Shown here piece after piece: positions 1-64,000 of a stretch of 64,000 nucleotides of DNA. The notes under the pieces were generated by a model. It made no database searches, was not told the DNA's origin, and saw nothing but the letters and a program-made list of their open reading frames with translations. The translations under genes were made by a program, and so were the position numbers. Where the stretch lies: contig OZ244782.1 in assembly GCA_965219625.1 (NCBI GenBank), positions 484,712 to 548,711 on the forward strand, written 5' to 3'. The stretch comes from Candidatus Multivoraceae bacterium (GTDB taxonomy: Bacteria > Acidobacteriota > Thermoanaerobaculia > Multivoradales > Multivoraceae). Positions within the stretch are counted from its first letter, which is position 1. Every line of letters begins with the position of its first letter.

Positions 1-216
1 CCCTTCGGCGCGGTCCGCTCGATCAGCGACAGCGCTGCGGAGAACCTGCCGTCCGCGCTCTGGAAGTCCACAGACGAGAGAGGCCAGATCAACGTTCTGC
101 CGCTCCTCGGTCAAGCCCTTCGACGGCCGCGAACCCTGGCGAGGCTCGAAAGCCTCCGGCGCAACGTCGCGAAGGGTTCCCGACGCCTAGCAGACATCGC
201 CGCTCGGCTCGTTTGA
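1..216 (+). CDS. possible 3' end of an unidentified plus-strand CDS (partial at window edge)
   Basis: Frame 1 is open from base 1 to a TGA at 214-216. GC3 is high in the first half. No recognisable motif is present. The frame converges with the VWA gene ending at 255. Confidence 0.25.
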   Translation, partial: PFGAVRSISDSAAENLPSALWKSTDERGQINVLPLLGQALRRPRTLARLESLRRNVAKGSRRLADIAARLV

Positions 217-254
217 CGTCAACCGGCCGCGGCGACGACGACAGACGGTGGCTG

Positions 255-1448
255 CTAGGCCGCGATCGCCCGGTTCGGCCGAATGCCGCGAAGCACGTCG
301 ATGCCCTCGGTCAGGCCGTCGATCGTCAGTTCGAACATCGGAAACACCTGCCGGATGAGGTGGATCGTCGGCGCATTCCAGATCCGCTGCGGCTCCGGGT
401 TGAGCCAGATCGAGTTCGGGCACCGCTCGCGGAACTTGCGAAGCCAGTCGAGCCCGGTCACCTGGTTCGAGTGGTAGTAGTCGATCGCGCCGCCGGTATG
501 CGTCAGCTCGTACGGGCTCATCCACGCGTCGCCGACCAGGCAGACCGACCACGTGTGATCCATGCGCTTGAGGATCTCGGATGTCGGCTCACCCTTCCAG
601 CGGCTGATGTCCGTGTACAGGTTCTCGTATACGCAGTTGTGGAAGAACTTGAACTCGAACTTCTTGAAGTGATTCGCCTTGTGCGCCGCCGAGAAGAGCC
701 GCTCGCAGAGCAAGGTGTGCGGGTCCATCGAGCCGCCAACGTCGATGAGGAGCAGCAGCTTGATTCGGTTTCGCTTCGGCGGCCGGAACACGAGGTCGAT
801 CTCGCCCGCATTCCGGGCACTCGAGTCGATCGTCTCATCGATGTCGAGCTCCTCCGGGCCTTCGTCCTTGTCCAGCTTCCGCAGCCGGCGGAGAGCCAGC
901 CCGATCTGTCGGGTGTCCAGAATGCGGTCGGAACGCAGATTGCGGAACCGGCGGTCAGTCGCCACCTGCACTGCCGAGCGGCCGCCGCCCGAGCCGCCGA
1001 TGCGAACACCGGTGGGGTGTTCACCGCCGTGACCAAAGGGCGACATGCCTCCGGTGCCGATCCAGCGGTTGCCGCCGTCGTGGCGCTCTTTCTGCTCATC
1101 CAGCAGTTCCTTGAAGCGCTCGCGAAGCTCGTCGAGGTCAAGCGCCTCAAGTTTGGCGCGCTCCTCCTCGGTCAGCTCTCGCGGCAGTTTCGGATCGGCC
1201 AACCACTCGAGGAGTTCGTCACTGATATCGAAGTGGTTCTCCACCCCCATGAAGAAAGAAGCGAAGGCTCGGTCGTAGTTGTCGAAGTCGTGCTCACGCT
1301 TGACCATCAGGCAGCGGGCGAGATTGTAGAAGACGTGCAGGTCGGCGCGGCTGTAGCCGATCGAAAGCGCCTTCATCAGCGACAGCCACTCGGTAATCGT
1401 CACCTTCAGACCGTAACCTCGCAGGTGGTAGAAGAAATCGACGAACAT
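255..1448 (-). CDS. VWA domain-containing protein, CoxE-like (MoxR-associated)
   Basis: 397 aa. The C-terminal half carries a von Willebrand A-like region (LLLIDVGGSMD, MIDAS-like DxSxS). The N-terminal region is typical of CoxE/YehP-type partners of MoxR ATPases. It lies directly downstream of a MoxR ATPase gene. The start is an ATG at 1446-1448. Confidence 0.8.
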   Translation of the reverse strand: MFVDFFYHLRGYGLKVTITEWLSLMKALSIGYSRADLHVFYNLARCLMVKREHDFDNYDRAFASFFMGVENHFDISDELLEWLADPKLPRELTEEERAKLEALDLDELRERFKELLDEQKERHDGGNRWIGTGGMSPFGHGGEHPTGVRIGGSGGGRSAVQVATDRRFRNLRSDRILDTRQIGLALRRLRKLDKDEGPEELDIDETIDSSARNAGEIDLVFRPPKRNRIKLLLLIDVGGSMDPHTLLCERLFSAAHKANHFKKFEFKFFHNCVYENLYTDISRWKGEPTSEILKRMDHTWSVCLVGDAWMSPYELTHTGGAIDYYHSNQVTGLDWLRKFRERCPNSIWLNPEPQRIWNAPTIHLIRQVFPMFELTIDGLTEGIDVLRGIRPNRAIAA

Positions 1449-1490
1449 CGGTTTGAGCAGGCTTGAACGGATATCGCTTCGTTACCGGAG

Positions 1491-2321
1491 TCAGTTCACG
1501 CGGCCGCGACGATGGGCGGCCATCACCGCCTCCAGGTCGTTCTCGCGCTTCATCAACACCCCCAGGAAGGGCAGCTCGGTCTCGATCGACTCGGTGCTCA
1601 CGCCGCCCCGCCGGAGAGCCGCAATCCAGTCGATCAACTCGGAGGTCGACGGCTTCTTGCGGATCTCAGGCAGATCGCGAAGCCAGTAGAAGCGCAGCAG
1701 CACCTGCCGCAGCAGTTCCTCCTCGACGTCCGGATGATGGACCCGGATGATGTCCTCCATTTCGCCCTTGTCCGGAAACGCGATGTAGTGAAAGACGCAA
1801 CGGCGCAGAAACGCGTCCGGCAGTTCCTTCTCGTTGTTCGAGGTGATGACCACGATCGGCCGGAACTTCGCCGAGTGCTGCTCGCCGGTCTCATGCACGT
1901 AGAAGCTCATCCGGTCGAGTTCGTGAAGCAGGTCGTTCGGGAACTCCATGTCCGCCTTGTCGATCTCGTCGATCAGGAGCACGACGCGCTGGTCCTTGAG
2001 GAACGACTCGCCCAGCGGGCCGTACTTGATGTACTGAGAGATGTCGCTGATGTCGCGGTCGCCGAAGCGGGCGTCGTTCAGCCGCTGGACCGTGTCGTAG
2101 ACGTACAGCCCTTCCTGCGCCTTGCTGGTCGACTTGATGTTCCAGGTCAAGAGCTCCATGACCAGATTCTCCGAGATCGCCTCCGCGAGGACCGTCTTGC
2201 CGGTGCCGGGCTCGCCTCGCACGAGGAGCGGCTTCTCGAGCGCGGCGGCCACGTTCACCGAGTCGCGCAGTTCCGGAGATGCCAAGTAGTTCTCGGTCCC
2301 TGTGAAGCTATGGAACGACAT
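1491..2321 (-). CDS. MoxR-family AAA+ ATPase (CoxD-like)
   Basis: 276 aa. Walker A is GEPGTGKT and Walker B is VVLLIDEIDKAD. Sensor and arginine-finger regions are present. The size is typical of the CoxD/MoxR subfamily. It is paired with the downstream VWA gene. Confidence 0.85.
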   Translation of the reverse strand: MSFHSFTGTENYLASPELRDSVNVAAALEKPLLVRGEPGTGKTVLAEAISENLVMELLTWNIKSTSKAQEGLYVYDTVQRLNDARFGDRDISDISQYIKYGPLGESFLKDQRVVLLIDEIDKADMEFPNDLLHELDRMSFYVHETGEQHSAKFRPIVVITSNNEKELPDAFLRRCVFHYIAFPDKGEMEDIIRVHHPDVEEELLRQVLLRFYWLRDLPEIRKKPSTSELIDWIAALRRGGVSTESIETELPFLGVLMKRENDLEAVMAAHRRGRVN

Positions 2322-2455
2322 GTCGACCCTCTATCCTCCGGCATCGCCGGCCGTTGTCCAACTGGTTCGCTTGCCGCCGCGCAGTGTAACAGACCGACCG
2401 GTCGGTAGAGACCAACCCGTAGACTTCGAACGACACGACCACGGAGGCAGACAAG

Positions 2456-3232
2456 TTGAGTGCGACAAGCGAACTCAAGGACCTCGTCGACGCCGCATCG
2501 AGGATCGTTGCCTTCACTGGCGCCGGCATCAGCACCGAATCCGGGATCCCGGACTTCCGCAGTCCCGGCGGCGTCTGGACGAAGTACCGACCCATCGATT
2601 TCGGCGAGTTCATCGCCTCCGAGGAGGCACGGCGCGAGTCCTGGCGCCGCAAGATCGGCAGCGACCGCACGATTTCGAAGGCGCGACCGAACCGCGGACA
2701 CCTGGCGCTCGCGGAACTCCGCCGGCGGGGCAAGCTCCACCGCGTGATCACGCAGAACGTCGATGGCCTGCACCAGGAATCGGGCATTCCCGACGGCGAC
2801 GTGATCGAACTCCACGGCAACGCGACCTACGCGGCCTGTCTCGATTGCCGCGAACGCTACGAACTCGAGCCGATTGTCGCCGCGTTCCAAGAGCGCGAGG
2901 AACTGCCGGTCTGCTCACGAGAATCCCGGGTCGGCGCCGTCTGCGGCGGCATCATCAAGACCGCGACCATCTCATTCGGCCAGGCGATGCCCGACGACGC
3001 GATGCGCCGTGCCCACGAGGCAACGTTCGCCGCCGACCTGTTCCTGGCCATCGGCAGTTCTCTCGTCGTCTATCCCGCGGCCGGCTTCCCGGCGCTGGCC
3101 AAGGAGCGCGGGGCCCAGCTCGTCATCCTGAACCGGGAAGCCACCGACCTCGACGAGATCGCCGACCTGGTCGTCCACGACGAGATCGGACCCACTCTCG
3201 GCGCAATCACGGGCATTACGGAACCGGCCTGA
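2456..3232 (+). CDS. cobB: NAD-dependent protein deacylase, Sir2 family (CobB-type sirtuin)
   Basis: GAGISTESGIPDFR Rossmann motif; HG catalytic motif (ELHGN); Zn-ribbon cysteines (CLDC...CSRESRVGAVCGG). The start is a TTG at 2456, preceded by GGAGG at 2444-2448 with an 8-nt spacer. Confidence 0.9.
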   Translation: MSATSELKDLVDAASRIVAFTGAGISTESGIPDFRSPGGVWTKYRPIDFGEFIASEEARRESWRRKIGSDRTISKARPNRGHLALAELRRRGKLHRVITQNVDGLHQESGIPDGDVIELHGNATYAACLDCRERYELEPIVAAFQEREELPVCSRESRVGAVCGGIIKTATISFGQAMPDDAMRRAHEATFAADLFLAIGSSLVVYPAAGFPALAKERGAQLVILNREATDLDEIADLVVHDEIGPTLGAITGITEPA

Positions 3233-3262
3233 CCACAAATCTTCTCGTTTCTCTATCAGGTA

Positions 3263-3297
3263 CTTGACATCTGCGTGTCTCTTGCTCATAATCTCGC
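3263..3297 (+). promoter_or_regulatory. sigma-70-like promoter upstream of hsp20 (TTGACA-17 nt-CATAAT)
   Basis: TTGACA at 3263-3268, a 17-nt spacer, then CATAAT. A near-consensus -35/-10 pair in an otherwise ~70% GC genome. It lies ~80 nt upstream of the hsp20 ATG. Confidence 0.4.
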
Positions 3298-3376
3298 GCG
3301 TCGGCACCGGGAAGCCGGATGTCCGACGGACAAGGAAGCATGAGACCCAAGAACCTGAATTCAGGAGGACACGAGA

Positions 3377-3843
3377 TGACCCGTAGCCTGATCCGTCACC
3401 GTACGATGAACCGCCCGCCCATCGGCAGGTTCGAGCCGTTCTTCGGCAGAACGATGTTGGACGACCTCGTCGCGCCGGCACTCGCCCGCTTCGTGGGCAA
3501 CGAGGGTCCCGAGGCCGCCGCGATGACTTGGTGGCCTGCCGCCGACTTCACCTTCACCGACGACGAGTACACCCTGACGGTGGACCTTCCGGGGATGACC
3601 CGGGAAGATGTCGAACTCGTCATCGAGGACCACACCCTCGCCCTGTCGGGCGAGCGGCAGTTCGGCCATGAGGATGCGCAGGTGGACCGCGCCGAGCGGC
3701 TGCACGGACGGTTCAGCCGGCGGTTCTCCCTGCCCGCCGACGCGGACACGTCGACCATCAAGGCGGAGTTCAATCATGGCGTGTTGACGATCGCGATCCC
3801 CAAGGCCGAGGAAGCGAGGGCGCGAAAGGTCGAGATCGCCTGA
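3377..3843 (+). CDS. Hsp20/alpha-crystallin family small heat-shock protein
   Basis: 155 aa. Alpha-crystallin domain, with TVDLPGM near its N-terminus and AEFNHGVLTIAIPK near its C-terminus. AGGAGG RBS at 3362-3367 with a 9-nt spacer to the ATG at 3377. Confidence 0.9.
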
Positions 3844-3888
3844 CCCGGTCCGCTTCCTCCCCCAAGACTGCGGATCAGAGGTCAACCC

Positions 3889-3923
3889 GAGAGGCCCCGC
3901 TTCGGCGGGGCCTCTCTTCGTCT
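3889..3923 (+). terminator. rho-independent terminator after hsp20 (12-bp perfect stem, UUCG tetraloop, T-rich tail)
   Basis: GAGAGGCCCCGC-TTCG-GCGGGGCCTCTC followed by TTCGTCT. It starts 46 nt after the hsp20 stop. Confidence 0.6.
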
Positions 3924-3928
3924 GGCGG

Positions 3929-3937
3929 TGCTACAAT
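3929..3937 (+). promoter_or_regulatory. candidate extended -10 element (TGcTACAAT) upstream of the S1-domain gene
   Basis: TGnTACAAT at 3929-3937, ~60 nt upstream of the proposed ATG at 3997. No good -35. Confidence 0.25.
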
Positions 3938-3996
3938 CCGGGGCCGGCCCAGAGCCGACGTACCTCGGCGAACGGCACCGCTGCTCCTCCACGACG

Positions 3997-5580
3997 ATGA
4001 CTGAGACGAACGACCCAACGCTCGCTCAGGAGTCGGCGGACGAGGCGCCGCGTCCAACCGGCGACGAAGCTCACCTCACCGTTCCGAAGGGCGCAGATGC
4101 CGCTCCGGAGTTTGCCGCTCCGGAGGTTCTCGTTCGGGCAGAGCCCGAGACGTCCCCCGTACCCGAGACGTCACCCGTAGACGACGCCCCTGGCATGCAG
4201 GAAGACCCGGCCGAGGCCGCTCCACTCGAGACGGACGACGACGCGGATGCCGACGACGCGGATGCCGAACCGGACTCCGCAGACAGCGACGCTGCCAGCG
4301 AGGCCAGCGCCGAGCTGTCGCCTGCCGAAGCAGGTCCTGCCGATTCCGCCCCTGACGGCGACGGTGCAGCGCCCGCGGATGACCCGATCGCAGCCGCAGC
4401 CCCGCTCGCTCCATCCGCTCTCCCTTTCGCCGCTGCCCTCGAGGCGAGGAACCCGGTCGAGGGCAAGGTCATCGGCTGGAACAAGGGCGGTTTCCACGTC
4501 GCGTCTTCCGGCGTCACCGCGTTCTGCCCTCGCTCCCTGATGGAGTTGGGGAACCGGCCGAAGAACCCCGCCCAGTATGTGAACAACTCCTACGAGTTCC
4601 ACGTGCTCGAGATCAAGGAGGCGGGCCGCCGGATCGTCCTCACCCGCCGGCCGGCGATCCGTCAGCAGCGGCGACAGGCAATGGACGAGATCCGCGCGAA
4701 ACGGGAATCCGGCGAACCGATGACCGGCCGGGTGACATCGGTGACCGACTTCGGCGCCTTCGTCGATCTCGGCCACGGCATCGGCGGCCTCGTCCATCGC
4801 ACGCAGGTGTCCCGAGTCCGTAGCGGCGAGCCTGCGGAACTCGTCAAGGTCGGGCAGGAAGTCGAGGTCCTCGTCACGAAGGTCGAAAAGGGAAGCGGCA
4901 AGCGCAGCAATCGGATTTCGCTCTCGATGAAGGCGCTCGAGGCGGACCCGTGGAAGGAGACGGCGTCCACCCTGAAGCCCGGCGACCGCTTCAACGGCAA
5001 GGTCGCCAGACACTGCGAGTTCGGCATCTTCGTCGAACTCGCGCCGGGGCTCGACGGCTTGGTGCATACGTCGCAGCTTCCCCTCGGCAAGCAGATCAGC
5101 GCACCCGAGTTCGCGCCGGGCGAAGACATCGAGGGCTGGGTGATCGAGGTCGCGCCCAAGCGCCGGCGCATCGCCTTGTCGCTGCGCGAGACGCCCGCCA
5201 AGGACCCGTGGAAGAACCTGGGCGAGTCGTACGTCGAGGGCGCCGAGGTCGAGGGTCAAGTGGAGCAGGTGTCGCGCTTCGGCGTTTTCGTTCAGCTCGA
5301 GCCGGGCCTGACCGGCCTGCTGCCGATGTCGGCGCTCAAGCTGCCCGAAGGCAACCAGGCTCAGCGCGCCTATCCGCCCGGGCGACAGATCAAGGTCGTC
5401 ATCGAGAGCATCGACCGCAAGCGCCGCCGTCTCGGCCTGGCGCCGGTCGGCTCGCGCCTGGTCGGCACGAAGGCCGACTACACGAACTACCGCAAGCGAC
5501 AGCAGAGCTCGCCGAGCCTGAACGTGATGGCATCCGCCTTCGCCAAGCTGCAGCAGACGAAGGAGTCCGATGTCCGATGA
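3997..5580 (+). CDS. S1 RNA-binding domain protein (ribosomal protein S1-like, four S1 domains, acidic low-complexity N-terminus)
   Basis: Four S1-like repeats (GKVIGWNKGGFHV..., GRVTSVTDFGAFVDLGHGIGGLVH, GKVARHCEFGIFVELAPGLDGLVH, GQVEQVSRFGVFVQLEPGLTGLL). The ORF-track entry begins at 3928 with junk residues; the ATG at 3997 (MTETNDPT) is a more plausible start. Confidence 0.7.
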   Translation: MTETNDPTLAQESADEAPRPTGDEAHLTVPKGADAAPEFAAPEVLVRAEPETSPVPETSPVDDAPGMQEDPAEAAPLETDDDADADDADAEPDSADSDAASEASAELSPAEAGPADSAPDGDGAAPADDPIAAAAPLAPSALPFAAALEARNPVEGKVIGWNKGGFHVASSGVTAFCPRSLMELGNRPKNPAQYVNNSYEFHVLEIKEAGRRIVLTRRPAIRQQRRQAMDEIRAKRESGEPMTGRVTSVTDFGAFVDLGHGIGGLVHRTQVSRVRSGEPAELVKVGQEVEVLVTKVEKGSGKRSNRISLSMKALEADPWKETASTLKPGDRFNGKVARHCEFGIFVELAPGLDGLVHTSQLPLGKQISAPEFAPGEDIEGWVIEVAPKRRRIALSLRETPAKDPWKNLGESYVEGAEVEGQVEQVSRFGVFVQLEPGLTGLLPMSALKLPEGNQAQRAYPPGRQIKVVIESIDRKRRRLGLAPVGSRLVGTKADYTNYRKRQQSSPSLNVMASAFAKLQQTKESDVR

Positions 5581-5911
5581 TCTGATCTACCGCGTCACGT
5601 TCCTGAGCCAGGGCGAGATCTACGAGGTCTACGCACGCTCCGTTTCCCAGGGCGGTCTGCTCGGCTTCGTCGAGATCGGCGAACTCGTCTTCGGCGAAAG
5701 GACGCAGGTCGTCGTCGACCCATCCGAGGAGCGGCTCCAACGCGAGTTCAGCGGCGTCGAACGCACCTACCTGCCGATGCACTCCGTCCTCCGCATCGAC
5801 CAGGTATCCAAACAAGGCTCCGCCCGCATCCGCGACGCGGAACGCCGAGAGAGCCGCAAGGTAACGCCCTTCCCCATGCCGCTCTACACACCCGGTGGAG
5901 AGTCCCCATGA
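5570..5911 (+). CDS. conserved hypothetical protein, DUF1820-like
   Basis: 113 aa. The N-terminal block (IYRVTFLSQGEIYEVYARSVSQGGLLGFVEIGELVFGERTQVVVDPSEERL) resembles DUF1820-family proteins as far as I recall. The start overlaps the S1-gene stop by 11 nt. Confidence 0.5.
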   Translation: MSDDLIYRVTFLSQGEIYEVYARSVSQGGLLGFVEIGELVFGERTQVVVDPSEERLQREFSGVERTYLPMHSVLRIDQVSKQGSARIRDAERRESRKVTPFPMPLYTPGGESP

Positions 5912-6459
5912 TCCGTCGCAACGCTCTCGGGTTGCTCACGGCCCTGCCGATCGTCTTCCTCGCGTCGACTGCGGCTGGCCAGGAAGAAGTCGCCGGCCCG
6001 ACCCGGGTCGCCTCGATCAACGTGGAGCTCGTCGTTGCCGAGGCAACGGAAGGTCAAGAACTCCGGGAGTTTCTGAGCCAGGTCGAGGCGGAGACCCGCG
6101 CCGCGCTTGAGGCGAACGCGGGCCGAGTGGAGACCCTGCGCCGAAGCGCCGCCGGCAAGAGTCAAGACGAACTGCGCAGCATCCAGCACCAGATCGAGGA
6201 TCTTCAGCGGGAGTCTCAACGCCTTGCGGACGACGCCGAGCGCCGTGCGGCGAAGAGGCAGGAGGAGACGCTGCAACAGATCAACGAGCGACTCCGCCCT
6301 GTCGTCCAGCAGTTGATCGACGAAGGCGGCTACGACCTCATTCTGAACGCGAGTATCGGCGGCGTCCTCCACGCGAGTCCCCAGGCCGACCTCACCGAGC
6401 GGGTCATCCTGATGCTCCAGTCCCAGGAGCAAGCCGAATCGAGCCTGCAGGAACCGTAG
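5908..6459 (+). CDS. skp: OmpH/Skp-family periplasmic chaperone
   Basis: 183 aa. Signal peptide (LLTALPIVFLASTAAGQ). Long Q/E/R-rich coiled-coil arms. C-terminal YDLILNAS...VLHASPQADLTERVI block typical of Skp. ATGA overlap with the upstream gene. Confidence 0.75.
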   Translation: MIRRNALGLLTALPIVFLASTAAGQEEVAGPTRVASINVELVVAEATEGQELREFLSQVEAETRAALEANAGRVETLRRSAAGKSQDELRSIQHQIEDLQRESQRLADDAERRAAKRQEETLQQINERLRPVVQQLIDEGGYDLILNASIGGVLHASPQADLTERVILMLQSQEQAESSLQEP

Positions 6460-6465
6460 TTCAGC

Positions 6466-9400
6466 TCAGAACGGGTCGGCATCCACGTTTCCGCAGATGC
6501 TCCCCGGCTCGTTGCGATAGGTCTTCGCCCTGCCGGAAACGGTGTCGGTGAAGGTGACTTCGTACTCGACATCCGAGAGGCCGCCGTAGAGGAACCAATA
6601 GGCTCCGTTCAGCGCTCGGCCGTCGAGCGCCTTGACGGCAAGTTCGATGTTCGACGGATCAAAGAACCAGAAGTAGCCCGTCCGGGGGCCGGTGAGCGAC
6701 GTCAACGCTCGGGCGACCTCAGGTCCTGGCGGTCTTCGGTTGGGATCGATGAAGGACGCGGCAACCTCGAATCGTCCGTTCAGGAGACAGACCCGGTCGG
6801 CTGTCGGCTGACAGGACCCCGTGGATTCGCCCCGAGACACGTTGGCCGCCGTTCGGATGACGGAAAGCGCGGCCGGTATCAGCTCCAGACCGGGCGCCAA
6901 CCGCGCGTCCCCGCCCGAGCCCGCGAGTTCGCCTGAGGCGCCAGCCAGCTCGCCGAACGCAACCAGGTCTTTCTGACCGCATACGTTCTTCGGCGAGTTG
7001 TAGTACGTCTTCCGCTCGCCCGTCGCCGTGTCACGAACGCCTATCCAGTACTCCAGGTCGGTCAAGGCGCCGAAGAACACCCAGTAACTGCCGTTGATCG
7101 CTCGACCGTCCAGGACCTTGACGATCAGTTCGACGTTCTCCGGCTCGAAGAACCAGAACAGCCCCGACTCGTCGGAATCCTCGAAGTCTGCCGCCCTGCC
7201 GACACCGTGATGGCCAAGCGCGTCGGGGTTGCTCCAGTGCGTACGGACCTCGAACCGGCCGTCTCCCAGACAGAGGTACTCGGAGGTCTGCCGGCAGGCG
7301 CCGACCGCAACGTCGGTGAGCAAGCTCGCGTGGACCGATTCAAGCGTCCCGCCCTGCGGATCGTCCGCTCGGAGCCTGAAGGTGTACGGCGTATCCGCGT
7401 CCAGACCCGTGACGACGATCCGGCCCGCGACGGCCTCGGCGGTCGCCAGTTGTGTCCAACCTTGTCCCGGCCGTCTCGCGTCGACCTCCAACACGCCGAG
7501 CGCGGCGTTCGTCCATGGGTCGGTCCAAACGAGGATCGCCCCGGTCGCGCCGACCGGCGCCGCGGTGAGTTCCGACGTCCCGGCGCCGCCGCGCACCGGT
7601 CTGCCCCGCACGGTGTTGCTGCTCTTCGAGAACGCCTGTGCGTTGTATGCGAAGACGCGATAGTCGAGGTCCTCGCCGGTCTCCAACTCGAACCGCTCGG
7701 CGCCGGCCGGCAGCAGAGACACCCGGGTCCAACGGTCGCTGGGACCCGCGGTCGGTCGTCGAGCCTGAACCTCGAAGCCCATCTCGTCGTTCGTCTGATG
7801 GCTCCAGGTCAGCTGGGCAACACCGTTGGCGAGGTGACTCCAAGCCAGGTTCAGAGGTTCGGCCGGGGCAGGACCGACCGTCCCGAGCGTCAGCGTCGTG
7901 CCGACCGCGGCGCCCGGACCGGCGCTGTTGTACGGCCAGACGACGAATCGGTAGAAGCCGCCCGGGGCGAGACCGTTCAGATCGTAGGACTCTCTGTTCG
8001 GACCGGTCTCGAAGACCCTGTACCAGCCAGGTACCCGCGCCATCACCCGAACGCCCTGCTCGTCGGCCGAACGGTCGGTCCAGCTCAAACGCACCGACGT
8101 CGGGCCGACGATGTCTGCGCGAAGGTCGGCGACGGCGACCGGTCCAGGCGGTGACGGCCAGGTCACGAAGACGGGTTCACTGCTCGCCGAGACCCCCCAG
8201 CCGTTGTACGCATACACGCGAACTTCGTAGGAAACGCCGGGTTCGAAGCCCCAGAGTCGCCGCGACGTCGCGTCCGCAGAGGCTCTCCTCCGCTGAACGA
8301 TCTCGCCTTCCTTCAGGACCTGCACCTGGAATGCCCACTCGTTCGTCGAGTTGTCCTGCCAGCGGATCGTCCCGAACTCGACGCCCGCCTCGTACGGCGC
8401 CGCCTCCGACGCCGGTCCGAGCTCGACGCTCGAGGGCGCCGCCGGTTCCCACCCCGGCGCCGTCAGGGAAACGACCGAACTGCGCAACGATCTCAACTCT
8501 CCCGCATACGCCTCGACCCAGAACGCGTAGCCCCCCGGTTCGGCCAGCTCGACAACGGCCTCCGTCCGTTCTTCGGCCAACACGCGTTCTCCGGCCACCC
8601 CGGTCAGCCACCCTTCCCACGTCACTTCGTAGCCGTCGGCCTCGGGGGCGTTGTCTTGCCAGCGGACTCGAACCCGGAGGTCGTCGATTCGCGCGACCTC
8701 CACGTTCGTCGGCTGCGCCGGAAGACCGTCCAGGTCGATCAGCGAGTCGCTGTAGCGAACGCCTACCTGAATCGACTCCCTCAGGACGCGGTCGTTCTCC
8801 GCTTGCTCGGAAGAGCCGATGATCCGTCCCTCCGGACGGAATCGAACGGAAGAAAAGTAGGGCGTCTCCTGCCCGGGGTAGCTCATGATCGTGCCCAGAT
8901 TCGGCAGCCGGTCGAAGTTCGCGTAGCCGTAGGCGTAGGGCGCCCTCAGATAGTCCGGGCTGCCGGCGTTCGGTCGGTCGTGGTGAAGACCCAGGTTATG
9001 ACCGACCTCGTGCGCGAAGACCATGCCTTCGTCCGGGCAGTTGAATCGAGTCGTGTCGAGCTCCGCCACCCGCTCGACGAAGTGGTTCGACGTCACGCCA
9101 TAGCCGTAAGGCGAGAACGACTCGCTCGTCGCGCCGCCCCAGAGCAGATAGGCAATGCCGCAGTAGCCGAGCTCGAACCGATGCTCGCCGGTAAACAAGT
9201 GAACCAGATCCGCCCGGTGCTCGTGCCGGAGACGAAACACCTCACCGTCCCGGATGAGTTCTTCCAGCAGGTCCACCCGGCTCCCGTCCGGAGCGAAGGG
9301 ACGGCGTCCAACGCGATCAAGCCTCTCAGGCGCCGGGGCGATGTGGACGATGTTCGCAAGAAGATCGACCCCTGCGTAGCGAAGGGCGTTGTTCAGATAG

Positions 9401-10101
9401 TCGCCCGCGTTGCGGATCGCCGCTCTGGGAGCAGCGCCGCGCGCCGCCCAGTTCTCCGCGGCTGTCTTTGTGTAGAGGACGAGGATGTCCAGACTGTCAT
9501 CGCTCTGGGGGCTTCCGCTCTGTCGCGGAGAAGATGGCAGGTCGTACCCCGCTCGCGACGGCAGCTGACCCGGACCCGGCGATCCGGGGAACGGGTCGTT
9601 CTCGTCAGCGACGCCGCAGTAGGGTTCGCCATCCGACGCCGAACCTCCCGCCCGAGCCGGATCGACGATCCTGCCCTCGCCGTCGGGACGGCTGTAGACG
9701 CGGTAGGCCGAGCCCTGCCCAGCATCGAGTCGACCGACGAGATGACCGTCCTCGACGGTCAGCACGACGCTGGCGTGGCCATCCCGGGACTCGCCGCCGA
9801 ACCACGCCAGGTCTCCGTCACCTCGGTCCTCGAACACGCTGAGTTGCGCCCGGACGATCCGTCCCTCGGGAAGCGGGATGACGAGCTCTGCGGGCGCGCT
9901 CCGCAGGAGGTGCAGATCCACGCGGACCGGCGCCGACCAGCTGATTCGCTGCGAGCCGATCGTCTCAAGGGAGGCCGCAGGCTCCGTCGGCGGCAGCAGG
10001 CTGAGCAGGCGCTGCGCCGTCGCGGGTGCAGCCGTAAGGATGATCGTGACGATGACCGCGAGACCTGCCCGAAGCGGTCGACTCGCAGCCGGCTTGCTCA
10101 T
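6466..10101 (-). CDS. secreted reprolysin-like zinc metalloprotease with Fn3 repeats and twinned C-terminal domains of unknown family (paralog 1)
   Basis: Signal peptide (MSKPAASRPLRAGLAVIVTIILTAAPATAQ). HEVGHNLGLHHD (HExxHxxGxxHD) followed by a Met-turn (IMSYPG). Multiple Fn3-like repeats. Two C-terminal ~115-aa repeats (CLxxGRFEV...FWFFxPxNxEL.VKxLDGRAxNGxYW...). The start ATG at 10101 overlaps the upstream stop (ATGA). Confidence 0.8.
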   Translation of the reverse strand: MSKPAASRPLRAGLAVIVTIILTAAPATAQRLLSLLPPTEPAASLETIGSQRISWSAPVRVDLHLLRSAPAELVIPLPEGRIVRAQLSVFEDRGDGDLAWFGGESRDGHASVVLTVEDGHLVGRLDAGQGSAYRVYSRPDGEGRIVDPARAGGSASDGEPYCGVADENDPFPGSPGPGQLPSRAGYDLPSSPRQSGSPQSDDSLDILVLYTKTAAENWAARGAAPRAAIRNAGDYLNNALRYAGVDLLANIVHIAPAPERLDRVGRRPFAPDGSRVDLLEELIRDGEVFRLRHEHRADLVHLFTGEHRFELGYCGIAYLLWGGATSESFSPYGYGVTSNHFVERVAELDTTRFNCPDEGMVFAHEVGHNLGLHHDRPNAGSPDYLRAPYAYGYANFDRLPNLGTIMSYPGQETPYFSSVRFRPEGRIIGSSEQAENDRVLRESIQVGVRYSDSLIDLDGLPAQPTNVEVARIDDLRVRVRWQDNAPEADGYEVTWEGWLTGVAGERVLAEERTEAVVELAEPGGYAFWVEAYAGELRSLRSSVVSLTAPGWEPAAPSSVELGPASEAAPYEAGVEFGTIRWQDNSTNEWAFQVQVLKEGEIVQRRRASADATSRRLWGFEPGVSYEVRVYAYNGWGVSASSEPVFVTWPSPPGPVAVADLRADIVGPTSVRLSWTDRSADEQGVRVMARVPGWYRVFETGPNRESYDLNGLAPGGFYRFVVWPYNSAGPGAAVGTTLTLGTVGPAPAEPLNLAWSHLANGVAQLTWSHQTNDEMGFEVQARRPTAGPSDRWTRVSLLPAGAERFELETGEDLDYRVFAYNAQAFSKSSNTVRGRPVRGGAGTSELTAAPVGATGAILVWTDPWTNAALGVLEVDARRPGQGWTQLATAEAVAGRIVVTGLDADTPYTFRLRADDPQGGTLESVHASLLTDVAVGACRQTSEYLCLGDGRFEVRTHWSNPDALGHHGVGRAADFEDSDESGLFWFFEPENVELIVKVLDGRAINGSYWVFFGALTDLEYWIGVRDTATGERKTYYNSPKNVCGQKDLVAFGELAGASGELAGSGGDARLAPGLELIPAALSVIRTAANVSRGESTGSCQPTADRVCLLNGRFEVAASFIDPNRRPPGPEVARALTSLTGPRTGYFWFFDPSNIELAVKALDGRALNGAYWFLYGGLSDVEYEVTFTDTVSGRAKTYRNEPGSICGNVDADPF

Positions 10102-11426
10102 CGCGCCGCGGGCGGCCTCACGCCGGGCCTGGCGCGTTGTCTGTAGCGCTCGTACGAGCGGCTGTGGCGACTCGACAGGTCGACTTCCCTGCCGCGGATG
10201 ATCACGTGGCGAATCGCCGTGCGGACTTCGAGCGGATCGCCATCGGTGACGATCAGGTTCGCCCACTTGCCGACGCGAATCGAGCCCAAGCGATCCTCCA
10301 GGCCGAGAATCTCGGCGGCGCCGAGAGTCAGCGCGCGGAGCGCGGCGTCCGCATCAAGGCCATGGGCAACGGCTGTGGCCGCCTCGTACGGCAGGGCCCG
10401 GGCGTTCGACGCGCTGAACGTGCCGAACGCAATTCGTACGCCGACGCCTGCGAGCTCGCCGGGAGTGCGATACGGACGATCGTAGGGGTCGTCCTCATCG
10501 ACCGGCAACGCCTGGACCGGGCCCAGAATCACGGGAACGTCGTGCTCGGCAAGCAGCTCGGCCTCGGCCGCGGACTCGCGGCCCGATGCGATGACCAGGT
10601 CGAGGCCGTGCCGTTCGGCGAAAGCGACGGCGTCGCGAATCGCCCGGGCCCGATTCGCCAAGACCAGCAGCGGCAACTCGCCCCTCGCCACCCGCGCCAC
10701 TGCGTCCAGGGCGTGGTTCCTTTCCACCGCGCCGGAGTCGCCGGCGGCACGCCGCGCCTGATCGTACTGTCGGGCGGCATCCATCCAGTCGGCGATCTCG
10801 TCGACCGTGCGGTCGTAGTCCTTCTTCGCCTCGGAGAAACTCCTCTCGCGTACGCTGAACGTCGAGAAATCGAACTCGCGGGTCTCGAGGTTCGGCCATT
10901 CGAGCACCAAGCCGACGCTGGGCTCGACGGCCATCTCCTCCACCGTCCAGCCGTCGAGGACGATCGCCGACGCCTGGCCAGCCCACGGACCGCCGGAAGG
11001 GGCCGTCATGCTGTGCGTGATGCCGTTTGCTCGCGCAACTGGAATCATCTCGCTCGCCGGGTGAACTCCTTCGACCGCCAACAGGTGAGGAGTGTCGCCG
11101 ATTTCCGAGGTGTCGACCGTCGCCGAGATCGCGCTGATCTCGATGAGTCCGATGTTGCTCCAGGCATCGAACAGCCCGGGATACACGTGAAGACCCGTCG
11201 CATCGATCACCCGTGCGCCGACCGGCGCGGCCACGTCGGCGCCGGCGTCGACGATCAGACCGTCGCGCACGACGACGGTGCCGACAAAGTCCGACCCCGT
11301 CATCGGATGAACGGCGCCGCCCTCGATCGCCAGCGTCTGTCCGGCCAACGCCGTCGGCAGAAGCCAAGCCGCGAGCGCCATCCGTGAGACGATTCCCCGC
11401 ACGCTGACAATCCTCGGGCGACTCAT
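10098..11426 (-). CDS. secreted amidohydrolase-family protein
   Basis: 442 aa. Signal peptide. Metal-dependent amidohydrolase-fold motifs (a His-rich N-terminal region and a C-terminal VGKWANLIVTDGDPLE-type motif). The start overlaps the stop of the upstream amidohydrolase. Confidence 0.75.
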   Translation of the reverse strand: MSRPRIVSVRGIVSRMALAAWLLPTALAGQTLAIEGGAVHPMTGSDFVGTVVVRDGLIVDAGADVAAPVGARVIDATGLHVYPGLFDAWSNIGLIEISAISATVDTSEIGDTPHLLAVEGVHPASEMIPVARANGITHSMTAPSGGPWAGQASAIVLDGWTVEEMAVEPSVGLVLEWPNLETREFDFSTFSVRERSFSEAKKDYDRTVDEIADWMDAARQYDQARRAAGDSGAVERNHALDAVARVARGELPLLVLANRARAIRDAVAFAERHGLDLVIASGRESAAEAELLAEHDVPVILGPVQALPVDEDDPYDRPYRTPGELAGVGVRIAFGTFSASNARALPYEAATAVAHGLDADAALRALTLGAAEILGLEDRLGSIRVGKWANLIVTDGDPLEVRTAIRHVIIRGREVDLSSRHSRSYERYRQRARPGVRPPAAR

Positions 11427-14317
11427 CGCGCGCCTCTCTCGCTTCCGTCGGCTTCCTCCGCTGCCTCGGAGGTCAAGGACTCCTCGAGCGCAGCCAACTG
11501 GGCCCGGCGACGGCGGTCGACTTCGCGATCGAAGTAGACCTTGCCATCGATCAGGGTCGTCTGCACGACCGCGTACGAACTCAGGGGATGACGATCGTAG
11601 ATGACGAGGTCGGCGTCCTTGCCGACCGCAATCGAACCCACCCGGTCGTCGATCCGCAATTGCCGCGCGGGATTCACCGTCACCAAGGCGAGCGCCTGTT
11701 CATCCGAGAGGCCTCCCCACTTGACCGCCTTCGCCGCTTCGTGGTTCAGGTGGCGCATCTCCTCGGCGTCGTCCGAGTTGATGGACACCAGCACACCGCG
11801 GTCTGTCATCAGCGCCGCGTTGTGAGGGATCGCCTCGTAGGCCTCCACCTTGAACGCCCACCAATCGGAGAACGTCGACGCGCCAGCGCCATGGGCCGCG
11901 ATTTCGTCCGCCACGCGGTAACCCTCGAGAACATGCTGGAGGGTTGCGATGCGAAAGTCCAGTTCTTCCGCCAAGCGCAGCAACTGGAGGATCTCATCCG
12001 CCCGATAGCAATGGGCATGGACCAGGCGAGTCCCGTCGAGGACTTCGACGAGCGCCTCGAGCCGAAGATCGCGCGCCGGAGGCCTGCTCCGCTCGCCCGC
12101 CGCCTCCGCCGCGCGGTGACGTTCCAGATCTTGCCGGTAGTCCCGCGCCTCGGTGAACGCCTGCCGGATCACATCCAGCACCCCCATCCGCGTCGCCGGA
12201 TAGCGACGCGGCCCAGGCCCGAAACTCCGTGATCGCTTCGGATTCTCACCTAGAGCGAACTTGATGCCAGCTGGAGCGCCTGTGAAGCGCAGGCCGTCCG
12301 CGTCCTGACCCCAACGCAGCTTGAGGATCTGGTTCTGACCGCCGATAGGGTTTGCGCTGCCGTGGAGGACGTTGACTGTCGTCACGCCGCCGGCCAGCGC
12401 CCGGTAGATGTTGATATCCGTTGGATCGACAACATCGGCGATCCGCACCATCGACGTGACCGCCAGGCTGCCCTCGTTCACGCCTCCCGCGGTGGCGATG
12501 TGGGAGTGGGCGTCGACGATGCCCGGCATGACCCAGCCACCGGCAGCGTCGATCACATGCGCGCCCGGAGGAGGCCGGATGCCGCCGCCAACGGCTTCGA
12601 TGCGGCCGTCTCGGACGACGATCGTGCCGTCCGGGATCGTCTCTCCGGCCATCGTCAACACCGTGCCGCCCGTGATCGCCAGCACCTCGTCATCGCGGTA
12701 AGGACCGGTCATCGGCACGGAACCGGCCTCATCGGCCGCCGCCGCATAGCGGGTCTCGATCTCGGACCAGCGAAGCGGCGCCGGCAAATCGAGGTCTTCG
12801 CCCGGCCGGCCGAAGTCGCGGCCAGAGCCCCGGGCGCCGCCGGGGCGCTCCGATTCCGTCCGGTCTTCCTCGGCGTCCTCGGACGGCGCCTCGGCAGACT
12901 CCCCTGCGGCCTCGCTCTCCGCGTCCTCCGCATCGCCGGCGGACACCGCGAAGCGTCGGCCGTCGATGAAGACCGCATCGACCTGGACATCCTCTTGCCA
13001 CGGATAGGTCGAGGCGAGGACGAGATCGGCCGCCATGCCCTCGGCCACCGTGCCGACCCGGTCCTCGACTCCGAACACCGCGGCGGCATCGCGGGTCAAT
13101 GCCGTCAGAGCACGCCGAGACGGAAGCCCGCCCTCGATCGCCCGCCTGACCCCTGCCATGAACTCTCCGGGAGTGTTCACGCCGCCAGACGAGAACGCGA
13201 AGCGAATGCCGGCTTCCGCAAACTCAACCGGAGTCGTCGGAGCGAGGCGCTCGTGAAGGACTTCCCTCAACGGCCGGTCGGCGTCCGGATCCCGGTCTCG
13301 CTCCGGCAGCGTCGCCGGCCAGTCGACATCGATCAGGACCGGCGTCTCCGCGGCGGCGAGAGCCGCCGCGAGTCGGTAGCCCTCCTGGCCGCCGTAGATG
13401 ACGGCATGAAGACCGAGCTCTTCCGCCAGATCCAGAGCGCGGGCGATCTCGACAGCCGACGAACCGGGCAGCAACAGGCTCTCGCGCCCCGCGGCGACGG
13501 CCGCGAGAGGGGCCAGCGTACGGTCGAACTCTGGACGTCGCCAACCGGCGGGATCCGTCTCCCAGGCCGCCACGGCTTCGGCGTAGTGGGATGCATCGAA
13601 GATCAGTTGCCGCAGGTAGGCGATCCGGCCCATCAGCGCGCCGGGATACGAACCGAAGCCGCCGGCGCCGCTGAGCGACGCCATCTGCGCCAACTCCGGC
13701 GCGAGAACCTGGTGTTCAGGATCGCGGCCCGCTACGCCATAGCGGACGAGCGACACACGGCCCGGGAACAGACCTTGGCCGGGCCGCGCGACGACCGACG
13801 TGAAACCTGCCTCGCGCCAGGACGCGACCCCCTCGGCGTCCATATCCTCCAGCGCGTCCGCGGCGCGCTTCCAGGGCTCGGTCAACGGGCGATCCTCCGG
13901 TCCTCGCGGCAGCTCCTGACCGGGCTCCGGGCGCCTGCGCCCCGCGCCTGCCGCTGCCGGTCCGGCGGGACCGCGCTGCCGCGCGCGCGGCAGGCTGCCC
14001 AGGGCATCGATGAGCCCCGGGAAGACGATCAGCCCTTCGCCGTCGATCACTCGCGCGTGACCTGGAATCGCCGCATCTGCCGCGACGGAGGTGATCGTCC
14101 CGTTCTCGATGACCACCGTCGCCCGCTCGAGCACCGTGCCGTCACCAACCTCGACGCGGGCATCGCGGATCGCGTAGAACGGCGGCGGCGCCGGGGGAGG
14201 ACCGGCAAAGAGCGGGCCGACGACGCCGGCCACGACGAACATCGCGACCGGCAGGGACAGGATCCCGGACGGCGCCCGCCGACCGGCCTGCTTCAACGGG
14301 GCGCTTACTCTCGACAT
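11423..14317 (-). CDS. large secreted two-domain amidohydrolase-family protein
   Basis: Two tandem amidohydrolase modules (HAHSHIATAGGVNEG...; C-terminal GSIAVGKDADLVIYDRHPL). TM/signal segment at MSRVSAPLKQ...VAMFVVAGVV. The start at 14317 was chosen over the ORF-track 14422 because of that signal segment and the upstream nth stop. Confidence 0.75.
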   Translation of the reverse strand: MSRVSAPLKQAGRRAPSGILSLPVAMFVVAGVVGPLFAGPPPAPPPFYAIRDARVEVGDGTVLERATVVIENGTITSVAADAAIPGHARVIDGEGLIVFPGLIDALGSLPRARQRGPAGPAAAGAGRRRPEPGQELPRGPEDRPLTEPWKRAADALEDMDAEGVASWREAGFTSVVARPGQGLFPGRVSLVRYGVAGRDPEHQVLAPELAQMASLSGAGGFGSYPGALMGRIAYLRQLIFDASHYAEAVAAWETDPAGWRRPEFDRTLAPLAAVAAGRESLLLPGSSAVEIARALDLAEELGLHAVIYGGQEGYRLAAALAAAETPVLIDVDWPATLPERDRDPDADRPLREVLHERLAPTTPVEFAEAGIRFAFSSGGVNTPGEFMAGVRRAIEGGLPSRRALTALTRDAAAVFGVEDRVGTVAEGMAADLVLASTYPWQEDVQVDAVFIDGRRFAVSAGDAEDAESEAAGESAEAPSEDAEEDRTESERPGGARGSGRDFGRPGEDLDLPAPLRWSEIETRYAAAADEAGSVPMTGPYRDDEVLAITGGTVLTMAGETIPDGTIVVRDGRIEAVGGGIRPPPGAHVIDAAGGWVMPGIVDAHSHIATAGGVNEGSLAVTSMVRIADVVDPTDINIYRALAGGVTTVNVLHGSANPIGGQNQILKLRWGQDADGLRFTGAPAGIKFALGENPKRSRSFGPGPRRYPATRMGVLDVIRQAFTEARDYRQDLERHRAAEAAGERSRPPARDLRLEALVEVLDGTRLVHAHCYRADEILQLLRLAEELDFRIATLQHVLEGYRVADEIAAHGAGASTFSDWWAFKVEAYEAIPHNAALMTDRGVLVSINSDDAEEMRHLNHEAAKAVKWGGLSDEQALALVTVNPARQLRIDDRVGSIAVGKDADLVIYDRHPLSSYAVVQTTLIDGKVYFDREVDRRRRAQLAALEESLTSEAAEEADGSERGAR

Positions 14318-14330
14318 CGACGGCGCGACC

Positions 14331-14999
14331 CTAGCATGGCGGCAGCCCATTCCGGGGACACCAGCGAGCGAGCGTGCAGCCGTTGCAGTCGGGCCTGCGG
14401 GCCACGCAGACGCGACGGCCATGCCAGATGATCGCGTGACCGGCGAAGATCCAACGGTCCGGCGACAATCGGTTCATCAGATCGCGTTCGACGCCTACCG
14501 GATCGGACGCGGCGCTGATTCCCAGCCGCCGCGACAGCCGCGCGACATGGGTGTCGACGACGACGCCTACCGCCTTCCCGAACCAGGCGCCGAGCACGAC
14601 ATTCGCGGTCTTCCGCGCGACCCCGGGCAGCGTGACCAGGTCCTCCATCGTGCTCGGGACCTGGCCGCCGAACTCCTCGACGATCTTCCGGGCGGCCCCC
14701 AACACGTTCTTCGTCTTGTTGCGGAAGAAACCGGTGCTCCGAATCTCCTGCTCAAAGACCGTCGGGTCAGCGTTTGCGAAGTCCTCCACGGAGCGATAGC
14801 GGGCGAAGAGCGTCGCCGTCACCTGATTCACGCGAGCATCGGTGGACTGGGCGGAGAGGATCGTCGCGATCAGCAGTTGGAGCGCGTTCTCGTGGCGGAG
14901 TTCACACTCCGCGTCCGGGTAGAGCCGTTCGAGTTCCCGGAGTACCTGGCCGAGTACCGACCGCGAGATGGGCTGAAAGTCGCCGGGCGACTCCGACAT
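14331..14999 (-). CDS. nth: endonuclease III (DNA glycosylase/AP lyase)
   Basis: HhH-GPD motif (LPGVARKTANVVL), catalytic K/D, and the C-terminal 4Fe-4S cluster loop CxxxxxxCxxC...C (CVARRPDCNGCTLARWC). Confidence 0.9.
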   Translation of the reverse strand: MSESPGDFQPISRSVLGQVLRELERLYPDAECELRHENALQLLIATILSAQSTDARVNQVTATLFARYRSVEDFANADPTVFEQEIRSTGFFRNKTKNVLGAARKIVEEFGGQVPSTMEDLVTLPGVARKTANVVLGAWFGKAVGVVVDTHVARLSRRLGISAASDPVGVERDLMNRLSPDRWIFAGHAIIWHGRRVCVARRPDCNGCTLARWCPRNGLPPC

Positions 15000-15003
15000 C
15001 GGC

Positions 15004-16347
15004 TCAGGGTCGGAGGAGGTCGAGCACGGCCAATGTCATCGCCTCCACGCCGGCCCGAATCGCCGGTTCCGGTTCGATACGAAAGAACGGCGAGTGGTGG
15101 GACGGCACCGGCGGGCCTCCCTCCGCCTCCGCCGCGAGGTCGGCGGGATCCGTGCCGCCGACGTTGAAGTAGGCGCCGGGCACGTTGTGCTCGGTTCGCA
15201 CGAAGTAGGCAAAATCCTCGGCGCCCATGCCGGACGGCGGTTCGCTATGGAACACGTCCTCACCCATGCCGGCGCCGATCGCAGCCCGAACCCGGGCGGC
15301 AAGCTCCTCGTTGTTCATCGTCACCGGCGTCGACTCCTTCGTTCGCACGACGCGCGGCAAGAGCGACTCGGGGAGTCCGGCGGCCCGGCCAATCCCGTCC
15401 GCGACTCGCTCGATGGCCGACAGCAGCTGTTCCCGGGTGTCCTCGCTGTTCGCCCGCACGGTGAGTTGAAGCTCAACGCGGTCCGGGATCACGTTGTGCT
15501 TGAAGCCGCCATGGATGGCGCCGACGGTGATCACGCCCGGCTCGAGGGGGTTGAGTTCTCGACTCACGATGCTCTGGAGCGCGACGACGAGCTGCGCCGC
15601 GATGTAGATCGGGTCGCGGCCCCGGTGCGGCGACGCGCCATGGGCGCCGATACCGAACACCGTCACGTCGACGCTGTCCGAAGACGACGCGAGGAGTCCC
15701 GGCGGCACATCGATCTTGCCAGCCGGCTTCCCCGCCGCAACGTGAAACGCCAGCGCGTAGTCGGGGACGCCGAAGCGCTCGTACAGACCGTCCTCCAGCA
15801 TCTCGCGGGCGCCCATGATCCGTTCCTCGGCCGGCTGGCCGACGAACATCACGGTCCCCGACCACGCGTCGCGCATGGCTGCGAGTCGCCGTGCCACGCC
15901 GACCATCGCCGTGATGTGAACATCGTGACCGCAGGCGTGCATGACCGGCGCCTCCTCACCCGACAGGTCGACCTGAGTCGCCGTCGAGGCGTAGGGCAGT
16001 TCGGATTGCTCCCGCACCGGAAGTCCATCCATGTCCGCCCGCACGAGGACCAGCGGGCCGTCGCCGTTCTCCAACATGCCGACGATGCCGGTCCGACCGA
16101 TACCCTCGGTGACCTCGACGCCCGACGCTCGAAGTTCCGCCGCGAGTCGTTTCGCTGTCTCGTGCTCGAGGAAGGACAGCTCCGGATTCCGGTGGAAGTG
16201 TTCGAACAGCGCCCGCAGTTCGTTCTCGTAGTCCTCGGCGATCGCGGCCTCGAGCGCGCCCGCCGCCGAACTCTGGGCGCGCGCCGCGGCGGACGCCGCC
16301 AAGACGGCGGCGGCGAGAAGCAGAGCAACCCGTGGGAACGCGCTCAT
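15004..16347 (-). CDS. M20-family amidohydrolase/peptidase (M20D hippurate hydrolase-like), secreted
   Basis: MHACGHDVHITAMVGVARRL metal-binding motif. Signal peptide starts at MSAFPRVALLLAAAVLA. The ATG at 16347 was chosen; the ORF-track N-terminal 143 aa are Arg-rich junk. Confidence 0.8.
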   Translation of the reverse strand: MSAFPRVALLLAAAVLAASAAARAQSSAAGALEAAIAEDYENELRALFEHFHRNPELSFLEHETAKRLAAELRASGVEVTEGIGRTGIVGMLENGDGPLVLVRADMDGLPVREQSELPYASTATQVDLSGEEAPVMHACGHDVHITAMVGVARRLAAMRDAWSGTVMFVGQPAEERIMGAREMLEDGLYERFGVPDYALAFHVAAGKPAGKIDVPPGLLASSSDSVDVTVFGIGAHGASPHRGRDPIYIAAQLVVALQSIVSRELNPLEPGVITVGAIHGGFKHNVIPDRVELQLTVRANSEDTREQLLSAIERVADGIGRAAGLPESLLPRVVRTKESTPVTMNNEELAARVRAAIGAGMGEDVFHSEPPSGMGAEDFAYFVRTEHNVPGAYFNVGGTDPADLAAEAEGGPPVPSHHSPFFRIEPEPAIRAGVEAMTLAVLDLLRP

Positions 16348-16406
16348 CGCCGGCCACTGTACAGCACGCGCAGTTCCGAACGCTGAACAACTGCCGAACG
16401 GCGCGC

Positions 16407-17387
16407 TCACTCGACGAGTCTCCATGCGTAGGCCAGGGCGTGACCGAGGGAATCGGTAAACGCCCTGCCCTGCCAGGCGATATCGAAGGCCGTACCGTGA
16501 TCCACCGAGGTGCGCACGATCGGTAGACCGATCGTCACGTTGACTCCGCGTTCGAAGCCGATGAGCTTCATCGGCGCATGGCCCTGATCGTGGTACATGC
16601 AGACGACGGCATCGAAGCGGTCGAGGGCGACGGCCTGGCGGAACACCGTGTCGGCGGGATGAGGGCCCGAGACCTCGAAGCCGTCGGCCTGGGCCTCCGC
16701 CACGGTCGGTGCGATGATGTCCCGGTCTTCGCTTCCGAACAAGCCGTTCTCGCCCGCGTGGGGATTCAGCCCGCATACGGCGATTCGCGGTCGCTCGATG
16801 AACCGGGACAATGCCTCGTGGGTGAGTTCGATGACGGTGCGAATGCGGCCAGGCGCCACCCGCTCGATCGCCTCGCGCAGGCTGACGTGACCGCTCACAT
16901 GGCTCACCGCCACCTCCGGCAGGGCCAGCATCATGACCACGTCCCGCGCGCCGCAGATGCCGGCGATGAACTCGGTGTGTCCGGCGAAGTCCGGTGTAGT
17001 CGCCCGCGTCGCTTCCTTGTTCATCGGCAGGGTGACGACTCCGGCAACGCGGTCGGCCAACGCGTCCCGGGTCGCGCGCTCGACGTAGGCAAGCGCCGCC
17101 GCTCCCGCCTCGGCGCTTTGCACGCCGGGCGTCACCTGCTCGGCGTCGAGCAGCCCGAGGTCGACAACCGAGAGGATTCCGCGGCAGGTCGCCCCGCGAT
17201 CCGGCTCCGAGAGCGAGCGAAGCGGCACGTCGACTTCAAGCGCTTCGGCCGCGCGGCGAAGAACCCCTGCGTCGCCGTAGACCAGCACGTCTTCGCCGAG
17301 AAGACCAGCGGCAAACCGGCGGACCGCAATCTCAGGGCCGACCCCGGAGGCATCCCCCATCGTCACCGCCATCGGCCGCGAGTTCAT
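16407..17387 (-). CDS. pdxA: 4-hydroxythreonine-4-phosphate dehydrogenase family (PdxA)
   Basis: AVTMGDASGVGPEI, LPMNKE, GLNPHAGENGLFGSED and TIGLPIVRTSVDHGTAFDIAWQG match PdxA signature blocks. Confidence 0.8.
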   Translation of the reverse strand: MNSRPMAVTMGDASGVGPEIAVRRFAAGLLGEDVLVYGDAGVLRRAAEALEVDVPLRSLSEPDRGATCRGILSVVDLGLLDAEQVTPGVQSAEAGAAALAYVERATRDALADRVAGVVTLPMNKEATRATTPDFAGHTEFIAGICGARDVVMMLALPEVAVSHVSGHVSLREAIERVAPGRIRTVIELTHEALSRFIERPRIAVCGLNPHAGENGLFGSEDRDIIAPTVAEAQADGFEVSGPHPADTVFRQAVALDRFDAVVCMYHDQGHAPMKLIGFERGVNVTIGLPIVRTSVDHGTAFDIAWQGRAFTDSLGHALAYAWRLVE

Positions 17388-17458
17388 CGCGCGAATCTAC
17401 TTCAGGGCCAAGTAGCCGCGGCGTCCTCCATCGACCGGACGGGTTGCCGACGGTCCCG

Positions 17459-18628
17459 TCAACCGCCGAGAATTCTCAGCTCCCGCGGCGACGAGGTGAG
17501 CAGCTCCGAACCCTGGGCCGTTACCCGCACGTTGTCCTCGATCCGTACGCCGCCCCAGCCTTCGAGGTAGAGACCCGGCTCGATCGTGAACACCGCGCCC
17601 TCGACCAACGTGTCTTCGTTGCCGGCCATGACCGACGGAGGCTCGTGGATCTCGAGCCCCAGACCGTGGCCGGTGCGGTGGGTCATGAACTTCCTGAATC
17701 GGCGAGAGTGGAGGTTCGCCTGGCAGTTCTGGTGGACTTGGTCGTAGGTCACCCCCGGCCGTGACGCCGCCACCCCTCGGATGTTCGCCTGCAGCACCGC
17801 CTCGTAGACCTCGCGCATGCGATCCGACGGCGAACCGCCGACGACGAACGTCCGCGTGATGTCGCAGTGGTAACCCTCGTACGAGGTGCCAAAGTCGATG
17901 AGCAGGAACTCCCCCTCGCCCAACTCGCGGTCGTCCGGGACACCGTGCGGCAGCGCCGACTTCGGGCCGCCCAGAACGATCGGACCGAAGGAAATGCCGC
18001 CGCCGCCGCGACGGAGGAGTTCACTCGACAACTTCGCGGCGATCTCGCCTTCTCGACGACCCGGCCGCACGTCGCGAAGGGTGAACTCGAGTGCCGCTTC
18101 GGCGATCTTCGACGCTTGGCGGATCGCCTGCGCCTCCTCGTCGCTCTTTCTGAGGCGCAGTGCAACGACGATCTCCTCCGCGCTCTCGATACGCGCCCGG
18201 GGCAGCTCTCGAACGAGATGCCGATACTCCATGTAGCGCAGGCTGAGCGGCTCCACCGCGACCCGCGACGCGTTGTTCAGGCCCGCAAACGCCGCCGCCG
18301 CCGCCTGCTCCGGTCCGTCCGCGTCATCCCAAAGGTGCAACGTCTCGACCGCAGGCGCTGCGCCGCGGAAGTTCGCCTGCTCGAGCGCCGGCACGACCGC
18401 CACCGGCGGGTCGTCGGTTGGCACGATGAGAAGAAAGAGCCGTTCGTGCGCCTCGAACTCATGCCCGAGCAGCCAGGTCATCGTCGCCGCCGGCGTGAGC
18501 ACGACCGCGTCGACGCCGGCGTCCGAAGCCGCCCGGCGCAGCGCATCCAGACGGTCGACCTCGCGAGTCGTCTCGCCGTCGCCGTCGACGGGGGTGTCTC
18601 CGGAGTGTTCGACCACGTTCTCGCTCAT
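17459..18628 (-). CDS. M24-family Xaa-Pro aminopeptidase/dipeptidase
   Basis: Creatinase-like N-domain plus M24 core (HGVPDDRELGEGEFLLIDFG...HRTGHGLGLEIHEPP...VFTIEPGLY). Start at ATG 18628 (MSENVV). Confidence 0.8.
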   Translation of the reverse strand: MSENVVEHSGDTPVDGDGETTREVDRLDALRRAASDAGVDAVVLTPAATMTWLLGHEFEAHERLFLLIVPTDDPPVAVVPALEQANFRGAAPAVETLHLWDDADGPEQAAAAAFAGLNNASRVAVEPLSLRYMEYRHLVRELPRARIESAEEIVVALRLRKSDEEAQAIRQASKIAEAALEFTLRDVRPGRREGEIAAKLSSELLRRGGGGISFGPIVLGGPKSALPHGVPDDRELGEGEFLLIDFGTSYEGYHCDITRTFVVGGSPSDRMREVYEAVLQANIRGVAASRPGVTYDQVHQNCQANLHSRRFRKFMTHRTGHGLGLEIHEPPSVMAGNEDTLVEGAVFTIEPGLYLEGWGGVRIEDNVRVTAQGSELLTSSPRELRILGG

Positions 18629-18741
18629 CGGCTTCTCATCATCGGCTGGCTCGCTACAAACCGTATCGGAGCGGGAGCTTACTCCGAATGCGGCTCGACG
18701 ATCGGACCGATCAGGAAGACGCGATAGTCTTCCGCAGAAGA

Positions 18742-19934
18742 TGGACACGACGATCGGCGCCGAGTACGACGAACTGCGGGCAGAGGTCCGGGCTTTCCTG
18801 TCCGAGAACCGGGACGCGGCAATCCCCGCCGGGCCCGGTTTCGGGGGCCGCGGCTCCGAGGCCCGGCCGCTTGTCGTCGCGTGGCAGCAGCGGCTGGTCG
18901 ACGCCGGGTACGCCGCGCGCACGATCCCCAAGCGCTACGGCGGCGCTGGCCACGAACCGGATGCCTTGGCCAGCCTGGTCATCGAGGAGGAGTTCCAGCA
19001 AGCCGGGGTGTCGCTCGGGATGGAGAACCAGGGCATCAGCATGTTCGTGCCCACCCTGCTCCACTTCGGCCGGGAGGACCAGAAGCTCGAGCTCATCCGG
19101 CCGACCATTCGTGGCGACCTGATCTGGTGCCAGGGTTACAGCGAGCCCGGATCGGGCTCCGACCTCGCTTCGCTCCGCACCTCGGCCCGGCTCGACGGCG
19201 ACGAGTACGTGATGAACGGCCAGAAGATCTGGACATCCGGGGCTCGGGAAGCCGACATGATGTTCGCCCTCGTGCGCACCGAGGTGGAGGCCGGCAAACA
19301 CGGCGGCATCAGCTACATCGTCTTGTCGATGGACACCCCGGGCATCGACGTGCGGCCTCTGATGACGATGACGGGCGACGCCTCCTTCAACGAGGTCTTC
19401 TTCACCGACGTCCGGGTACCGGCGACGAACGTGATCGGCCGACCGGGGCAGGGCTGGGAGGTCGGCACGTACACGCTGCGCTTCGAGCGGAACATGCTCG
19501 GCCGCTCGAACGCCACGGAGAACTACCTCGCCGGCTGCGAGGAGATTCTGCGCGAGACCGGCTTGATCGAATCGGCGGTCTATCGTGACCGTCTGCTGCG
19601 GCTCGAAGGCCGGATGCTGGCGATGAAATACCACCAACTCCGGCTGCTGACCGACCGCCTGAAGCAGCGCGATTCAGGCGCCGGCGGCCTGATCGTCAAG
19701 CTGAACAACTGCCAGTTGAACTACGACATCTGCGCCCTGGCGATCGACGCGATGGCGGAGCGGGGGGTGCTCAAGCGGGGGTCGAAGCACGTCCGCGACT
19801 ACGGCAACTGGCAGGCGACCTACATGTACGCACTGGGCCTCATCATCGGCGGAGGCACGGCCCAGATTCAGAAGAACATCATCGGCGAGCGGGGTTTGGG
19901 ACTGCCTCGCGAACCGAAGCCGGCGGCCGCCTAG
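18742..19934 (+). CDS. acyl-CoA dehydrogenase
   Basis: ACAD fold (LIWCQGYSEPGSGSDLASLRTSA, GQKIWTSGA). The C-terminal YEGT position reads GGGT, so the canonical catalytic Glu is absent. Start at ATG 18742 (MDTTIGAEY). Confidence 0.85.
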
Positions 19935-19975
19935 CCAACGCGGCTCGCCGATCCGCTCGACGACGGGAGTCCTGC

Positions 19976-21028
19976 ATGGACTTTGGCCTGACGGAGCCGC
20001 AGGCGCTCCTCCGCGATTCGATCGCCCGCTTCCTCGACCAGGCGGTCGGCATCGACCGGGTTCGTTCCGTGATGGACTCGGAGTCCGGCCGCGACGAGAC
20101 GATTCATGGCGAACTCGGTGACCTGGGAATCGCCGGACTGCTCATTCATCTCGAGCAGGGCGGAACCGGCCTCGGCATGCAGGAAGCGGCGATCGCCGCC
20201 CAAGAGCTCGGCCGCGCCGCGGCGCCGGTGAACTTCCATTCCTCCTATATTCTGGCGCCGCTCTTACTCGCCGGCGCCCCAGAGAGCGAACGTCGCAACC
20301 AGTTGCTCGAGGGCATCGCCGCCGGCTCGACGCTGGTCGTCCCGATCCTCAATGCACCGATCGCCGAAGGCCGCGTCGACGGATCCGTGCTCTACGTTCC
20401 GGACGGCTGCTGGGCAGACGCCTTCCTGCTCGAGTCCGAGGGCAGTCTCCACCTCGTCGACCGCGGAGCCGGGGGCGTCGAGGCGGAACCCCTGATGACC
20501 GTCGACGACACCCGTCGCGTCGCCGAGGTCACCTTTGCGGCCGTCGGCCCGGAAGCCCTCGAAGAGCTGGGGGGCAGCGCCGAGGGAACCCGTAGAGCGG
20601 TCCACGCGGCCCGGGTCGCACTCGCCGCCGACGCCTTGGGCGCGGCGCAGCAGGGTCTCCAGATCGCCGTCGAGTACGCCCGCGAACGCAAGCAGTTCGA
20701 CCGCATCATCGGCTCCTTCCAGGCGGTCAAGCACATGTGCGCCGAGGCACTCGCCGAGATCGAGCCCGTCCAGTCGCTCCTGTGGCACACCGCCGACGCC
20801 TGGGACGAGGAGTCGGACGCCGTCGACTATCTCGCTCCGCTGCTCAAGGCTCACGCCACGGACATGGCAAGCCAGGCGGTCACGACCTCGACACAGGTCT
20901 TCGGCGGCATCGGCTTCACCCACGAGTGCGACATGCACATCTTCTACAAGCGGGTCGGGTACGACCGCCAGATGCTCGGCAACCCGACGGCGCTGCGTGA
21001 GCAGGCGGCGGCAGCGAGGTTCGCCTGA
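19976..21028 (+). CDS. acyl-CoA dehydrogenase family protein (second subunit/paralog)
   Basis: 350 aa. ACAD middle/C-terminal domain similarity (QVFGGIGFTHECDMHIFYKR). Lies 42 nt downstream of the first ACAD. Confidence 0.75.
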   Translation: MDFGLTEPQALLRDSIARFLDQAVGIDRVRSVMDSESGRDETIHGELGDLGIAGLLIHLEQGGTGLGMQEAAIAAQELGRAAAPVNFHSSYILAPLLLAGAPESERRNQLLEGIAAGSTLVVPILNAPIAEGRVDGSVLYVPDGCWADAFLLESEGSLHLVDRGAGGVEAEPLMTVDDTRRVAEVTFAAVGPEALEELGGSAEGTRRAVHAARVALAADALGAAQQGLQIAVEYARERKQFDRIIGSFQAVKHMCAEALAEIEPVQSLLWHTADAWDEESDAVDYLAPLLKAHATDMASQAVTTSTQVFGGIGFTHECDMHIFYKRVGYDRQMLGNPTALREQAAAARFA

Positions 21029-21336
21029 GGCGCATTCGAGCGGCGGCATCGAATGACGCCCCCTGAAGCGACCTCTGCCGCGTTCGCCGACGAACTCCCG
21101 GAACGTAAGGACGCTTCCACTCCTGAACGCTCTCGACAGACGGACAAGCTGCACCATGCGCTGGCCTACGAGGCGCGAAGGCGGAACAACCCGTCCGCCT
21201 CGGAGCGCGAGTTCGTCGAGCGGGCGAGCCGCCCTGGAACGACTGCGCGTCCGCCTTTGGCCCCGACGCATGAGTCGGACCCGAGGGCGTCTCCATCACC
21301 ACCGCCGACCGAGCCCGCGAGCGGGGCCGGCTGCCT

Positions 21337-22677
21337 CTACTCCACGATCGCCTGGTAGGTCAGTACCTCCATCAGGGGACGGAGCGGGTAGGTGCCGGTG
21401 GGCATCAACTGGGTCAGCACGATGGCGACGAGGTCTTCCTCGGAATCGACCAGGAAGTCGGTCGAGGCGGCGCCGCCCCAGCCGTAGGTGCCGGGCGAGG
21501 CCGGCAGTCCGGTGAGCCCGGTGTCGGTGATCGAGTATCCGCCCAGGCCGTAACCCATCCCCTCGCCCATCCCCATGTCGAGGTTCAGGCTCGACATCGG
21601 CGACGGACCGTAGGCCGAACCGAGATGGTTGTCCGTCATCAGGGCTACCGTCTCCGGCCCGAGGATCCGTACGCCGTCGAGTTCGCCGCCGTTCGCCAGC
21701 ATCTGGGCGAAGCGCAGGTAGTCGCCCGCGGTGGCGACCAGGCCGGAGCCGCCCATCTCGACCTTGGGCGGCTCGCGGTAGGCGCTGGTCTCCGGGTCGT
21801 CGAAGACGACGATGCCGCCCTCGGGGGTCGGCGCATAGTTCACGGCGAACCGATCGAGCTTCTCGTCCGGGACGTGGAAGTCCGTGTCGGCCATACCCAA
21901 CGGGTCGAAGATGCGCTCCTTCAGGAAGTCGCGAAAGCTCTGGCCGGAGACGACCTCGACCACCCGCCCGGCGACCTCGAGACCGACGCTGTAGTTCCAC
22001 GCGGCGCCGGGGTGAGCGATCAGGGGCTGTTTCGCCAGCTCCCGGACATAGTGCGCGAGGTCGTCGTGGGGCACGGCATCCGCCGAACCCTCGAGTCCCG
22101 CTGCCGCGTAGCTGGCAGCCACCGGGCCGGGGATGAAGGTGTAGGTGAGCCCGGAGGTGTGGGTCATCAGGTCTCGGATGACGATCGGCCGACGCGGCGG
22201 TTCCGTCTCCATTTCGTCGCCATCGCCCGAGACGTAGACCTGCGTGTCGGCGAACTCGGGCAGAACCTGGGATAGCCGCGTGGACAGCAGGAAGCGGCCC
22301 TCCTCCCAGAGGATCATCAGCGCCGCCGACGCGACCGGCTTGGTCATCGAGTACATGCGGAAGATCGTGTCCTCGGCCATCGGTTCGCCGGCCTCGACGT
22401 CCTGGTAGCCGCTGGCTTCGAAGTGGACGACCTTCCCGTCGCGGGCTACGGCGGTGATCACGCCGGACAGCTTGCCGTCCGTCACATACGTCTCGAACGC
22501 CGGCCGGATGCGGTCGAGCCGTTCGCTCGACATGCCGACGCTCTCCGGCGTGGCCCGCGGCAGGCCGGCGAACGTCCCGGCGCTCGTACCGCCGGAGTCC
22601 TGGGGTACGCACGCGGCAAGCAGGCCGACGGCGAGGACGCCGGCCCAGGCGACGGTGAAGGTCAGTCGTTCGTGCAT
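21337..22677 (-). CDS. serine hydrolase of the beta-lactamase/PBP-like family (probable lipoprotein)
   Basis: SxxK active-site motif (YSMTKPV), YxN-like and KTG-like regions. Lipobox-like LAAC after the signal peptide. Confidence 0.8.
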   Translation of the reverse strand: MHERLTFTVAWAGVLAVGLLAACVPQDSGGTSAGTFAGLPRATPESVGMSSERLDRIRPAFETYVTDGKLSGVITAVARDGKVVHFEASGYQDVEAGEPMAEDTIFRMYSMTKPVASAALMILWEEGRFLLSTRLSQVLPEFADTQVYVSGDGDEMETEPPRRPIVIRDLMTHTSGLTYTFIPGPVAASYAAAGLEGSADAVPHDDLAHYVRELAKQPLIAHPGAAWNYSVGLEVAGRVVEVVSGQSFRDFLKERIFDPLGMADTDFHVPDEKLDRFAVNYAPTPEGGIVVFDDPETSAYREPPKVEMGGSGLVATAGDYLRFAQMLANGGELDGVRILGPETVALMTDNHLGSAYGPSPMSSLNLDMGMGEGMGYGLGGYSITDTGLTGLPASPGTYGWGGAASTDFLVDSEEDLVAIVLTQLMPTGTYPLRPLMEVLTYQAIVE

Positions 22678-22722
22678 CTCGAGTTCCCCTCTGAGTGGTC
22701 GTGGAGTGCTGCGCGGAGTCCG

Positions 22723-24078
22723 CTACGGGGCGCCCAGCAGCCAGGACTCGTCGAAGCTCACGTGCTTGATGCTCTTGCCCTGGGCGCCGTCCTCGAGAGC
22801 GCCGGAAACGTGGTAGCTGTACGTCACGTGGATGCGGCCGTTCGCAGCCTGGATCACCGACGGGTAGTGGTAGCGCCCGACATCTCTCTGTTCGCGCTCG
22901 AGATAGCGCCGGCGCTTGAAGGTCCGGCCCTCATCCTCCGAAACGGAGACGGCGAGCCGATAGCGACCGTCGGGAACGTCGTTGTGAACGACGATCCAAC
23001 GGCCGCTCGATAGCCGCAGCACTTCCAGGCCGGCGCCTGTTTCGACCAGGTCGGGATGGTCGCGAGCAATCGTCCAGGTCGCTCCCAGGTCCCGGGATTC
23101 GGCAACGTGCGCGTGCTTCGGCGCCGGGCCGTTGTCCCGCATGAACGCAACCAGGATGCCGTCGTCGCGCAGTGCGAAGGTCGGCTGGACGCTGCCGCCG
23201 CCGACGATCGGCTCGCTCATCGTCCAACTGTGACCTCCGTCGTCCGTGTAGGTCGCCGAGGCAAAACTGAAGCCGTCCGAATAGAGGCCCAGGAGCAACC
23301 GCTGGCCGCCCGACGGCAGCGGCAGAACGATCGGGTGCGCGCGAGTGAACCAGCCAAGCCGCCTGGTCAGCTTGTCCGCCGCCTGTTCCAGGTTCCGCGC
23401 CGCCCAGTCGCGCGAGCGCTCGGGCAGAGCCGGATCCCTCGCGTTGGCGAAGCCCAGACTCCGGAAGTACTCGTCCGTCCGCTCCGCGACGAGAGCGTGG
23501 AAGCCCTCCCCCGGCTTCATGTGGAGTACGTCCTGCCACTGCCATACAGGCGGTCCGGGACCGTCGAAGTCCGTCGAGATCTTGAACTTCATCAGGGCGC
23601 TCTCCCACAGATTCGCCTGGATCGTGGGCCAGAAGAGCCAGAGCCGATGGCCGCCCGCGGCACGCGGTTCGAGCAGAAGCGTGCAGTTCGTGTCCGGGAA
23701 ACCCGGGGTGTCCGCAAGCAGAAAGGGCCGGCTCCAAGTTGCCGCCCCGGCTCGGCGGCGGGCGCCCAGGATCCGGACGTCGTCCGAACGCCGCTCGCCG
23801 GAGCCGTGGAACCAGGCGACAAGAAGATCCCCGTTCGGCAGTTCGACGAGCGACGAGCCGTGATTGTGCCAGCTCTCGAGCGGGAAGATGAGCTCGCCGA
23901 CCGGCGCTCCAGTCTCGGCGGGAGCCTCCGGTCCCGGCTGTGTCGCGGCCGGCGAGGAAGCGCCGATGGCCAGAGCTGCGATCGCCAGCAGACGCCACGC
24001 GCGCCCGTGGACTCCTCGGGAGCTCACCGCCTCCTCCCTACTCCGCTGCCAAGGAAACACGGATGATCTCTTTGTCAT
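22723..24078 (-). CDS. BNR/Asp-box repeat protein (sialidase-like beta-propeller), secreted
   Basis: Several Asp-box motifs (SRDLGATW, TDDGGHSW, SEDEGRTF). Signal peptide around RLLAIAALAIGASSPAATQ. Start uncertain (ATG 24078, or an internal GTG). Confidence 0.65.
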   Translation of the reverse strand: MTKRSSVFPWQRSREEAVSSRGVHGRAWRLLAIAALAIGASSPAATQPGPEAPAETGAPVGELIFPLESWHNHGSSLVELPNGDLLVAWFHGSGERRSDDVRILGARRRAGAATWSRPFLLADTPGFPDTNCTLLLEPRAAGGHRLWLFWPTIQANLWESALMKFKISTDFDGPGPPVWQWQDVLHMKPGEGFHALVAERTDEYFRSLGFANARDPALPERSRDWAARNLEQAADKLTRRLGWFTRAHPIVLPLPSGGQRLLLGLYSDGFSFASATYTDDGGHSWTMSEPIVGGGSVQPTFALRDDGILVAFMRDNGPAPKHAHVAESRDLGATWTIARDHPDLVETGAGLEVLRLSSGRWIVVHNDVPDGRYRLAVSVSEDEGRTFKRRRYLEREQRDVGRYHYPSVIQAANGRIHVTYSYHVSGALEDGAQGKSIKHVSFDESWLLGAP

Positions 24079-25390
24079 TGCGGGCGACGACGTGCCGGTT
24101 CGCGTAGGCCGGATGCGACCAGTTGACCATCGCCTCCCCGAATCGCCGGGGACCGAAGCCGGCATTCGCGGTCGGTTCGAGCAGCTTCGCTCGATCGACC
24201 TCCTCGTAGCCGTCTCTCGAGAAGCGGGCGATGATCAGGTCTCCCTCGTCGTTGTTCACGAACCAACGGTCGCGGTGCTTGACCATGAAGGCCGCTCCCC
24301 AGCGTCCCTGGCGGGTCATCCTGTCCGAGACCCACAGGCGCGCGCCGTCGGCGGCATTCAGCCCCCGCAACTCGCCGTAGCTGCAGACGCCGTAGATCGT
24401 GTCGCCCTCGAAGATGGGGGTCGTGATCAGCGAGTGGAGGCCCTCCGTTCGGTCCGGCAGCTCGCTCCGACCCTGGCCGCGCCAGATCTCGCGAACCTCG
24501 GGCCCTTTCTCGTTGAACTCGAGCATCAGAGACCCGCGGTAGAACTGCGAAAGCAACATCCGGTTCCCGTGAACGACCGGCGTCGCGACGGTCAGCGAGG
24601 ACGCGCCCTCCCAGGGCACCGCCCAGTACACCTCGCCGGTATGAGGGTTCAAGGAGTTGACTCCCTGCGGCTCCCAGATGATGAGTTGCTCCACGCCACC
24701 GCGTTCGACGAGGATCGGCTGACCGTAACCGGCTTCCCAGTTGGACGACAGCGCCCTCCACGTCTCTTCGCCGGTATGCTTGTCGAAGGCGATCACCTTG
24801 CCATCCGGTTCGGCGCCGACGACCGCGATCAACAGATCGCCGACGACGAGCGGAGAGCTGGCGAAACCCCAGATCGCAACGCTTGCATCGCCCTCCTGCT
24901 GCGCGTCGTAGGACCAGATCACGTCGCCAGTGGCCGCTTCGAGGGCGAGCACGTGGCCGACCGCGCCGGCCACGTACACCCGGTCGCCGTCGACCGTGGG
25001 CGTCGCCCGCGGACCGATCGCATAGCTTGCCTGGAGCGGCGCGTAACCGACTTCCCACTCGTGGGTCCAGAGAACCTCGCCGGACTCCTCGGAGAGCGCG
25101 ACGGCTCGCTCGAAGCCCTCCTTGATCCGCGAACCCTCCCGAGGCCGCCAGTCGGTTACGAAGACGCGACCGTCCGCCACCGACGGACCCGAGTAGCCGC
25201 CGTTGATCGGCGTCCGCCAGACGACGTCGAGTCCATCCTCTGGAAACCGCTCGAGAATGCCGTCTTCAAGCCAGACGCCATCACGTTCCGCGCCCCGCCA
25301 CTGCGGCCAGTCGTCACCAAACGCGGGCAACGCAACGAGGGGCGCCGCCAGGAGCGTGAGGACGACGATACGAACTGCTCTCGCTTGCAC
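24038..25390 (-). CDS. PQQ-like beta-propeller repeat protein (BamB-like fold), secreted
   Basis: Signal peptide (MQARAVRIVVLTLLAAPLVALPAFG). Repeated WPQWRG/WRTP/VYVAG-type PQQ-propeller blades. Confidence 0.7.
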   Translation of the reverse strand: MQARAVRIVVLTLLAAPLVALPAFGDDWPQWRGAERDGVWLEDGILERFPEDGLDVVWRTPINGGYSGPSVADGRVFVTDWRPREGSRIKEGFERAVALSEESGEVLWTHEWEVGYAPLQASYAIGPRATPTVDGDRVYVAGAVGHVLALEAATGDVIWSYDAQQEGDASVAIWGFASSPLVVGDLLIAVVGAEPDGKVIAFDKHTGEETWRALSSNWEAGYGQPILVERGGVEQLIIWEPQGVNSLNPHTGEVYWAVPWEGASSLTVATPVVHGNRMLLSQFYRGSLMLEFNEKGPEVREIWRGQGRSELPDRTEGLHSLITTPIFEGDTIYGVCSYGELRGLNAADGARLWVSDRMTRQGRWGAAFMVKHRDRWFVNNDEGDLIIARFSRDGYEEVDRAKLLEPTANAGFGPRRFGEAMVNWSHPAYANRHVVARNDKEIIRVSLAAE

Positions 25391-25400
25391 GAAAGGCTCT

Positions 25401-26822
25401 CTAGATGTCGTAGTAGAGCGCGAACTCGTGCGGATGCGGGCGCAGAGCGACTTCCTGGCATTCGCTTTCCCGCTTGTACGCGATGTGGTTCTCGATCACA
25501 TCCTCGTCGAACACGCCGCCCGCGGTCAGAAAGTCGTGATCCGCCTCCAGCGCGTCCAGCGCCTCGTCGAGCGTTGCCGGCGTCGTCGGCACGCCCTGGC
25601 TCGCTTCGGGCGAGAGGTCGTAGATGTCCACGTCGAGCGAGCTGCCCGGATCCGTCTCGTTCTGGATGCCGTCCACGGCCGCCATGAGGAGCGCGGCGAA
25701 GGCCAGGTAGGGATTGCAGCTCGGATCGGGGCAGCGGAACTCGATCCGCTTCGCCTTCGGCGAAGGCGAATACATCGGGATCCGCACCGCCGCGCTCCGG
25801 TTGCGCTGCGAGTAGACCAGGTTCACCGGCGCCTCGAAGCCCGGCACGAGTCGCTTGTAGCTGTTCGTCGTCGGGTTCGTGAAGGCGAGAATCGCCGGCG
25901 CATGCTTGAGCACGCCGCCGATCGCATGCATCGCCATGTCGGAAAGGCCTGCGTAGCCGTCACCGGCGAAGAGCGGCTGGCCGTCCTTCCAGAGCGAAAT
26001 GTGGGTGTGCATGCCGGACCCGTTGTCCTCGAACAGCGGTTTCGGCATGAAGGTCACCGTCTTGCCGTGCTTGTTCGCCGTGTTCTTGATGATGTACTTG
26101 TAGAGCATCATCGCGTCCGCAGTCGCCACCAGGGAACCGAACCGCAGATCGATCTCGGCCTGACCTCCGGTGCCCACCTCGTGATGCTGACATTCCACGT
26201 GGAGGCCTGCGTCCTCGAGGTTGAGCAGCATTTCGCTGCGGAGGTCCTGGTGCTTGTCCGTCGGCGGCACCGGGAAGTAGCCCTCCTTGTACCGTGGCTT
26301 GTAGCCCAGGTTCGGCTCCTCGTTCGCCCCGCTGTTCCAGCGCCCCTCGATCGAGTCGACCTCGAAGAAGCCGAAGTTCGGACCGCCGTCGAAGCGCACA
26401 TCGTCGAAGATGAAGAACTCGGCCTCCGGGCCGAAGTACGCCGTATCGGCTATACCCGTTGCCTGCACGTAGGCCTCGGCCGCCCTCGCGACGCCGCGCG
26501 GATCGCGGCCATAGCTCTCGCGGGTGATCGGGTCGACGATGTTGCAGGTCATGACGAGCGTCTTGTGCTCGAAGAACGGATCAATGAACACGGTGTCCGG
26601 GTCCGGCACGACCAACATGTCCGACTCGTTGATCACCTGCCAGCCGCGGATGCTCGAGCCGTCGAAGCCGAGCCCGTCCTCGAACGTGCTCTCGTCGACC
26701 TCTCGCGCCGGTACGGAAAAGTGCTGCCAGAGGCCGGGGAAGTCCGTGAATCGGAAATCGACGATCTGGATCCCCTCATCGCGAATCCGACTGATGATCG
26801 ACTGGGGGCTAGCCTCTGCCAT
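25401..26822 (-). CDS. glnA: glutamine synthetase, type I
   Basis: 473 aa with the GS beta-grasp and catalytic domains ([44 protein letters not shown]). AAGGAGG RBS 5 nt before the ATG. Confidence 0.92.
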
Positions 26823-26977
26823 GACGTCCTCCTTCGTGTGTTCCTTGCCGCGGTTCGCAGCGCAACCCTGCCACGAGCGCCGACTCGAAGCGCCGAAGGC
26901 CGGGGCGCGTTACCCGCGGTGGGGCTTGTCTATCAGCAGGACCCCGAAGTCGCAAGCGACGGACGACGCGGCGCCGG

Positions 26978-28288
26978 TCACGAGCCCGGTTCGAGGCGAC
27001 TCAGCACCGCGCTGTCCTCACGCCAGCCGGACTGGACCCGCACGTCCAGCTCCAGGTAAACGGCGGTGCCGAGGAAATCCTCCAGGTCATGACGAGCGGC
27101 GGTGCCGATCCGCTTGATCCTGGCGCCGCCTCGACCGATGACGATGCCCTTGTGGCTCCTCTTGTCGACCAGAATCGACGCTCTGAGGTCGGTCCGTTCG
27201 TCGGCGTCCTCCCAGGCGTCAATCAGCACGGCGGTGGTGTACGGCAGTTCAGCCCGTGTCTGGTCGAGCACCTTCTCGCGAATGAGCTCGGCAACCAGGA
27301 AGCGCTCGGTGTGGACGGTCAAGAGCCGCGGATCGTGAACCGGCTCGCCAGCCGGCAGCAGGCGCCAGAGGATGTCGAGCAAGAGATCAACGCCGTCGCC
27401 GGCCAACGCCGAGATCGGCACGATCTCCACGAACAGGCCGCGGGCGGCGTAGCGCTCGATCTCCGGCAGCAGCCTGCGTTTCGCCACGCGGTCGATCTTG
27501 TTCAGCAGGCAGAGCATCGGCCGCTTGCGCTTGGCGGCCGCCGCAGCCAGAAGATCAAGGGCGAATGCCTCGCCTCGCCCGAACGGAGTCGACGCGTCCC
27601 TCAGCAGGCAGGCGACGTCGGCCTCGTCGAGGGCAGCGGAGGCAGCATGCACCATCCGCCGGTTCAGCCGATGCAGGGGACGGTGGAGCCCTGGCGTATC
27701 GTGAAGCGCCATCTGGCCACGGGACGTCGTCAGAACGCCGATCAGCCGGTGACGGGTGGTCTGCGGCTTGTCCGAGACGATCGCCAGCTTCTCGCCGAGG
27801 ATCCGGTTGAGCAAGGTCGACTTGCCCGCGTTCGGCCGTCCGAGCAGCGCGACCGTGCCGGACTTGTACGGCCCCAGGAACTGCGCCCGCAGGCGCCGTT
27901 CGAGGCCCTCCATCTCTCCGTCGTCCGTCTCGTGGTCGTAGCCCAGGCAGTGGAGGATGCCGTGAAGCAAGAGGACCTTGAGTTCCCGCTCGAGCGCCCC
28001 CCCGCTCTGTGACTTCGCCGTCTCCACGGAGATGACGACATCTCCCAGATGCCGCCCCTCGGGCGTCGTCTCCCCCGGAAACGAAAGGACGTCGGTGGGC
28101 TCCGCCCGACCGCGAAACCGGCGGTTCAGATCCTCGATCTCCGCATCGTTCACCAGACGAACCGACAACGTGACGTCGTCCGAAGCGAGTTCGGAGACGA
28201 CCGCGGCAGCGAGCCGCTCGAGCTCGGTCGTCAAGTCGCGGCACGCTGCCTCGGCCGCCGCCCCGACCTCGAGTTCGATCGTCGCCAA
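26978..28288 (-). CDS. ybeY-era: YbeY endoribonuclease fused in frame to GTPase Era (single 436-aa ORF)
   Basis: Residues 1-~135 are YbeY (HGILHCLGYDHETDDGE, the H3xH5xH zinc motif). Residues ~137-436 are Era (GRPNAGKSTLLN G1, DTPG G3, NKID G4, C-terminal KH domain). No stop or start codon lies between them. Confidence 0.85.
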   Translation of the reverse strand: MATIELEVGAAAEAACRDLTTELERLAAAVVSELASDDVTLSVRLVNDAEIEDLNRRFRGRAEPTDVLSFPGETTPEGRHLGDVVISVETAKSQSGGALERELKVLLLHGILHCLGYDHETDDGEMEGLERRLRAQFLGPYKSGTVALLGRPNAGKSTLLNRILGEKLAIVSDKPQTTRHRLIGVLTTSRGQMALHDTPGLHRPLHRLNRRMVHAASAALDEADVACLLRDASTPFGRGEAFALDLLAAAAAKRKRPMLCLLNKIDRVAKRRLLPEIERYAARGLFVEIVPISALAGDGVDLLLDILWRLLPAGEPVHDPRLLTVHTERFLVAELIREKVLDQTRAELPYTTAVLIDAWEDADERTDLRASILVDKRSHKGIVIGRGGARIKRIGTAARHDLEDFLGTAVYLELDVRVQSGWREDSAVLSRLEPGS

Positions 28289-28306
28289 GGTCGGACCTGG
28301 CGACCG

Positions 28307-30715
28307 TCAGCCGCCGCGACCGGACGCGCCGCCCGGAAGCACGCGCAGCGCACCGCGACGCCGGCCCTGTCCGAAGTCGAAGCCCGGGTAGTCCACGCGA
28401 TTGTGGTGGATCGTCTTCAATACGTTCTGCAGCGCGTAGCTCAACCGCCGCAGATCGGAGAACGTGAGGTCCGTCTGGTCCAGCTGGCCGTCCTCCAGCA
28501 CATCGTCGATCAGGCGTTCGACGAGTGCCCGAATCGACTTCTCCGAGAACTCCCCGAGCGTGCGGCTCGCCGCCTCGACACTGTCGGCGACCATCAGCAC
28601 GCCGTACGTCTTGCTCTGCGGCAACGGCCCCGGATAGCGGTACTGGGATTCGTTGATTCCCTGCTCTGCCTCCGCTCGCTCCTTCGCGCGGGCGAGGAAG
28701 AAGTCGAGCCGACGGGTGCCGTGATGCTGCTCGATGGCAGCGATGACCGGTTGCGGCAGGCCGTGCTCCCGCGCCAGCCGGACGCCCTCCTTCACGTGGT
28801 CGAGCAGGATGAGCGCGGACATGGACGGCGCAAGATTGTCGTGCGGGTTGACGCCATCACGCTGGTTCTCGACGAAGTACTGCGGCCGCAGGACCTTGCC
28901 GACGTCGTGGTAGAGCCCGCCGACGTACCCCAGAGTCGGGTTCGCGCCGACCGCCTCGCAACCGGCCTTCGCCAGATGAGCGACCATCAACGAATGCTGG
29001 AAGGTCCCCGGCGCCTCGAACGCCACCCGCTGCAGGAGAGGCCGATTCGTATCCGACAGCTCGATCAGCTTGATGTCCGTCGTGACGAACAGCATCGCCT
29101 CAAACACCGGCAGCGCGAAGCTGACCACGGCGGCGACCATCAGCCCGCCCAGCAGAGCGCCCGACAACGCGACCCCCCAACTCGCCAGGGAGGCTTCCTC
29201 GCCGGCCAGGGTGAGCAGGGTGACCGACGTCATGTTCACGAGACCGACGAGCAGGCCTGCCCGCGTCACCGCCGAACGCTGCTTGAGTTGATCGAGCGCG
29301 AACACCGCGGCGAGGCTGCCGGTCAGGGCGTAGAGCATCGTGCCGCCAGCGAACCCCAGCGAGGCGCCGGCCGTTTCCGTCCATCCCAGACGCGCGACGA
29401 GCGCCGAAAAGACGACGCCGATCAGCAGACCGGCGCCGCGGCCGTAGAGCACCGAGACGAGAAGCGCCACCGCCGCAAACGGGATCGCGTAGCCGTAGCT
29501 TGTCGCCGAGCTCAGCGCCTCCGTCTCGAACGACAGGGCCAGCGCCTCGGCGACGACGAAGCCCGCCTGGCTCGCGACGAGGCCCAGGATGACGATGAGG
29601 ACGACGCTGCCGAAGGCCCCCGCCTCGACATTCACGAGTCGCTTGCGCCGGAAGGCGATCCACAGGAAGGTCGCCGCCAAGCCGAGCAACAGGCCGGACG
29701 CAAGCGGCGAACGCAGCACAGTCAGGCGGCGCTCGCTGCCGGTCATCTCGCGCAACAGGCGAATCGCCTCCGCGTCGACCTCGTCGCCCTTGCGGACGAT
29801 GACCTGCCCGGCGCGGATCTGGTTGAACACCGGCTCCACCGCCTCGGCTGCGCGATCGCGACGCTGTTGCGTTTCGCTCCGGTTGAGGTAGATGTTCGGC
29901 GCCAGGTTGACCATGAGGAATCCGACGACCGTCTCCCGATCGTCCCGCGACCAGCCGTCCCAGCGGGCCACCTCCTCCTCCAGGTAACTCTCTACCTCGA
30001 CCGGATAGCCGCGGTAGCCGAAGAGATCGAACTGGAGCCCTTCCTCACCCGTCTGCAGGTTGCGCAGAGTCACACCCTCGAGCCGGTTCTGGAGAAGCGT
30101 CTCCTTGTTCTCCACGATGCCGGCACGCAGCAGGAAACCGGCAAGCCGGCCCAGGCGTTCCGCGGACTCCGCACCCTCGTCGTCGCGAGCGACCAGGGAA
30201 GCGAGCAGCTCCGCATGCGCTTCGTCGACTCGGAGATCGCTTTCCTCCCGCAGGCGACGAAGTCGTTCGGCGGCCAGTTCGTCGTCGGACAGGTCGGCAA
30301 CCTCGTCGAAGCTGCGCTCCATCGCGAACAACCGACCGATCCGCGCCTCGAGCTCGTCGGCCTGGCCTGCATCGAAGTCGTACAGCGGTCGAATGCCGGC
30401 GCGAGCCCTCTCCCGCAGTTCGTCCGAGGTCGCCTCGTCGAGAATCAGAACGTCGCGCGTCGCGTGATAGTCGCGGTTCGCGATATCCCCTTCGCCCAGG
30501 TCGGGGCCGAAGAAGGCGCCCTCGGGCGTCATGATCCAGATTCCCGAGACGACGAGCAGCGTGATCCAGACCGCGTCGAGCTCGAGCAGGTAGTGCCAGA
30601 GACCGGCCACCGTCAGCTGTTCGCCGTGGCGACGGAAGAGGCTGCGGCGAAGTCGACGCCGTGCTGCGCGTCGCCGCCCGAGGCGACGACGCCGCATCCT
30701 CGTCGCGGAGCTCAT
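28307..30715 (-). CDS. pgpH: 7TM receptor with intracellular HD hydrolase domain (PgpH/YqfF family, putative c-di-AMP phosphodiesterase)
   Basis: 802 aa. N-terminal extracytoplasmic domain, 7 TM helices, and a C-terminal HD domain (HSLMVAHLAKA...LYHDVGK). Conserved position between phoH and ybeY. Confidence 0.8.
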   Translation of the reverse strand: MSSATRMRRRRLGRRRAARRRLRRSLFRRHGEQLTVAGLWHYLLELDAVWITLLVVSGIWIMTPEGAFFGPDLGEGDIANRDYHATRDVLILDEATSDELRERARAGIRPLYDFDAGQADELEARIGRLFAMERSFDEVADLSDDELAAERLRRLREESDLRVDEAHAELLASLVARDDEGAESAERLGRLAGFLLRAGIVENKETLLQNRLEGVTLRNLQTGEEGLQFDLFGYRGYPVEVESYLEEEVARWDGWSRDDRETVVGFLMVNLAPNIYLNRSETQQRRDRAAEAVEPVFNQIRAGQVIVRKGDEVDAEAIRLLREMTGSERRLTVLRSPLASGLLLGLAATFLWIAFRRKRLVNVEAGAFGSVVLIVILGLVASQAGFVVAEALALSFETEALSSATSYGYAIPFAAVALLVSVLYGRGAGLLIGVVFSALVARLGWTETAGASLGFAGGTMLYALTGSLAAVFALDQLKQRSAVTRAGLLVGLVNMTSVTLLTLAGEEASLASWGVALSGALLGGLMVAAVVSFALPVFEAMLFVTTDIKLIELSDTNRPLLQRVAFEAPGTFQHSLMVAHLAKAGCEAVGANPTLGYVGGLYHDVGKVLRPQYFVENQRDGVNPHDNLAPSMSALILLDHVKEGVRLAREHGLPQPVIAAIEQHHGTRRLDFFLARAKERAEAEQGINESQYRYPGPLPQSKTYGVLMVADSVEAASRTLGEFSEKSIRALVERLIDDVLEDGQLDQTDLTFSDLRRLSYALQNVLKTIHHNRVDYPGFDFGQGRRRGALRVLPGGASGRGG

Positions 30716-31716
30716 CGGCGGCCCTCCTCCACCTGCGGCGATGGGTTGCGCGCCTCCCAGCGGTCGTAGGCGCCGACGATCCGTTGGACGAGTTCATGAC
30801 GAACGACATCGGAGGGACCGAAGCGGACGAAGGCGATGCCGTCTTCGCCTCGCAGCACCTCGAGAGCGTGCTTCAGACCGGAGCGCTGGCCCGCCGGCAG
30901 GTCGACCTGCGTGATGTCGCCGTTGACCACCGCCTTCGAGTTGAAGCCGATTCGGGTCAGGAACATCTTCATCTGTTCCGGTGTCGTGTTCTGCGCCTCA
31001 TCCAGAATGATGAAGCTGTCGTTCAGCGACCTGCCGCGCATGAAGGCGAGCGGCGCGACCTCGATCACCTCCCGATCCAACATCCGCGCCACCCGGTCGA
31101 AGCCGATGATGTCGTAGAGAGCATCATAGAGCGGACGGAGGTAAGGGTTGACCTTCTCGGCCAGATCACCGGGCAGGAAGCCGAGCTTCTCGCCCGCCTC
31201 GACCGCCGGCCGCGCCAAGACGATCCGGCGCACATTCTCCTCCTTGAGCGCCGAAGCCGCGACCGCAACCGCCAAGTAGGTCTTGCCGGTGCCGGCCGGG
31301 CCGGTGGAGATGACGAGGTCATGATCGAGCATCGCCCGCAGGTAGCGCTTCTGGTTCAGGCTGCGAGGCGCGACGAGGCGCCGCGAGGCCCGGATGAGAG
31401 CGCCGGTCTTGAAGAACTCGACCAGGGACGTGTTCGGTTCCTCGGCAACTACCCGCAGCGCCGTCGACCAATCGCCACCCGAAAGACGCCGTCCCCCGGC
31501 CGCCAGAGCCCCCAGATCGGTCAGCAGGCGCTCCGTCGCGTCGACCGCCGAAGGCGACCCCTCGATCTGTACCGCCGAACCGCGAACGCCGAGCGTAACC
31601 TGGAGCGCCTTCTCCACGCGCCGCAGGTTGTCATCGTGGGCGCCGCAGATCGCCCGCACCGCCTCCTCGGGAAGGGTCAACTGAGCCCGGATTCGCTCCT
31701 GTTCGGCGATCGTCAA
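30712..31716 (-). CDS. phoH: PhoH-like ATPase (YbeZ)
   Basis: Walker A (GPAGTGKTYLAV) and Walker B (SFIILDEAQNTT). TTG start at 31716 preceded by GAGGAA. The ORF-track N-terminal 88 aa overlap the neighbouring gene and look spurious. Confidence 0.8.
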   Translation of the reverse strand: MTIAEQERIRAQLTLPEEAVRAICGAHDDNLRRVEKALQVTLGVRGSAVQIEGSPSAVDATERLLTDLGALAAGGRRLSGGDWSTALRVVAEEPNTSLVEFFKTGALIRASRRLVAPRSLNQKRYLRAMLDHDLVISTGPAGTGKTYLAVAVAASALKEENVRRIVLARPAVEAGEKLGFLPGDLAEKVNPYLRPLYDALYDIIGFDRVARMLDREVIEVAPLAFMRGRSLNDSFIILDEAQNTTPEQMKMFLTRIGFNSKAVVNGDITQVDLPAGQRSGLKHALEVLRGEDGIAFVRFGPSDVVRHELVQRIVGAYDRWEARNPSPQVEEGRR

Positions 31717-31777
31717 GAAATTCCTCGACGATGACGTCTCCCGCAGGGCCGCCGGCCCACACCCGCTGTCGAACTGC

Positions 31778-32650
31778 TCATCTGGCCTGCCGATAGTCGA
31801 AGAAGCCCCGCCCCGTCTTGCGTCCCAGACGGCCCGCCTGGACCATCTGTTTGAGCAGCGTCGGCGGCGCGAAGCGCGTCTCGCGGTACTCGTCGAACAT
31901 GATGTTCGCCACGTAGTACATCGTGTCGAGGCCGATGAAATCGCATAACGTGAACGGTCCCATCGGGTAACCGCAGCCAAGCTTCATCGCGGTGTCGATG
32001 TCCTCCAGGCTGCCGACGCCGCTCTCGTAGGCCCGAATCGCATCGAGCAGATAGGGGATGAGGAGCCGATTGACGATGAAGCCGGAGTTGTCGCCACAGG
32101 CGACCGGGGTCTTGCCCACCCGCTCCGCCAACCGCCAGCAGGCGTCATAGGCCTCGTCCGAGGTCATCAGCGTCCTCACCACCTCGACCAGCCGCATCGC
32201 CGGTACGGGATTGAAGAAATGAAGGCCCACGAACCGATCGGGCCGCGACGTGGACGCGGCGAGTTGCGTCAAGGTGAGGGACGATGTGTTGCTGGCGAAG
32301 ATCGCCTCGTCGCTCGCGATGTCGTCGAGCCGAACGAAGAGCTCGCGCTTCGTCTCCAGATCCTCGACGATCGCCTCGACGACCAGGTCGGCGCCGGCGA
32401 GTTCGGCGAGATCCGTCGTGCCATGCAGGTTGGCGAGCGCCCGGTCATGCTCGTCGGCATCCATCCGCCGCTTCTCCAGGCTCCGGGCGAGCGACGAACG
32501 TACGGCCCCGAGCCCCTTGTCCAGCGCCTCCTCGTCGACCTCCCGAACGGTGACCGGGAGCCCGGATCGCGCACAGATCTCTGCGATACCCCGGCCCATC
32601 AGACCGCAACCAACCAGCCCAACTCGTTCGACTTCCATCGGTTCCTTCAT
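31778..32650 (-). CDS. hbd: 3-hydroxyacyl-CoA / 3-hydroxybutyryl-CoA dehydrogenase
   Basis: N-terminal NAD Rossmann motif (VGLVGCGLMGRGIA) and the C-terminal 3HCDH domain (PMGPFTLCDFIGLD). The start is ambiguous between two ATGs (32650 or 32638). Confidence 0.85.
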   Translation of the reverse strand: MKEPMEVERVGLVGCGLMGRGIAEICARSGLPVTVREVDEEALDKGLGAVRSSLARSLEKRRMDADEHDRALANLHGTTDLAELAGADLVVEAIVEDLETKRELFVRLDDIASDEAIFASNTSSLTLTQLAASTSRPDRFVGLHFFNPVPAMRLVEVVRTLMTSDEAYDACWRLAERVGKTPVACGDNSGFIVNRLLIPYLLDAIRAYESGVGSLEDIDTAMKLGCGYPMGPFTLCDFIGLDTMYYVANIMFDEYRETRFAPPTLLKQMVQAGRLGRKTGRGFFDYRQAR

Positions 32651-32693
32651 CTCCTCCCGGCCCGATCGACGGGCGCCCCTGCAGGTCGGCACC

Positions 32694-33137
32694 CTAACAG
32701 CTTCCCGGCACCGGAATCCGGTCGGTCCGCGCCCCGACGATGACCTCGCGCTCACCGGGCGAGCCGCCGTGACAGAGCCGCACCTCAAAGCCCGGCAGAG
32801 GCCAGGGCAACCGCTCCGCCCACTCGATCACCTTGACGCCGTCGCCCGCCAGTACCTCGTTCAGACCGATGTCCTCCACATCCTCCGGCGCCAGCCGATA
32901 GAGGTCGACGTGAACCAGGCGCACGGGTCCCCCGTCGTACTCGTGGATCAGGGTGAACGTCGGCGACTGGACGACGGCGGGGTCGAGCCCCAGTCCCTCG
33001 GCAATGCCCTGGGTGAGCACCGTCTTGCCCGAACCCAGGTCACCGAACAGGAGCGCAGTGCCGGAAGGCCGAAGCCTCAGAGCCAAGTCGGCGCCCAGGC
33101 GCCTCGTCTCGGCGGCGCTCCGCGTGCGGGTGATCAA
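32694..33137 (-). CDS. tsaE: tRNA threonylcarbamoyladenosine biosynthesis protein TsaE
   Basis: P-loop (GDLGSGKT) and the TFTLIHEY motif. ~147 aa if the TTG start at 33137 is used. The TTGA overlap with the nnr stop supports this start. Confidence 0.75.
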   Translation of the reverse strand: MITRTRSAAETRRLGADLALRLRPSGTALLFGDLGSGKTVLTQGIAEGLGLDPAVVQSPTFTLIHEYDGGPVRLVHVDLYRLAPEDVEDIGLNEVLAGDGVKVIEWAERLPWPLPGFEVRLCHGGSPGEREVIVGARTDRIPVPGSC

Positions 33138-34687
33138 CCTGACACCGCCAGCGACTGGAACGCCGGCCCCAACGCGTCGACGACGTCGCCCGCGGCCAGA
33201 GACGTTTCGCCCCAACGCTCCCGAGCCAGGTCGCCGGCAAGACCGTGGACGTAGACGCCGAATCGGGCGGCCGACGGTGGATCGAGACCCTGAGCCAGAA
33301 GTGCCGCGACGAGTCCGGTCAGCACGTCGCCACTGCCGCCGGTCGCCATGCCCGGGTTGCCCGTCGGATTCACCCAGGTACCGAGCGCCGGATCGGCGAT
33401 CAGGGTCTGCCGGCCCTTCAGCGCGACCACCGCCCCGGTCTCGCGGGCCGCAAGGCGGGCGTGAGCCCAACGGGCGCCGACAACGGCGTCTTTCGAGACG
33501 CCGAGCAACTGCGCCAGTTCCCCGGGATGCGGCGTGAGAACCAGGTCGGCGAGGCGTTTCCGAAGCGCTCGCGGGTCGCCGGCAAAGGCCGAGATGCCGT
33601 CCGCGTCGAGCACCACCGGTACCGTCGTGCGGGCGAGGACCTGACGCGCGACGATCCGCGCGTCGTCGCTCGCACCGAGGCCCGGACCGAGCGCCAACGC
33701 TCCGCCACGAGCACGCTCCGCGACCGCCTGGAGCAACGGGTCGACGGCATCACGCGACCAGCCACCCCGGACCCACGGCATGCCCAGCGTCATCGACTCG
33801 ACCGAGCCGGCATCGACGACGGAGACGAGCGCATCGGGTACGGCGGCGGTTACGAGTCCGGCGCCGCCCCTGACCGCGGCACGTGCCGCGAGCACGACCG
33901 CGCCGCTCATTCCTGAGGCGCCGCCGGCAACGACGACGTGACCGAACGTGCCTTTGTGAGCATCGAGCGGCCGCGGGCGCAACCGGCCCTCGAGGTCTTT
34001 CCGCTCCGACCGATACAACGCGTCCGGACCCGGCGGCGGTTCCGGCAGCGCAACCCCGAGATCGCCGATGCGGAGCCGGCCGCAGGCATCCGCGGCCGGC
34101 GCGAGGGCATTCGCAACCTTCGGAAAGCCGAGGGCCACGGTCATGTCGGCGACGACGTGAGGGCCGGGCGGCTGGGCCTCGGATGCGTCCAGGCCGGTCG
34201 GCACGTCGACCGAGACGACCGGCGTCCGGCCGCGCCGGGTATTCAGCCACTCGACCCAGGCGGCCAACGGACCCTCGACTGGACGGTTCAGGCCCGAGCC
34301 GAGAAGGGCATCGACCCACAGGTCGACATCGGCCGAAGGCGCCGCGTCGGACGCCGGATCGACGACGGTACGCGGCGCCCGACCGAGGCGTTCGCAGAAT
34401 TCGAACTGGTGAGCGGCTTCGAGACTCAGCCGCTCGGGCGGCGCCGCGAGGAAGCCCGCCGGCTCCAAGCCTCGGGCCGCGAGGCTCCGGAGCAGAGCCA
34501 GGCCGTCGCCGCCGTTGTTCCCGCGACCGCACGCGATGGCGATCCGGCGCGCCTGCGGATAGCACTCGGCGATCGCATCCGCGACCGCGCGAGCCGCGTT
34601 CTCCATCAACGCGAGGGCGGACACGCCGAAGTCCGCGATCGCCGCCGACTCTGCGGTTCGCATCTCGTCCGCAGTGACGACTCTCAC
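33134..34687 (-). CDS. nnr: bifunctional NAD(P)H-hydrate repair enzyme Nnr (epimerase + ADP-dependent dehydratase)
   Basis: N-terminal YjeF-N (GRGNNGGDG) and C-terminal carbohydrate-kinase-like YjeF-C (GGSGDVLTG). GTG start at 34687 overlapping the upstream stop (GTGA). Confidence 0.85.
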   Translation of the reverse strand: MRVVTADEMRTAESAAIADFGVSALALMENAARAVADAIAECYPQARRIAIACGRGNNGGDGLALLRSLAARGLEPAGFLAAPPERLSLEAAHQFEFCERLGRAPRTVVDPASDAAPSADVDLWVDALLGSGLNRPVEGPLAAWVEWLNTRRGRTPVVSVDVPTGLDASEAQPPGPHVVADMTVALGFPKVANALAPAADACGRLRIGDLGVALPEPPPGPDALYRSERKDLEGRLRPRPLDAHKGTFGHVVVAGGASGMSGAVVLAARAAVRGGAGLVTAAVPDALVSVVDAGSVESMTLGMPWVRGGWSRDAVDPLLQAVAERARGGALALGPGLGASDDARIVARQVLARTTVPVVLDADGISAFAGDPRALRKRLADLVLTPHPGELAQLLGVSKDAVVGARWAHARLAARETGAVVALKGRQTLIADPALGTWVNPTGNPGMATGGSGDVLTGLVAALLAQGLDPPSAARFGVYVHGLAGDLARERWGETSLAAGDVVDALGPAFQSLAVSG

Positions 34688-35466
34688 CGCCCCTCCCCCG
34701 CGCCGGCTGCCGGCGACGGCCAGGATGAAAGGAGCTCGGCAGTGCGCGGACACAGTCGCCTCAGCGCTGGCCGCTCGTCGAGGGCCGCCCGGAAAGCCCG
34801 CAGGTCGTCGACGGTGTCGACGTCCGTCAGGACCGGCAGCAGTTCGACACGAAGACCGAGCTCATCGCAGCGCTCCAACGTCTGCGCGAGAACCGACGCC
34901 GTGCTCCAGGCAATCCCCTCGAACAGCCGGGTCCTGACCGCTCCCGAACCGACTCCGATCAGGTAGTAGCCGCCATCGACCGCCGGGCCGAGAACGACGT
35001 CGCCGCGGCCGGCATGAAGCGCTTCGAACGCCTCCTCGACTCGTTCGGTTTCGAGTTCCGGATGATCGCTCCCCACGGCCGCCGCATACCCACCGTTCTG
35101 AACGGCGAATCGAAGGCCCCGCTCCAGGCGTTCTCCAAGGCTGCCACCACCCTGAGGGCGCCATTCGACGCCGGCCGGCAAGAGCTCGACCGGCGGCTCG
35201 GCGCCCTCGGCGTCCGCCCAGTGAACGACCAGGCGCCACGGCCCGCAGGCAAGCCGGGAACTCAGGTCCGCCGCCATCGCGGCGGCAAGAGCCGCGGCCT
35301 GATCAGCGGTCAAGCCGCGCGGCGTGACGAGACGAGTCTTCGCGCCACCCGGAACCGGCGCCTTGGCGAAGAGAAGAAGCTGCCGTCGTCGCGCCCCGGA
35401 TGGGCGCCATCTCGTGACCGGCGCACTCCCGGGCACCGTGTCGTCCGCCCGAGTCTGCACATCCAT
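34684..35466 (-). CDS. DUF2064 / TIGR04282-family nucleotidyltransferase-like protein
   Basis: LLLFAKAPVPGGAKTRL N-terminal motif and a MobA-like NTP-transferase fold. Recognised as the DUF2064 family. Confidence 0.65.
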   Translation of the reverse strand: MDVQTRADDTVPGSAPVTRWRPSGARRRQLLLFAKAPVPGGAKTRLVTPRGLTADQAAALAAAMAADLSSRLACGPWRLVVHWADAEGAEPPVELLPAGVEWRPQGGGSLGERLERGLRFAVQNGGYAAAVGSDHPELETERVEEAFEALHAGRGDVVLGPAVDGGYYLIGVGSGAVRTRLFEGIAWSTASVLAQTLERCDELGLRVELLPVLTDVDTVDDLRAFRAALDERPALRRLCPRTAELLSSWPSPAAGAGEGR

Positions 35467-35480
35467 GACCGTTCAGCTTG

Positions 35481-35612
35481 TCATCCGTTTCGCAACCGCC
35501 TGAACGCCCAGGCCAGCGCAAGCCCGACCGCTCCCGCAGCGATCGGCAGAATCCACACCGCGGCGGCGCGGTCGCCGGCGACGCCCTTCATCGCGCTCTG
35601 CAGCTGAGTCAT
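35481..35612 (-). CDS. possible small membrane protein (one C-terminal TM helix); start uncertain
   Basis: C-terminal 43 aa MTQLQSAMKGVAGDRAAAVWILPIAAGAVGLALAWAFRRLRNG. Lies downstream of the holin-family gene. Upstream in-frame residues are charged/coiled-coil-like, so the real start could be earlier. Confidence 0.3.
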   Translation of the reverse strand: MTQLQSAMKGVAGDRAAAVWILPIAAGAVGLALAWAFRRLRNG

Positions 35613-35683
35613 GGCCAACCTCACCTCGTCCCGGTGATCCCGCAACCGCGCCTCACGCGCGAGTCGTTCACGGTCCCGGCGCC

Positions 35684-36169
35684 TCAAGGCCGATCTCCCG
35701 ATGCGGCGCCGTCCTGCCGGCCGTCCCCCGCTTCGGCCGCCGGCGCCGGGGCGTCGGCGACGAGCTCCTGCCAGAAGGCGACGTGATTGCCCACCCGGCG
35801 ACGTACGGTGTCTACCGGCGATTCGAGACGCCGCGCGCGGGACCGCGCAACGAGCAGCAACACGTACCCCGACAGAAGCAGCGCACCGGCTAGAACCAGC
35901 GCGGCGGCCCACACCGGAAGTACCGTCGCCAACAGCGCGCCGGCCGCGAACAGAACCGCCCCCAGCGCCCAGAAGATGACCCCGAAGGCCAACCCGGCGA
36001 GCAGCGCGAGGCGGAAGAGGCGCCCCCAGTTCTCTCTCAGGTCGAAGCGAAGCCGGTCGACCTCGGCCTCGAGCAGAGCGACGACCGCTCGCGCGAGTGC
36101 GCCGCCCAGCCCGCTGAGCGCGTTCACCGCCTCGACGATCTTCGTTGTCTTCAACAGCTCAGCATCCAA
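35684..36169 (-). CDS. membrane protein of the 'phage holin family 3/putative Actinobacterial holin-X' type (two TM helices)
   Basis: 161 aa with two adjacent hydrophobic helices (LALLAGLAFGVIFWALGAVLFAAGALLATVLPVWAAALVLAGALLLSGYVLLLV). No other phage genes are nearby. Confidence 0.5.
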   Translation of the reverse strand: MDAELLKTTKIVEAVNALSGLGGALARAVVALLEAEVDRLRFDLRENWGRLFRLALLAGLAFGVIFWALGAVLFAAGALLATVLPVWAAALVLAGALLLSGYVLLLVARSRARRLESPVDTVRRRVGNHVAFWQELVADAPAPAAEAGDGRQDGAASGDRP

Positions 36170-36219
36170 ACCGTCGCGCCGGGGTGATGGCGCACGGGTC
36201 CGTCCCGATCGGACGCCGG

Positions 36220-37998
36220 TCAGGCGCCGACCCGCAGCGTTCGGGTCACGAAGGAGGTCTGGCCCGCGACCTCGTCGCGAACCGCCACCGTCAGGCGTTG
36301 ATCGCCCTCCTTCATGATCAACGGCAGGGTATACGTGTAGTAGCTCTCGCGGGCGCGCTCCAGGTCGCCCTCGGGAATCGTCAACTCGAAGGGCTCGACC
36401 TGGGGCTGCGAGAGATCGCCGTTCGTGGCCAGAGCCTGCACCCAGACGCGCGCCCGCAGGAGATGCTCGCCGACCGTACCCACCGGCACGAGCGTCATCT
36501 CGTCGATCGGGATCCGGACGTCGACGTGGACCGTGTAGAGACCCCGTTCCTCCCGCCTGATCTCATCCGCCTTGACGAGGGAGATCTCCAGGTCGTTCTT
36601 CTCGTAGCCGAGCTTCAGGGCGGCCAGCGTTCCTTCTTCCATCTCCGTGTCGATCGACTTGTCCCGGTAGGTCAGGCGGTGGCGAACGAACCGATCGCGC
36701 CGGAGCCCGAGTCGGTTCTTCGCTTCGTCGGTCAGCTCGACCTTGATGTCGTAGATGCGGCCCGTACCGGCGTGGCCGGGCTGAAAGCCGAGCGAGTAGT
36801 AGTTCGTGAAGTCGAGGGCGATCCGATTCAGGCCGTCTCGGAAGTTGTTCGTGTTCACGATGTACTGCCCGCCCGTCTCGTCGGCCATGTACATGATCGT
36901 CGACTGCATGTTGTCGCGGGCCACCGAGTCGATGTTCGAACTGAACGCCATGCCCTGCATCGAGGCGTCACGAGAGTTGATTCCCATCGGGCCGGAGGCG
37001 TCGATGCTGTAGAACGAGATCTCGTTCGAGTTCGCCGTATTCACCAGATCCGTGAAGCGGCGGCTCGAGTCGTACTGCAGCGAATCGAGAAAGAAGTTCG
37101 ATTCGTAGCCCTGCACGATGGCGCGGGCACGCTGGTCCATCGCCTCGAACATGTCCGCGCCGGCCCGCATCGGCAATCCGTCCGAGATGTAGAGAAACGC
37201 CTTCCGACCAGGCAGCCCGGCGAGGGAAACGACCGTGTCCTTCAGGCCGTCGAGCGTGAACTGCATGTCGTTGTAGATCTGCTGGGCGTGGATTCGGACC
37301 CGGCCGAGCACGAACTCGTGGGAGCGATCCTCCTCGCCGATATCGCGGATGAGGTCGGACCGGTCCGAGTCCCAACCGGTCCTGCCTCCGGTGTGCTCTT
37401 CCAACTCGTAGAGCGCGTTCGCGATCAACTGCGGATCGCCGGTGAAGTCCCGCTCCACCTTCACCGAACGATTGAAGGTCACCAGCATCACCCGATCCTC
37501 ACGGGTCACGTGCTGACGCAGGAACTCCCGCACGTAGCGGAACAGGCGGTTCCGGTTGTGGGGCCTTATGTTGTGGTGATCGACGTAGACGACGAGGTAG
37601 AGCCGCTCGTCCTCGGGCACGACTCGGCGGCGGCGTTCAAGACCCGGCCGTTCCTGGAAGACGACTTCCGGCTCGTCGGGCACGAGGCCCTGCACCTCGT
37701 CGTACTTGACCCGGTTGCGGACCTCGTAGAAGTTCGAGATCGGGACTGGCCGCTTGTCCTCCTTGAGAATGAAGTCGTCCCGCGTCAGACCTGCGACCGC
37801 ATTCCCCTCCTTGTCGCGGACGTACACGAGCACGTTGATCACCTTGACGTTGACGGACTCTTCAAAGGTCGCTCGCGGCGTTTGCGCACCCGCCTGCTGG
37901 CTTGACCCAGAGGTGGCCTGGAACAAGAGCGGCCCGGCCAACACGAGGGCGAGCAGGGCGCGGCGGGCGGACGATTCAGGTTGCCGGCGTCGGGCCAT
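36220..37998 (-). CDS. secreted VWA-related protein of the TIGR03436 ('Acidobacterial VWFA-related') type
   Basis: Signal peptide (MARRRQPESSARRALLALVLAGPLLFQA). VWA-like core (RVMLVTFNRS...LYISDGLP). The overall architecture matches TIGR03436 proteins as I recall them. Start chosen at ATG 37998. Confidence 0.7.
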   Translation of the reverse strand: MARRRQPESSARRALLALVLAGPLLFQATSGSSQQAGAQTPRATFEESVNVKVINVLVYVRDKEGNAVAGLTRDDFILKEDKRPVPISNFYEVRNRVKYDEVQGLVPDEPEVVFQERPGLERRRRVVPEDERLYLVVYVDHHNIRPHNRNRLFRYVREFLRQHVTREDRVMLVTFNRSVKVERDFTGDPQLIANALYELEEHTGGRTGWDSDRSDLIRDIGEEDRSHEFVLGRVRIHAQQIYNDMQFTLDGLKDTVVSLAGLPGRKAFLYISDGLPMRAGADMFEAMDQRARAIVQGYESNFFLDSLQYDSSRRFTDLVNTANSNEISFYSIDASGPMGINSRDASMQGMAFSSNIDSVARDNMQSTIMYMADETGGQYIVNTNNFRDGLNRIALDFTNYYSLGFQPGHAGTGRIYDIKVELTDEAKNRLGLRRDRFVRHRLTYRDKSIDTEMEEGTLAALKLGYEKNDLEISLVKADEIRREERGLYTVHVDVRIPIDEMTLVPVGTVGEHLLRARVWVQALATNGDLSQPQVEPFELTIPEGDLERARESYYTYTLPLIMKEGDQRLTVAVRDEVAGQTSFVTRTLRVGA

Positions 37999-38042
37999 CG
38001 CGACGTGATTATAGCCCGCGCCGAGTTCGCGCGCGGAGGGCG

Positions 38043-38864
38043 TCAACGGCCGCCGCGGCGCCCGGCCATCGGATCCAGAGCGCCGCGGCCGCCGCCGCGG
38101 CCAAGCGGATAGGAGGCGCGAAGAGCCCGCTCGACGAAGGCCACCGCGCGTTCCACTGCCTCGGGGAGCGGCAGATGCCAACCGAGACCCGCCGCTATCG
38201 CGGCCGACATCGTGCAGCCGGTGCCCCGGCGCCAAGGCGTCCGAATGCGCGGATGGACGAACCGCTCGAAGCGCTGCCCGTCGAACAGCAGGTCGATCAC
38301 CTGTCCATCCGCCCCGGCGACGGCATGACCATGACCGCCCGTGAGAAGAACGCCAGGGCCCATCCGCTCGATCCGGCGCACCGCGCGGAGAGCGTCGTCC
38401 GCGTCCTGGATCTCCATCTCGGCGAGCTGCTCCGCCTCGAACAGGTTCGGCGTGATGAGCAGCAGCCTGGGGAGGAGGCGCTCGATGAGAGCCGGCAGAG
38501 CGTCCGTGTCGAACAGCGAGGCGCCCGACGTGGAACGGAACACCGGATCGAGCACCGTCGGCGTCGGCGGCATGCCCTCGAGCCAGTCCGCAACGACGTC
38601 GATGGTCGACGCGTCGACGAGCATGCCGATCTTGATCGCTTCGACGCCGATCTCAGCCGACGCCTCGAGTTGCCGGCGCAGAAGTTCGGGCGCCACCGGA
38701 CCGACTGCCTGGACTTCGTCCGCCGTCTGGGCCGTCACCGCGGTCAAGGCGGACAGGCCGTGAACCCGATAGGCGGCAAAGGTCCGCAGGTCGGCCGACG
38801 CGCCGGAGCAACCGCCGGAGTCCGAACCGGCGATCGTCAGGACGCGCGGCGGCGGCGTAGCCAT
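38043..38864 (-). CDS. thiD: hydroxymethylpyrimidine/phosphomethylpyrimidine kinase
   Basis: VLTIAGSDSGGCSGASADL ribokinase-like N-terminus, GxGC anion hole (GTGCTMSAAIAAGL). Start at ATG 38864 (MATPPP). Upstream ORF-track residues are junk overlapping lgt. Confidence 0.8.
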   Translation of the reverse strand: MATPPPRVLTIAGSDSGGCSGASADLRTFAAYRVHGLSALTAVTAQTADEVQAVGPVAPELLRRQLEASAEIGVEAIKIGMLVDASTIDVVADWLEGMPPTPTVLDPVFRSTSGASLFDTDALPALIERLLPRLLLITPNLFEAEQLAEMEIQDADDALRAVRRIERMGPGVLLTGGHGHAVAGADGQVIDLLFDGQRFERFVHPRIRTPWRRGTGCTMSAAIAAGLGWHLPLPEAVERAVAFVERALRASYPLGRGGGRGALDPMAGRRGGR

Positions 38865-39655
38865 AACGCGGCCACGAGGAGCAGAAGGGCGGCAGCGATG
38901 CCCTGCGCCAGAGTCAAGGCGCCGAGGAAGCGGTCGTCCTTGGCACGCACGAACTCGACGAGGAACCGTTCGAGAGACAGGAGACCGACAACCGGCAGCG
39001 CGACGCCCCCGGGCGCCACGCCCCTGACCAGCAAGGTCCGGCCGAACCAGAAGATGAGGAGGGCGGCCAGCGTCTCGTAGAGCTGGGTCGGATGGACGGC
39101 GACGACGGCGTCCGGCGCCAGGTCGGGCGGAAACTCGAAGGCGTACTCCCTCCGCAGGGCCTGGACCGTCGTCGGAATCGGACCGTCGGGAAAGGCCATC
39201 GCCCAGGGAAGGTCCGTCGGGCGTCCAAAGTCGTCGCCGACCAGCAGACAGCCGACACGGCCGACGCCATAGCCCAAGGCCAGCGCCGGTGCGACCGCGT
39301 CGGCTGTCGGCCAGAGCTGCATCCGGCGCCGGCGCGCGACGAACAGCACCGCCGCCGCGCCGACGAGGAACCCGCCGTACCAGACGAGGCCGGCCCGACT
39401 GTAGAGCAGGCGGAAGTCGCCGTAGAGCAGCGCGTAGTACAGCTTGCCGCCGACGATGCCTCCGAGGGCGCCAGCCAGGAGCAGAGCAGCCGCGTCGTCG
39501 GCGAACTGCCGAGGCGAGCCGTTCCCTGCGTGGCGATACCGCACCCGCGCGAAGCCCCATCGCATCTGCAGATTCGCGGCGAAGAGCGCCGCGACGAGCA
39601 TCACGCCGAACGGCGAGATGGACAGGGGGCCAATACGAAACAGCTCGGAAATCAC
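38837..39655 (-). CDS. lgt: prolipoprotein diacylglyceryl transferase
   Basis: 272 aa polytopic membrane protein with the Lgt signature (YGVGRVGCLLVGDDFGRPTDLPWAMAFP). Confidence 0.85.
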   Translation of the reverse strand: MISELFRIGPLSISPFGVMLVAALFAANLQMRWGFARVRYRHAGNGSPRQFADDAAALLLAGALGGIVGGKLYYALLYGDFRLLYSRAGLVWYGGFLVGAAAVLFVARRRRMQLWPTADAVAPALALGYGVGRVGCLLVGDDFGRPTDLPWAMAFPDGPIPTTVQALRREYAFEFPPDLAPDAVVAVHPTQLYETLAALLIFWFGRTLLVRGVAPGGVALPVVGLLSLERFLVEFVRAKDDRFLGALTLAQGIAAALLLLVAALWLRRRRAS

Positions 39656-39662
39656 GGTTCGC

Positions 39663-41282
39663 TCACTCCCATTCGATCGTGCCGGGCGGCTTGCTCGTCA
39701 GGTCGTACACCACCCGGTTGACGCCCCTCACCTCGTTGACGATCCGGGCCGCCACCCGGCCGAGAAATCCGTGCGGCAACTGGCTCCAGTCCGCCGTCAT
39801 GAAGTCCTCGGTCTCGACCGCGCGGAGCGCGACGACATTCTCGTAGCTCCGGCCGTCGCCCATGACGCCGACGCTTGACACCGGCAAGAGGACGACGAGA
39901 GCTTGGCTCACGCGGTCGTAGAGCCCGCCGGCCCGCAGTTCGTCGATGAAGATGGCGTCCGCTTCCTGGAGCACGGCGATCCGGTCCGCGGTGACTTCCC
40001 CGAGGATGCGCACTCCGAGCCCCGGCCCGGGAAACGGATGGCGACCCAGGAACTCAGGTCCCAGGCCGAGCTCCGCGCCCAGGCGCCGCACCTCGTCCTT
40101 GAACAGGAACCGGAGCGGCTCGATCAGCTCGAAACCCAGGCGCTCCGGCAGCCCTCCGACATTGTGGTGACTCTTGATCATCGCCGACGGCCCGAACGCC
40201 GACACGGATTCGATCACGTCCGGATAGAGCGTCCCCTGGACGAGGAAGCGGAACCGGCCGGCTGGGCCGCCTGAGCGTTCGAGCCGCCTCGCCTCGCGCT
40301 CGAACACGTCGATGAAGACGCGGCCGATCGTCCGACGCTTTTCCTCCGGATCGGCAATCCCGGCGAGCGCGGCGAGGAAGTCATCCGCCGCGTCGACCAC
40401 GCGCAGATCCAGGTCGAGGCCCCGGCGCAGGCTCAGCTCCACCTGCTCCCGCTCGTTCTTCCGCAACAGCCCGTTGTCGACGAACACGGCGGTGAGCCGC
40501 CGCCCCACCGCCCGCTGGACGAGACGTGCCGCGACGGCCGAGTCGACGCCGCCGGAGAGCGCGCAGAGCACCCGGTCGGATGGACCCACGCGGGCCTCGA
40601 CCGCCTCCTTGGCTTGGTCGGCGTACGAGGACATTCGCCAAGAACCCGAGGCGCCGCAGGCGTCGTAGAGGAAGTTCCGCAGGATGTCCCGACCGCGCTC
40701 GGTATGCGTCACCTCGGGGTGGAACTGGATGCCGAAGAGAGCTCGGTCGCGGTCCTCCGCGGCGACGACCGGCACGGTCGGCGCCGAAGCGGTCGCGACG
40801 AAGCCGCGCGGCAGTTCGTCCACCCGGTCGCCGTGCGACATCCAAACCTCCTGCTCCGCCTCGAGGCCGCCGAACAGCGCGCCTGGGGCATCGGACAGCG
40901 CGATCCGCGTGCGGCCGTACTCGCGCTCGCCGCTCGGCGTCACCCGGCCACCGCGAACGTGCGCCATCCACTGCATTCCGTAGCAGATGCCGAGCACCGG
41001 GACACCGAGGCAGAGGAGATCCGGGTCGGCCCGCGGCGCGTTCTCCTGATACACGCTGTCCGGCCCACCCGAGAGGACGACTCCGATCGGTCGGCGCGCC
41101 CGAATCTCGGAAAGCTCAAGGTCGTACGGGTGGATCTCGCAGTAGACCCTGAGTTCGCGCAGCCGGCGCGCGATCAACTGGGTGTACTGGCCGCCGAAGT
41201 CGAGCACGAGCACGGTCTCGCCCTCGCCCGAAGCGATCGGCCGAATCGAAGCAGGCGCTGCGGCACTCGCCGGTTCGGCCAT
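39663..41282 (-). CDS. guaA: GMP synthase (glutamine-hydrolysing)
   Basis: Class-I GATase (GICYGMQ, HPE), ATP-PPase SGGVDSAV motif, and the C-terminal dimerisation domain ending PPGTIEWE. Start at ATG 41282. The 318-aa ORF-track N-terminal extension is spurious. Confidence 0.95.
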   Translation of the reverse strand: MAEPASAAAPASIRPIASGEGETVLVLDFGGQYTQLIARRLRELRVYCEIHPYDLELSEIRARRPIGVVLSGGPDSVYQENAPRADPDLLCLGVPVLGICYGMQWMAHVRGGRVTPSGEREYGRTRIALSDAPGALFGGLEAEQEVWMSHGDRVDELPRGFVATASAPTVPVVAAEDRDRALFGIQFHPEVTHTERGRDILRNFLYDACGASGSWRMSSYADQAKEAVEARVGPSDRVLCALSGGVDSAVAARLVQRAVGRRLTAVFVDNGLLRKNEREQVELSLRRGLDLDLRVVDAADDFLAALAGIADPEEKRRTIGRVFIDVFEREARRLERSGGPAGRFRFLVQGTLYPDVIESVSAFGPSAMIKSHHNVGGLPERLGFELIEPLRFLFKDEVRRLGAELGLGPEFLGRHPFPGPGLGVRILGEVTADRIAVLQEADAIFIDELRAGGLYDRVSQALVVLLPVSSVGVMGDGRSYENVVALRAVETEDFMTADWSQLPHGFLGRVAARIVNEVRGVNRVVYDLTSKPPGTIEWE

Positions 41283-42343
41283 CACAGGGCGGACTCTACC
41301 TTGAGCCCCCGCCGCATCAGGTCGTCGATCGCGGCCGCCGGCCCCTTGCCCCGGTGGATGATGAGAGCCACCTGTTCGATGATCGGCAGCTCGACTTGCT
41401 TCTCGGCCGCCAACTCGAGCAGAGCCAGGGAATTGCGAACCCCCTCCGCGATCCCGGCGCGGTCCCGCTCGATCTCCTCCAGTCGCCGGCCCCGGGCGAG
41501 TTCGATGCCGGTCGCCCGGTTGCGCGACAAACCTCCGGTGCAGGTCAGGACCAGATCGCCGAGCCCGCCGAGTCCGGCGAAGGTCGCCGCCCTTCCGCCG
41601 CAGGCGAGCCCCAGGCGGACGATCTCGTGCAGGCCGCGGGTGATCAGTGCGGCGCTGGTGTTCGCGCCGTAGTCCAGCCCGTCGAGTACCCCGGCGGCGA
41701 TCGCGATGACGTTCTTCGCCGCACCGGCGATCTCGACCCCGACGACGTCGGTCGAGGTGTAGAGCCGCAGCGCGCCGGACGAGAGTCGAGACTGGAGCTG
41801 CTCCGCGATCGCCGACGATTCGGCGGCGACCACGCAGGCGGTGGGCTGCCCGGCGGCAAGTTCGGCAGCAAACGAGGGGCCGCTGACGACGGCGAACTCG
41901 CAATCGACGCGAGCGGCGTCGGCCTCCTCGCGGCAGATCGCGCTCATCCGCCGAAAGCCCCCGTGGCGGTCCGACTCGATGCCCTTCGCGCCAGACACGA
42001 AGACGACTCGTTCCGGCAGCGGCAGGTCGTCGCCGAGGCCCACCCGCGCGCCGAGGAAAGAGCGGACGACACTCCGAAAACCGTGGGACGGCACGACGAC
42101 GAGTACCGTCTCGCAGGTTGCCGTCTGTCGCAGATCCCAGGTCACGCGGAGCTTTGCCGGAAGGTCGACGCCTGGCAGATACCGCTCGTTGACTCGCCTC
42201 GACGCCAGGTCCGCTCCGAAATCCGGCGAACGCGCCCACAGGAGGACGTCCGCGCCGGCTCGCGCCGCGTGGACGGCTAGGGCGGTGCCCCAGGCGCCGG
42301 CGCCGAGCACCGCGACCGCGCCGTCGCCGGAAGCCCGGCTCAC
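41282..42343 (-). CDS. gpsA: NAD(P)H-dependent glycerol-3-phosphate dehydrogenase
   Basis: N-terminal GAGAWGTALA Rossmann motif. Full-length match to the GpsA architecture. Confidence 0.9.
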   Translation of the reverse strand: MSRASGDGAVAVLGAGAWGTALAVHAARAGADVLLWARSPDFGADLASRRVNERYLPGVDLPAKLRVTWDLRQTATCETVLVVVPSHGFRSVVRSFLGARVGLGDDLPLPERVVFVSGAKGIESDRHGGFRRMSAICREEADAARVDCEFAVVSGPSFAAELAAGQPTACVVAAESSAIAEQLQSRLSSGALRLYTSTDVVGVEIAGAAKNVIAIAAGVLDGLDYGANTSAALITRGLHEIVRLGLACGGRAATFAGLGGLGDLVLTCTGGLSRNRATGIELARGRRLEEIERDRAGIAEGVRNSLALLELAAEKQVELPIIEQVALIIHRGKGPAAAIDDLMRRGLKVESAL

Positions 42344-42999
42344 CCGCCCGCCTCAGCGGGAGGCGACGGCGGCTTACTCCCGAGTCGGGATTCCGTACCC
42401 GCCCGGAGCCTTCTTAGATTCGCCCGGTGCTTCGAGATGACGAGCGTCGCGATGAGAAGCGTGCCGACGAACAGCGACGCCGCAGGCGCCGAACCGCCAC
42501 TCTCCCCCGACCCGCCGAGCCACCAGGAGAGGCCGACGATCCCCGGCAGGGACGCCGACGCCGCTACCGAACCCAGGGACACGTAGCGGGTCGCGACGAC
42601 GAGAGCGACGAACACGACGAGGGCGCCCAGCAACGCCCCGGGGACAAGCGGGATGAGCGCGCCGGCCGCGGTCGCCACCCCCTTCCCGCCGCGAAAACCC
42701 AGGAAGATCGGGAACACATGACCCGCCACCGCGGCCACCGCGGCCGCCGCGAGCCACCAGGGGCCGACCTCGAGCGCGAACGCGACGAAGAGAGCAGCCG
42801 TTCCCTTCGCCACGTCCAAGGCAAGCGCCAGCAGCGCCGCCCACTTCCCCGACGCTCGCATCACGTTCGTCGCTCCCGCGCTCCGACTGCCGATCGTCCG
42901 CAGGTCGATGCCGCGATGGACGCGAACGACGAGATAGCTCCAGGGCATCGAGCCGAGCAGGTACGCGGCAATCACCGCGATGAAGCCAGAAGCCGTCAC
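42340..42999 (-). CDS. plsY: glycerol-3-phosphate acyltransferase PlsY
   Basis: GSxNxGATN-like motif (GSRSAGATNVMRASGK) in a multi-TM protein. GTG start at 42999 chosen because it forms a GTGA overlap with the cinA stop. Confidence 0.85.
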   Translation of the reverse strand: MTASGFIAVIAAYLLGSMPWSYLVVRVHRGIDLRTIGSRSAGATNVMRASGKWAALLALALDVAKGTAALFVAFALEVGPWWLAAAAVAAVAGHVFPIFLGFRGGKGVATAAGALIPLVPGALLGALVVFVALVVATRYVSLGSVAASASLPGIVGLSWWLGGSGESGGSAPAASLFVGTLLIATLVISKHRANLRRLRAGTESRLGSKPPSPPAEAGG

Positions 43000-44318
43000 G
43001 GCGAAGCTCCTCCGGCTGGCGCCGCCCACGGCAGAGGCTCTTCGGCGACCCGCTCCGACCTGAGCGTCCGTCGCAGGAGTTCGAGGGCAAACTGAGTCGA
43101 CAACTGCCGTACCCGGTCGCGATCGCCCGGGAATCGGGCCTCGAAGTGCACCGACTCGCCGTCAGCTCCCGCGACAGCGAGGTGAACCGTACCCACCGGC
43201 CTCTCGGCGGTCCCGCCGCCCGGCCCCGCGACGCCGGTGATGCCGATGCCGTAGTCGCTGCCGCAGACCGAGCGGACGCCGGCGGCCATCGCCCGCGCGG
43301 TGGGTTCGGACACCGCGCCATGGGCGCGAAGCGTCGCCGCCGGCACGTCGAGGAGCTGTCGCTTGAGCCGGTTCGAGTAGGCCAGGATGCCGCCCAGGAA
43401 GTAGGCGCTGCTCCCCGGCACGGAGGTCAGGCGCTGGCCCAGAAGACCGCCGGTGCAGGACTCCCCGACCGCCACCGTCGCCCCACGGGCGGCCAGGAGC
43501 TCCCCGACCGCAGCCTCGAACTCGATCCCGTCGTCGATCGAGCCGACGGAGAACACAGCGCTGCCCAACGTCGAGCGGACCGCCGCCGACATCTCGCCGA
43601 GACGCTGCGGCCGGCCCGCCGACGGTCCGTCGGCGCGCAATCGGAGCCGGATCTCGCCAGGCCGCGCGAGCACGGAGATCATGTCGTCGCCGAACCGCTC
43701 GTAGACCGGCGTGATCCGTTCCTCGACGACCGACTCCGGCAAGCAGGCCACCCGCACCTCGATCTGGTCGAAGCCGGCGTCCGCCTCGGCGCGCTCGGCA
43801 ATCCACGGCTCGAGCGCGTCGTCTACAAGCGCTCCCAACTCGCGCGGCACGCCCGGGAAGAGGAAGTAGGTCGTACCGCGCGGCACGGGCGCTGCATCGT
43901 CGATCAGCTGCCCAGGCGCGACGCCAGCCCGGTTGTCGAGCATCACCGCGCCGTCGACTCGTGCCGCCTGCTTGCGATTCACCCGTGGGATGCGTCGCCC
44001 GAGCTTCCTGAAGCCGCGCTCGATGGCTGTCCACGCCGCCTCGTCGACCTGAACGGTGCGGCCCAGGAGTGCAGCCACGCCCTCGCGGGTCAGGTCGTCC
44101 CGGGTGGGCCCGAGACCACCCGTTACCAGCAAGAGCTCCGAGCGTTCACGCAGCCGTTCAAGCGCGGCCGCGATCTCGTCCACCTCGTCGCCAACGACCG
44201 CCTTCGAGATGAGCTCGACGCCGTGGCGCCGCAACACGCCGGTCAGGAGCAGCGAGTTCGTATCCAGCCGGTCCGTACCGAGGAGCTCCGCGCCCACCGC
44301 GAGAATCGAGGCCTTCAC
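42996..44318 (-). CDS. cinA: CinA-family protein (competence/damage-inducible; MoCF-binding + PncC-like NMN deamidase domains)
   Basis: N-terminal MoCF-BD (SILAVGAELLGTDRLDTNS...LLVTGGLGPTRDDLT) and C-terminal CinA domain (GESCTGGLLGQRLT). GTG start at 44318. The ORF-track N-terminal 187 aa are spurious. Confidence 0.85.
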   Translation of the reverse strand: MKASILAVGAELLGTDRLDTNSLLLTGVLRRHGVELISKAVVGDEVDEIAAALERLRERSELLLVTGGLGPTRDDLTREGVAALLGRTVQVDEAAWTAIERGFRKLGRRIPRVNRKQAARVDGAVMLDNRAGVAPGQLIDDAAPVPRGTTYFLFPGVPRELGALVDDALEPWIAERAEADAGFDQIEVRVACLPESVVEERITPVYERFGDDMISVLARPGEIRLRLRADGPSAGRPQRLGEMSAAVRSTLGSAVFSVGSIDDGIEFEAAVGELLAARGATVAVGESCTGGLLGQRLTSVPGSSAYFLGGILAYSNRLKRQLLDVPAATLRAHGAVSEPTARAMAAGVRSVCGSDYGIGITGVAGPGGGTAERPVGTVHLAVAGADGESVHFEARFPGDRDRVRQLSTQFALELLRRTLRSERVAEEPLPWAAPAGGASP

Positions 44319-44361
44319 CGGAAGCAGTGTACCGAGGACGAGAACCGCGCCGCCGCCGGCC

Positions 44362-45624
44362 TCACTCCGCCACGGCCGGCGGCGGCTCGACCTGCTCGCC
44401 GATGATGAGCGACCCGCGGACCTCGTGGGCCAGAGCGTCCGGATCGCGGCGGACGTAGAGGCGGGCGAGCTCCTGGCCGACCTCGACCGGCTGGCCGAGG
44501 CGGACCTCCCAGCGGATCGCGACCGCGTGGTCGATCCGGCGGCGGTCGCGGTCTGGACGACAGGTCGAGGCGAACGCGTTGCCGACGCGGCGGCAGTCGA
44601 CGGCAGCGAGGAAGCCTGCCCGGTCGGCTCGAACGACCGACTCGACCGGCGCCAGTTCGAGCGCTTCCGGGAAGTTCGAGTCGGCGCCCTGGGCGCAGGC
44701 CCATTCGACGAGCTTCTCGCGCGCCCTACCGGAGGCGACCGCGGCCTCGAACTCGTCCTCGCCGAGCGTCCTCTGGACCAGACCTGCCGCCTTCCGGCAA
44801 ATGGCGCGAACGATCTCCGCGAGACGCGGGTCCCCGTCACCGGCCAGGAAGTCGAGGGCCTCCCGGACCTCCGCGGCATGGCCGATCCACCGGCCGAGCG
44901 GCTGGCTCATGTCGCTCAGCACGCAGTCGGCCGGACACCCGCAGGCTGCGCTGATTTCGACGAGCCGCGACGCGAGCGAGCGCGTCTCGTCGCCGTCGGC
45001 AAAGAACGCGCCGTTGCCGATCTTCACGTCGAAGATGATCCCCGAGGCGCCGAGCGCCAGTTTCTTCGAGAGGATGCTGCCGACGACCAGGGGAATCGAA
45101 CCGACCGTCGATGTCACGTCACGCAGACCGTAGAGCCGCCGGTCCGCCGGAGCGATACTCGCGGTGGCAACCCCGATCGCCATCGAGACGTCCTCCAGCA
45201 GCTTGAGCGTGCGAGCACGGTCGAGTTCGAGGGAGAGCCCCGGGATGCTCTCGAGCTTGTCCGCGGTGCCGCCACTATGTCCCAGGGCGTGGCCGGTGAG
45301 CTTAGCCGTTGGCACGCCGCACGCAGCCAGGACCGGGAGAGCGATCAGGCTCACCGTGTCGCCGACGCCGCCCGTCGAGTGCTTGTCGACCACGGCGCCG
45401 AAGTCGTCGGCCAACGCCCAGCGGTCACCGGATTCGAGCATCGCGAGCGTCAGGTCGCGGGTCTCATCCGCGTCGAGCCCGCGGATCGCGGCCGCCATGA
45501 GGAACGCGGCGAGCTGAGAATCGCTCCAGCTTCCCGAAGCCGCGCCGACGACGACCGCGCGTATCTCCCCGCCGCTCAGGGTCTCGCCCTGCCGCATCCG
45601 GTTCAGGATGTCGAAGGGTGTCAC
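44362..45624 (-). CDS. thymidine/pyrimidine-nucleoside phosphorylase
   Basis: HSTGGVGD phosphate-binding motif, glycosyltransferase family 3 fold, C-terminal PYNP domain. GTG start at 45624 preceded by GGGAG. Confidence 0.85.
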   Translation of the reverse strand: MTPFDILNRMRQGETLSGGEIRAVVVGAASGSWSDSQLAAFLMAAAIRGLDADETRDLTLAMLESGDRWALADDFGAVVDKHSTGGVGDTVSLIALPVLAACGVPTAKLTGHALGHSGGTADKLESIPGLSLELDRARTLKLLEDVSMAIGVATASIAPADRRLYGLRDVTSTVGSIPLVVGSILSKKLALGASGIIFDVKIGNGAFFADGDETRSLASRLVEISAACGCPADCVLSDMSQPLGRWIGHAAEVREALDFLAGDGDPRLAEIVRAICRKAAGLVQRTLGEDEFEAAVASGRAREKLVEWACAQGADSNFPEALELAPVESVVRADRAGFLAAVDCRRVGNAFASTCRPDRDRRRIDHAVAIRWEVRLGQPVEVGQELARLYVRRDPDALAHEVRGSLIIGEQVEPPPAVAE

Positions 45625-45647
45625 GTCACCAGCTCCCGGACGTGGGC

Positions 45648-46499
45648 TCAACCTCCGAAGGTGAACGACGGCGCGGCGGTCGGTTCCGGCCCGAGCTGCT
45701 GCCGCGCCCGTACCGCATAGCCGCTCTCCGGGTACTCGTCGACGATGCGTTGAAACGCCTCGCGCGCGCCATCCTCGTCGCCCAGCTGTTCCAGGGTGGC
45801 CGCGAGCTCGAAGAGGAGGGCCTCCTTCGGCAGCGCCGGCGACTCCATCGCGACGGCGCCGCGCAGTTCGGCGGCAACTTCCTCCGCCCGCCCCTCCGCG
45901 CGGTCGAGTCCGTACAGATTCAACCGAACGGCGACCCCGAGCGCATGGTCGTCGCCATTCTCCGCGAGATACTCCGACCACAGCTCCCGCGCCAATTCCG
46001 TGTCGCCGTCCGACGCGGCGATGCGGCCAAGGTAGACGGCCGCCAAGCTGCCCGAGACGGTCGCGCCGTACTCCTCGCGAACTGACTCGAGCCTGGACTT
46101 CGCCGCCGCGCGGCGTTCGGCCTCCGAGGCGAAGCTCAGTTCCGCTTCATCGGCGGCCTCGGCCTCGCCTTCGGCCGTCGCCTCCACGGCATCGTCAGCC
46201 GCCGCCGTATCGTCCGGTGCGCTGTCCGGCGGCGTGTCGAACAGGTCGGCGATCGGGTCCGTGTCCGGTTCCTCGATCGGCGCCCGGTAGACCTCGAGAG
46301 CCTCGCTGAGCGCGAAGCTCGCGGACGCCTCGCGTCGGTCCTCGTACTGCAGGTAGAGCATCAGGCCGACGCCGAGCAGGATCGCCGCCGCGGTCCCCAA
46401 CAGGATCTGGCGAATGTGGTCGACGAACCAGTGGGCAGCGGAAACTACCGCCTCGCGCACCTCGTCGCGCCGCATGTCCTCCGGTCTCAACGTGTTCAT
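45648..46499 (-). CDS. membrane-anchored tetratricopeptide-like protein (YfgM-like)
   Basis: Short cytoplasmic N-terminus, one TM helix (ILLGTAAAILLGVGLMLYL), an acidic linker, then TPR-like helical repeats. Confidence 0.55.
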   Translation of the reverse strand: MNTLRPEDMRRDEVREAVVSAAHWFVDHIRQILLGTAAAILLGVGLMLYLQYEDRREASASFALSEALEVYRAPIEEPDTDPIADLFDTPPDSAPDDTAAADDAVEATAEGEAEAADEAELSFASEAERRAAAKSRLESVREEYGATVSGSLAAVYLGRIAASDGDTELARELWSEYLAENGDDHALGVAVRLNLYGLDRAEGRAEEVAAELRGAVAMESPALPKEALLFELAATLEQLGDEDGAREAFQRIVDEYPESGYAVRARQQLGPEPTAAPSFTFGG

Positions 46500-46629
46500 C
46501 CAAAGTCCCTCCCGAGCAGCCGGACCCTACCAGCATCCGCGGCAGGCGCCGCGCCCACAAGCTGGGAGGGACGATTCGGCGGCGATGCGACCTCCGGCTG
46601 GCCGGCGTCCGTCGCCGCTGACCGACCGA

Positions 46630-46654
46630 CCCGGCCCGGGAGTGCCGGGCCGGC
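46630..46654 (-). terminator. GC-rich hairpin 8 nt downstream of the giant-gene stop (candidate intrinsic terminator, no U-tract)
   Basis: CCCGGCCCGG-GAGTG-CCGGGCCGGC, a 9/10-bp stem immediately after the stop codon at 46663-46665. Confidence 0.3.
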
Positions 46655-46662
46655 GGTCTTCG

Positions 46663-49600
46663 TCAACGTTCGAGCCGCCCCCTCGCCGGCGGTTCGCTGC
46701 AGGCGGCGATTCGCGTGAGCTGGATCTCGTCGAACCACGCGTCGCCCTGGTTGTCCCCGTCCCGCGCGGCGCGGATCCGCACACCGCCGACGGAGGCGGG
46801 TATGCACTTCGTCACCGCCCGGCATTCCCACGCTCCGACGGAGCTGGCCACGACGTGCGCGTCCTCGAACGAAGCGTCACGGCCACGACCGTCGTCGAAG
46901 TCGACGAACACGTTGTCGCCCGCGTGCTCGCGCAGCACGCAGGCCGACAACTCGTAGACGCCGCCCTCAACCGGAATCCACTCCGCGGCGACCGCGGAAT
47001 CCGAACCCACGTCGCCGCCGGACACGGCGCCGCGAAGCAACAGGCCCCAGGAACCCGAGTCGGCCGAATCGGCCGAGGAACCCGGCCCGGCAGGCGAACG
47101 CGCAACGACCGCGTCTCCCGAATCCGACGTCCAACCTGGCGCCGCGGACATCCTCACCTCGCCGCCCTCCAACTCGGAAGCAACGTCGTCCAGGCCGCCG
47201 TTCACCACCGCCGTCTTCGGCCAGCCCGGAGAGAACGGATCGAACCACGGCGAACTCGGACGATAGGACGGCACAGGCACGAGCGACTCCTCAACCGCCC
47301 ACCACTCCGCAACTTCCCCCGGACCGGACGCCGAGCGACGCGAATACACCGCGCCACGGCCACGAGCCAGGTAGAACTCGTCGTACGCCTCCGCCCTGCT
47401 CGCATCCGCCCAGAAGCGGACCTCCAGCACGTCCTCGAACGTCAGACCGCCAACCACCGGCGCCGTGAACGACGCGTGGTGAGCGACGACCTCCAGGCGC
47501 ATCGTCGTAGCAAGAGCGCCCGCCTCGTTCCGCAGACGGTTCGACAGGTAACGACCGGTCACCGAACTCTCCAACACGTCGCCTACCGCCATGTAGCGGT
47601 TCATCCACCGGAACGGCCTGTCGAGCGACACGCTCAGGCGATCCGAAGACCCGCCCTCGACCGTGCCCCAGTAGTCCAAGCCGCCTTCCGTCTCCTCGAA
47701 CAGGTCGTACCGATCTCCCCCCGGAGTCCCCAAGAGCGCCATCGGACGGCCCCACAGCTCACCTCGCCAGAAGGACCGAAGCTCGTGGGAGTCCGCGGCA
47801 GGCCACAACCGACCGTCGACCAGGCGGCTCCGCACCCCCGAAGCGCTCCCGTGAGGCGACAGCCAGTACTCGAACATGTCGAACAGGTCGCCCGACGTCG
47901 TCGAGGGCTCGGACGAATCGGATGGCTCCACCAGCCCGGGATCCACTCCGCCGGCACGCGACGACGCGGCGGCCGAACCGACGGCCCCCTCGGACACCTC
48001 GATCGTGAACGTAAGCGTCGCCGAGTTCCCGTTCCCGTCCGACGCCGTGTACGTGTACGCCGTCTCCGCCTGAACCGCCGTCGGCGTACCGGACAACGTC
48101 CGCGTCGACGCGGAGAAACTCACGCCCGCCGGAAGGCCAGGCGTCACCGCGTAACTCAACGCGCCGCCCGTACCGGTCGCCGCCGGCAAGACGACGGACC
48201 CAACCGCCTCGTCCCTCACCCATGTCTGCGCCGCGATCGTCTCGTCCCCGAACGACGGGTCCTCCACCGCGATCGTCACGCTTCCCGTCGACTCGCCGAA
48301 CCACGCCACGCCGTCATGCACCATCTTCCACTCGAACGCATGCGGGCCTACCGTCGACGGCGCCGTGATCTCCAACGTGAAGTCCACCGTCTCTCCCGGC
48401 CCGACGCTTGCCGACACGTCCGCGTCGTCCGCGCTCGCCGGCAGCTCCACACGGTTCAAACCCCACGTCACGTTGTCTTGAGGGTTCTCTGAGCCCAGCC
48501 GGTACCCCTCGGCTTCCGTCCACGTCGTCGTCCCCACATTCTTCATCGTCACCGTCACCGACGCCGTCGAACCCGCCGCCATCTTCGAAGGCACACCGGA
48601 CGTCGACACGAAGGACGCATCGTCCACCAGGACCGCCTCTACCGTCATGCTGAACGTCAACGACGCCGAATCCCCGCCCGCGTCCGTCGCCGTGTACACG
48701 TACGCCGTCGTCGCCATCGCGTCCGTCGGCGTACCGGAGATCGTCCGCGTCGACGCGGAGAAACTCAAACCCGCCGGCAGTGCAGGAGAGAGCGAGTAGC
48801 TCAACGCACCGCCCCTACCGCTTGCCGCCGGCAAAACGACCGCCTCGATTGCCTCATCCTGCACATACGTCGCGTCCGCGATCGTCTGATCACCGAACGA
48901 CGGGTCCTCCACCTCGATCGTCACGCTCCCCGTCGGCTCGCCGAACCACGCCACGCCGTCATGCACCATCCGCCACGCAAACGCGCGCGCGCCGACCGTC
49001 GACGGCGCCGTGATCGTAAACGTAAAGTCCACCGTCGCGTTCGGCACAACGCTCACAGGACCGTCCGCGCTGACCGGCAGATGCGCCCGATTCGTACCCC
49101 ACGTCACGTTGTCCTGAGAATCCTGCGAGCCCAGGCGATACAACTTCGCCTCCGTCCACGTCGTCGTCCCCACATTCTTCATCGTCACCGTCACCGACGC
49201 CGTCGAACCCGCAACCATCTTCCCCGGCACACCCGACCAAGAGACGAACGATGCGTCGTCCACGGGAAACGCCGCCACCCTGATGCTGAACGTCAACGAC
49301 GTCGAATTCCCGGCCCCGTCCGTCGCCGTGTACGTGTACGCCGTCGCCGCTTGAACCACCGTCGGCGTCCCGGACAACGTCCGCGTCGACTCCGTAAACG
49401 TCAGCCCCGCTGGCAGCGGAGGAGTCACCGCGTAACTCAACGCACCGCCCGAACCGCTCGCCGCAGGCAACACGACCGGCTCGATCGGAACGTCCTTCAC
49501 ATACGTCTGGTCGATGATCGTCTGATCACCGAACGATGGGTCCTCCACCTCGATCATCACGCTGCCCGTCGACGAGCCGAACCACGCCACGCCGTCGCGA

Positions 49601-52600
49601 ACCATCCGCCACTCGAACGCATGCGGGCCTACCGTCGACGGCGCCGTGATCTCGAACCTGAACTCCACCGTACCCTTCGGAGGCACGATCACCGGAGCGT
49701 CAACGCTCCCCGGCAGATGCGCCCGATTCGTCCCCCACGTCGTGTTGTCTCGAACGCTCTCCGAACCCAGACGATAAAGCCCCGCCTCGGCCCACGTCGT
49801 CGTCCCCACATTCTCCATCGTCACCGTCACCGTCGCCGTCGAACCCACTGCCATCTTCGAAGGAACCCCGGACGTCGACACGAACGAAGCGTCGTCCACC
49901 GGAATCACCTCCACCTCGATCGCCCCCCCGCTCGGCGTCGACGAGCCGAACCATGCCACGCCGTCACGAACCATCTGCCACACGAAACCGTAGCTCCCAG
50001 CCGCCGACGGCGCCGTGATCGTGAACGTGAACTCCGCCGTCGTGTTCGGCGCCACCTCGCCAGGCAACGGCACCCGGTTCAAACCCCACGTCAGGTTGTC
50101 CTGATTGCCTTGCGAACCCAAGGAGTACCGATCCGACGACCGCCACGTCGTCGTACCCACATTCTCCATCCGCACCGTCACCGACGCCGTCGTACCCGCC
50201 GCCATCTTCGACGGAACCCCAGACGTCGACACGAACAACGCGTCGTCCGCCGACACCGACGCGACCCGAATGTGAAACGCAAGCGACGCCGAGTTCCCGG
50301 CCCCGTCCGTCGCCGTGTACGTGTACTCCGTCTCAGGCATCGTCGCCGTCGGCGTCCCCGACACCGTACGCGTCGACTCCGTGAAACTCACACCCGCCGG
50401 CAGGGCAGGAACGAGCGAGTAGCTCAACGCTCCGCCCGTACCGCTCGCCGCAGGCAACACGACCGGCTCGATCGGAACGTCCTTCACCCACGTCTGGTCG
50501 ACGATCGTCGCGTCGCCGAACGACGGGTCTTCCACCTCGATCGTCACGCTACCCGTCGACGAGCCGAACCACGCGACGCCGTCGCGGACCATCTGCCACT
50601 CGAAAGCTCGACTGCCCGTCGTCGACGGCGCCGTCATCGCCAACGTGAAGTCCACCGTCGTGTTCGGAGGCACGCTGACGGAACGGCCGGGAGCCTTCGG
50701 GTCCGCTGGCAGAGACACCCGATTCACACCCCAGGTCAGATTGTCCTGAACGTTCTGCGAACCCAGGCGATAGGAACCCGTCTCGCTCCACGTCGTCGTC
50801 CCCGCATTCTCCATCGTTACCGTCACCGCGAACGTCGAACCCGCAGCCACCTTCGAAGGTACCCCCGACCAAGACACGAACGAAGCGCCGTCACGAGACA
50901 CCGCCTCCACCGTGATGTGGAACGTCAACGACGCCGAATTCCCCTTCCCGTCCGTCGCCGTGTACGTGTACTCCGTCTTCGGCATCGTCGCCGAAGGAGT
51001 CCCCGACACCGTCCGCGTCGACTCCGTGAAACTCACTCCCGGCGGCAGAACAGGAACGAGCGAGTAGCTCAACGCTCCGCCCGTACCCCTCGCCGCAGGC
51101 AACACGACCGGCTCGATCGGAACGTCCTTCACCCACGTCTGGTCGACGATCGTCGCGTCACCGAACGACGGGTCCTCCACCGCGATCGTCACGCGACCCG
51201 TCGACAAGCCGAACCACGAAACGCCGTCGCGCACCATCTGCCACTCGAAACCGTAGCTACCCACGACCGCCGGCGCCGTGATACCGAACGTGAAGTCAAC
51301 CGTCGCACCCGGAGCCACCTCGCCGGGCAACGGCGCACGATTCCGACCCCACCTCACGTTGTCCTGCGGATCCTGCGAACCCAGACGGTACTCGCCCGAA
51401 GGCGTCCACGTCGTCGTCCCCTCGTTCTTCATCCGCACCGTCACCAAAGACGTCGTACCGGCAACCATCTTCCCAGGCACACCAGACCACGAAACGAACG
51501 ACGCATCGTCCTCCAACGACGCAACGACTTCGATCGTGAACGTGAGCGACGCGGACGAACCAACCCCGTCCGTCGCCGTGTACGTGTACTCCACCGCGTC
51601 CTGCAACTCCGTCGGCGTCCCTGACACCGTACGCGTCGACTCCGAGAAACTCACCCCCGTCGGCAACGCAGGCGTCAGCGAGTAGCTCAAAGCCCCGCCC
51701 GTGCCGCTCGCCGAAGGCAACACGACCGGCTCAAGGGGCACGTCCTTCACCAGCGTTTGATCCGGAATCGTCCAGTCGCCGAACGACGGGTCTTCCACCT
51801 CGATCGTCACGCTACCCGTCGACGAGCCGAACCACGCGACGCCGTCGCGGACCATCTGCCACTCGAAAGCTCGACTGCCCGTCGTCGACGGCGCCGTCAT
51901 CGCCAACGTGAAGTCCACCGTCGTGTTCGGAGGCACGCTGACGGAACGGCCGGGAGCCTTCGGGTCCGCTGGCAGAGACACCCGATTCACACCCCAGGTC
52001 AGATTGTCCTGAACGTTCTGCGAACCCAGGCGATAGGAACCCGTCTCGCTCCACGTCGTCGTCCCCGCATTCTCCATCGTCACCGTCACCGCGAACGTCG
52101 AACCCGCAGCCACCTTCGAAGGTACCCCCGACCAAGACACGAACGAAGCGCCGTCACGAGACACCGCCTCCACCGTGATGTGGAACGTCAACGACGCCGA
52201 ATTCCCGGCCCCGTCCGTCGCCGTGTACGTGTACTCCGTCTTCGGCATCGTCGCCGAAGGAGTCCCCGACACCGTCCGCGTCGACTCGGAGAAACTCACC
52301 CCCGTCGGCAGAGCAGGCGTCAGCGAATAGCCCAACGCTCCGCCCGTACCCCTCGCCGCAGGCAACACGACCGGCTCGATCGGAACGTCCTTCACCCACG
52401 TCTGGTCGACGATCGTCGCGTCACCGAACGACGGGTCCTCCACCGCGATCGTCACGCGACCCGTCGACAAGCCGAACCACGAAACGCCGTCGCGCACCAT
52501 CTGCCACTCGAAACCGTAGCTACCCACGACCGCCGGCGCCGTGATACCGAACGTGAAGTCAACCGTCGCACCCGGAGCCACCTCGCCGGGCAACGGCGCA

Positions 52601-55600
52601 CGATTCCGACCCCACCTCACGTTGTCCTGCGGATCCTGCGAACCCAGACGGTACTCGCCCGAAGGCGTCCACGTCGTCGTCCCCTCGTTCTTCATCCGCA
52701 CCGTCACCAAAGACGTCGTACCGGCAACCATCTTCCCAGGCACACCAGACCACGAAACGAACGACGCGTCGTCCACAACGAACGCCGCCACCTCAAGCGA
52801 AAACGGAAGCTCAGCCGCGTCACCGTCACGGTCCGTCGACATGTACGTGTACCCCGTCTCCGGCTGAACCTCCGTCGGCGTGCCAGAAAGCACCCGCGTC
52901 AAGCCGTCGAACTCCAAACCCGAAGGCAGCGACTCGACAACCTCGTACGTCAGCTCCCCGTTCCCGCCAACCGCCGCCGGCAGCGTCACCGGAACCATCG
53001 GCTCGTTCAGGGTGAGGAACTGCGGAACGATCGTCTGAACCCCGAACTCCGGCGCCGAGTCCTCCTCCACCGCGATCAACAACGGGAGCGAATCCTCGTC
53101 TCCGTCACGGTCCCCAACCGTGTACGCATACTCCGTCGCCGGCTGAACCGCCGTCGGCGTGCCGGAAAGCACTCGCGTCGCGGCCTCGAACTCCAAACCC
53201 GAAGGCAGCGACTCGACGATCGCGTACGTCAGCTCCCCGTTCCCGGCGACCGCGGACGGCAGCGTCACCGGCGACATCGGCTTGTTCAGGCTGAGGAACA
53301 GCGGATCGATCATCGTGACCTCGAACCCAGGAGCGGAGTCCCCTTCCACCTCGATGCTGACGACAAGCGACGCCTCGTCGCTGTCGCGGTCCGTCGCCGC
53401 GAACGTGTAGTCCGTCGCCGGCTGGGCCGTCGTCGGCAGGCCGGAGAGACCGCACGGCGGGGTCGGGTCGAGCGTCACACCCGCCGGCAACGCGGGAGAC
53501 TCCGGCGCCACGGAACATGTCACGTCCGCATTCCCGCCCGTCACGCCGAGGCTCAGGTCGACCGACGTCCTGCCTTCCGTCCACACGACCGGACTCTCGA
53601 CCGCGCCGAACGTCGGCGTCGTGTCCGGTTCCACCTCGATCGTCAACAGGAGCCAATCCTCGTCACCATCGCGGTCCGCAACCGTGTACGTGTAAGGCGT
53701 CTCCGGCTGCACCGCCGTCGGCGTGCCGGAAAGCGCCCGCGTCGTAGCCTCGAAGGCCAAACCCGAAGGCAGCGACTCGACGATCGCGTACGCCAGCTCC
53801 CCGTTCCCGGCGACGGCCGACGGCAGCGTCACCGGCGACATCGGCTTGTCCTGGCTCAGGATCAGCGGAGCGATCGACTCGTCTTCGAACCCAGGAGCGG
53901 AGTCCCCTTCCACCTCGATGCTGACGACAAGCGACGCCTCGTCGCCGTCGCGGTCCGTCGCCGCGAACGTGTAGTCCGTCGCCGGCTGGGCCGTCGTCGG
54001 CAGGCCGGAGAGACCGCACGGCGGGGTCGGGTCGAGCGTCACACCCGCCGGCAACGCGGGAGACTCCGGAGTCACGGAACATGTCACGTCCGCATTCCCG
54101 CCCGTCACGCCAAGGCTCAGGTCGACCGACGTCCTGCCTTCCGTCCACACGAGCGGACTCTCGACCGCGCCGAACGTCGGCGTCGTGTCCGGCTCCACCT
54201 CGATGCTGACGACGAGCGTCGCCGTGTCCCCGTCGTAGTCCGTCGCCGTGAACGTGTAGTCCTCCGCCCCTTGAACCGCCGTCGGCGTACCCGAGAGAAT
54301 GCACGGAGCGGTCGGCTCGAGCGTCACGCCCGAGGGCAGCGCGGGAGACTCCGACGTCAACGTGCATGTCGGCCCGAAATTGCCGTCCTCCAGGCCGAGA
54401 CTCACCTCGACCGGTCGGTTCTCCGTCCAGACCTGACTCCCGACCTGCCCGAACACCGGAGACGTGTCCGGCACGACGCCGATCGTGAACTCCCGCGAAG
54501 CAACGTCACCGTCGTCGTCCGTTGCCGTCCACGTGTACGTCCTCGGCGCCTGCGGCGCCGTCGGAACACCCGAAATCACCCGGCCCGACCGGGACATCCC
54601 AGCCGGCAGAACGGCGGAGAGACTGTACGTCAACGGCTGGTTCCCGCCCGTCGCCGCCGGCAGCGTCATCGAGCCCGGATAACCGACGATCCACGTCCGC
54701 GAGGGGAACCACTCCAGGACCGGCGTCTTGTCTTCCAAGACCGTCACGGTCACCGTCGCGGATTGGTAAACCTCGGGGCCGGCCAGCGTGATCAACCATA
54801 TGCCGGCCTCGTGGCCATATGCCGGCCTCGTGGCCGCTCACCGACACCTGCTGCGGCGAAGAGTAGTTCGATGCGTCGAAGTCCAGGCTGGAGGGACTCG
54901 CCGACACCTTCGAGATGTCCTCCTCGGTCACCGTCACCGTAGCGCCACCCGTGGACGGCGGCTCTGACAGGGACGCTCCGAAGGTCACCGACTCCCCCTC
55001 GATCACGGTCAAGTACAGAGGTTCCGGCGGACCGAGATCATCCAAACGAATCGTACCTAAATCAATGTACGGGCGCGGTTGGTCGACCACCGTTACGTCC
55101 ACCGTCACTGTCGAGTCGCACCCGCCGCCGATTGAAGTCAGGGTGACCGAGGTCTGCTCGTCGTTCCGGTCGTCGTCCCACACACCTTCCAGCGTAATCT
55201 GCTGCGCGGCCGCACTCGTGAATTGGAGGGGCGAATCGGAGGCGTTCTTCAGCTTGACCGCGCCCAGATCGTTGATTACGACGGGCACATTTACCCGGCC
55301 TGTCGGCGTCCTGGACAGCGAGACGGTCAAGTCGGCTTCGCCGCCTTCGACCAAGACCAGCGGATTCGGCGACACGACCAGACTGCACGGCGGCCCGACC
55401 GTGATGTCGAACGTCACGACGCCCGCGTCGGTCGGGGCCGTGTTGCCGTCCGCGTCCGTCGCCGTGAACGTGTACGCCGCCGTGTCCTCATCCGCAGACG
55501 GCGTCCCCGACACCGTGCATGACGAAGCGTCCAGCGACACCCCTGCCGGCAATGCCGGCGCGTTCGAGCAGGTCACATCTCCATTGCCGCCCGTCACCCC

Positions 55601-56272
55601 GAGGTCCAGATCGACAGCCACACCCGTCGTCCAGTCCTGATCCGCGATGCTCCCGAACGTCGGCACCGTGTCCGTACCCACCCAGATCGTCCGGGCCGAC
55701 GTCGAGTCGCCGAACGGCGTCGAGCCGACGAAACCGGAAACCGCGGGCGAGGACGCAACAACAGGTCCCGGATTCGGGCCCGGGTTCGTCTCGGTGATCC
55801 TGCGCATGCGAAACTGAAAGCTGTAGCTCCCAGCGGTCGAAGGCGCCGTGATCGTGAACGTGAAGTCGTGGACGGCGTCCGGCGCCACGGTGCCGAAGAC
55901 CGGCACGCCGGCCACTGTCGACCCGCTGTCGAGACCCCAGGTATCGCCGACCCAAAACAACGTAAAGAACGTCACTGTGTTCGGGAGGAACCGAGTCGAC
56001 CAGCTCTGCGTCCCCGTGTTCTTCATGCGGACCGTCACTGTCCTCGTCTCGCCGGGCGACATGAACTCCGACGCGGACGGCAAGCCGGTCCAGGACACGA
56101 ACTCCGCATCGTCGGCGCCCATCGCTGGCGACACCATGAAGCCGAGCGCCAGACAAGCCGCCGCGACCGCCACAAGCCGAGTCCCACCGTGGTGCTGCAT
56201 CGTTCTGCTCCCGCTCATCATCCGCCTCCTCGCGTCTGATTCACTACCGCTCATCCGAACCGTCCTCTTCAA
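46663..56272 (-). CDS. giant secreted cell-surface repeat protein (~3,200 aa): signal peptide, FW domains alternating with CADG/He_PIG Ig-like domains, CBM4/9-like C-terminus; frameshifted here by a 19-bp tandem duplication
   Basis: ORFs 54506-56272 and 46663-54795 fuse in frame (…SVSGHEAGIW|LITLAGPEVYQ…) when one copy of the 19-bp repeat at 54797-54834 is removed. N-terminal signal peptide (MKRTVRMSGSES…LALGFMVSPAMGA). At least 20 repeats of the LPxGxxFxxxTRxxSGTPTxxQxxTxYTYTATDxxGxxAS type (dystroglycan-type cadherin-like). Repeats with four or five conserved Trp residues (ASFVSWSGVP…NxGTTTW…YRLGSQ…WG…FEWQMVRDGVxWFG) match the FW/NBR1-like domain. The C-terminus ends …GDAWFDEIQL, like CBM4/9 modules. 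Confidence 0.8.
50512..53037. repeat. two tandem near-identical 1,263-bp (421-aa) units inside the giant gene; each unit encodes FW-CADG-FW-CADG
   Basis: Shadow ORFs 50549-50872/51812-52135, 50891-51136/52154-52399 and 51296-51490/52559-52753 are pairwise near-identical with a constant 1,263-bp offset. The encoded protein shows two ~421-aa blocks that are almost identical. Unit boundaries are approximate. Confidence 0.7.
54797..54834. repeat. perfect 19-bp tandem duplication (CATATGCCGGCCTCGTGGC x2) inside the giant gene, causing a +19 frameshift
   Basis: Units at 54797-54815 and 54816-54834 are identical. Deleting one unit restores a single reading frame across 46663-56272. Confidence 0.9.
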
Positions 56273-58320
56273 CTACGCCCAGCCCGCCAGCCGGCGCACC
56301 GACTTCGCCCGACCGCGCCTCGCACACCTCCGAAAACGCGGTCACGTCGACCACCGCGGCAGACGGTTTGCCGGCCTCCCGTCTGTATCTCTTGGACTCA
56401 TACGTCTCCAGGTCCAAGACACCGAGAGAGAGCCGCAGGTCCGTCGCCGAGGCCGCGAGCACCCAATGGTGACCGTTCACCGCACAGCCGTCCAGCACCT
56501 TGACGAGCACCTCCCAATTCTCCGGGCCGAAGAAGTAGACGATGCCCGACTCGTCCGTGCCTACAGAGGCTACCCTCGCGCCTATACGCTCCCCCGTCTC
56601 TGACCAGTAGTCCACCCAGACCGAGTAACGACGATTCCGGAGACACAGCCTCGTTTCCGTCGGCACGCACGGGCCGACCGCCTCCTCCGCCACAACAGAA
56701 ACCGGCGCCTCGGCCGCCGCCGACCAGCCGCTCCCATCCGACAACGAAGCAGCAGCGGCGGCAGACGCCGCCCCAGCCTCCGAGCCGTCGCAGGCCCTCG
56801 GAAACGCGTTCACGTCGACGATCGCCGGCGCCGGAGACCCCGGCTCGTTCTCGTACGCGCGGAACGCACCCGTCGCCGTGTCCGTTACCCGAATCCGGTA
56901 CCCGAGGTCCGTCGTCGACGCCCCGAGCACCCACACCCGGCCGTTCACCGAACAACCGTCGAGCACCTTGATCAAGACCTCCCAGTTCTCAGGGTCAAAG
57001 AAAGACAGCAACCCCGAGTCGTTCGTACCCACGGGAACGACCGCCGCCCGCCCCGAATCCCCGTCCAGGCTCCACCACTCCGCCGTCACCTCGAAACGGG
57101 AATCCCGAAGGCAACGCGTCTCCCCGTCCGCAGCGCACGTCCCCGCCGGAGACGCCGCCTCGACGAACACCGTCCGCGAAGCGGATGACGAATCCGAACC
57201 GTCGCTAAACGTCAGAACCACTTCATAGAACCCCGGGGAGGACCAGGAGTGGACCGGCGACTCCAGCCGAGACGTCGTCCCATCGCCGAAGTCCCACGTC
57301 CGCTCCGTCGCTGAAGCGTCGCTCGTATCGACGAACGTGACCGGTTCGCCCGTCACCGTGCGGCAGAGCTCCGCCCCCGCACAAGGCGCACCGAAGTCGA
57401 ACGAAGGCGCAGGAATCGCAACCGTACGCGCACGCACCGTCGCCGGCGGACCGGCGCCGCGCCCCGTCCACGCCCGCACCTGGAACGCGTACTCCCTACC
57501 CGGGTCGAGCCCCGTCGCCCGGTAGCTCCCGGATTCGTTCGGCACCGTCTTCCAGCGGTCCTCCGCAACGTCGAACGGAAGCTCCCGCGCCGGCTTCCAA
57601 CGAACCTCCTGCCGGCCTGCCGTAATCGGCGATTCCACTTCCCATGTCAGATCGACCGCCACGCTCAAGGCCGACGCCGAAAGACCAACGATCTTCGGCG
57701 GCGGAGGGCGCCAGGAACTCCGAGAGTAGCCGCGATCGTTGAACGCGAACACGCGGAACATCTTCCCCGCAGGCACGACGGCCGTCTCCACGTCCGCGGA
57801 CACGACCAGCGCCCTCCTCCAGATTTCGGCGCCATTGCTGACCTGGACTTCAAAGCCCGTCTCGTCGTCCGAGTTGTCGCGCCAGCGAAGCCGCACTGTG
57901 TCACCGAGCCGCTCTTCCGTAACGCCCGACGGCGCCTCAGGCCCGAAACCCCGCGAACCCAGCGTCAGCCGGCCGTATGAAGCTGAACTGCTCTTGCCGG
58001 GGCGATGGGCGACGGCGGTGAACACATAGCGGCCGCCGCGCGCCAAGTTCTCGAAGTCCACCCGACCGCGACCCTCGGCGACCTGAACCGAATCGCCCCA
58101 CCCCTCCAAACTCGCGAAAACCGAGTGAGACTCGGCCTCTGCGTCGGGCGCCCAGGAAACCCGTGCCGTCGTCGGACCGGCGGCGGTCACCGCAAAGCCC
58201 GCGACGCCGAGCGCGGCGTCTTCATCGCCCGAAGGCAACGTCACGACATCGCTGCTCTCGGATTCGCCCCACTTGTTCCACGCGACCACCTGCACGCCGT
58301 ACTCCGCGTTCGCGTCACGC
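56135..58320. repeat. segmental duplication, copy A (3' ~2.2 kb of the metalloprotease gene plus the first 138 nt of the giant gene)
   Basis: Near-identical to 60440-62587 at a 4,305-bp offset (identical shadow ORFs 56398-56955 / 60703-61260). Identity is 100% over the 3' ~1.3 kb and decays toward the 5' side. Confidence 0.85.
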
Positions 58321-60134
58321 CCAGGCACGAAGCCGAAGAACCGAAAGGACTCGCTGTTCGCCGGCGCCTCTCTCCTGAAGACCACCTCGCCGGCCCGCAG
58401 GAGGCGCACATCGAAGCCCGTTTCATTGTCCGAATTGTCCCGCCAACGGACATCCAAGCTGTTCGGCGGGAACGTCACCGAAACGTCCGAAGGCGCCGCA
58501 ATCGGATCGCCAGGCAACCAGATTCCAGCCCAGTCGCTCCACAGCGACCGAGCCGAGCCGACCAACGAACGCACCCGGAAGTGGTAGATGCCAGGAAGGT
58601 CTCCTCCCCCGAAAGACCACTCCGCCTCCGTCCGCCCCTCAGCGCGCCGGATGTCCTGCCACCCCGTCAGCCTGTTCACGCGCTCCACCTCGTAGCCGTC
58701 CCCGTCCGCGGCGCTGTCTTCCCAGCTCAAGCGAGCCGACGAACCGTCCCGTTGCAACCGAACTCCGGTCGGCTGAGCCGGGATGTCCGCCGGCGGCAAG
58801 TAATCGCTGTACCGCACGCCGACGTGGACCGTCTCCCGCAGCAAACGCTCGTTGTCCCGCTCGCCTTCGATCCCCAACACCGCCCCGTACAAACGAAGCC
58901 GCGGCGTCGAGTAGAACGGCTCGGTCTGGCCGCTCAGGCTCATCGCCGTACCCAAGGCCGGCATCGCGTCGTAATCCACATGGCCATATGCATACGGCCA
59001 CCGGCTCGGCGCCCGCCAACCTGGCGGTTGGTGGCCAGCGCCCAGACCGTGGCCCACCTCGTGGACGAACGTCGCAGCGTAGTCACCGCCGCACGCCGAC
59101 GGGTGGTTCGACGTATAGCCGCGGGCATAGGGAGAGAAGCTCTCCGCCGTAAAGAAGGGGCGCAACCATCCGTGTAAACCGCAGCCCGCCACCCCCGGCA
59201 GCGACCCACTCTCCCCTGTAAACAGGTGCACCAGGTCCGCCCGATGCTCGTGACGTAACCGCTGGAGCTCCCCGTCCCAGACGATCAGGTCGATCAGGCC
59301 GATTCCCGCGTCCAACTCCGGCCTGCTCAGATCCCGCCCCGCACGGTCCAGCGTCGACGAAGCCTCGACGACGTGCACGATGCGGGGCGTCACCTCAAGG
59401 CCGTTGTTCCGGAACACGAGCGATAAGTAATCGGCCGCGTGCTGGATCGCAATCTCCGCTCCGCCGATGGGCGCCCAGTACTTCGCAGCCTCCTTCGTGT
59501 ACGCGACGAGGATGTCCAGGTAATCGTGATCGCGGTGGCTCTGATGGCTCGCCGTCCCGCGCGGCGCATCCGCGCCGCGGCCAGCCGCATTCGCACGGCT
59601 CTCCGCCCCGACGCCCGCCGCGGCCTCCTCCTCTTGCTCCACACCGCACCACGGCTCCCCTTGACCCGGCCCGGCCCCGCCCAAGGGCGACATCCCGCCA
59701 AGGCCGTCCGAAGCCGAATGGATCCGATACGCACCGCCCCCAGGAGCCCCGAAACGCCCGATCAGCCGCCCTTCGTGAATCGTCAGGACGACCGTGTCGT
59801 ACCCGGCCTCGCGGTTCCCCCCGAACCAGACCCCATCCCCGTTTCCCCGGTCCTCGAAGGCGGAACGTTCGGCGTAGATCACATCACCGTCCGGCGTCGG
59901 CGCCTCGAGAACCAGGGGAGCGCTACGAAGAAGATCCAAGTCCGCCTGAATCGCAGTCACCGGCGCCGGACCCATCGATCCCCCGCCCTCCACGGACGAC
60001 GCTTCCGCCACGGAAGGCAAGAGCGTCAGCAAACGCTGAGCCTCCACCGGCAACGCCGCCAGCCAGACGAACACCACGGCGAACGGCAGAGCCGCGAGCC
60101 GGCGAACAGCGGGCAGGGGGCGCGGATTGGACAT
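56244..60134 (-). CDS. secreted reprolysin-like zinc metalloprotease with Fn3 repeats, a PKD domain and twinned C-terminal domains of unknown family (paralog A)
   Basis: Signal peptide (MSNPRPLPAVRRLAALPFAVVFVWLAALPVEAQ; ATG at 60134 preferred over the GTG at 60158). HEVGHGLGAGHQ with the Met-turn AMSLSG. Fn3 repeats. PKD (WDFGDGTTS…GFYEVVLTFSDG). Two C-terminal ~115-aa repeats (CLRDSRFEV…SFFDPENWEVLIKVLDGCSVNGRVW…; CLRNRRYSV…YFFGPENWEVLVKVLDGCAVNGHHW…). The stop overlaps the giant-gene start by 29 nt. Confidence 0.8.
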   Translation of the reverse strand: MSNPRPLPAVRRLAALPFAVVFVWLAALPVEAQRLLTLLPSVAEASSVEGGGSMGPAPVTAIQADLDLLRSAPLVLEAPTPDGDVIYAERSAFEDRGNGDGVWFGGNREAGYDTVVLTIHEGRLIGRFGAPGGGAYRIHSASDGLGGMSPLGGAGPGQGEPWCGVEQEEEAAAGVGAESRANAAGRGADAPRGTASHQSHRDHDYLDILVAYTKEAAKYWAPIGGAEIAIQHAADYLSLVFRNNGLEVTPRIVHVVEASSTLDRAGRDLSRPELDAGIGLIDLIVWDGELQRLRHEHRADLVHLFTGESGSLPGVAGCGLHGWLRPFFTAESFSPYARGYTSNHPSACGGDYAATFVHEVGHGLGAGHQPPGWRAPSRWPYAYGHVDYDAMPALGTAMSLSGQTEPFYSTPRLRLYGAVLGIEGERDNERLLRETVHVGVRYSDYLPPADIPAQPTGVRLQRDGSSARLSWEDSAADGDGYEVERVNRLTGWQDIRRAEGRTEAEWSFGGGDLPGIYHFRVRSLVGSARSLWSDWAGIWLPGDPIAAPSDVSVTFPPNSLDVRWRDNSDNETGFDVRLLRAGEVVFRREAPANSESFRFFGFVPGRDANAEYGVQVVAWNKWGESESSDVVTLPSGDEDAALGVAGFAVTAAGPTTARVSWAPDAEAESHSVFASLEGWGDSVQVAEGRGRVDFENLARGGRYVFTAVAHRPGKSSSASYGRLTLGSRGFGPEAPSGVTEERLGDTVRLRWRDNSDDETGFEVQVSNGAEIWRRALVVSADVETAVVPAGKMFRVFAFNDRGYSRSSWRPPPPKIVGLSASALSVAVDLTWEVESPITAGRQEVRWKPARELPFDVAEDRWKTVPNESGSYRATGLDPGREYAFQVRAWTGRGAGPPATVRARTVAIPAPSFDFGAPCAGAELCRTVTGEPVTFVDTSDASATERTWDFGDGTTSRLESPVHSWSSPGFYEVVLTFSDGSDSSSASRTVFVEAASPAGTCAADGETRCLRDSRFEVTAEWWSLDGDSGRAAVVPVGTNDSGLLSFFDPENWEVLIKVLDGCSVNGRVWVLGASTTDLGYRIRVTDTATGAFRAYENEPGSPAPAIVDVNAFPRACDGSEAGAASAAAAASLSDGSGWSAAAEAPVSVVAEEAVGPCVPTETRLCLRNRRYSVWVDYWSETGERIGARVASVGTDESGIVYFFGPENWEVLVKVLDGCAVNGHHWVLAASATDLRLSLGVLDLETYESKRYRREAGKPSAAVVDVTAFSEVCEARSGEVGAPAGGLGVVEEDGSDER

Positions 60135-60301
60135 TTCGACTGAAAACCACCTTAGCACCCCTGCACGCCTTTCCCCACAGGAGCTGCGAGAAACCGCCGA
60201 CAGCCATGCCTGTCAAGCTCGTGGCGACGGCGCTGCCCGTTACGGAAGCGCTCGCAAACCTCCCGGCCCGCCACCAGGGGCACCAGCCAGTTGCCGGCGT
60301 T

Positions 60302-60577
60302 CTATTCCCTCTCCCACGTGGTCGTTCCCGTGTTCGACGCGACGACCGTCACCGTCGCCGACCCGCCGGGAGCGATGAAGTCCGGAAGAACGGGTTCCGT
60401 CACGATCGCCGCATTGTCTGCGCCGCGGACGGCCGTCGACATGAAGCCGAGCGCCAGACAAGCCGCCGCGACCGCCACAAGCCGAGTCCCACCGTGGTGC
60501 TGCATCGTTCTGCTCCCGCTCATCATCCGCCTCCTCGCGTCTGATTCACTACCGCTCATCCGAACCGTCCTCTTCAA
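60302..60577 (-). pseudogene. truncated remnant of the giant gene's 5' end (signal peptide + partial FW domain, 91 aa) created by the segmental duplication
   Basis: The first 46 codons are identical to the giant gene start (MKRTVRMSGSES…LALGFM). It then diverges (…ASNTGTTTWERE*) and stops. It overlaps the upstream paralog B stop by 29 nt, like the parental arrangement. Confidence 0.6.
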
Positions 60578-62587
60578 CTACGCCCAGCCCGCCAGCCGGC
60601 GCACCGACTTCGCCCGACCGCGCCTCGCACACCTCCGAAAACGCGGTCACGTCGACCACCGCGGCAGACGGTTTGCCGGCCTCCCGTCTGTATCTCTTGG
60701 ACTCATACGTCTCCAGGTCCAAGACACCGAGAGAGAGCCGCAGGTCCGTCGCCGAGGCCGCGAGCACCCAATGGTGACCGTTCACCGCACAGCCGTCCAG
60801 CACCTTGACGAGCACCTCCCAATTCTCCGGGCCGAAGAAGTAGACGATGCCCGACTCGTCCGTGCCTACAGAGGCTACCCTCGCGCCTATACGCTCCCCC
60901 GTCTCTGACCAGTAGTCCACCCAGACCGAGTAACGACGATTCCGGAGACACAGCCTCGTTTCCGTCGGCACGCACGGGCCGACCGCCTCCTCCGCCACAA
61001 CAGAAACCGGCGCCTCGGCCGCCGCCGACCAGCCGCTCCCATCCGACAACGAAGCAGCAGCGGCGGCAGACGCCGCCCCAGCCTCCGAGCCGTCGCAGGC
61101 CCTCGGAAACGCGTTCACGTCGACGATCGCCGGCGCCGGAGACCCCGGCTCGTTCTCGTACGCGCGGAACGCACCCGTCGCCGTGTCCGTTACCCGAATC
61201 CGGTACCCGAGGTCCGTCGTCGACGCCCCGAGCACCCACACCCGGCCGTTCACCGAACAACCGTCGAGCACCTTGATCAAGACTTCCCAGTTCTCAGGGC
61301 CGAAGAAAGACAGCAGGCCGGAATCGTTCGTACCCACGGGAACGACCGCCGCCCGCCCCGAATCCCCGTCCAGGCTCCACCACTCCGCCGTCACCTCGAA
61401 CCGGGAGTCCCGAAGGCAACGCGTCTCCCCGTCCGCAGCGCACGTCCCCGCCGGAGACGCCGCCTCGACGAACACCGTCCGCGAAGCGGATGACGAACCC
61501 GAACCGTCGCTCACCGTCAAGACGACCTCGTAGAAACCCGGCGTAGACCACGAGTGGACCGGAGACCGCAAACGTGACGTCGTCCCGTCGCCGAAGTCCC
61601 ACGTCCACTCCCTCGCCGAGGAATCGCTCTCGTCGACGAATGTCACCGGCTCGCCCGTCACCGTGCGGCAGAGCTCGGAACCCGCGCACGGCGCCCCGAA
61701 GTCGAACGACGCCGCGGGAATCGAGGCTGTCCGCGCACGGACCGTCACCGGCGGGCCGGCGCCCCGCAACGTCCACGCCCGCACCTGGAACGCGTACTCC
61801 CTACCCGGGTCGAGCCCCGTCGCCCGATAGCTCCCGGATTTGTTCGGCACCGTCTTCCAGCGGTCCTCCGCAACGTCGAACGGAAGCTCCCGCGCCGGCT
61901 TCCAACGAACCTCCTGCCGGCCTGCCGTAATCAGCGATTCCACTTCCCATGTCAGATCGACCGCCACGCTCAAGGCCGACGCCGAAAGACCAACGATCTT
62001 CGGCGGCGGAGGACGCCAGGAACTCCGAGAGTAGCCGCGATCGTTGAACGCGAAGACGCGGAACATCTTCCCCGCAGGCACGACGGCCGTCTCCACGTCC
62101 GCGGACACGACCAGCGCCCTCCTCCAGATTTCGGCGCCATTGCTGACCTGGACTTCAAAGCCCGTCTCGTCGTCCGAGTTGTCGCGCCAGCGAAGCCGCA
62201 CTGTGTCCCCGAGCCGCTCTACCGTAACGCCCGACGGCGCCTCAGGCCCGAAACCCCGCGAACCCAGCGTCAGCCGGCTGTATGAGGCTAAACTACTGCT
62301 GCCGGAGCGGTGGGCGGAAATCGAAAACACATAGCGGCCTCCGCGCGCCAGGTTCTCGAAGTCCACCCGACCGCGACCCTCGCCAACCCGAACCGAATCG
62401 GAGGACCACCCGTCCAAACTCGGCCGAACCCAGTGATAGTCGGCCTCTGCGTCAGGCACCCAGGAAACCCGCGCCGTCGTCGGACCGACGGCCGTCACCG
62501 TCAAGCTCGCGACGCCGGGCAAGACCTCCGCATCGCCCGTAGGCAACGTCACGACATCGCTGCTCTTGGATTCGCCCCACTTGTTCC
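60440..62587. repeat. segmental duplication, copy B
   Basis: See copy A. Copy B continues for ~48 bp after the IS insertion (63929-63976), then diverges from copy A. Confidence 0.85.
60549..62587 (-). pseudogene. reprolysin-like metalloprotease paralog B, 3' portion; interrupted by an ISL3 insertion
   Basis: C-terminal 430 aa are 100% identical to paralog A. The PKD and Fn3 regions are progressively divergent. The reading frame runs into the IS at 62588. Homologous sequence resumes after the IS at 63929 and continues past the window end. Confidence 0.75.
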
Positions 62588-63927
62588 GGGTCTTCAGGCT
62601 GTTGTGTGGGGAGCGCGCCACGCGGTTAGTCGCCGGTGACCCATAGACTGGCGGGATGAAGAGTGCGAGGACGTTCGAGAGGCTGTTGGGGATCAAGCCG
62701 CCTTGGCGGGTGCGGGAGGTGGTGCTCCGTATGGACGAGCCGCATCCGCGACGTCGCGGCGCGGTGGTTGGCGGCACGGTGGAGATTCACGTCGAGCATC
62801 GTGGGGAGACCCGCTGCCCCGAGTGCGGCGAGCGGTGTCCGGGCTACGACAGCAGACACCGCAGGTGGCGGCATTTGGACACGATGCAGCACCAGACGCG
62901 TGTCCACGCGGAGGTGCCTCGGGTGCGCTGCGTCGAGCATGGCGTACTCCAGTTGAAGGTGCCTTGGGCGGACGAGGGTTCTCGTTTCACGGCGCTGTTC
63001 GAGGCAGAGGCCATCGGCTGGCTTCGTGACGCGAGCGTTCAGGCGGTGGCGCGACGCATGGGTCTGAGCTGGGATCAGGCGGCGGGGATTCAGCGCCGGG
63101 CAGTGGATCGCGGCCTTTCGCGGCGCCGGTTGCGGCCGCCGCGGCTGCTGGGCGTGGACGAGACGGCGTTTCGGAGGCGACACGAGTACGTGACGGTGGT
63201 CAACGACCTGGAGCGAGGCGTGGTGGCCCATGTGGCCGACGGTCGCGGCCGGTCGGCCATCGACGGCTACTTCGAGGGTCTGGGCGAGACGACCTGCGCG
63301 GGCATCGAGCAGGTGGCGATGGACATGTGGCCGGCGTACATCTCTTCGGTGAAGGCGTACACGAACGCGGTGATCGTGCACGACCGGTTCCACATCGTCG
63401 CGCACCTGAACCACGCCGTGGACCTGGTTCGGCGCGCCGAGCAGCGGGAGTTGCTTGAGGCAGGCGATCCGCGTCTGAAGCGAAGCCGCTACCTGTGGTT
63501 GATGGGGAAGGGCCGCATGAACCGCTCGCAGCGGCGACGTTTCGCTGCTCTTCGCACGAGTCACCTTCGCGTGGCTCGGGCCTGGGCGATCAAGGAGATG
63601 GCGCGGGACTCGTGGGGCTATGCGAGCCGCGGTTGGGCAGAGCGGCGCTGGAAGCGCTGGTACGGCTGGGCGGTCCGCAGCCGTTTGGCGCCGATCAAGC
63701 AAGTGGCCAAGATGATCAGGGATCACTGGGAGGCCGTCATCAACGCCGCCGTGTCCAGCATCTCCAGCGCCAGCGCCGAGGGCATCAACGCGAGGATCCA
63801 GGAGATCAAGCGAAGAGCGCACGGCTAGCGAAACCGAGAGCACTTCCGCCTCGCCATCTACTTCCATCTCGGCGGACTCGATTTGACTCCCGATTCACTG
63901 CAAGCCCACACACAACCCTGAAGCGCC
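62588..63927 (+). mobile_element. ISL3-family insertion sequence (1,340 bp) with imperfect ~24-bp terminal inverted repeats and an 8-bp target-site duplication CTTGTTCC
   Basis: IRL is GGGTCTTCAGGCTGTTGTGTGGGG (62588-62611). The reverse complement of IRR is GGCGCTTCAGGGTTGTGTGTGGGC (63904-63927). Direct repeats CTTGTTCC sit at 62580-62587 and 63928-63935. Flanking sequence is contiguous with paralog A's homologous site. Confidence 0.85.
62656..63828 (+). CDS. ISL3-family transposase
   Basis: 390 aa. N-terminal zinc-finger (CPECGERCPGYDSRHRRWRHLD) and the LGVDETAFRRRH…DMWPAY…HDRFHIVAHLNHAVD core, which are typical of ISL3 transposases. Confidence 0.9.
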   Translation: MKSARTFERLLGIKPPWRVREVVLRMDEPHPRRRGAVVGGTVEIHVEHRGETRCPECGERCPGYDSRHRRWRHLDTMQHQTRVHAEVPRVRCVEHGVLQLKVPWADEGSRFTALFEAEAIGWLRDASVQAVARRMGLSWDQAAGIQRRAVDRGLSRRRLRPPRLLGVDETAFRRRHEYVTVVNDLERGVVAHVADGRGRSAIDGYFEGLGETTCAGIEQVAMDMWPAYISSVKAYTNAVIVHDRFHIVAHLNHAVDLVRRAEQRELLEAGDPRLKRSRYLWLMGKGRMNRSQRRRFAALRTSHLRVARAWAIKEMARDSWGYASRGWAERRWKRWYGWAVRSRLAPIKQVAKMIRDHWEAVINAAVSSISSASAEGINARIQEIKRRAHG

Positions 63928-64000
63928 CTTGTTCCACGCGACCACCTGCACGCCGTACTCCGCGTTCGCGTCACGCTCGCGCGCGGAGACGTCTAACCGA

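Follow-up and report, generated by a model that had tools for sequence, protein, structure and literature searches.

Gene content of the locus

The window (the whole 64,000-nt stretch of contig OZ244782.1, from a Candidatus Multivoraceae bacterium, that was analyzed) carries two tandem gene pairs, each with a metzincin-type protease gene followed by all or part of a gene for a giant protein built of FW and He_PIG repeats. All genes of both pairs lie on the minus strand. Protease paralog A (56244–60134) comprises 1296 aa when read from ATG 60134; its longest open reading frame (ORF) starts at GTG 60158, and the N-terminus fits the family consensus from the methionine at 60134. The protein is ordered as a Sec signal peptide, a conserved N-terminal domain, a metzincin catalytic domain, fn3 repeats, a PKD domain and two copies of a C-terminal module (CTD). 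Copy 1 of the CTD (aa 1000–1115; 56790–57137) is all-beta with conserved cysteines, and copy 2 (aa 1156–1271; 56322–56669) is 48% identical to it. The catalytic domain contains the zinc-binding motif HEVGHGLGAGH (aa 358–368; 59031–59063) and, 27 residues past it, the conserved segment GTAMS (58938–58952), a candidate Met-turn whose methionine, M398, is nearly invariant (at least 90%) in A1.

Scores of protease A against reprolysin models of Pfam exceed the gathering scores marginally (Reprolysin_5, 27.8 versus 27.0 bits; Reprolysin_3, 25.9 versus 22.4 bits); relatives, and the further window paralog C, score higher. Together with the signal peptide and the zinc motif, these matches bear out the secreted zinc metalloprotease-like protein proposed by the first-pass annotation of this DNA. 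Of 47 family members, 44 retain the HExxHxxGxxH motif, which, along with the conserved GTAMS segment, favors a catalytically active enzyme as the predicted product. The residue following the third histidine is Q in protease A, leaving no adamalysin HD signature, and D or E in most relatives. Searching the PDB by sequence with the N-terminal and catalytic part yielded only matches to ADAM33 and MMPs with E values of 0.04–0.3, the best being to ADAM33 (E = 0.039). The NCBIfam model Mep72 (NF052434) was matched partially (E = 7e-10), and membership was rejected because 38.1 bits were reached against an equivalog cut-off of 645. Paralog C (6466–10266, minus strand), 39% identical to A, is an orphan: no giant gene follows it, and an amidohydrolase gene adjoins it.

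The CTD has no Pfam model and is found in roughly 9200 protein clusters. Besides the metzincins, it occurs in subtilases, M23 peptidases and VWA, beta-helix, sortilin/BNR and EEP-nuclease proteins. Its presence on such varied exported enzymes marks a general exported-enzyme set.

The giant gene behind protease A is interrupted by a frameshift. Its 5' segment (54815–56221, minus strand) starts at ATG 56221 or 56218 and encodes a signal peptide, MMSGSRTMQHHGGTRLVAVAAACLALGFMVSPAMG, then the first FW (N_BRCA1_IG-like) domain and a He_PIG domain. The reading frame holds as far as a perfect 19-bp tandem duplication (54796–54833), read directly from the sequence, in which CCACGAGGCCGGCATATGG occurs twice on the minus strand and shifts the giant frame. 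With one copy removed, the two ORFs join as a protein of 3178 aa. The 3' segment (46663–54795, minus strand; 2710 codons) consists of repeat units of about 620–645 bp with 14 He_PIG and 8 FW matches, and ends in roughly 415 C-terminal aa that match no family. Both repeat families score above the Pfam gathering threshold, He_PIG with 387.6 bits over 14 stretches and N_BRCA1_IG with 195.4 bits over 8. A structure model of the C-terminal 415 aa has an overall pLDDT of 54.6, with values of 70–83 confined to the last 120 residues or so. These residues gave weak fold matches to CBM16, CBM61, CBM22 and CBM70 (TM 0.5–0.6 on the target), a modeled likeness that weakly suggests a CBM-like beta-sandwich at the C-terminal end.

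Neither the giant nor the protease showed a T9SS Por or PEP-CTERM tail, whether whole proteins were searched against NCBIfam (E ≤ 0.01) or C-terminal regions against Pfam (E ≤ 10). No RTX family was matched on the giant, which has a conserved N-terminal Sec-type signal peptide instead. A lipobox was considered and rejected, the AAAC of the signal peptide not being conserved in relatives. Searches of the giant revealed nothing recognisable as an anchor to the cell surface, so the label "adhesin" attached to it earlier is not established.

Duplication and decay of the second cassette

The second pair lies directly upstream of the first. An 844-bp tract at 56135–56978, spanning the 3' end of the protease gene, the spacer and the start of the giant gene (the first 84–87 nt, counted from ATG 56218 or 56221), is 100% identical to 60440–61283. 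The remainder of the duplicated region, to 58279 and 62587, respectively, is a mosaic of 81–99% identity. The identical tract indicates that the two cassettes are homogenised by gene conversion.

Protease paralog B is present in two pieces. The 3' part (60549–62587, minus strand) encodes fn3, PKD and two CTDs and has no catalytic domain; the continuation (63928–64000, minus strand), whose bases 63928–63976 are identical to 58272–58320 of paralog A, runs off the end of the window. Between them, at the site equivalent to 58272–58279 of paralog A, sits a 1340-bp insertion sequence of the ISL3 family (62588–63927, plus strand), with a transposase gene at 62656–63828 on the plus strand that matches DDE_Tnp_ISL3 (E = 4.8e-68), HTH_Tnp_ISL3 and Zn_ribbon_ISL3. 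The element is bounded by terminal inverted repeats at approximately 62588–62610 and 63905–63927 (62592–62610 and 63905–63923 are 84% complementary) and by an 8-bp target duplication, CTTGTTCC, at 62580–62587 and 63928–63935. Because the element splits the gene, the part of protease B visible in the window lacks a protease domain.

After protease B comes a giant-gene stub of 74 codons (60302–60526, minus strand) with the same Shine-Dalgarno (SD) sequence, ATG ATG and signal peptide as the giant behind protease A. It extends through part of the first FW domain to a stop, and is conserved as 73 aa in the closest relative, at the orthologous locus L109. A unique 167-nt spacer (60135–60301, minus strand) separates the stub from protease A. 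This spacer is more than 95% conserved at L109, and no homologue of it was found elsewhere in the window, among related loci L001–L038 or upstream of protease B in L109. A simple tandem duplication that took in the protease upstream region is therefore not supported as the origin of the stub.

Both window cassettes are damaged: protease B is split by the ISL3 element, its giant is reduced to the 74-codon stub, and the giant behind protease A is frameshifted by the 19-bp duplication. The giant at L109 is disrupted as well, and because of the damage to all three giants the window locus may be non-functional.

Start of the giant gene

A 29-nt overlap between protease A and the giant gene had been described, and translational coupling through it proposed. 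The positions given for it are accurate. Protease A ends at TAG 56246–56244 and the longest ORF of the next gene opens at TTG 56272, a formal overlap of 29 nt; a second stop/TTG pair occurs at 60549–60551 and 60577. TTG 56272 is only the first start-type codon to follow an upstream stop, the GC content of the window being about 67%, and it has no SD. Downstream of the protease stop, in an intergenic spacer at 56222–56243 (minus strand), AGGAGG at 56230–56225 precedes two consecutive ATG codons at 56221 and 56218, 22–25 nt past the stop. Clear genes of the window use GGAGG with a spacer of 5–8 nt (GlnA, 26822; a 7TM-HD gene, 30715; a TPR gene, 46499). The two ATGs stand 34 and 33 residues ahead of a conserved G-x-D-N/D-A-x-F/W-V motif, a position at which about 20 related loci have the conserved N-terminal methionine of their signal peptide.

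Related junctions lead to the same start. Measured from the protease stop, the longest-ORF start ranges from −610 to +116 nt over 22 of them and the two window junctions; among the 22 relatives, 11 have an overlap with the stop, its length as varied as −14, −20, −125, −169, −190 and −610. Whatever the longest-ORF start, the conserved methionine lies downstream of the protease stop at every tabulated junction, with a gap of 34–180 nt in the relatives, and an overlap is not a conserved feature of these loci. At seven loci (L004, L007, L008, L015, L016, L024 and L030) in-frame stops lie between the protease stop and the conserved methionine, which makes an overlapping start impossible there. At L109, 25 nt separate the called genes at each of the two junctions.

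As read from these sequences, the protease and giant genes do not overlap, and the giant is predicted to begin at ATG 56221 or 56218 behind its own AGGAGG. The 29-nt overlap is a product of reading the longest open frame. A genuine overlap that couples translation, whether of 29 nt or of 11 nt from ATG 56254, is highly improbable. Its attractions are that the ORF is open from TTG 56272, that ATG 56254 has a weak GAGGA-N8 upstream and that L109 has an in-frame GTG where the window has TTG; against these, the conserved methionine and SD sit downstream of both candidate starts, the extension upstream of the methionine lacks conservation and runs into stops in seven relatives, and the gene caller placed the L109 start 25 nt past the protease stop. 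ATG 56254 is an unlikely start in its own right because the residues that it would add are not conserved. Translational coupling through the 29-nt overlap is not supported: the real start of the giant falls downstream of 56272, the outcome that the first-pass annotation itself had named as removing the overlap. Nor is the overlap "preserved" at paralog B in any informative sense; that junction lies within the 844-bp tract of 100% identity and so does not count as independent evidence.

From the shared strand and the short gap (22–180 nt) we infer that protease and giant are co-transcribed, and each cassette gene would be translated from its own ribosome-binding site. A scan of 46000–64000 detected no sigma-70-type promoter, and terminator-like sites occurred at background frequency. 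In some relatives (L015, L011 and L004) the spacer contains a strong hairpin, which might reduce read-through.

Conservation of the cassette in relatives

The closest homologues all come from metagenome-assembled genomes (MAGs) of Thermoanaerobaculia or "Candidatus Multivorans", and MAGs are all that is known of this cassette-bearing group of Acidobacteriota. Among 36 protease-anchored loci from such genomes, 27 have a giant homologue directly downstream, on the same strand, of one to four tandem metzincin genes. Scanning metagenomes from the other side, with the N-terminus of the giant, recovered mostly generic FW/He_PIG proteins without proteases; the protease CTD was found just upstream in all four true N-terminal orthologues. 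The pairing of protease and giant noted in the first-pass annotation, seen in the window as a FW/He_PIG gene on the same strand 22–25 nt downstream of protease A, is thus upheld by the conserved-neighborhood search that the annotation had suggested, and is not an accident of one lineage. Distances between proteases co-vary with those between the adjacent giants (Mantel r = 0.78, 0 of 5000 permutations). The cassette giants are predicted Sec-exported proteins of 2000–3200 aa in which FW (NBR1-like Ig) and He_PIG domains alternate ahead of a family-specific end region, and the cassette proteases carry one or two CTD copies.

Cassettes are present four to six times per genome (six loci in CBDCRA01, four each in OY762911 and JAJEHN01). 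L109, which was reached through P0135, a cluster mate of the closest homologue P0001, repeats the protease-stub-protease-giant layout of the window. Another locus, L038 (68% local identity), is not syntenic; what stands there is a giant C-terminus and, after it, the remnant of a deleted protease. Relatives frequently have split giants. Cassettes are inherited and duplicated as units, and they decay. To the earlier proposal of a protease-adhesin module duplicated as a unit, the corrections are that in the window protease B is split, both giants are damaged and the adhesin function is not established.

Linkage without any functional tie, in which segmental duplication and gene conversion simply copy both genes together, is very unlikely to account for the arrangement. 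Duplication, conversion and decay are clear in the 844-bp identical tract, the 81–99% mosaic, the IS insertion, the stub and the frameshifts, and the frequent splitting of giants in relatives also fits such an account. Neutral linkage would, however, be expected to break more often than is seen: order and strand are kept across lineages and several MAG groups whose proteins are down to approximately 42–50% identical, and the spacers are short (22–180 nt).

Predicted function of the cassette

We read the locus, with a probability of roughly 0.6, as a clade-typical cassette of two non-overlapping genes, here in two tandem copies, that encodes degradative metzincins co-expressed with a giant binding protein rather than a dedicated maturation protease. 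Both products would be exported. The giant would be a platform that binds or adheres to a substrate rich in protein or glycans, presumably matrix of a host or of particles, and the metzincins would degrade the substrate that the giant binds. A binding role for the giant is suggested by its He_PIG and FW Ig-like repeats, by the eukaryotic FW domain being a protein-recognition module (PMC9233695) and by the CBM-like sandwich at the C-terminal end. A degradative role for the proteases is favored because orphan proteases exist, because up to four proteases precede one giant and because the CTD is common to the general exported-enzyme set. The strictly conserved adjacency and the co-varying distances would be just as compatible with a specific interaction between protease and giant.

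One such interaction would have the metzincin cut its neighbor to mature or shed it. Giant repetitive surface proteins that are genetically associated with a protease are familiar from the LapA/LapG system (with LapD) of Pseudomonas and relatives, in which the periplasmic cysteine protease LapG cleaves the LapA adhesin, a type I secretion substrate that has no Sec signal peptide. By analogy, a protease genetically tied to a giant repeat protein possibly controls it. An adjacency kept over 40–50% sequence divergence with constant order and strand, the co-varying distances, and Sec signal peptides on both products, which would bring them together outside the cytoplasm, all accord with this logic. 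Orphan family members with no giant nearby (L001, L003, L012, L025, L031 and window paralog C) do not, and arrays of two to four proteases per giant, with up to four in tandem at L005, are unexpected for a single maturation step. Moreover, the proteases have fn3, PKD and CTD binding modules of their own, and the CTD is common to unrelated exported enzymes. The systems also differ in composition. The cassette enzyme is a metzincin (searches of the protease against Pfam and NCBIfam found only metzincin, fn3 and PKD families and no LapG-type cysteine protease), the giant, with its classical Sec signal peptide, matched no RTX family, no LapD-like gene belongs to the cassette, and one to four proteases accompany a giant while others stand alone. 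We consider a dedicated processing or release protease unlikely. Of the two roles offered for the protease in the first-pass annotation, orphans, tandem arrays and the widely shared CTD thus make processing or maturation the less likely and favor the co-displayed degradative enzyme.

A second form of interaction would be an extracellular complex in which the giant is a scaffold that docks the metzincins, and perhaps other CTD enzymes, through their C-terminal beta-domains. Cellulosome clusters, which combine genes for enzymes and a scaffoldin, provide the analogy: a huge protein of repeated Ig-like modules is encoded beside several paralogous exported hydrolases with a C-terminal module in common. 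The many Ig-like units on one giant (8 FW and 14 He_PIG matches), paired with one to four proteases, would suit a scaffold, as would the protein binding of eukaryotic FW domains (PMC9233695) and the other CTD-bearing proteins encoded directly upstream of cassettes at L011, L022 and L031. The distribution of the parts argues otherwise. The CTD occurs in some 9200 clusters, whereas close homologues of the giant N-terminus were found only beside proteases of this family; a giant partner of this kind is therefore probably missing for most proteins with a CTD. Unlike cellulosomes, the cassettes encode proteases rather than glycoside hydrolases and have no cohesin or dockerin domains. Docked, cellulosome-like proteolysis is rather improbable. 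Similarly doubtful is its most far-reaching version, in which the scaffold captures host-matrix or particulate substrate while holding one to four CTD-docked metzincins, and amplification and diversification to four to six cassettes per genome would be a main adaptation of these Acidobacteriota to animal tissue.

Among known systems, two other sets of metzincins come close to the cassette. Reprolysin/adamalysin enzymes (Reprolysin_3, _4 and _5; ADAM and ADAMTS) resemble the cassette proteases in HExxHxxGxxH(D), the Met segment and ancillary domains of adhesion type. The ancillary domains of the cassette enzymes, in contrast, are fn3, PKD and the novel CTD instead of disintegrin or TSP, the adhesive partner is encoded by a giant gene of its own, and the Pfam scores of protease A barely exceed threshold. 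The Mep72-BamI operon of Pseudomonas aeruginosa pairs a secreted metzincin with a co-transcribed downstream partner, much as the metzincin here lies directly upstream of a co-oriented partner gene; the partner in the cassette is a giant repeat protein and not a small inhibitor.

The source organisms may be host-associated, to judge by isolate names. If they are symbionts of animal tissue, as the MAG names suggest, the cassette is a candidate for binding and digesting host matrix proteins. Genes with cadherin and fn3 domains are enriched in sponge-symbiont MAGs, including those of Acidobacteriota (Robbins et al. 2021; PMC8163846), and belong to the same broad class of large adhesion-type domain proteins. 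That survey found no collagenase genes and reports domain counts, whereas a protease-giant cassette is not described in it (PMC8163846). Our literature search ("Candidatus Multivorans", He_PIG, sponge Acidobacteriota metalloproteases/cadherins) turned up no paper that describes the cassette. Taken singly, secreted proteases and large proteins of adhesion type are familiar; it is their fixed, multi-copy combination as metzincin and giant FW/He_PIG protein that we did not find described. Coupling by overlap, a longest-open-frame reading only, is without importance for this pairing, which is real and recurrent in the clade. As a defined system, the cassette would also allow tests of bacterial FW domains and of the widespread CTD of about 9200 clusters.

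Conservation and duplication of the protease-giant cassette

A search with protease A gave 168 homologues (E<=1e-3); those few with a name were labelled Acidobacteria/Acidobacteriota bacterium, and several resided on one large contig. A genome scan yielded 36 loci from Thermoanaerobaculia and 'Candidatus Multivorans' MAGs, with a few labelled Holophagales or Vicinamibacteraceae; isolate names suggest that the related MAGs are host-associated. A giant homologue lay downstream of the protease gene or genes, on the same strand, at 27 of the 36 loci, preceded by one to four tandem proteases (four in locus L005). Individual genomes carry several cassettes, with six loci in CBDCRA01 and four each in OY762911 and JAJEHN01. 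The protease-giant module and its duplication as a unit, proposed in the first-pass annotation, are confirmed and far more widespread than that annotation could tell, and the pairing is conserved among relatives. The giant was absent from nine loci, two or three of which are truncated by contig ends. Clear orphan proteases occur at L001, L003, L012, L025 and L031, and as window paralog C (6466-10266, minus strand). A reverse metagenome scan with the giant N-terminus as query recovered only four true giant orthologues (L039, L040, L041 and L051), all four with a protease or the C-terminal beta-domain of the proteases (CTD) directly upstream, along with roughly 66 generic FW/He_PIG loci without a protease. 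In a comparison of 17 cassettes, the distances separating the catalytic regions of the proteases correlated with those separating the adjacent giant N-termini (Mantel r=0.78, 0/5000 permutations), a correlation that partly reflects shared species history. Housekeeping genes encoding a TPR protein, a glycosyltransferase family 3 protein, CinA and GuaA flank the giant at its 3' side; therefore, the cassette consists of protease and giant alone.

The protease-giant junction

All relevant genes of the cassette region lie on the minus strand. At junction A, the ORF of protease A (56244-60158, 1304 aa) meets a 588-aa ORF with a TTG start (54506-56272), beyond which lies a 2710-aa ORF (46663-54795); the corresponding ORFs at the second junction are 60549-62777 (742 aa) and 60302-60577 (91 aa, TTG start). 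The minus-strand sequence of junction A is ...GAT GAG CGG TAG tgaatcagacgcg AGGAGG cgg ATG ATG AGC GGG..., where TAG (56246-56244) is the protease A stop, and an identical string recurs at 60549/60577. The TTG at 56272 shares the frame of the downstream ORF and gives a formal 29-nt overlap, previously read as translational coupling of protease and giant. That observation is mechanically correct but was misread as a gene overlap: in a window of ~67% GC, TTG 56272 is merely the first start-type codon past an upstream stop. Alignment of giant-frame translations from 22 related junctions and the two of the window revealed a signal peptide common to all (M-x-x-S-R-x-G-x-G-x-A-L-R-R-G-A-A-A-G-L-F-L-A-L-A-F-T-A-G-A-A-S-G-G-D-N-A-x-F-V-S-Y-S-G-V-P), with its Met 33-34 residues ahead of the D-N-A-x-F-V motif. 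ATG 56221 and ATG 56218 of the window lie exactly 34 and 33 residues ahead of this motif, placing the real giant start downstream of 56272.

The conserved Met is 22/25 nt past the protease stop in the window and 34-180 nt past it in relatives. In-frame stop codons intervene at seven related loci (L004, L007, L008, L015, L016, L024 and L030), where an overlapping start is therefore impossible. Longest-ORF starts scatter from -610 to +116 nt relative to the protease stop, the pattern expected of chance ORF extension. The Shine-Dalgarno (SD) sequence AGGAGG (56230-56225) sits 3 and 6 nt upstream of the two ATGs, and similar signals precede clear window genes, namely GlnA (ATG 26822, AAGGAGG-N5), a 7TM-HD gene (ATG 30715, GGAGG-N7) and a TPR gene (ATG 46499, GGAGG-N8). 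At L109, the closest relative's orthologous locus, public gene calls place both downstream starts 25 nt past the protease stops. Collectively, these data refute coupling by a 29-nt overlap. A start at ATG 56254, which has GAGGA at N8 spacing and would give an 11-nt overlap with protease A, is unlikely, as the residues gained show no conservation. Short-range termination-reinitiation across the 22-25 nt is possible and differs from the overlap claimed.

Probable gene conversion, and damage to the cassettes

The two window copies (56135-58279 and 60440-62587) align with 94.5% overall identity, distributed as a mosaic of 81-87% blocks alternating with 98-100% blocks. Their final 844 bp are identical (56135-56978 and 60440-61283), a tract that runs from the 3' end of the protease gene across the spacer and 84-87 nt into the giant gene. 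The supposedly preserved overlap at 60549/60577 falls inside this tract and is not independent evidence. Recent gene conversion best explains the tract, with an assembly artefact as the alternative; the two L109 copies, 92% identical across 4.1 kb, again suggest concerted evolution. In L109, with ~80% DNA identity to the window, a 1300-aa protease, a 73-aa stub, a 1298-aa protease and the giant follow one another in the same order; the tandem arrangement and stub thus already existed before the two genomes diverged.

The next gene after protease B is this giant remnant, a 74-codon stub (60302-60526, minus strand) arising by either deletion or partial duplication. Its sequence, ending ...TTWERE*, is conserved nearly residue for residue in L109 (13929-14150) despite the ~80% DNA identity, and the 167-nt spacer that follows (60135-60301) is >95% conserved there, yet unique. 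Stub or spacer could be more than debris, such as a small secreted peptide or a promoter region for protease A.

Both window cassettes are damaged. Protease B, whose 5' part extends past the window end, is interrupted by a 1340-bp ISL3-family insertion sequence (62588-63927) with a DDE_Tnp_ISL3 transposase, terminal inverted repeats and an 8-bp target duplication (CTTGTTCC). A 19-bp sequence (CCACGAGGCCGGCATATGG), perfectly duplicated in tandem (54833-54815 and 54814-54796, minus strand), shifts the reading frame of the giant gene, and removal of one copy joins the two ORFs to encode a 3178-aa protein. The L109 giant is likewise split, at another position, and six related giants occupy two ORFs (L011, L014, L018, L019, L020 and L024).

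Architecture of the proteases and giant

Protease A starts at ATG 60134 (minus strand), which matches the family N-terminus. A signal peptide and highly conserved N-terminal domain are followed by a catalytic domain with HEVGHGLGAGH and Pfam Reprolysin_5 and Reprolysin_3 scores slightly over threshold, bearing out the earlier description of a secreted zinc metalloprotease-like protein, here a distant reprolysin-type metzincin. Besides fn3 and PKD domains, the protein carries the CTD in two copies; this 116-aa cysteine-containing domain is without a match in Pfam or NCBIfam. Among fetched loci, HExxHxxGxxH is kept in 44 of 47 family members, mostly with D next, and a GTAMS segment is conserved; judged by these motifs, the proteases are probably active enzymes. 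As a general tail of exported proteins, the CTD occurs in ~9200 protein clusters, mostly at or near the C-terminus and often in two copies, and is joined to subtilases, M23 peptidases, VWA, beta-helix, sortilin/BNR and EEP-nuclease proteins.

The giant, a repeat protein of the He_PIG/FW type, has 14 He_PIG and 8 FW (N_BRCA1_IG) matches in units of ~620-645 bp. The FW domain is a protein-recognition module in eukaryotic Nbr1, with bacterial homologues little studied (PMC9233695). The C-terminal ~415 aa (46666-47910, minus strand) match no family, share 54-68% identity among related giants and end in a conserved R-I-A-A-C; weak modelling evidence hints that the last ~120 residues form a beta-sandwich resembling carbohydrate-binding modules. 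A stand-alone 399-aa homologue of this region (P0133, 37% identity) is encoded by a Thermoanaerobaculia MAG.

Predicted mode of action

Protease and giant genes share one strand with short spacers, both products have Sec-type signal peptides and the proteases keep their catalytic motif. We favor a model in which the genes would be co-transcribed, translation of each would begin at a separate SD and the two products would be exported, with the giant binding a protein- or glycan-rich substrate that the metzincins degrade. Its main rival, dedicated LapG-like processing of the giant by the protease, would account for their strict adjacency and co-varying distances. Binding and degradation is favored because orphan proteases exist, up to four proteases precede one giant, the proteases bear their own binding-type modules and the CTD tail is attached to varied enzymes, all of which weaken a processing role. 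Alternatively, the CTD may dock onto the giant's repeats as on a scaffold.

A strong hairpin of 15-17 bp that lacks a U-tail occupies the protease-giant spacer at L015:15670-15706 (z=-6.6), L011:15693-15737 and L004:13400-13440 and is absent from the window junction. Its stems vary in sequence between loci with pairing kept. The hairpin could be a processing, stabilizing or attenuating element, and could tune the ratio of protease to giant product.

The cassette ties exported hydrolase genes to the gene of a large binding protein. Its protease class and its export route both rule out a LapA/LapG system. Mep72 was also rejected (38 bits versus a cut-off of 645), and unlike cohesin/dockerin systems the cassette lacks cohesin and dockerin domains. 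A survey of sponge-symbiont MAGs found cadherin- and fn3-domain genes enriched and reported the absence of collagenases (PMC8163846), and does not describe the cassette; our literature search found no published description of the protease-giant pairing.

Additional observations concern gene neighborhoods. Paralog C, 39% identical to protease A, adjoins an amidohydrolase gene (with 11423-14422, minus strand), as does the L001 protease pair; this may represent a second conserved context of the family. A window gene for a BNR_2 (sialidase-like) repeat protein (22723-24165, minus strand) may bear on a host-glycan-degrading lifestyle. In one 'Ca. Multivorans' genome, the neighbor of an orphan protease is a bAvd gene lying between FGE-sulfatase-domain genes (L002:15283-18133), an arrangement that usually marks the target region of a diversity-generating retroelement.

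Follow-up and report, generated by a model that had tools for sequence, protein, structure and literature searches.

Does the insertion that interrupts the second of two tandem metalloprotease genes in this acidobacterial genome represent a mobile element able to move on its own, and what does it leave of the gene that it entered? The stretch analyzed here (referred to as the window, whose positions are used throughout) is 64 kb long. Altogether, the data are probably best explained by an ISL3 copy that sits in gene B, carries a nonsense codon truncating its transposase (Y391*) and would be mobile only with the help of a sibling copy.

An ISL3-family insertion sequence and its relatives

As judged from its sequence, segment 62588–63927 (+ strand) is one complete copy, 1,340 bp long, of an ISL3-family insertion sequence (IS); the family is known, the member is new and without a name. 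In blastn comparisons, 17 of 22 related loci align with it from base 1 to base 1340. The element is delimited by (i) a left terminal inverted repeat (IRL, 62588–62610, + strand), GGGTCTTCAGGCTGTTGTGTGGG; (ii) a right terminal inverted repeat (IRR, 63905–63927, + strand), CCCACACACAACCCTGAAGCGCC, which includes the family's normal stop codon TGA (63919–63921); (iii) an 8-bp direct repeat, CTTGTTCC, present on the left at 62580–62587 and on the right at 63928–63935, which constitutes the target-site duplication (TSD). The reverse complement of IRR, GGCGCTTCAGGGTTGTGTGTGGG, matches IRL at 18 of 23 positions, so that the repeat is imperfect; the binomial probability of at least 18 matches out of 24 at this composition is ~3e-6. 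The octamer occurs five times in the whole 64 kb, and an 8/8 match at fixed positions has a chance of ~4e-5. The window contains one copy of the IS. The element, inverted repeats, direct repeats and protein motifs described in a first-pass annotation of this DNA are thus all present, and the boundaries are borne out by 19 related copies ending at the same bases, 18 of which (17 of 18 relatives, plus the copy in contig L085) are flanked by an 8-bp duplication of their own.

Some of these copies lie in MAGs of Candidatus Multivorans/Thermoanaerobaculia, others in ENA contigs that are almost identical to this genome. Their IRL is identical in all Ca. Multivorans copies and differs once (62608, G>T) in locus L001, relative to which the window copy shows a 3-bp indel and 11 coding-region substitutions, nine of them at third codon positions. 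Copy 2 (L085) has CACTTTCT as its TSD, and L084 holds a decayed copy; the 396-aa product encoded by the last gene of contig L083, ~10 kb further down, does not come from another copy of the IS. Since several copies lie at different sites, either within one genome or in genomes that are almost identical, the activity suspected from the window copy is supported for the lineage: the set demonstrates past activity of this ISL3 lineage in genomes of Thermoanaerobaculia (Ca. Multivorans-like). It also shows that the lineage prefers AT-richer 8-mers within GC-rich DNA, the TSDs averaging 43% GC in genomes of 64–68% GC.

The transposase reading frame (62656–63828, + strand) encodes 390 residues (62656–63825) followed by a TAG stop. 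It comprises, on the + strand, a zinc ribbon (aa 52–95, 62809–62940; Pfam Zn_ribbon_ISL3, PF14690, 43.7 bits), a helix-turn-helix motif (HTH, aa 101–149, 62956–63102; HTH_Tnp_ISL3, PF13542, 57.8 bits), both scoring above cutoff, and a DDE domain (aa 165–390, 63148–63825; DDE_Tnp_ISL3, PF01610, 230 bits for a cutoff of 23). NCBIfam transpos_ISL3 (NF033550) also matches, with 298.6 bits for a cutoff of 180, and the earlier assignment to the ISL3 family is upheld by these scores above the curated Pfam and NCBIfam cutoffs. The motifs CPECG, DETAF and HDRFH occupy aa 54–58, 168–172 and 242–246, respectively, and the CPECG...CVEH residues are invariant among homologues.

The predicted catalytic residues are D168 (63157–63159), D223 (63322–63324) and E375 (63778–63780), all on the + strand; among 56 homologues the two aspartates are invariant and the glutamate is conserved in at least 90%. 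An AF2 model of a full-length relative (mean pLDDT 88) displays an RNase-H-like fold, its strands and helices in the expected order, in which D168 lies on strand 1, D223 after strand 4 and E375 on helix 371–387, the catalytic assignment being made by position in the model and not by residue-level superposition. At the sequence level no PDB chain is hit, and no experimental structure of an ISL3 transposase turned up in that search; among solved structures, the model is matched best by the ISCth4 transposase (Foldseek E = 3e-7, ~400 aligned columns), and retroviral integrase cores are matched as well.

A nonsense codon in the transposase gene

The frame ends at codon 391 (63826–63828, + strand), where a T>G change at 63828, private to this copy, gives TAG. 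The codon is TAT (Tyr391) in 18 of 18 relatives checked, and also in contigs L083 and L085. This change is one of only two substitutions unique to the window copy, the other being A239V (position 63371). Beyond the stop, the orphaned 3' end (63829–63921, + strand) still translates in frame into 30 sense codons, RNREHFRLAIYFHLGGLDLTPDSLQAHTQP, followed by the normal TGA. The product is therefore 390 aa long, versus 419–421 aa in full-length relatives, and read-through of TAG would give a 421-aa protein, extending the Pfam match from 229 to all 240 profile positions (positions 230–240, +13 bits). The 30 lost residues include the RNRxxFRxAIxFHLGGLD motif, near-invariant in the 56 homologues, so that the expected C-terminal tail, GYRNRxxFRxAIYFHLGGLDL, is absent from the 390-aa product; part of it (394–405) is modeled as a confident helix by AF2. 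The first-pass annotation had taken an ORF without internal stops as a sign that the element is active. The absence of internal stops is literally true of the 390-aa frame, but TAG replaces a conserved tyrosine 30 codons early, and activity of this copy is not supported by its ORF.

Because the premature stop removes the conserved last 30 residues of the transposase, the element is probably not self-mobile, and the window copy is most likely non-autonomous and would be moveable only in trans. The truncation affects the autonomy of this copy, not its family membership. Note that TAG comes after all three predicted catalytic residues, and that loss of activity of the 390-aa protein is a prediction from conservation of the missing tail. 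Two recorded products, the intact P0121 and P0124 (the window copy's 365-aa product), are found on one 3,701,229-bp contig, to which the window is assigned by exact identity of the 365-aa product only; a sibling encoding an intact protein could, on these sequences, act in trans on the window copy.

Stop-codon reassignment or suppression was also considered and rejected: TAG closes 10 of the 27 long ORFs in the window, about one third, A and B included, and the window contains no tRNA gene, hence no suppressor tRNA.

Another contig bears on the status of codon 391. The near-identical ENA contig L082/L083, which alone covers this site independently, reads TAT here; it connects the left flank that the IS has in gene B with the right flank (DUF222/HNH) of IS copy 2. 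Its IS carries another copy's alleles and right flank, and the right-hand portion of the contig seems to have come from a different IS copy. The hybrid may be either an assembly mis-join or the product of IS–IS recombination. In the same sample, the likely N-terminal part of B ends a separate contig. When this organism is assembled, the repeated IS demonstrably gives rise to contig breaks and hybrid joins.

If the TAG were an assembly or polishing error, or if the 390-aa protein were functional, the window copy would be a fully autonomous, active ISL3 element. Its intact inverted repeats and TSD fit such a copy, as does the position of the D, D and E residues and of both DNA-binding domains ahead of the stop; the TAT of L082/L083 and other single-base discrepancies among these assemblies, such as the 1-bp indel by which the window and L082 differ at 48288 and a 1-bp deletion in L086, fit an error. 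However, TAG is what the given sequence reads, and an identical truncated product of 365 aa is recorded for the 3.7-Mb assembly, L082/L083 bears another copy's alleles and flank and so does not report on this one, and the lost segment, near-invariant as it is, falls within both the Pfam and NCBIfam models. We therefore consider an autonomous copy rather unlikely. The TAG call depends on a single base, probably in a low-coverage long-read metagenome assembly.

About as doubtful is the view that the hybrid junction is real, the natural population being polymorphic for a rearrangement (inversion or deletion) anchored at this insertion and caused by IS–IS homologous recombination; in addition, the Y391* copy might be maintained, either as a non-autonomous element or through a regulatory role of its truncated transposase. 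The latter role can also be envisaged independently: a truncated transposase that retains the surfaces for inverted-repeat binding and multimerization would regulate or inhibit intact siblings in a trans-dominant manner. The truncated ORF does keep both the zinc ribbon and the HTH, along with the larger part of the DDE domain, and the bias of the substitutions relative to L001 toward third positions suggests recent selection on the lineage. But the stop is one private mutation that none of the other copies has, with no sign of selection for it, and no such regulator is described in the ISL3 literature examined (bioRxiv 10.1101/2023.06.07.543989, PMC3812183), which makes this role very improbable. 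We thus retain a non-autonomous copy with a truncated transposase as the preferred reading.

The interrupted host gene

Genes A and B are tandem duplicates, ~93% identical, arising from a duplication of ~4.3 kb. The uninterrupted paralog A (56244–60158, − strand) encodes 1,296–1,304 aa, with a reprolysin-like domain at residues 215–378 (Pfam Reprolysin_5, a marginal 27.8 bits for a cutoff of 27; Reprolysin_3, 25.9 bits for a cutoff of 22.4), fn3 domains and a PKD domain (935–998); its translation contains the HExxHxxGxxH-type motif HEVGHGLGAGH. Gene B is split by the IS into (i) a 3' part (60549–62587, − strand), an open frame of 679 codons encoding the FN3, PKD and C-terminal domains, with 92.8% nucleotide identity to A 56009–58279, and (ii) a 5' part, encoding the N-terminus, of which the last bases are visible (63928–64000, − strand; 87.7% identity to A 58272–58344) and which continues past the window end. 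Region 58180–58350 of A aligns without a break to the left part of B (to 62587) and its right part (from 63928), the ends of which share a single A octamer, 58272–58279. This is the equivalent of the empty site (codons 627–629, W-N-K), and the octamer is found in A only there. When the IS and one TSD copy are removed in silico, B becomes one open frame, in agreement with the proposed insertion into a protease paralog; the dN/dS between this IS-free B and A is 0.32.

That the junction is an assembly artefact through a repeated IS, or that the direct repeats belong to the host repeat structure, is exceedingly improbable: a related assembly does hold a hybrid junction through the same IS, with the likely N-terminal part of B on a separate contig (L082/L083 sample), but here the two flanks have their homologues in neighbouring segments of A, with exactly one 8-bp overlap, the octamer is unique to the homologous site in A, excision restores the reading frame, which a random mis-join would not, and an 8-bp TSD is the rule in the other copies.

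The insertion point, equivalent to A codons 627–629, lies downstream of the reprolysin-like domain. Read on the minus strand, the N-terminal part of B ends in ...VVAWNK, followed by the IS-encoded residues GASGLCVGLQ*, and ~675 C-terminal residues, comprising the FN3/PKD and C-terminal domains, are cut off. From its sequence, B is truncated by the IS after the protease domain. Of the earlier claim that the insertion inactivates copy B, truncation at codon ~627 thus stands; loss of function does not follow, the cut lying downstream of the protease domain. The catalytic region of B is outside the window. Contig L086, the probable N-terminal part of B, which does not overlap the window, has kept HEVGHGLGAGH and carries, upstream of this motif, a 1-bp deletion past which the frame stays open. 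Scans of JGI metagenomes for the IRL and for an empty site of the B/A type were blank, and no allele of B lacking the IS came to light; an empty B site would read ...CCCCACTTGTTCCACGCGACC... with B-specific SNPs.

The findings matter chiefly for annotation: the locus is an ISL3-family IS with a pseudogene or truncated-gene transposase, and gene B an IS-disrupted paralog, which replaces the chimeric 715–742-aa ORF, starting inside the IS, proposed by gene callers. Awareness of IS-driven contig breaks and joins is useful for MAG curation.

Proposed history and relation to known elements

In the history that we propose, gene B, the second copy of the tandem duplication, would have encoded a secreted reprolysin-like metalloprotease with FN3 and PKD domains. 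An intact transposase would bind the ~23-bp terminal inverted repeats through its zinc ribbon and HTH, and its DDE/RNase-H-like domain, into which an all-helical bundle is inserted, would carry out catalysis. Judging by those ISL3 members that have been studied, it presumably moves through a circular copy-out-paste-in intermediate. Circular (IR–IR junction) intermediates are known for ISPst9, IS1411 and IS31831, and copy-out-paste-in is presumed for ISL3 members (bioRxiv 10.1101/2023.06.07.543989, PMC3812183). In the present case, the IR–IR junction of such a circle, if formed, would show GGCGCTTCAGG... abutting the other terminal repeat. The IS would have landed in antisense orientation at codon ~627 of B, staggered cuts 8 bp apart followed by repair producing the CTTGTTCC duplication, and the B product would be cut after the catalytic domain and gain 10 IS-encoded residues. 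Either after insertion or after copying, the element would have acquired A239V and Y391* (TAT to TAG), its intact ends still allowing mobilization in trans by a sibling copy with an intact transposase. Within the IS and its surroundings, a sigma-70 scan detected nothing resembling a promoter, a result that has no bearing either way for an acidobacterium host.

The insertion implies no new mechanism. Like ISL3, IS1411, IS31831, ISPst9 and ISKox3, the element is ~1.3 kb long, with a single transposase ORF (zinc ribbon, HTH, DDE_Tnp_ISL3) whose normal stop lies in the right inverted repeat, imperfect terminal repeats starting with GG, an 8-bp TSD and multiple copies per genome; it differs in its host, a Thermoanaerobaculia-type acidobacterium, and in the nonsense codon at residue 391. 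The closest named relatives annotated in PLSDB plasmids are ISKox3-like, with ~36–37% protein identity (tblastn). Much closer are the nameless ISL3 elements of Ca. Multivorans/Thermoanaerobaculia (L002–L021), which share 85–88% nucleotide identity over 1,340 bp and an identical IRL, measure 1,339–1,340 bp, encode transposases of 419–421 aa, each have an 8-bp TSD and are present in 4–6 copies per genome; unlike the window copy, they are intact at codon 391. At this level of identity, the ISfinder convention would class them as separate IS species or isoforms.

The ISCth4 transposase (PDB 6xgx, 6xg8, 6xgw) combines an RNase-H-like DDE core with a helical insertion, as in our model, although it belongs to a different IS family, IS256, with 9–11% sequence identity and a TM score of ~0.45. 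The IS256 family also uses copy-out-paste-in transposition.

Boundaries and family of the inserted element

The element that interrupts paralog B is 1,340 bp long (62588–63927, + strand), begins with GGGTCTTCAGGCTGTTGTGTGGG... and ends with ...CCCACACACAACCCTGAAGCGCC; its left end matches the reverse complement of its right end at 18 of 23 positions (binomial P for at least 18 of 24, ~3e-6). The direct repeat CTTGTTCC abuts both ends (62580–62587 and 63928–63935), and the whole 64 kb of the window contains this octamer only five times. When the window is compared with itself by blastn, 60323–62587 matches 56009–58279 (92.8% identity) and 63928–64000 matches 58272–58344 (87.7% identity), so that the two flanks correspond to adjacent segments of paralog A overlapping by exactly 8 bp (58272–58279). 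Such an overlap is the expected trace of a simple insertion accompanied by an 8-bp target-site duplication (TSD). The 1,340-bp element, imperfect inverted repeats, 8-bp direct repeats and colinearity with the A site described in the first-pass annotation are thus all present where it had placed them.

That the direct repeats merely reflect host repeat structure is refuted by related copies inserted elsewhere. A protein search yielded transposase relatives at 79–99% identity, whose loci were taken from GTDB genomes and ENA contigs, the nearest named hosts being Candidatus Multivorans and other Thermoanaerobaculia MAGs (Acidobacteriota). The element aligns from the first to the last base of its 1,340 bp in 17 of 22 loci, with a DNA identity of 85–88% in other genomes and 98.8% in one ENA contig (L001). 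Just outside the same terminal bases, 17 of 18 copies are flanked by a perfect 8-bp direct repeat whose sequence changes from site to site, and a further copy, in L085, has the TSD CACTTTCT. Since related copies reproduce both the ends and the TSDs, these features belong to the element itself and are no accident of the host repeats. The 19 TSDs have a mean GC content of 43%, in host genomes of 64–68% GC, which suggests that this lineage prefers AT-richer targets.

Several related copies have particularities of their own. One Ca. Multivorans copy (L013, OZ242353.1) lacks a TSD, which may be the footprint of IS–IS recombination. Another (L020, OZ245033.1) is interrupted at element position ~1131–1137; the ~1.3 kb of foreign DNA found there may be a nested insertion. 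In L001 1634–9726 (ENA ERZ25072258 ctg6781), the 98.8%-identical copy adjoins a defence-type cluster comprising type I restriction R and S subunits, a KAP NTPase and AbiEi/AbiEii.

The transposase ORF (62656–63825, + strand, 390 aa) matches the Pfam domains Zn_ribbon_ISL3 (aa 52–95), HTH_Tnp_ISL3 (aa 101–149) and DDE_Tnp_ISL3 (aa 165–390, 230 bits), as well as the NCBIfam equivalog 'ISL3 family transposase' (298.6 bits for a cutoff of 180). The family call made previously is therefore correct, and the CPECG zinc finger and the DETAF/HDRFH core are found in the ORF. The element is new within the known ISL3 family, since it is not close to the named members in the plasmid collection (protein identity ~36% to ISKox3-like elements), whereas unnamed elements of Ca. 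Multivorans MAGs are 85–88% identical to it in DNA. The sequence search detected no solved ISL3 transposase structure; the best solved structural analogue of the transposase model is the ISCth4 transposase (IS256 family).

The insertion in the window is a routine one. The element encodes DDE-type ISL3 transposase domains, has intact inverted repeats and is flanked by the duplication left by an 8-bp staggered cut; in related genomes it occupies multiple sites. Circular intermediates are known from ISL3 members, which presumably use copy-out-paste-in (bioRxiv 10.1101/2023.06.07.543989; PMC3812183), and by analogy the element would use the same route. JGI metagenome scans for the empty site and the left inverted repeat found nothing.

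A premature stop in the transposase

The earlier view that an ORF without internal stops suggests an active element does not hold: the window copy, as sequenced, encodes a C-terminally truncated transposase. Translation through to the element end reads ...IKRRAHG*RNREHFRLAIYFHLGGLDLTPDSLQAHTQP*, the normal stop of the family being the TGA at 63919–63921 (+ strand), inside the right inverted repeat. The transposases of close relatives are 419–421 aa long and all have a tyrosine at the position of the window's stop; codon 391 is TAT in 18/18 related copies and TAG in the window copy only (Y391*). With X in place of the stop, the Pfam match covers profile positions 1–240 of 240, up from 1–229, and gains 13 bits. 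TAG is an ordinary stop in the host genome: it terminates 10 of 27 long high-GC3 ORFs in the window, A and B among them, and no tRNA gene lies in these 64 kb.

The 30 lost residues include R392, N393, F397, R398, A400, F403, H404, G407 and L408, which are invariant among 56 homologues, down to 58% identity. In the AlphaFold2 model of P0003, a relative of full length (mean pLDDT 88, pTM 0.80), the corresponding segment forms a confident helix (394–405) that comes straight after helix 371–387, bearer of the predicted catalytic Glu375. This conservation suggests that the truncation would abolish transposase activity. Y391* would then make the window copy non-autonomous, and the copy could be moved in trans by an intact sibling.

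Sibling copies and a conflicting contig

Sibling proteins come from the 90% cluster to which the nearest protein belongs. From its Met26 onward, the window transposase is identical to P0124 (365 aa). P0121 (396 aa), which has Ala239 and Tyr391, is intact, and the two proteins are recorded on a single 3,701,229-bp NCBI/ENA contig. We infer that the window stems from this 3.7-Mb assembly, which, if so, holds at least one intact copy. The cluster also contains a 232-aa fragment. It comes from a decayed copy in L084 that has lost element positions 293–636 internally; close to this copy is part of a second ISL3 element, 87% identical, and the region (L084 4171–4374 and 5632–6978) may be an IS graveyard.

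In a four-way alignment, the only bases private to the window copy are 63371 C>T (A239V) and 63828 T>G (Y391*). ENA contig ERZ26695579 ctg119234 (313 kb; L082/L083), 99.98% identical to window 46245–63928, has C at 63371 and T at 63828; from one base past the IS end its similarity to the window is lost altogether, its right flank being a DUF222/HNH gene region in place of the N-terminal part of B. The IS and right flank of this contig are 99.7% identical to copy 2, the sibling in L085; the contig therefore combines the left flank of copy 1 with the right flank of copy 2. Its junction reflects either real IS–IS recombination or a mis-join by the assembler, working at ~4x coverage across a 1.3-kb repeat. 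That the window arrangement is itself the artefact is ruled out, as it matches A on either side of the IS and its flanks together give back the reading frame. Assemblies of the host organism should be read with repeat-induced contig joins in mind.

The window and L082 also differ by a 1-bp indel at 48288, inside the – strand ORF 46663–54837: the window has one 2,724-aa He_PIG-repeat ORF and L082 has genes of 2,238 and 359 aa. Single-base errors thus exist in one assembly or the other.

Paralogs A and B

Paralog A (56244–60158, – strand) is uninterrupted and has a signal-peptide-like N-terminus, a weak though above-cutoff match to a reprolysin-like M12B domain (residues 215–378), an HEVGHGLGAGH motif, FN3 repeats and a PKD domain (residues 935–998). 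The insertion site corresponds to A codons 627–629 (W-N-K). When the IS and one TSD copy are taken out of B, its 699 visible codons form one uninterrupted open frame, with a dN/dS of 0.32 relative to A and the last ~200 codons identical; given this open frame and dN/dS, B was still a coding gene under constraint in the recent past. In the interrupted gene, the part of B upstream of the IS would terminate ...VVAWNK-GASGLCVGLQ*. The insertion had been said to inactivate B: it does truncate B, but after the protease domain, and inactivation does not follow from a site downstream of the catalytic domain.

The N-terminal part of B is likely to be represented by the end of contig ctg113148 from ENA (L086), which is 92% identical to A; a gap of ~330 nt separates this contig end from the window, without overlap. 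A G-run at 10962, equivalent to A codon 321, lacks 1 bp, but past it the frame is open for 172 codons and HEVGHGLGAGH is kept. This deletion is either a very recent frameshift or, possibly, an assembly error.

The C-terminal ORF of B (60549–62777, – strand) extends into the IS by ~110–190 nt, on the strand antisense to the beginning of the transposase gene, and gene callers report it as a 715–742-aa protein. It is a chimera made by the insertion; a sigma-70 promoter scan found no promoter-like site in or around the IS. The annotation to correct includes the truncated transposase, the IS-disrupted paralog and such chimeric ORF calls.

A and B, which are 92.8% identical, lie on a ~4.3-kb tandem duplication (56009–60322 and 60323–64000+) that also takes in the 5' end of a neighbouring gene: 60302–60577 copies the N-terminus of a 588-aa He_PIG-type protein (54506–56272). 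The final ~600 bp of A and B are identical and dS reaches 0.57 in the middle, a pattern that suggests gene conversion. Finally, extensive internal direct repeats, with units of ~560–1,260 bp and 69–93% identity, are present at 47995–54600 in the gene for the giant He_PIG-repeat protein and in its neighbour.
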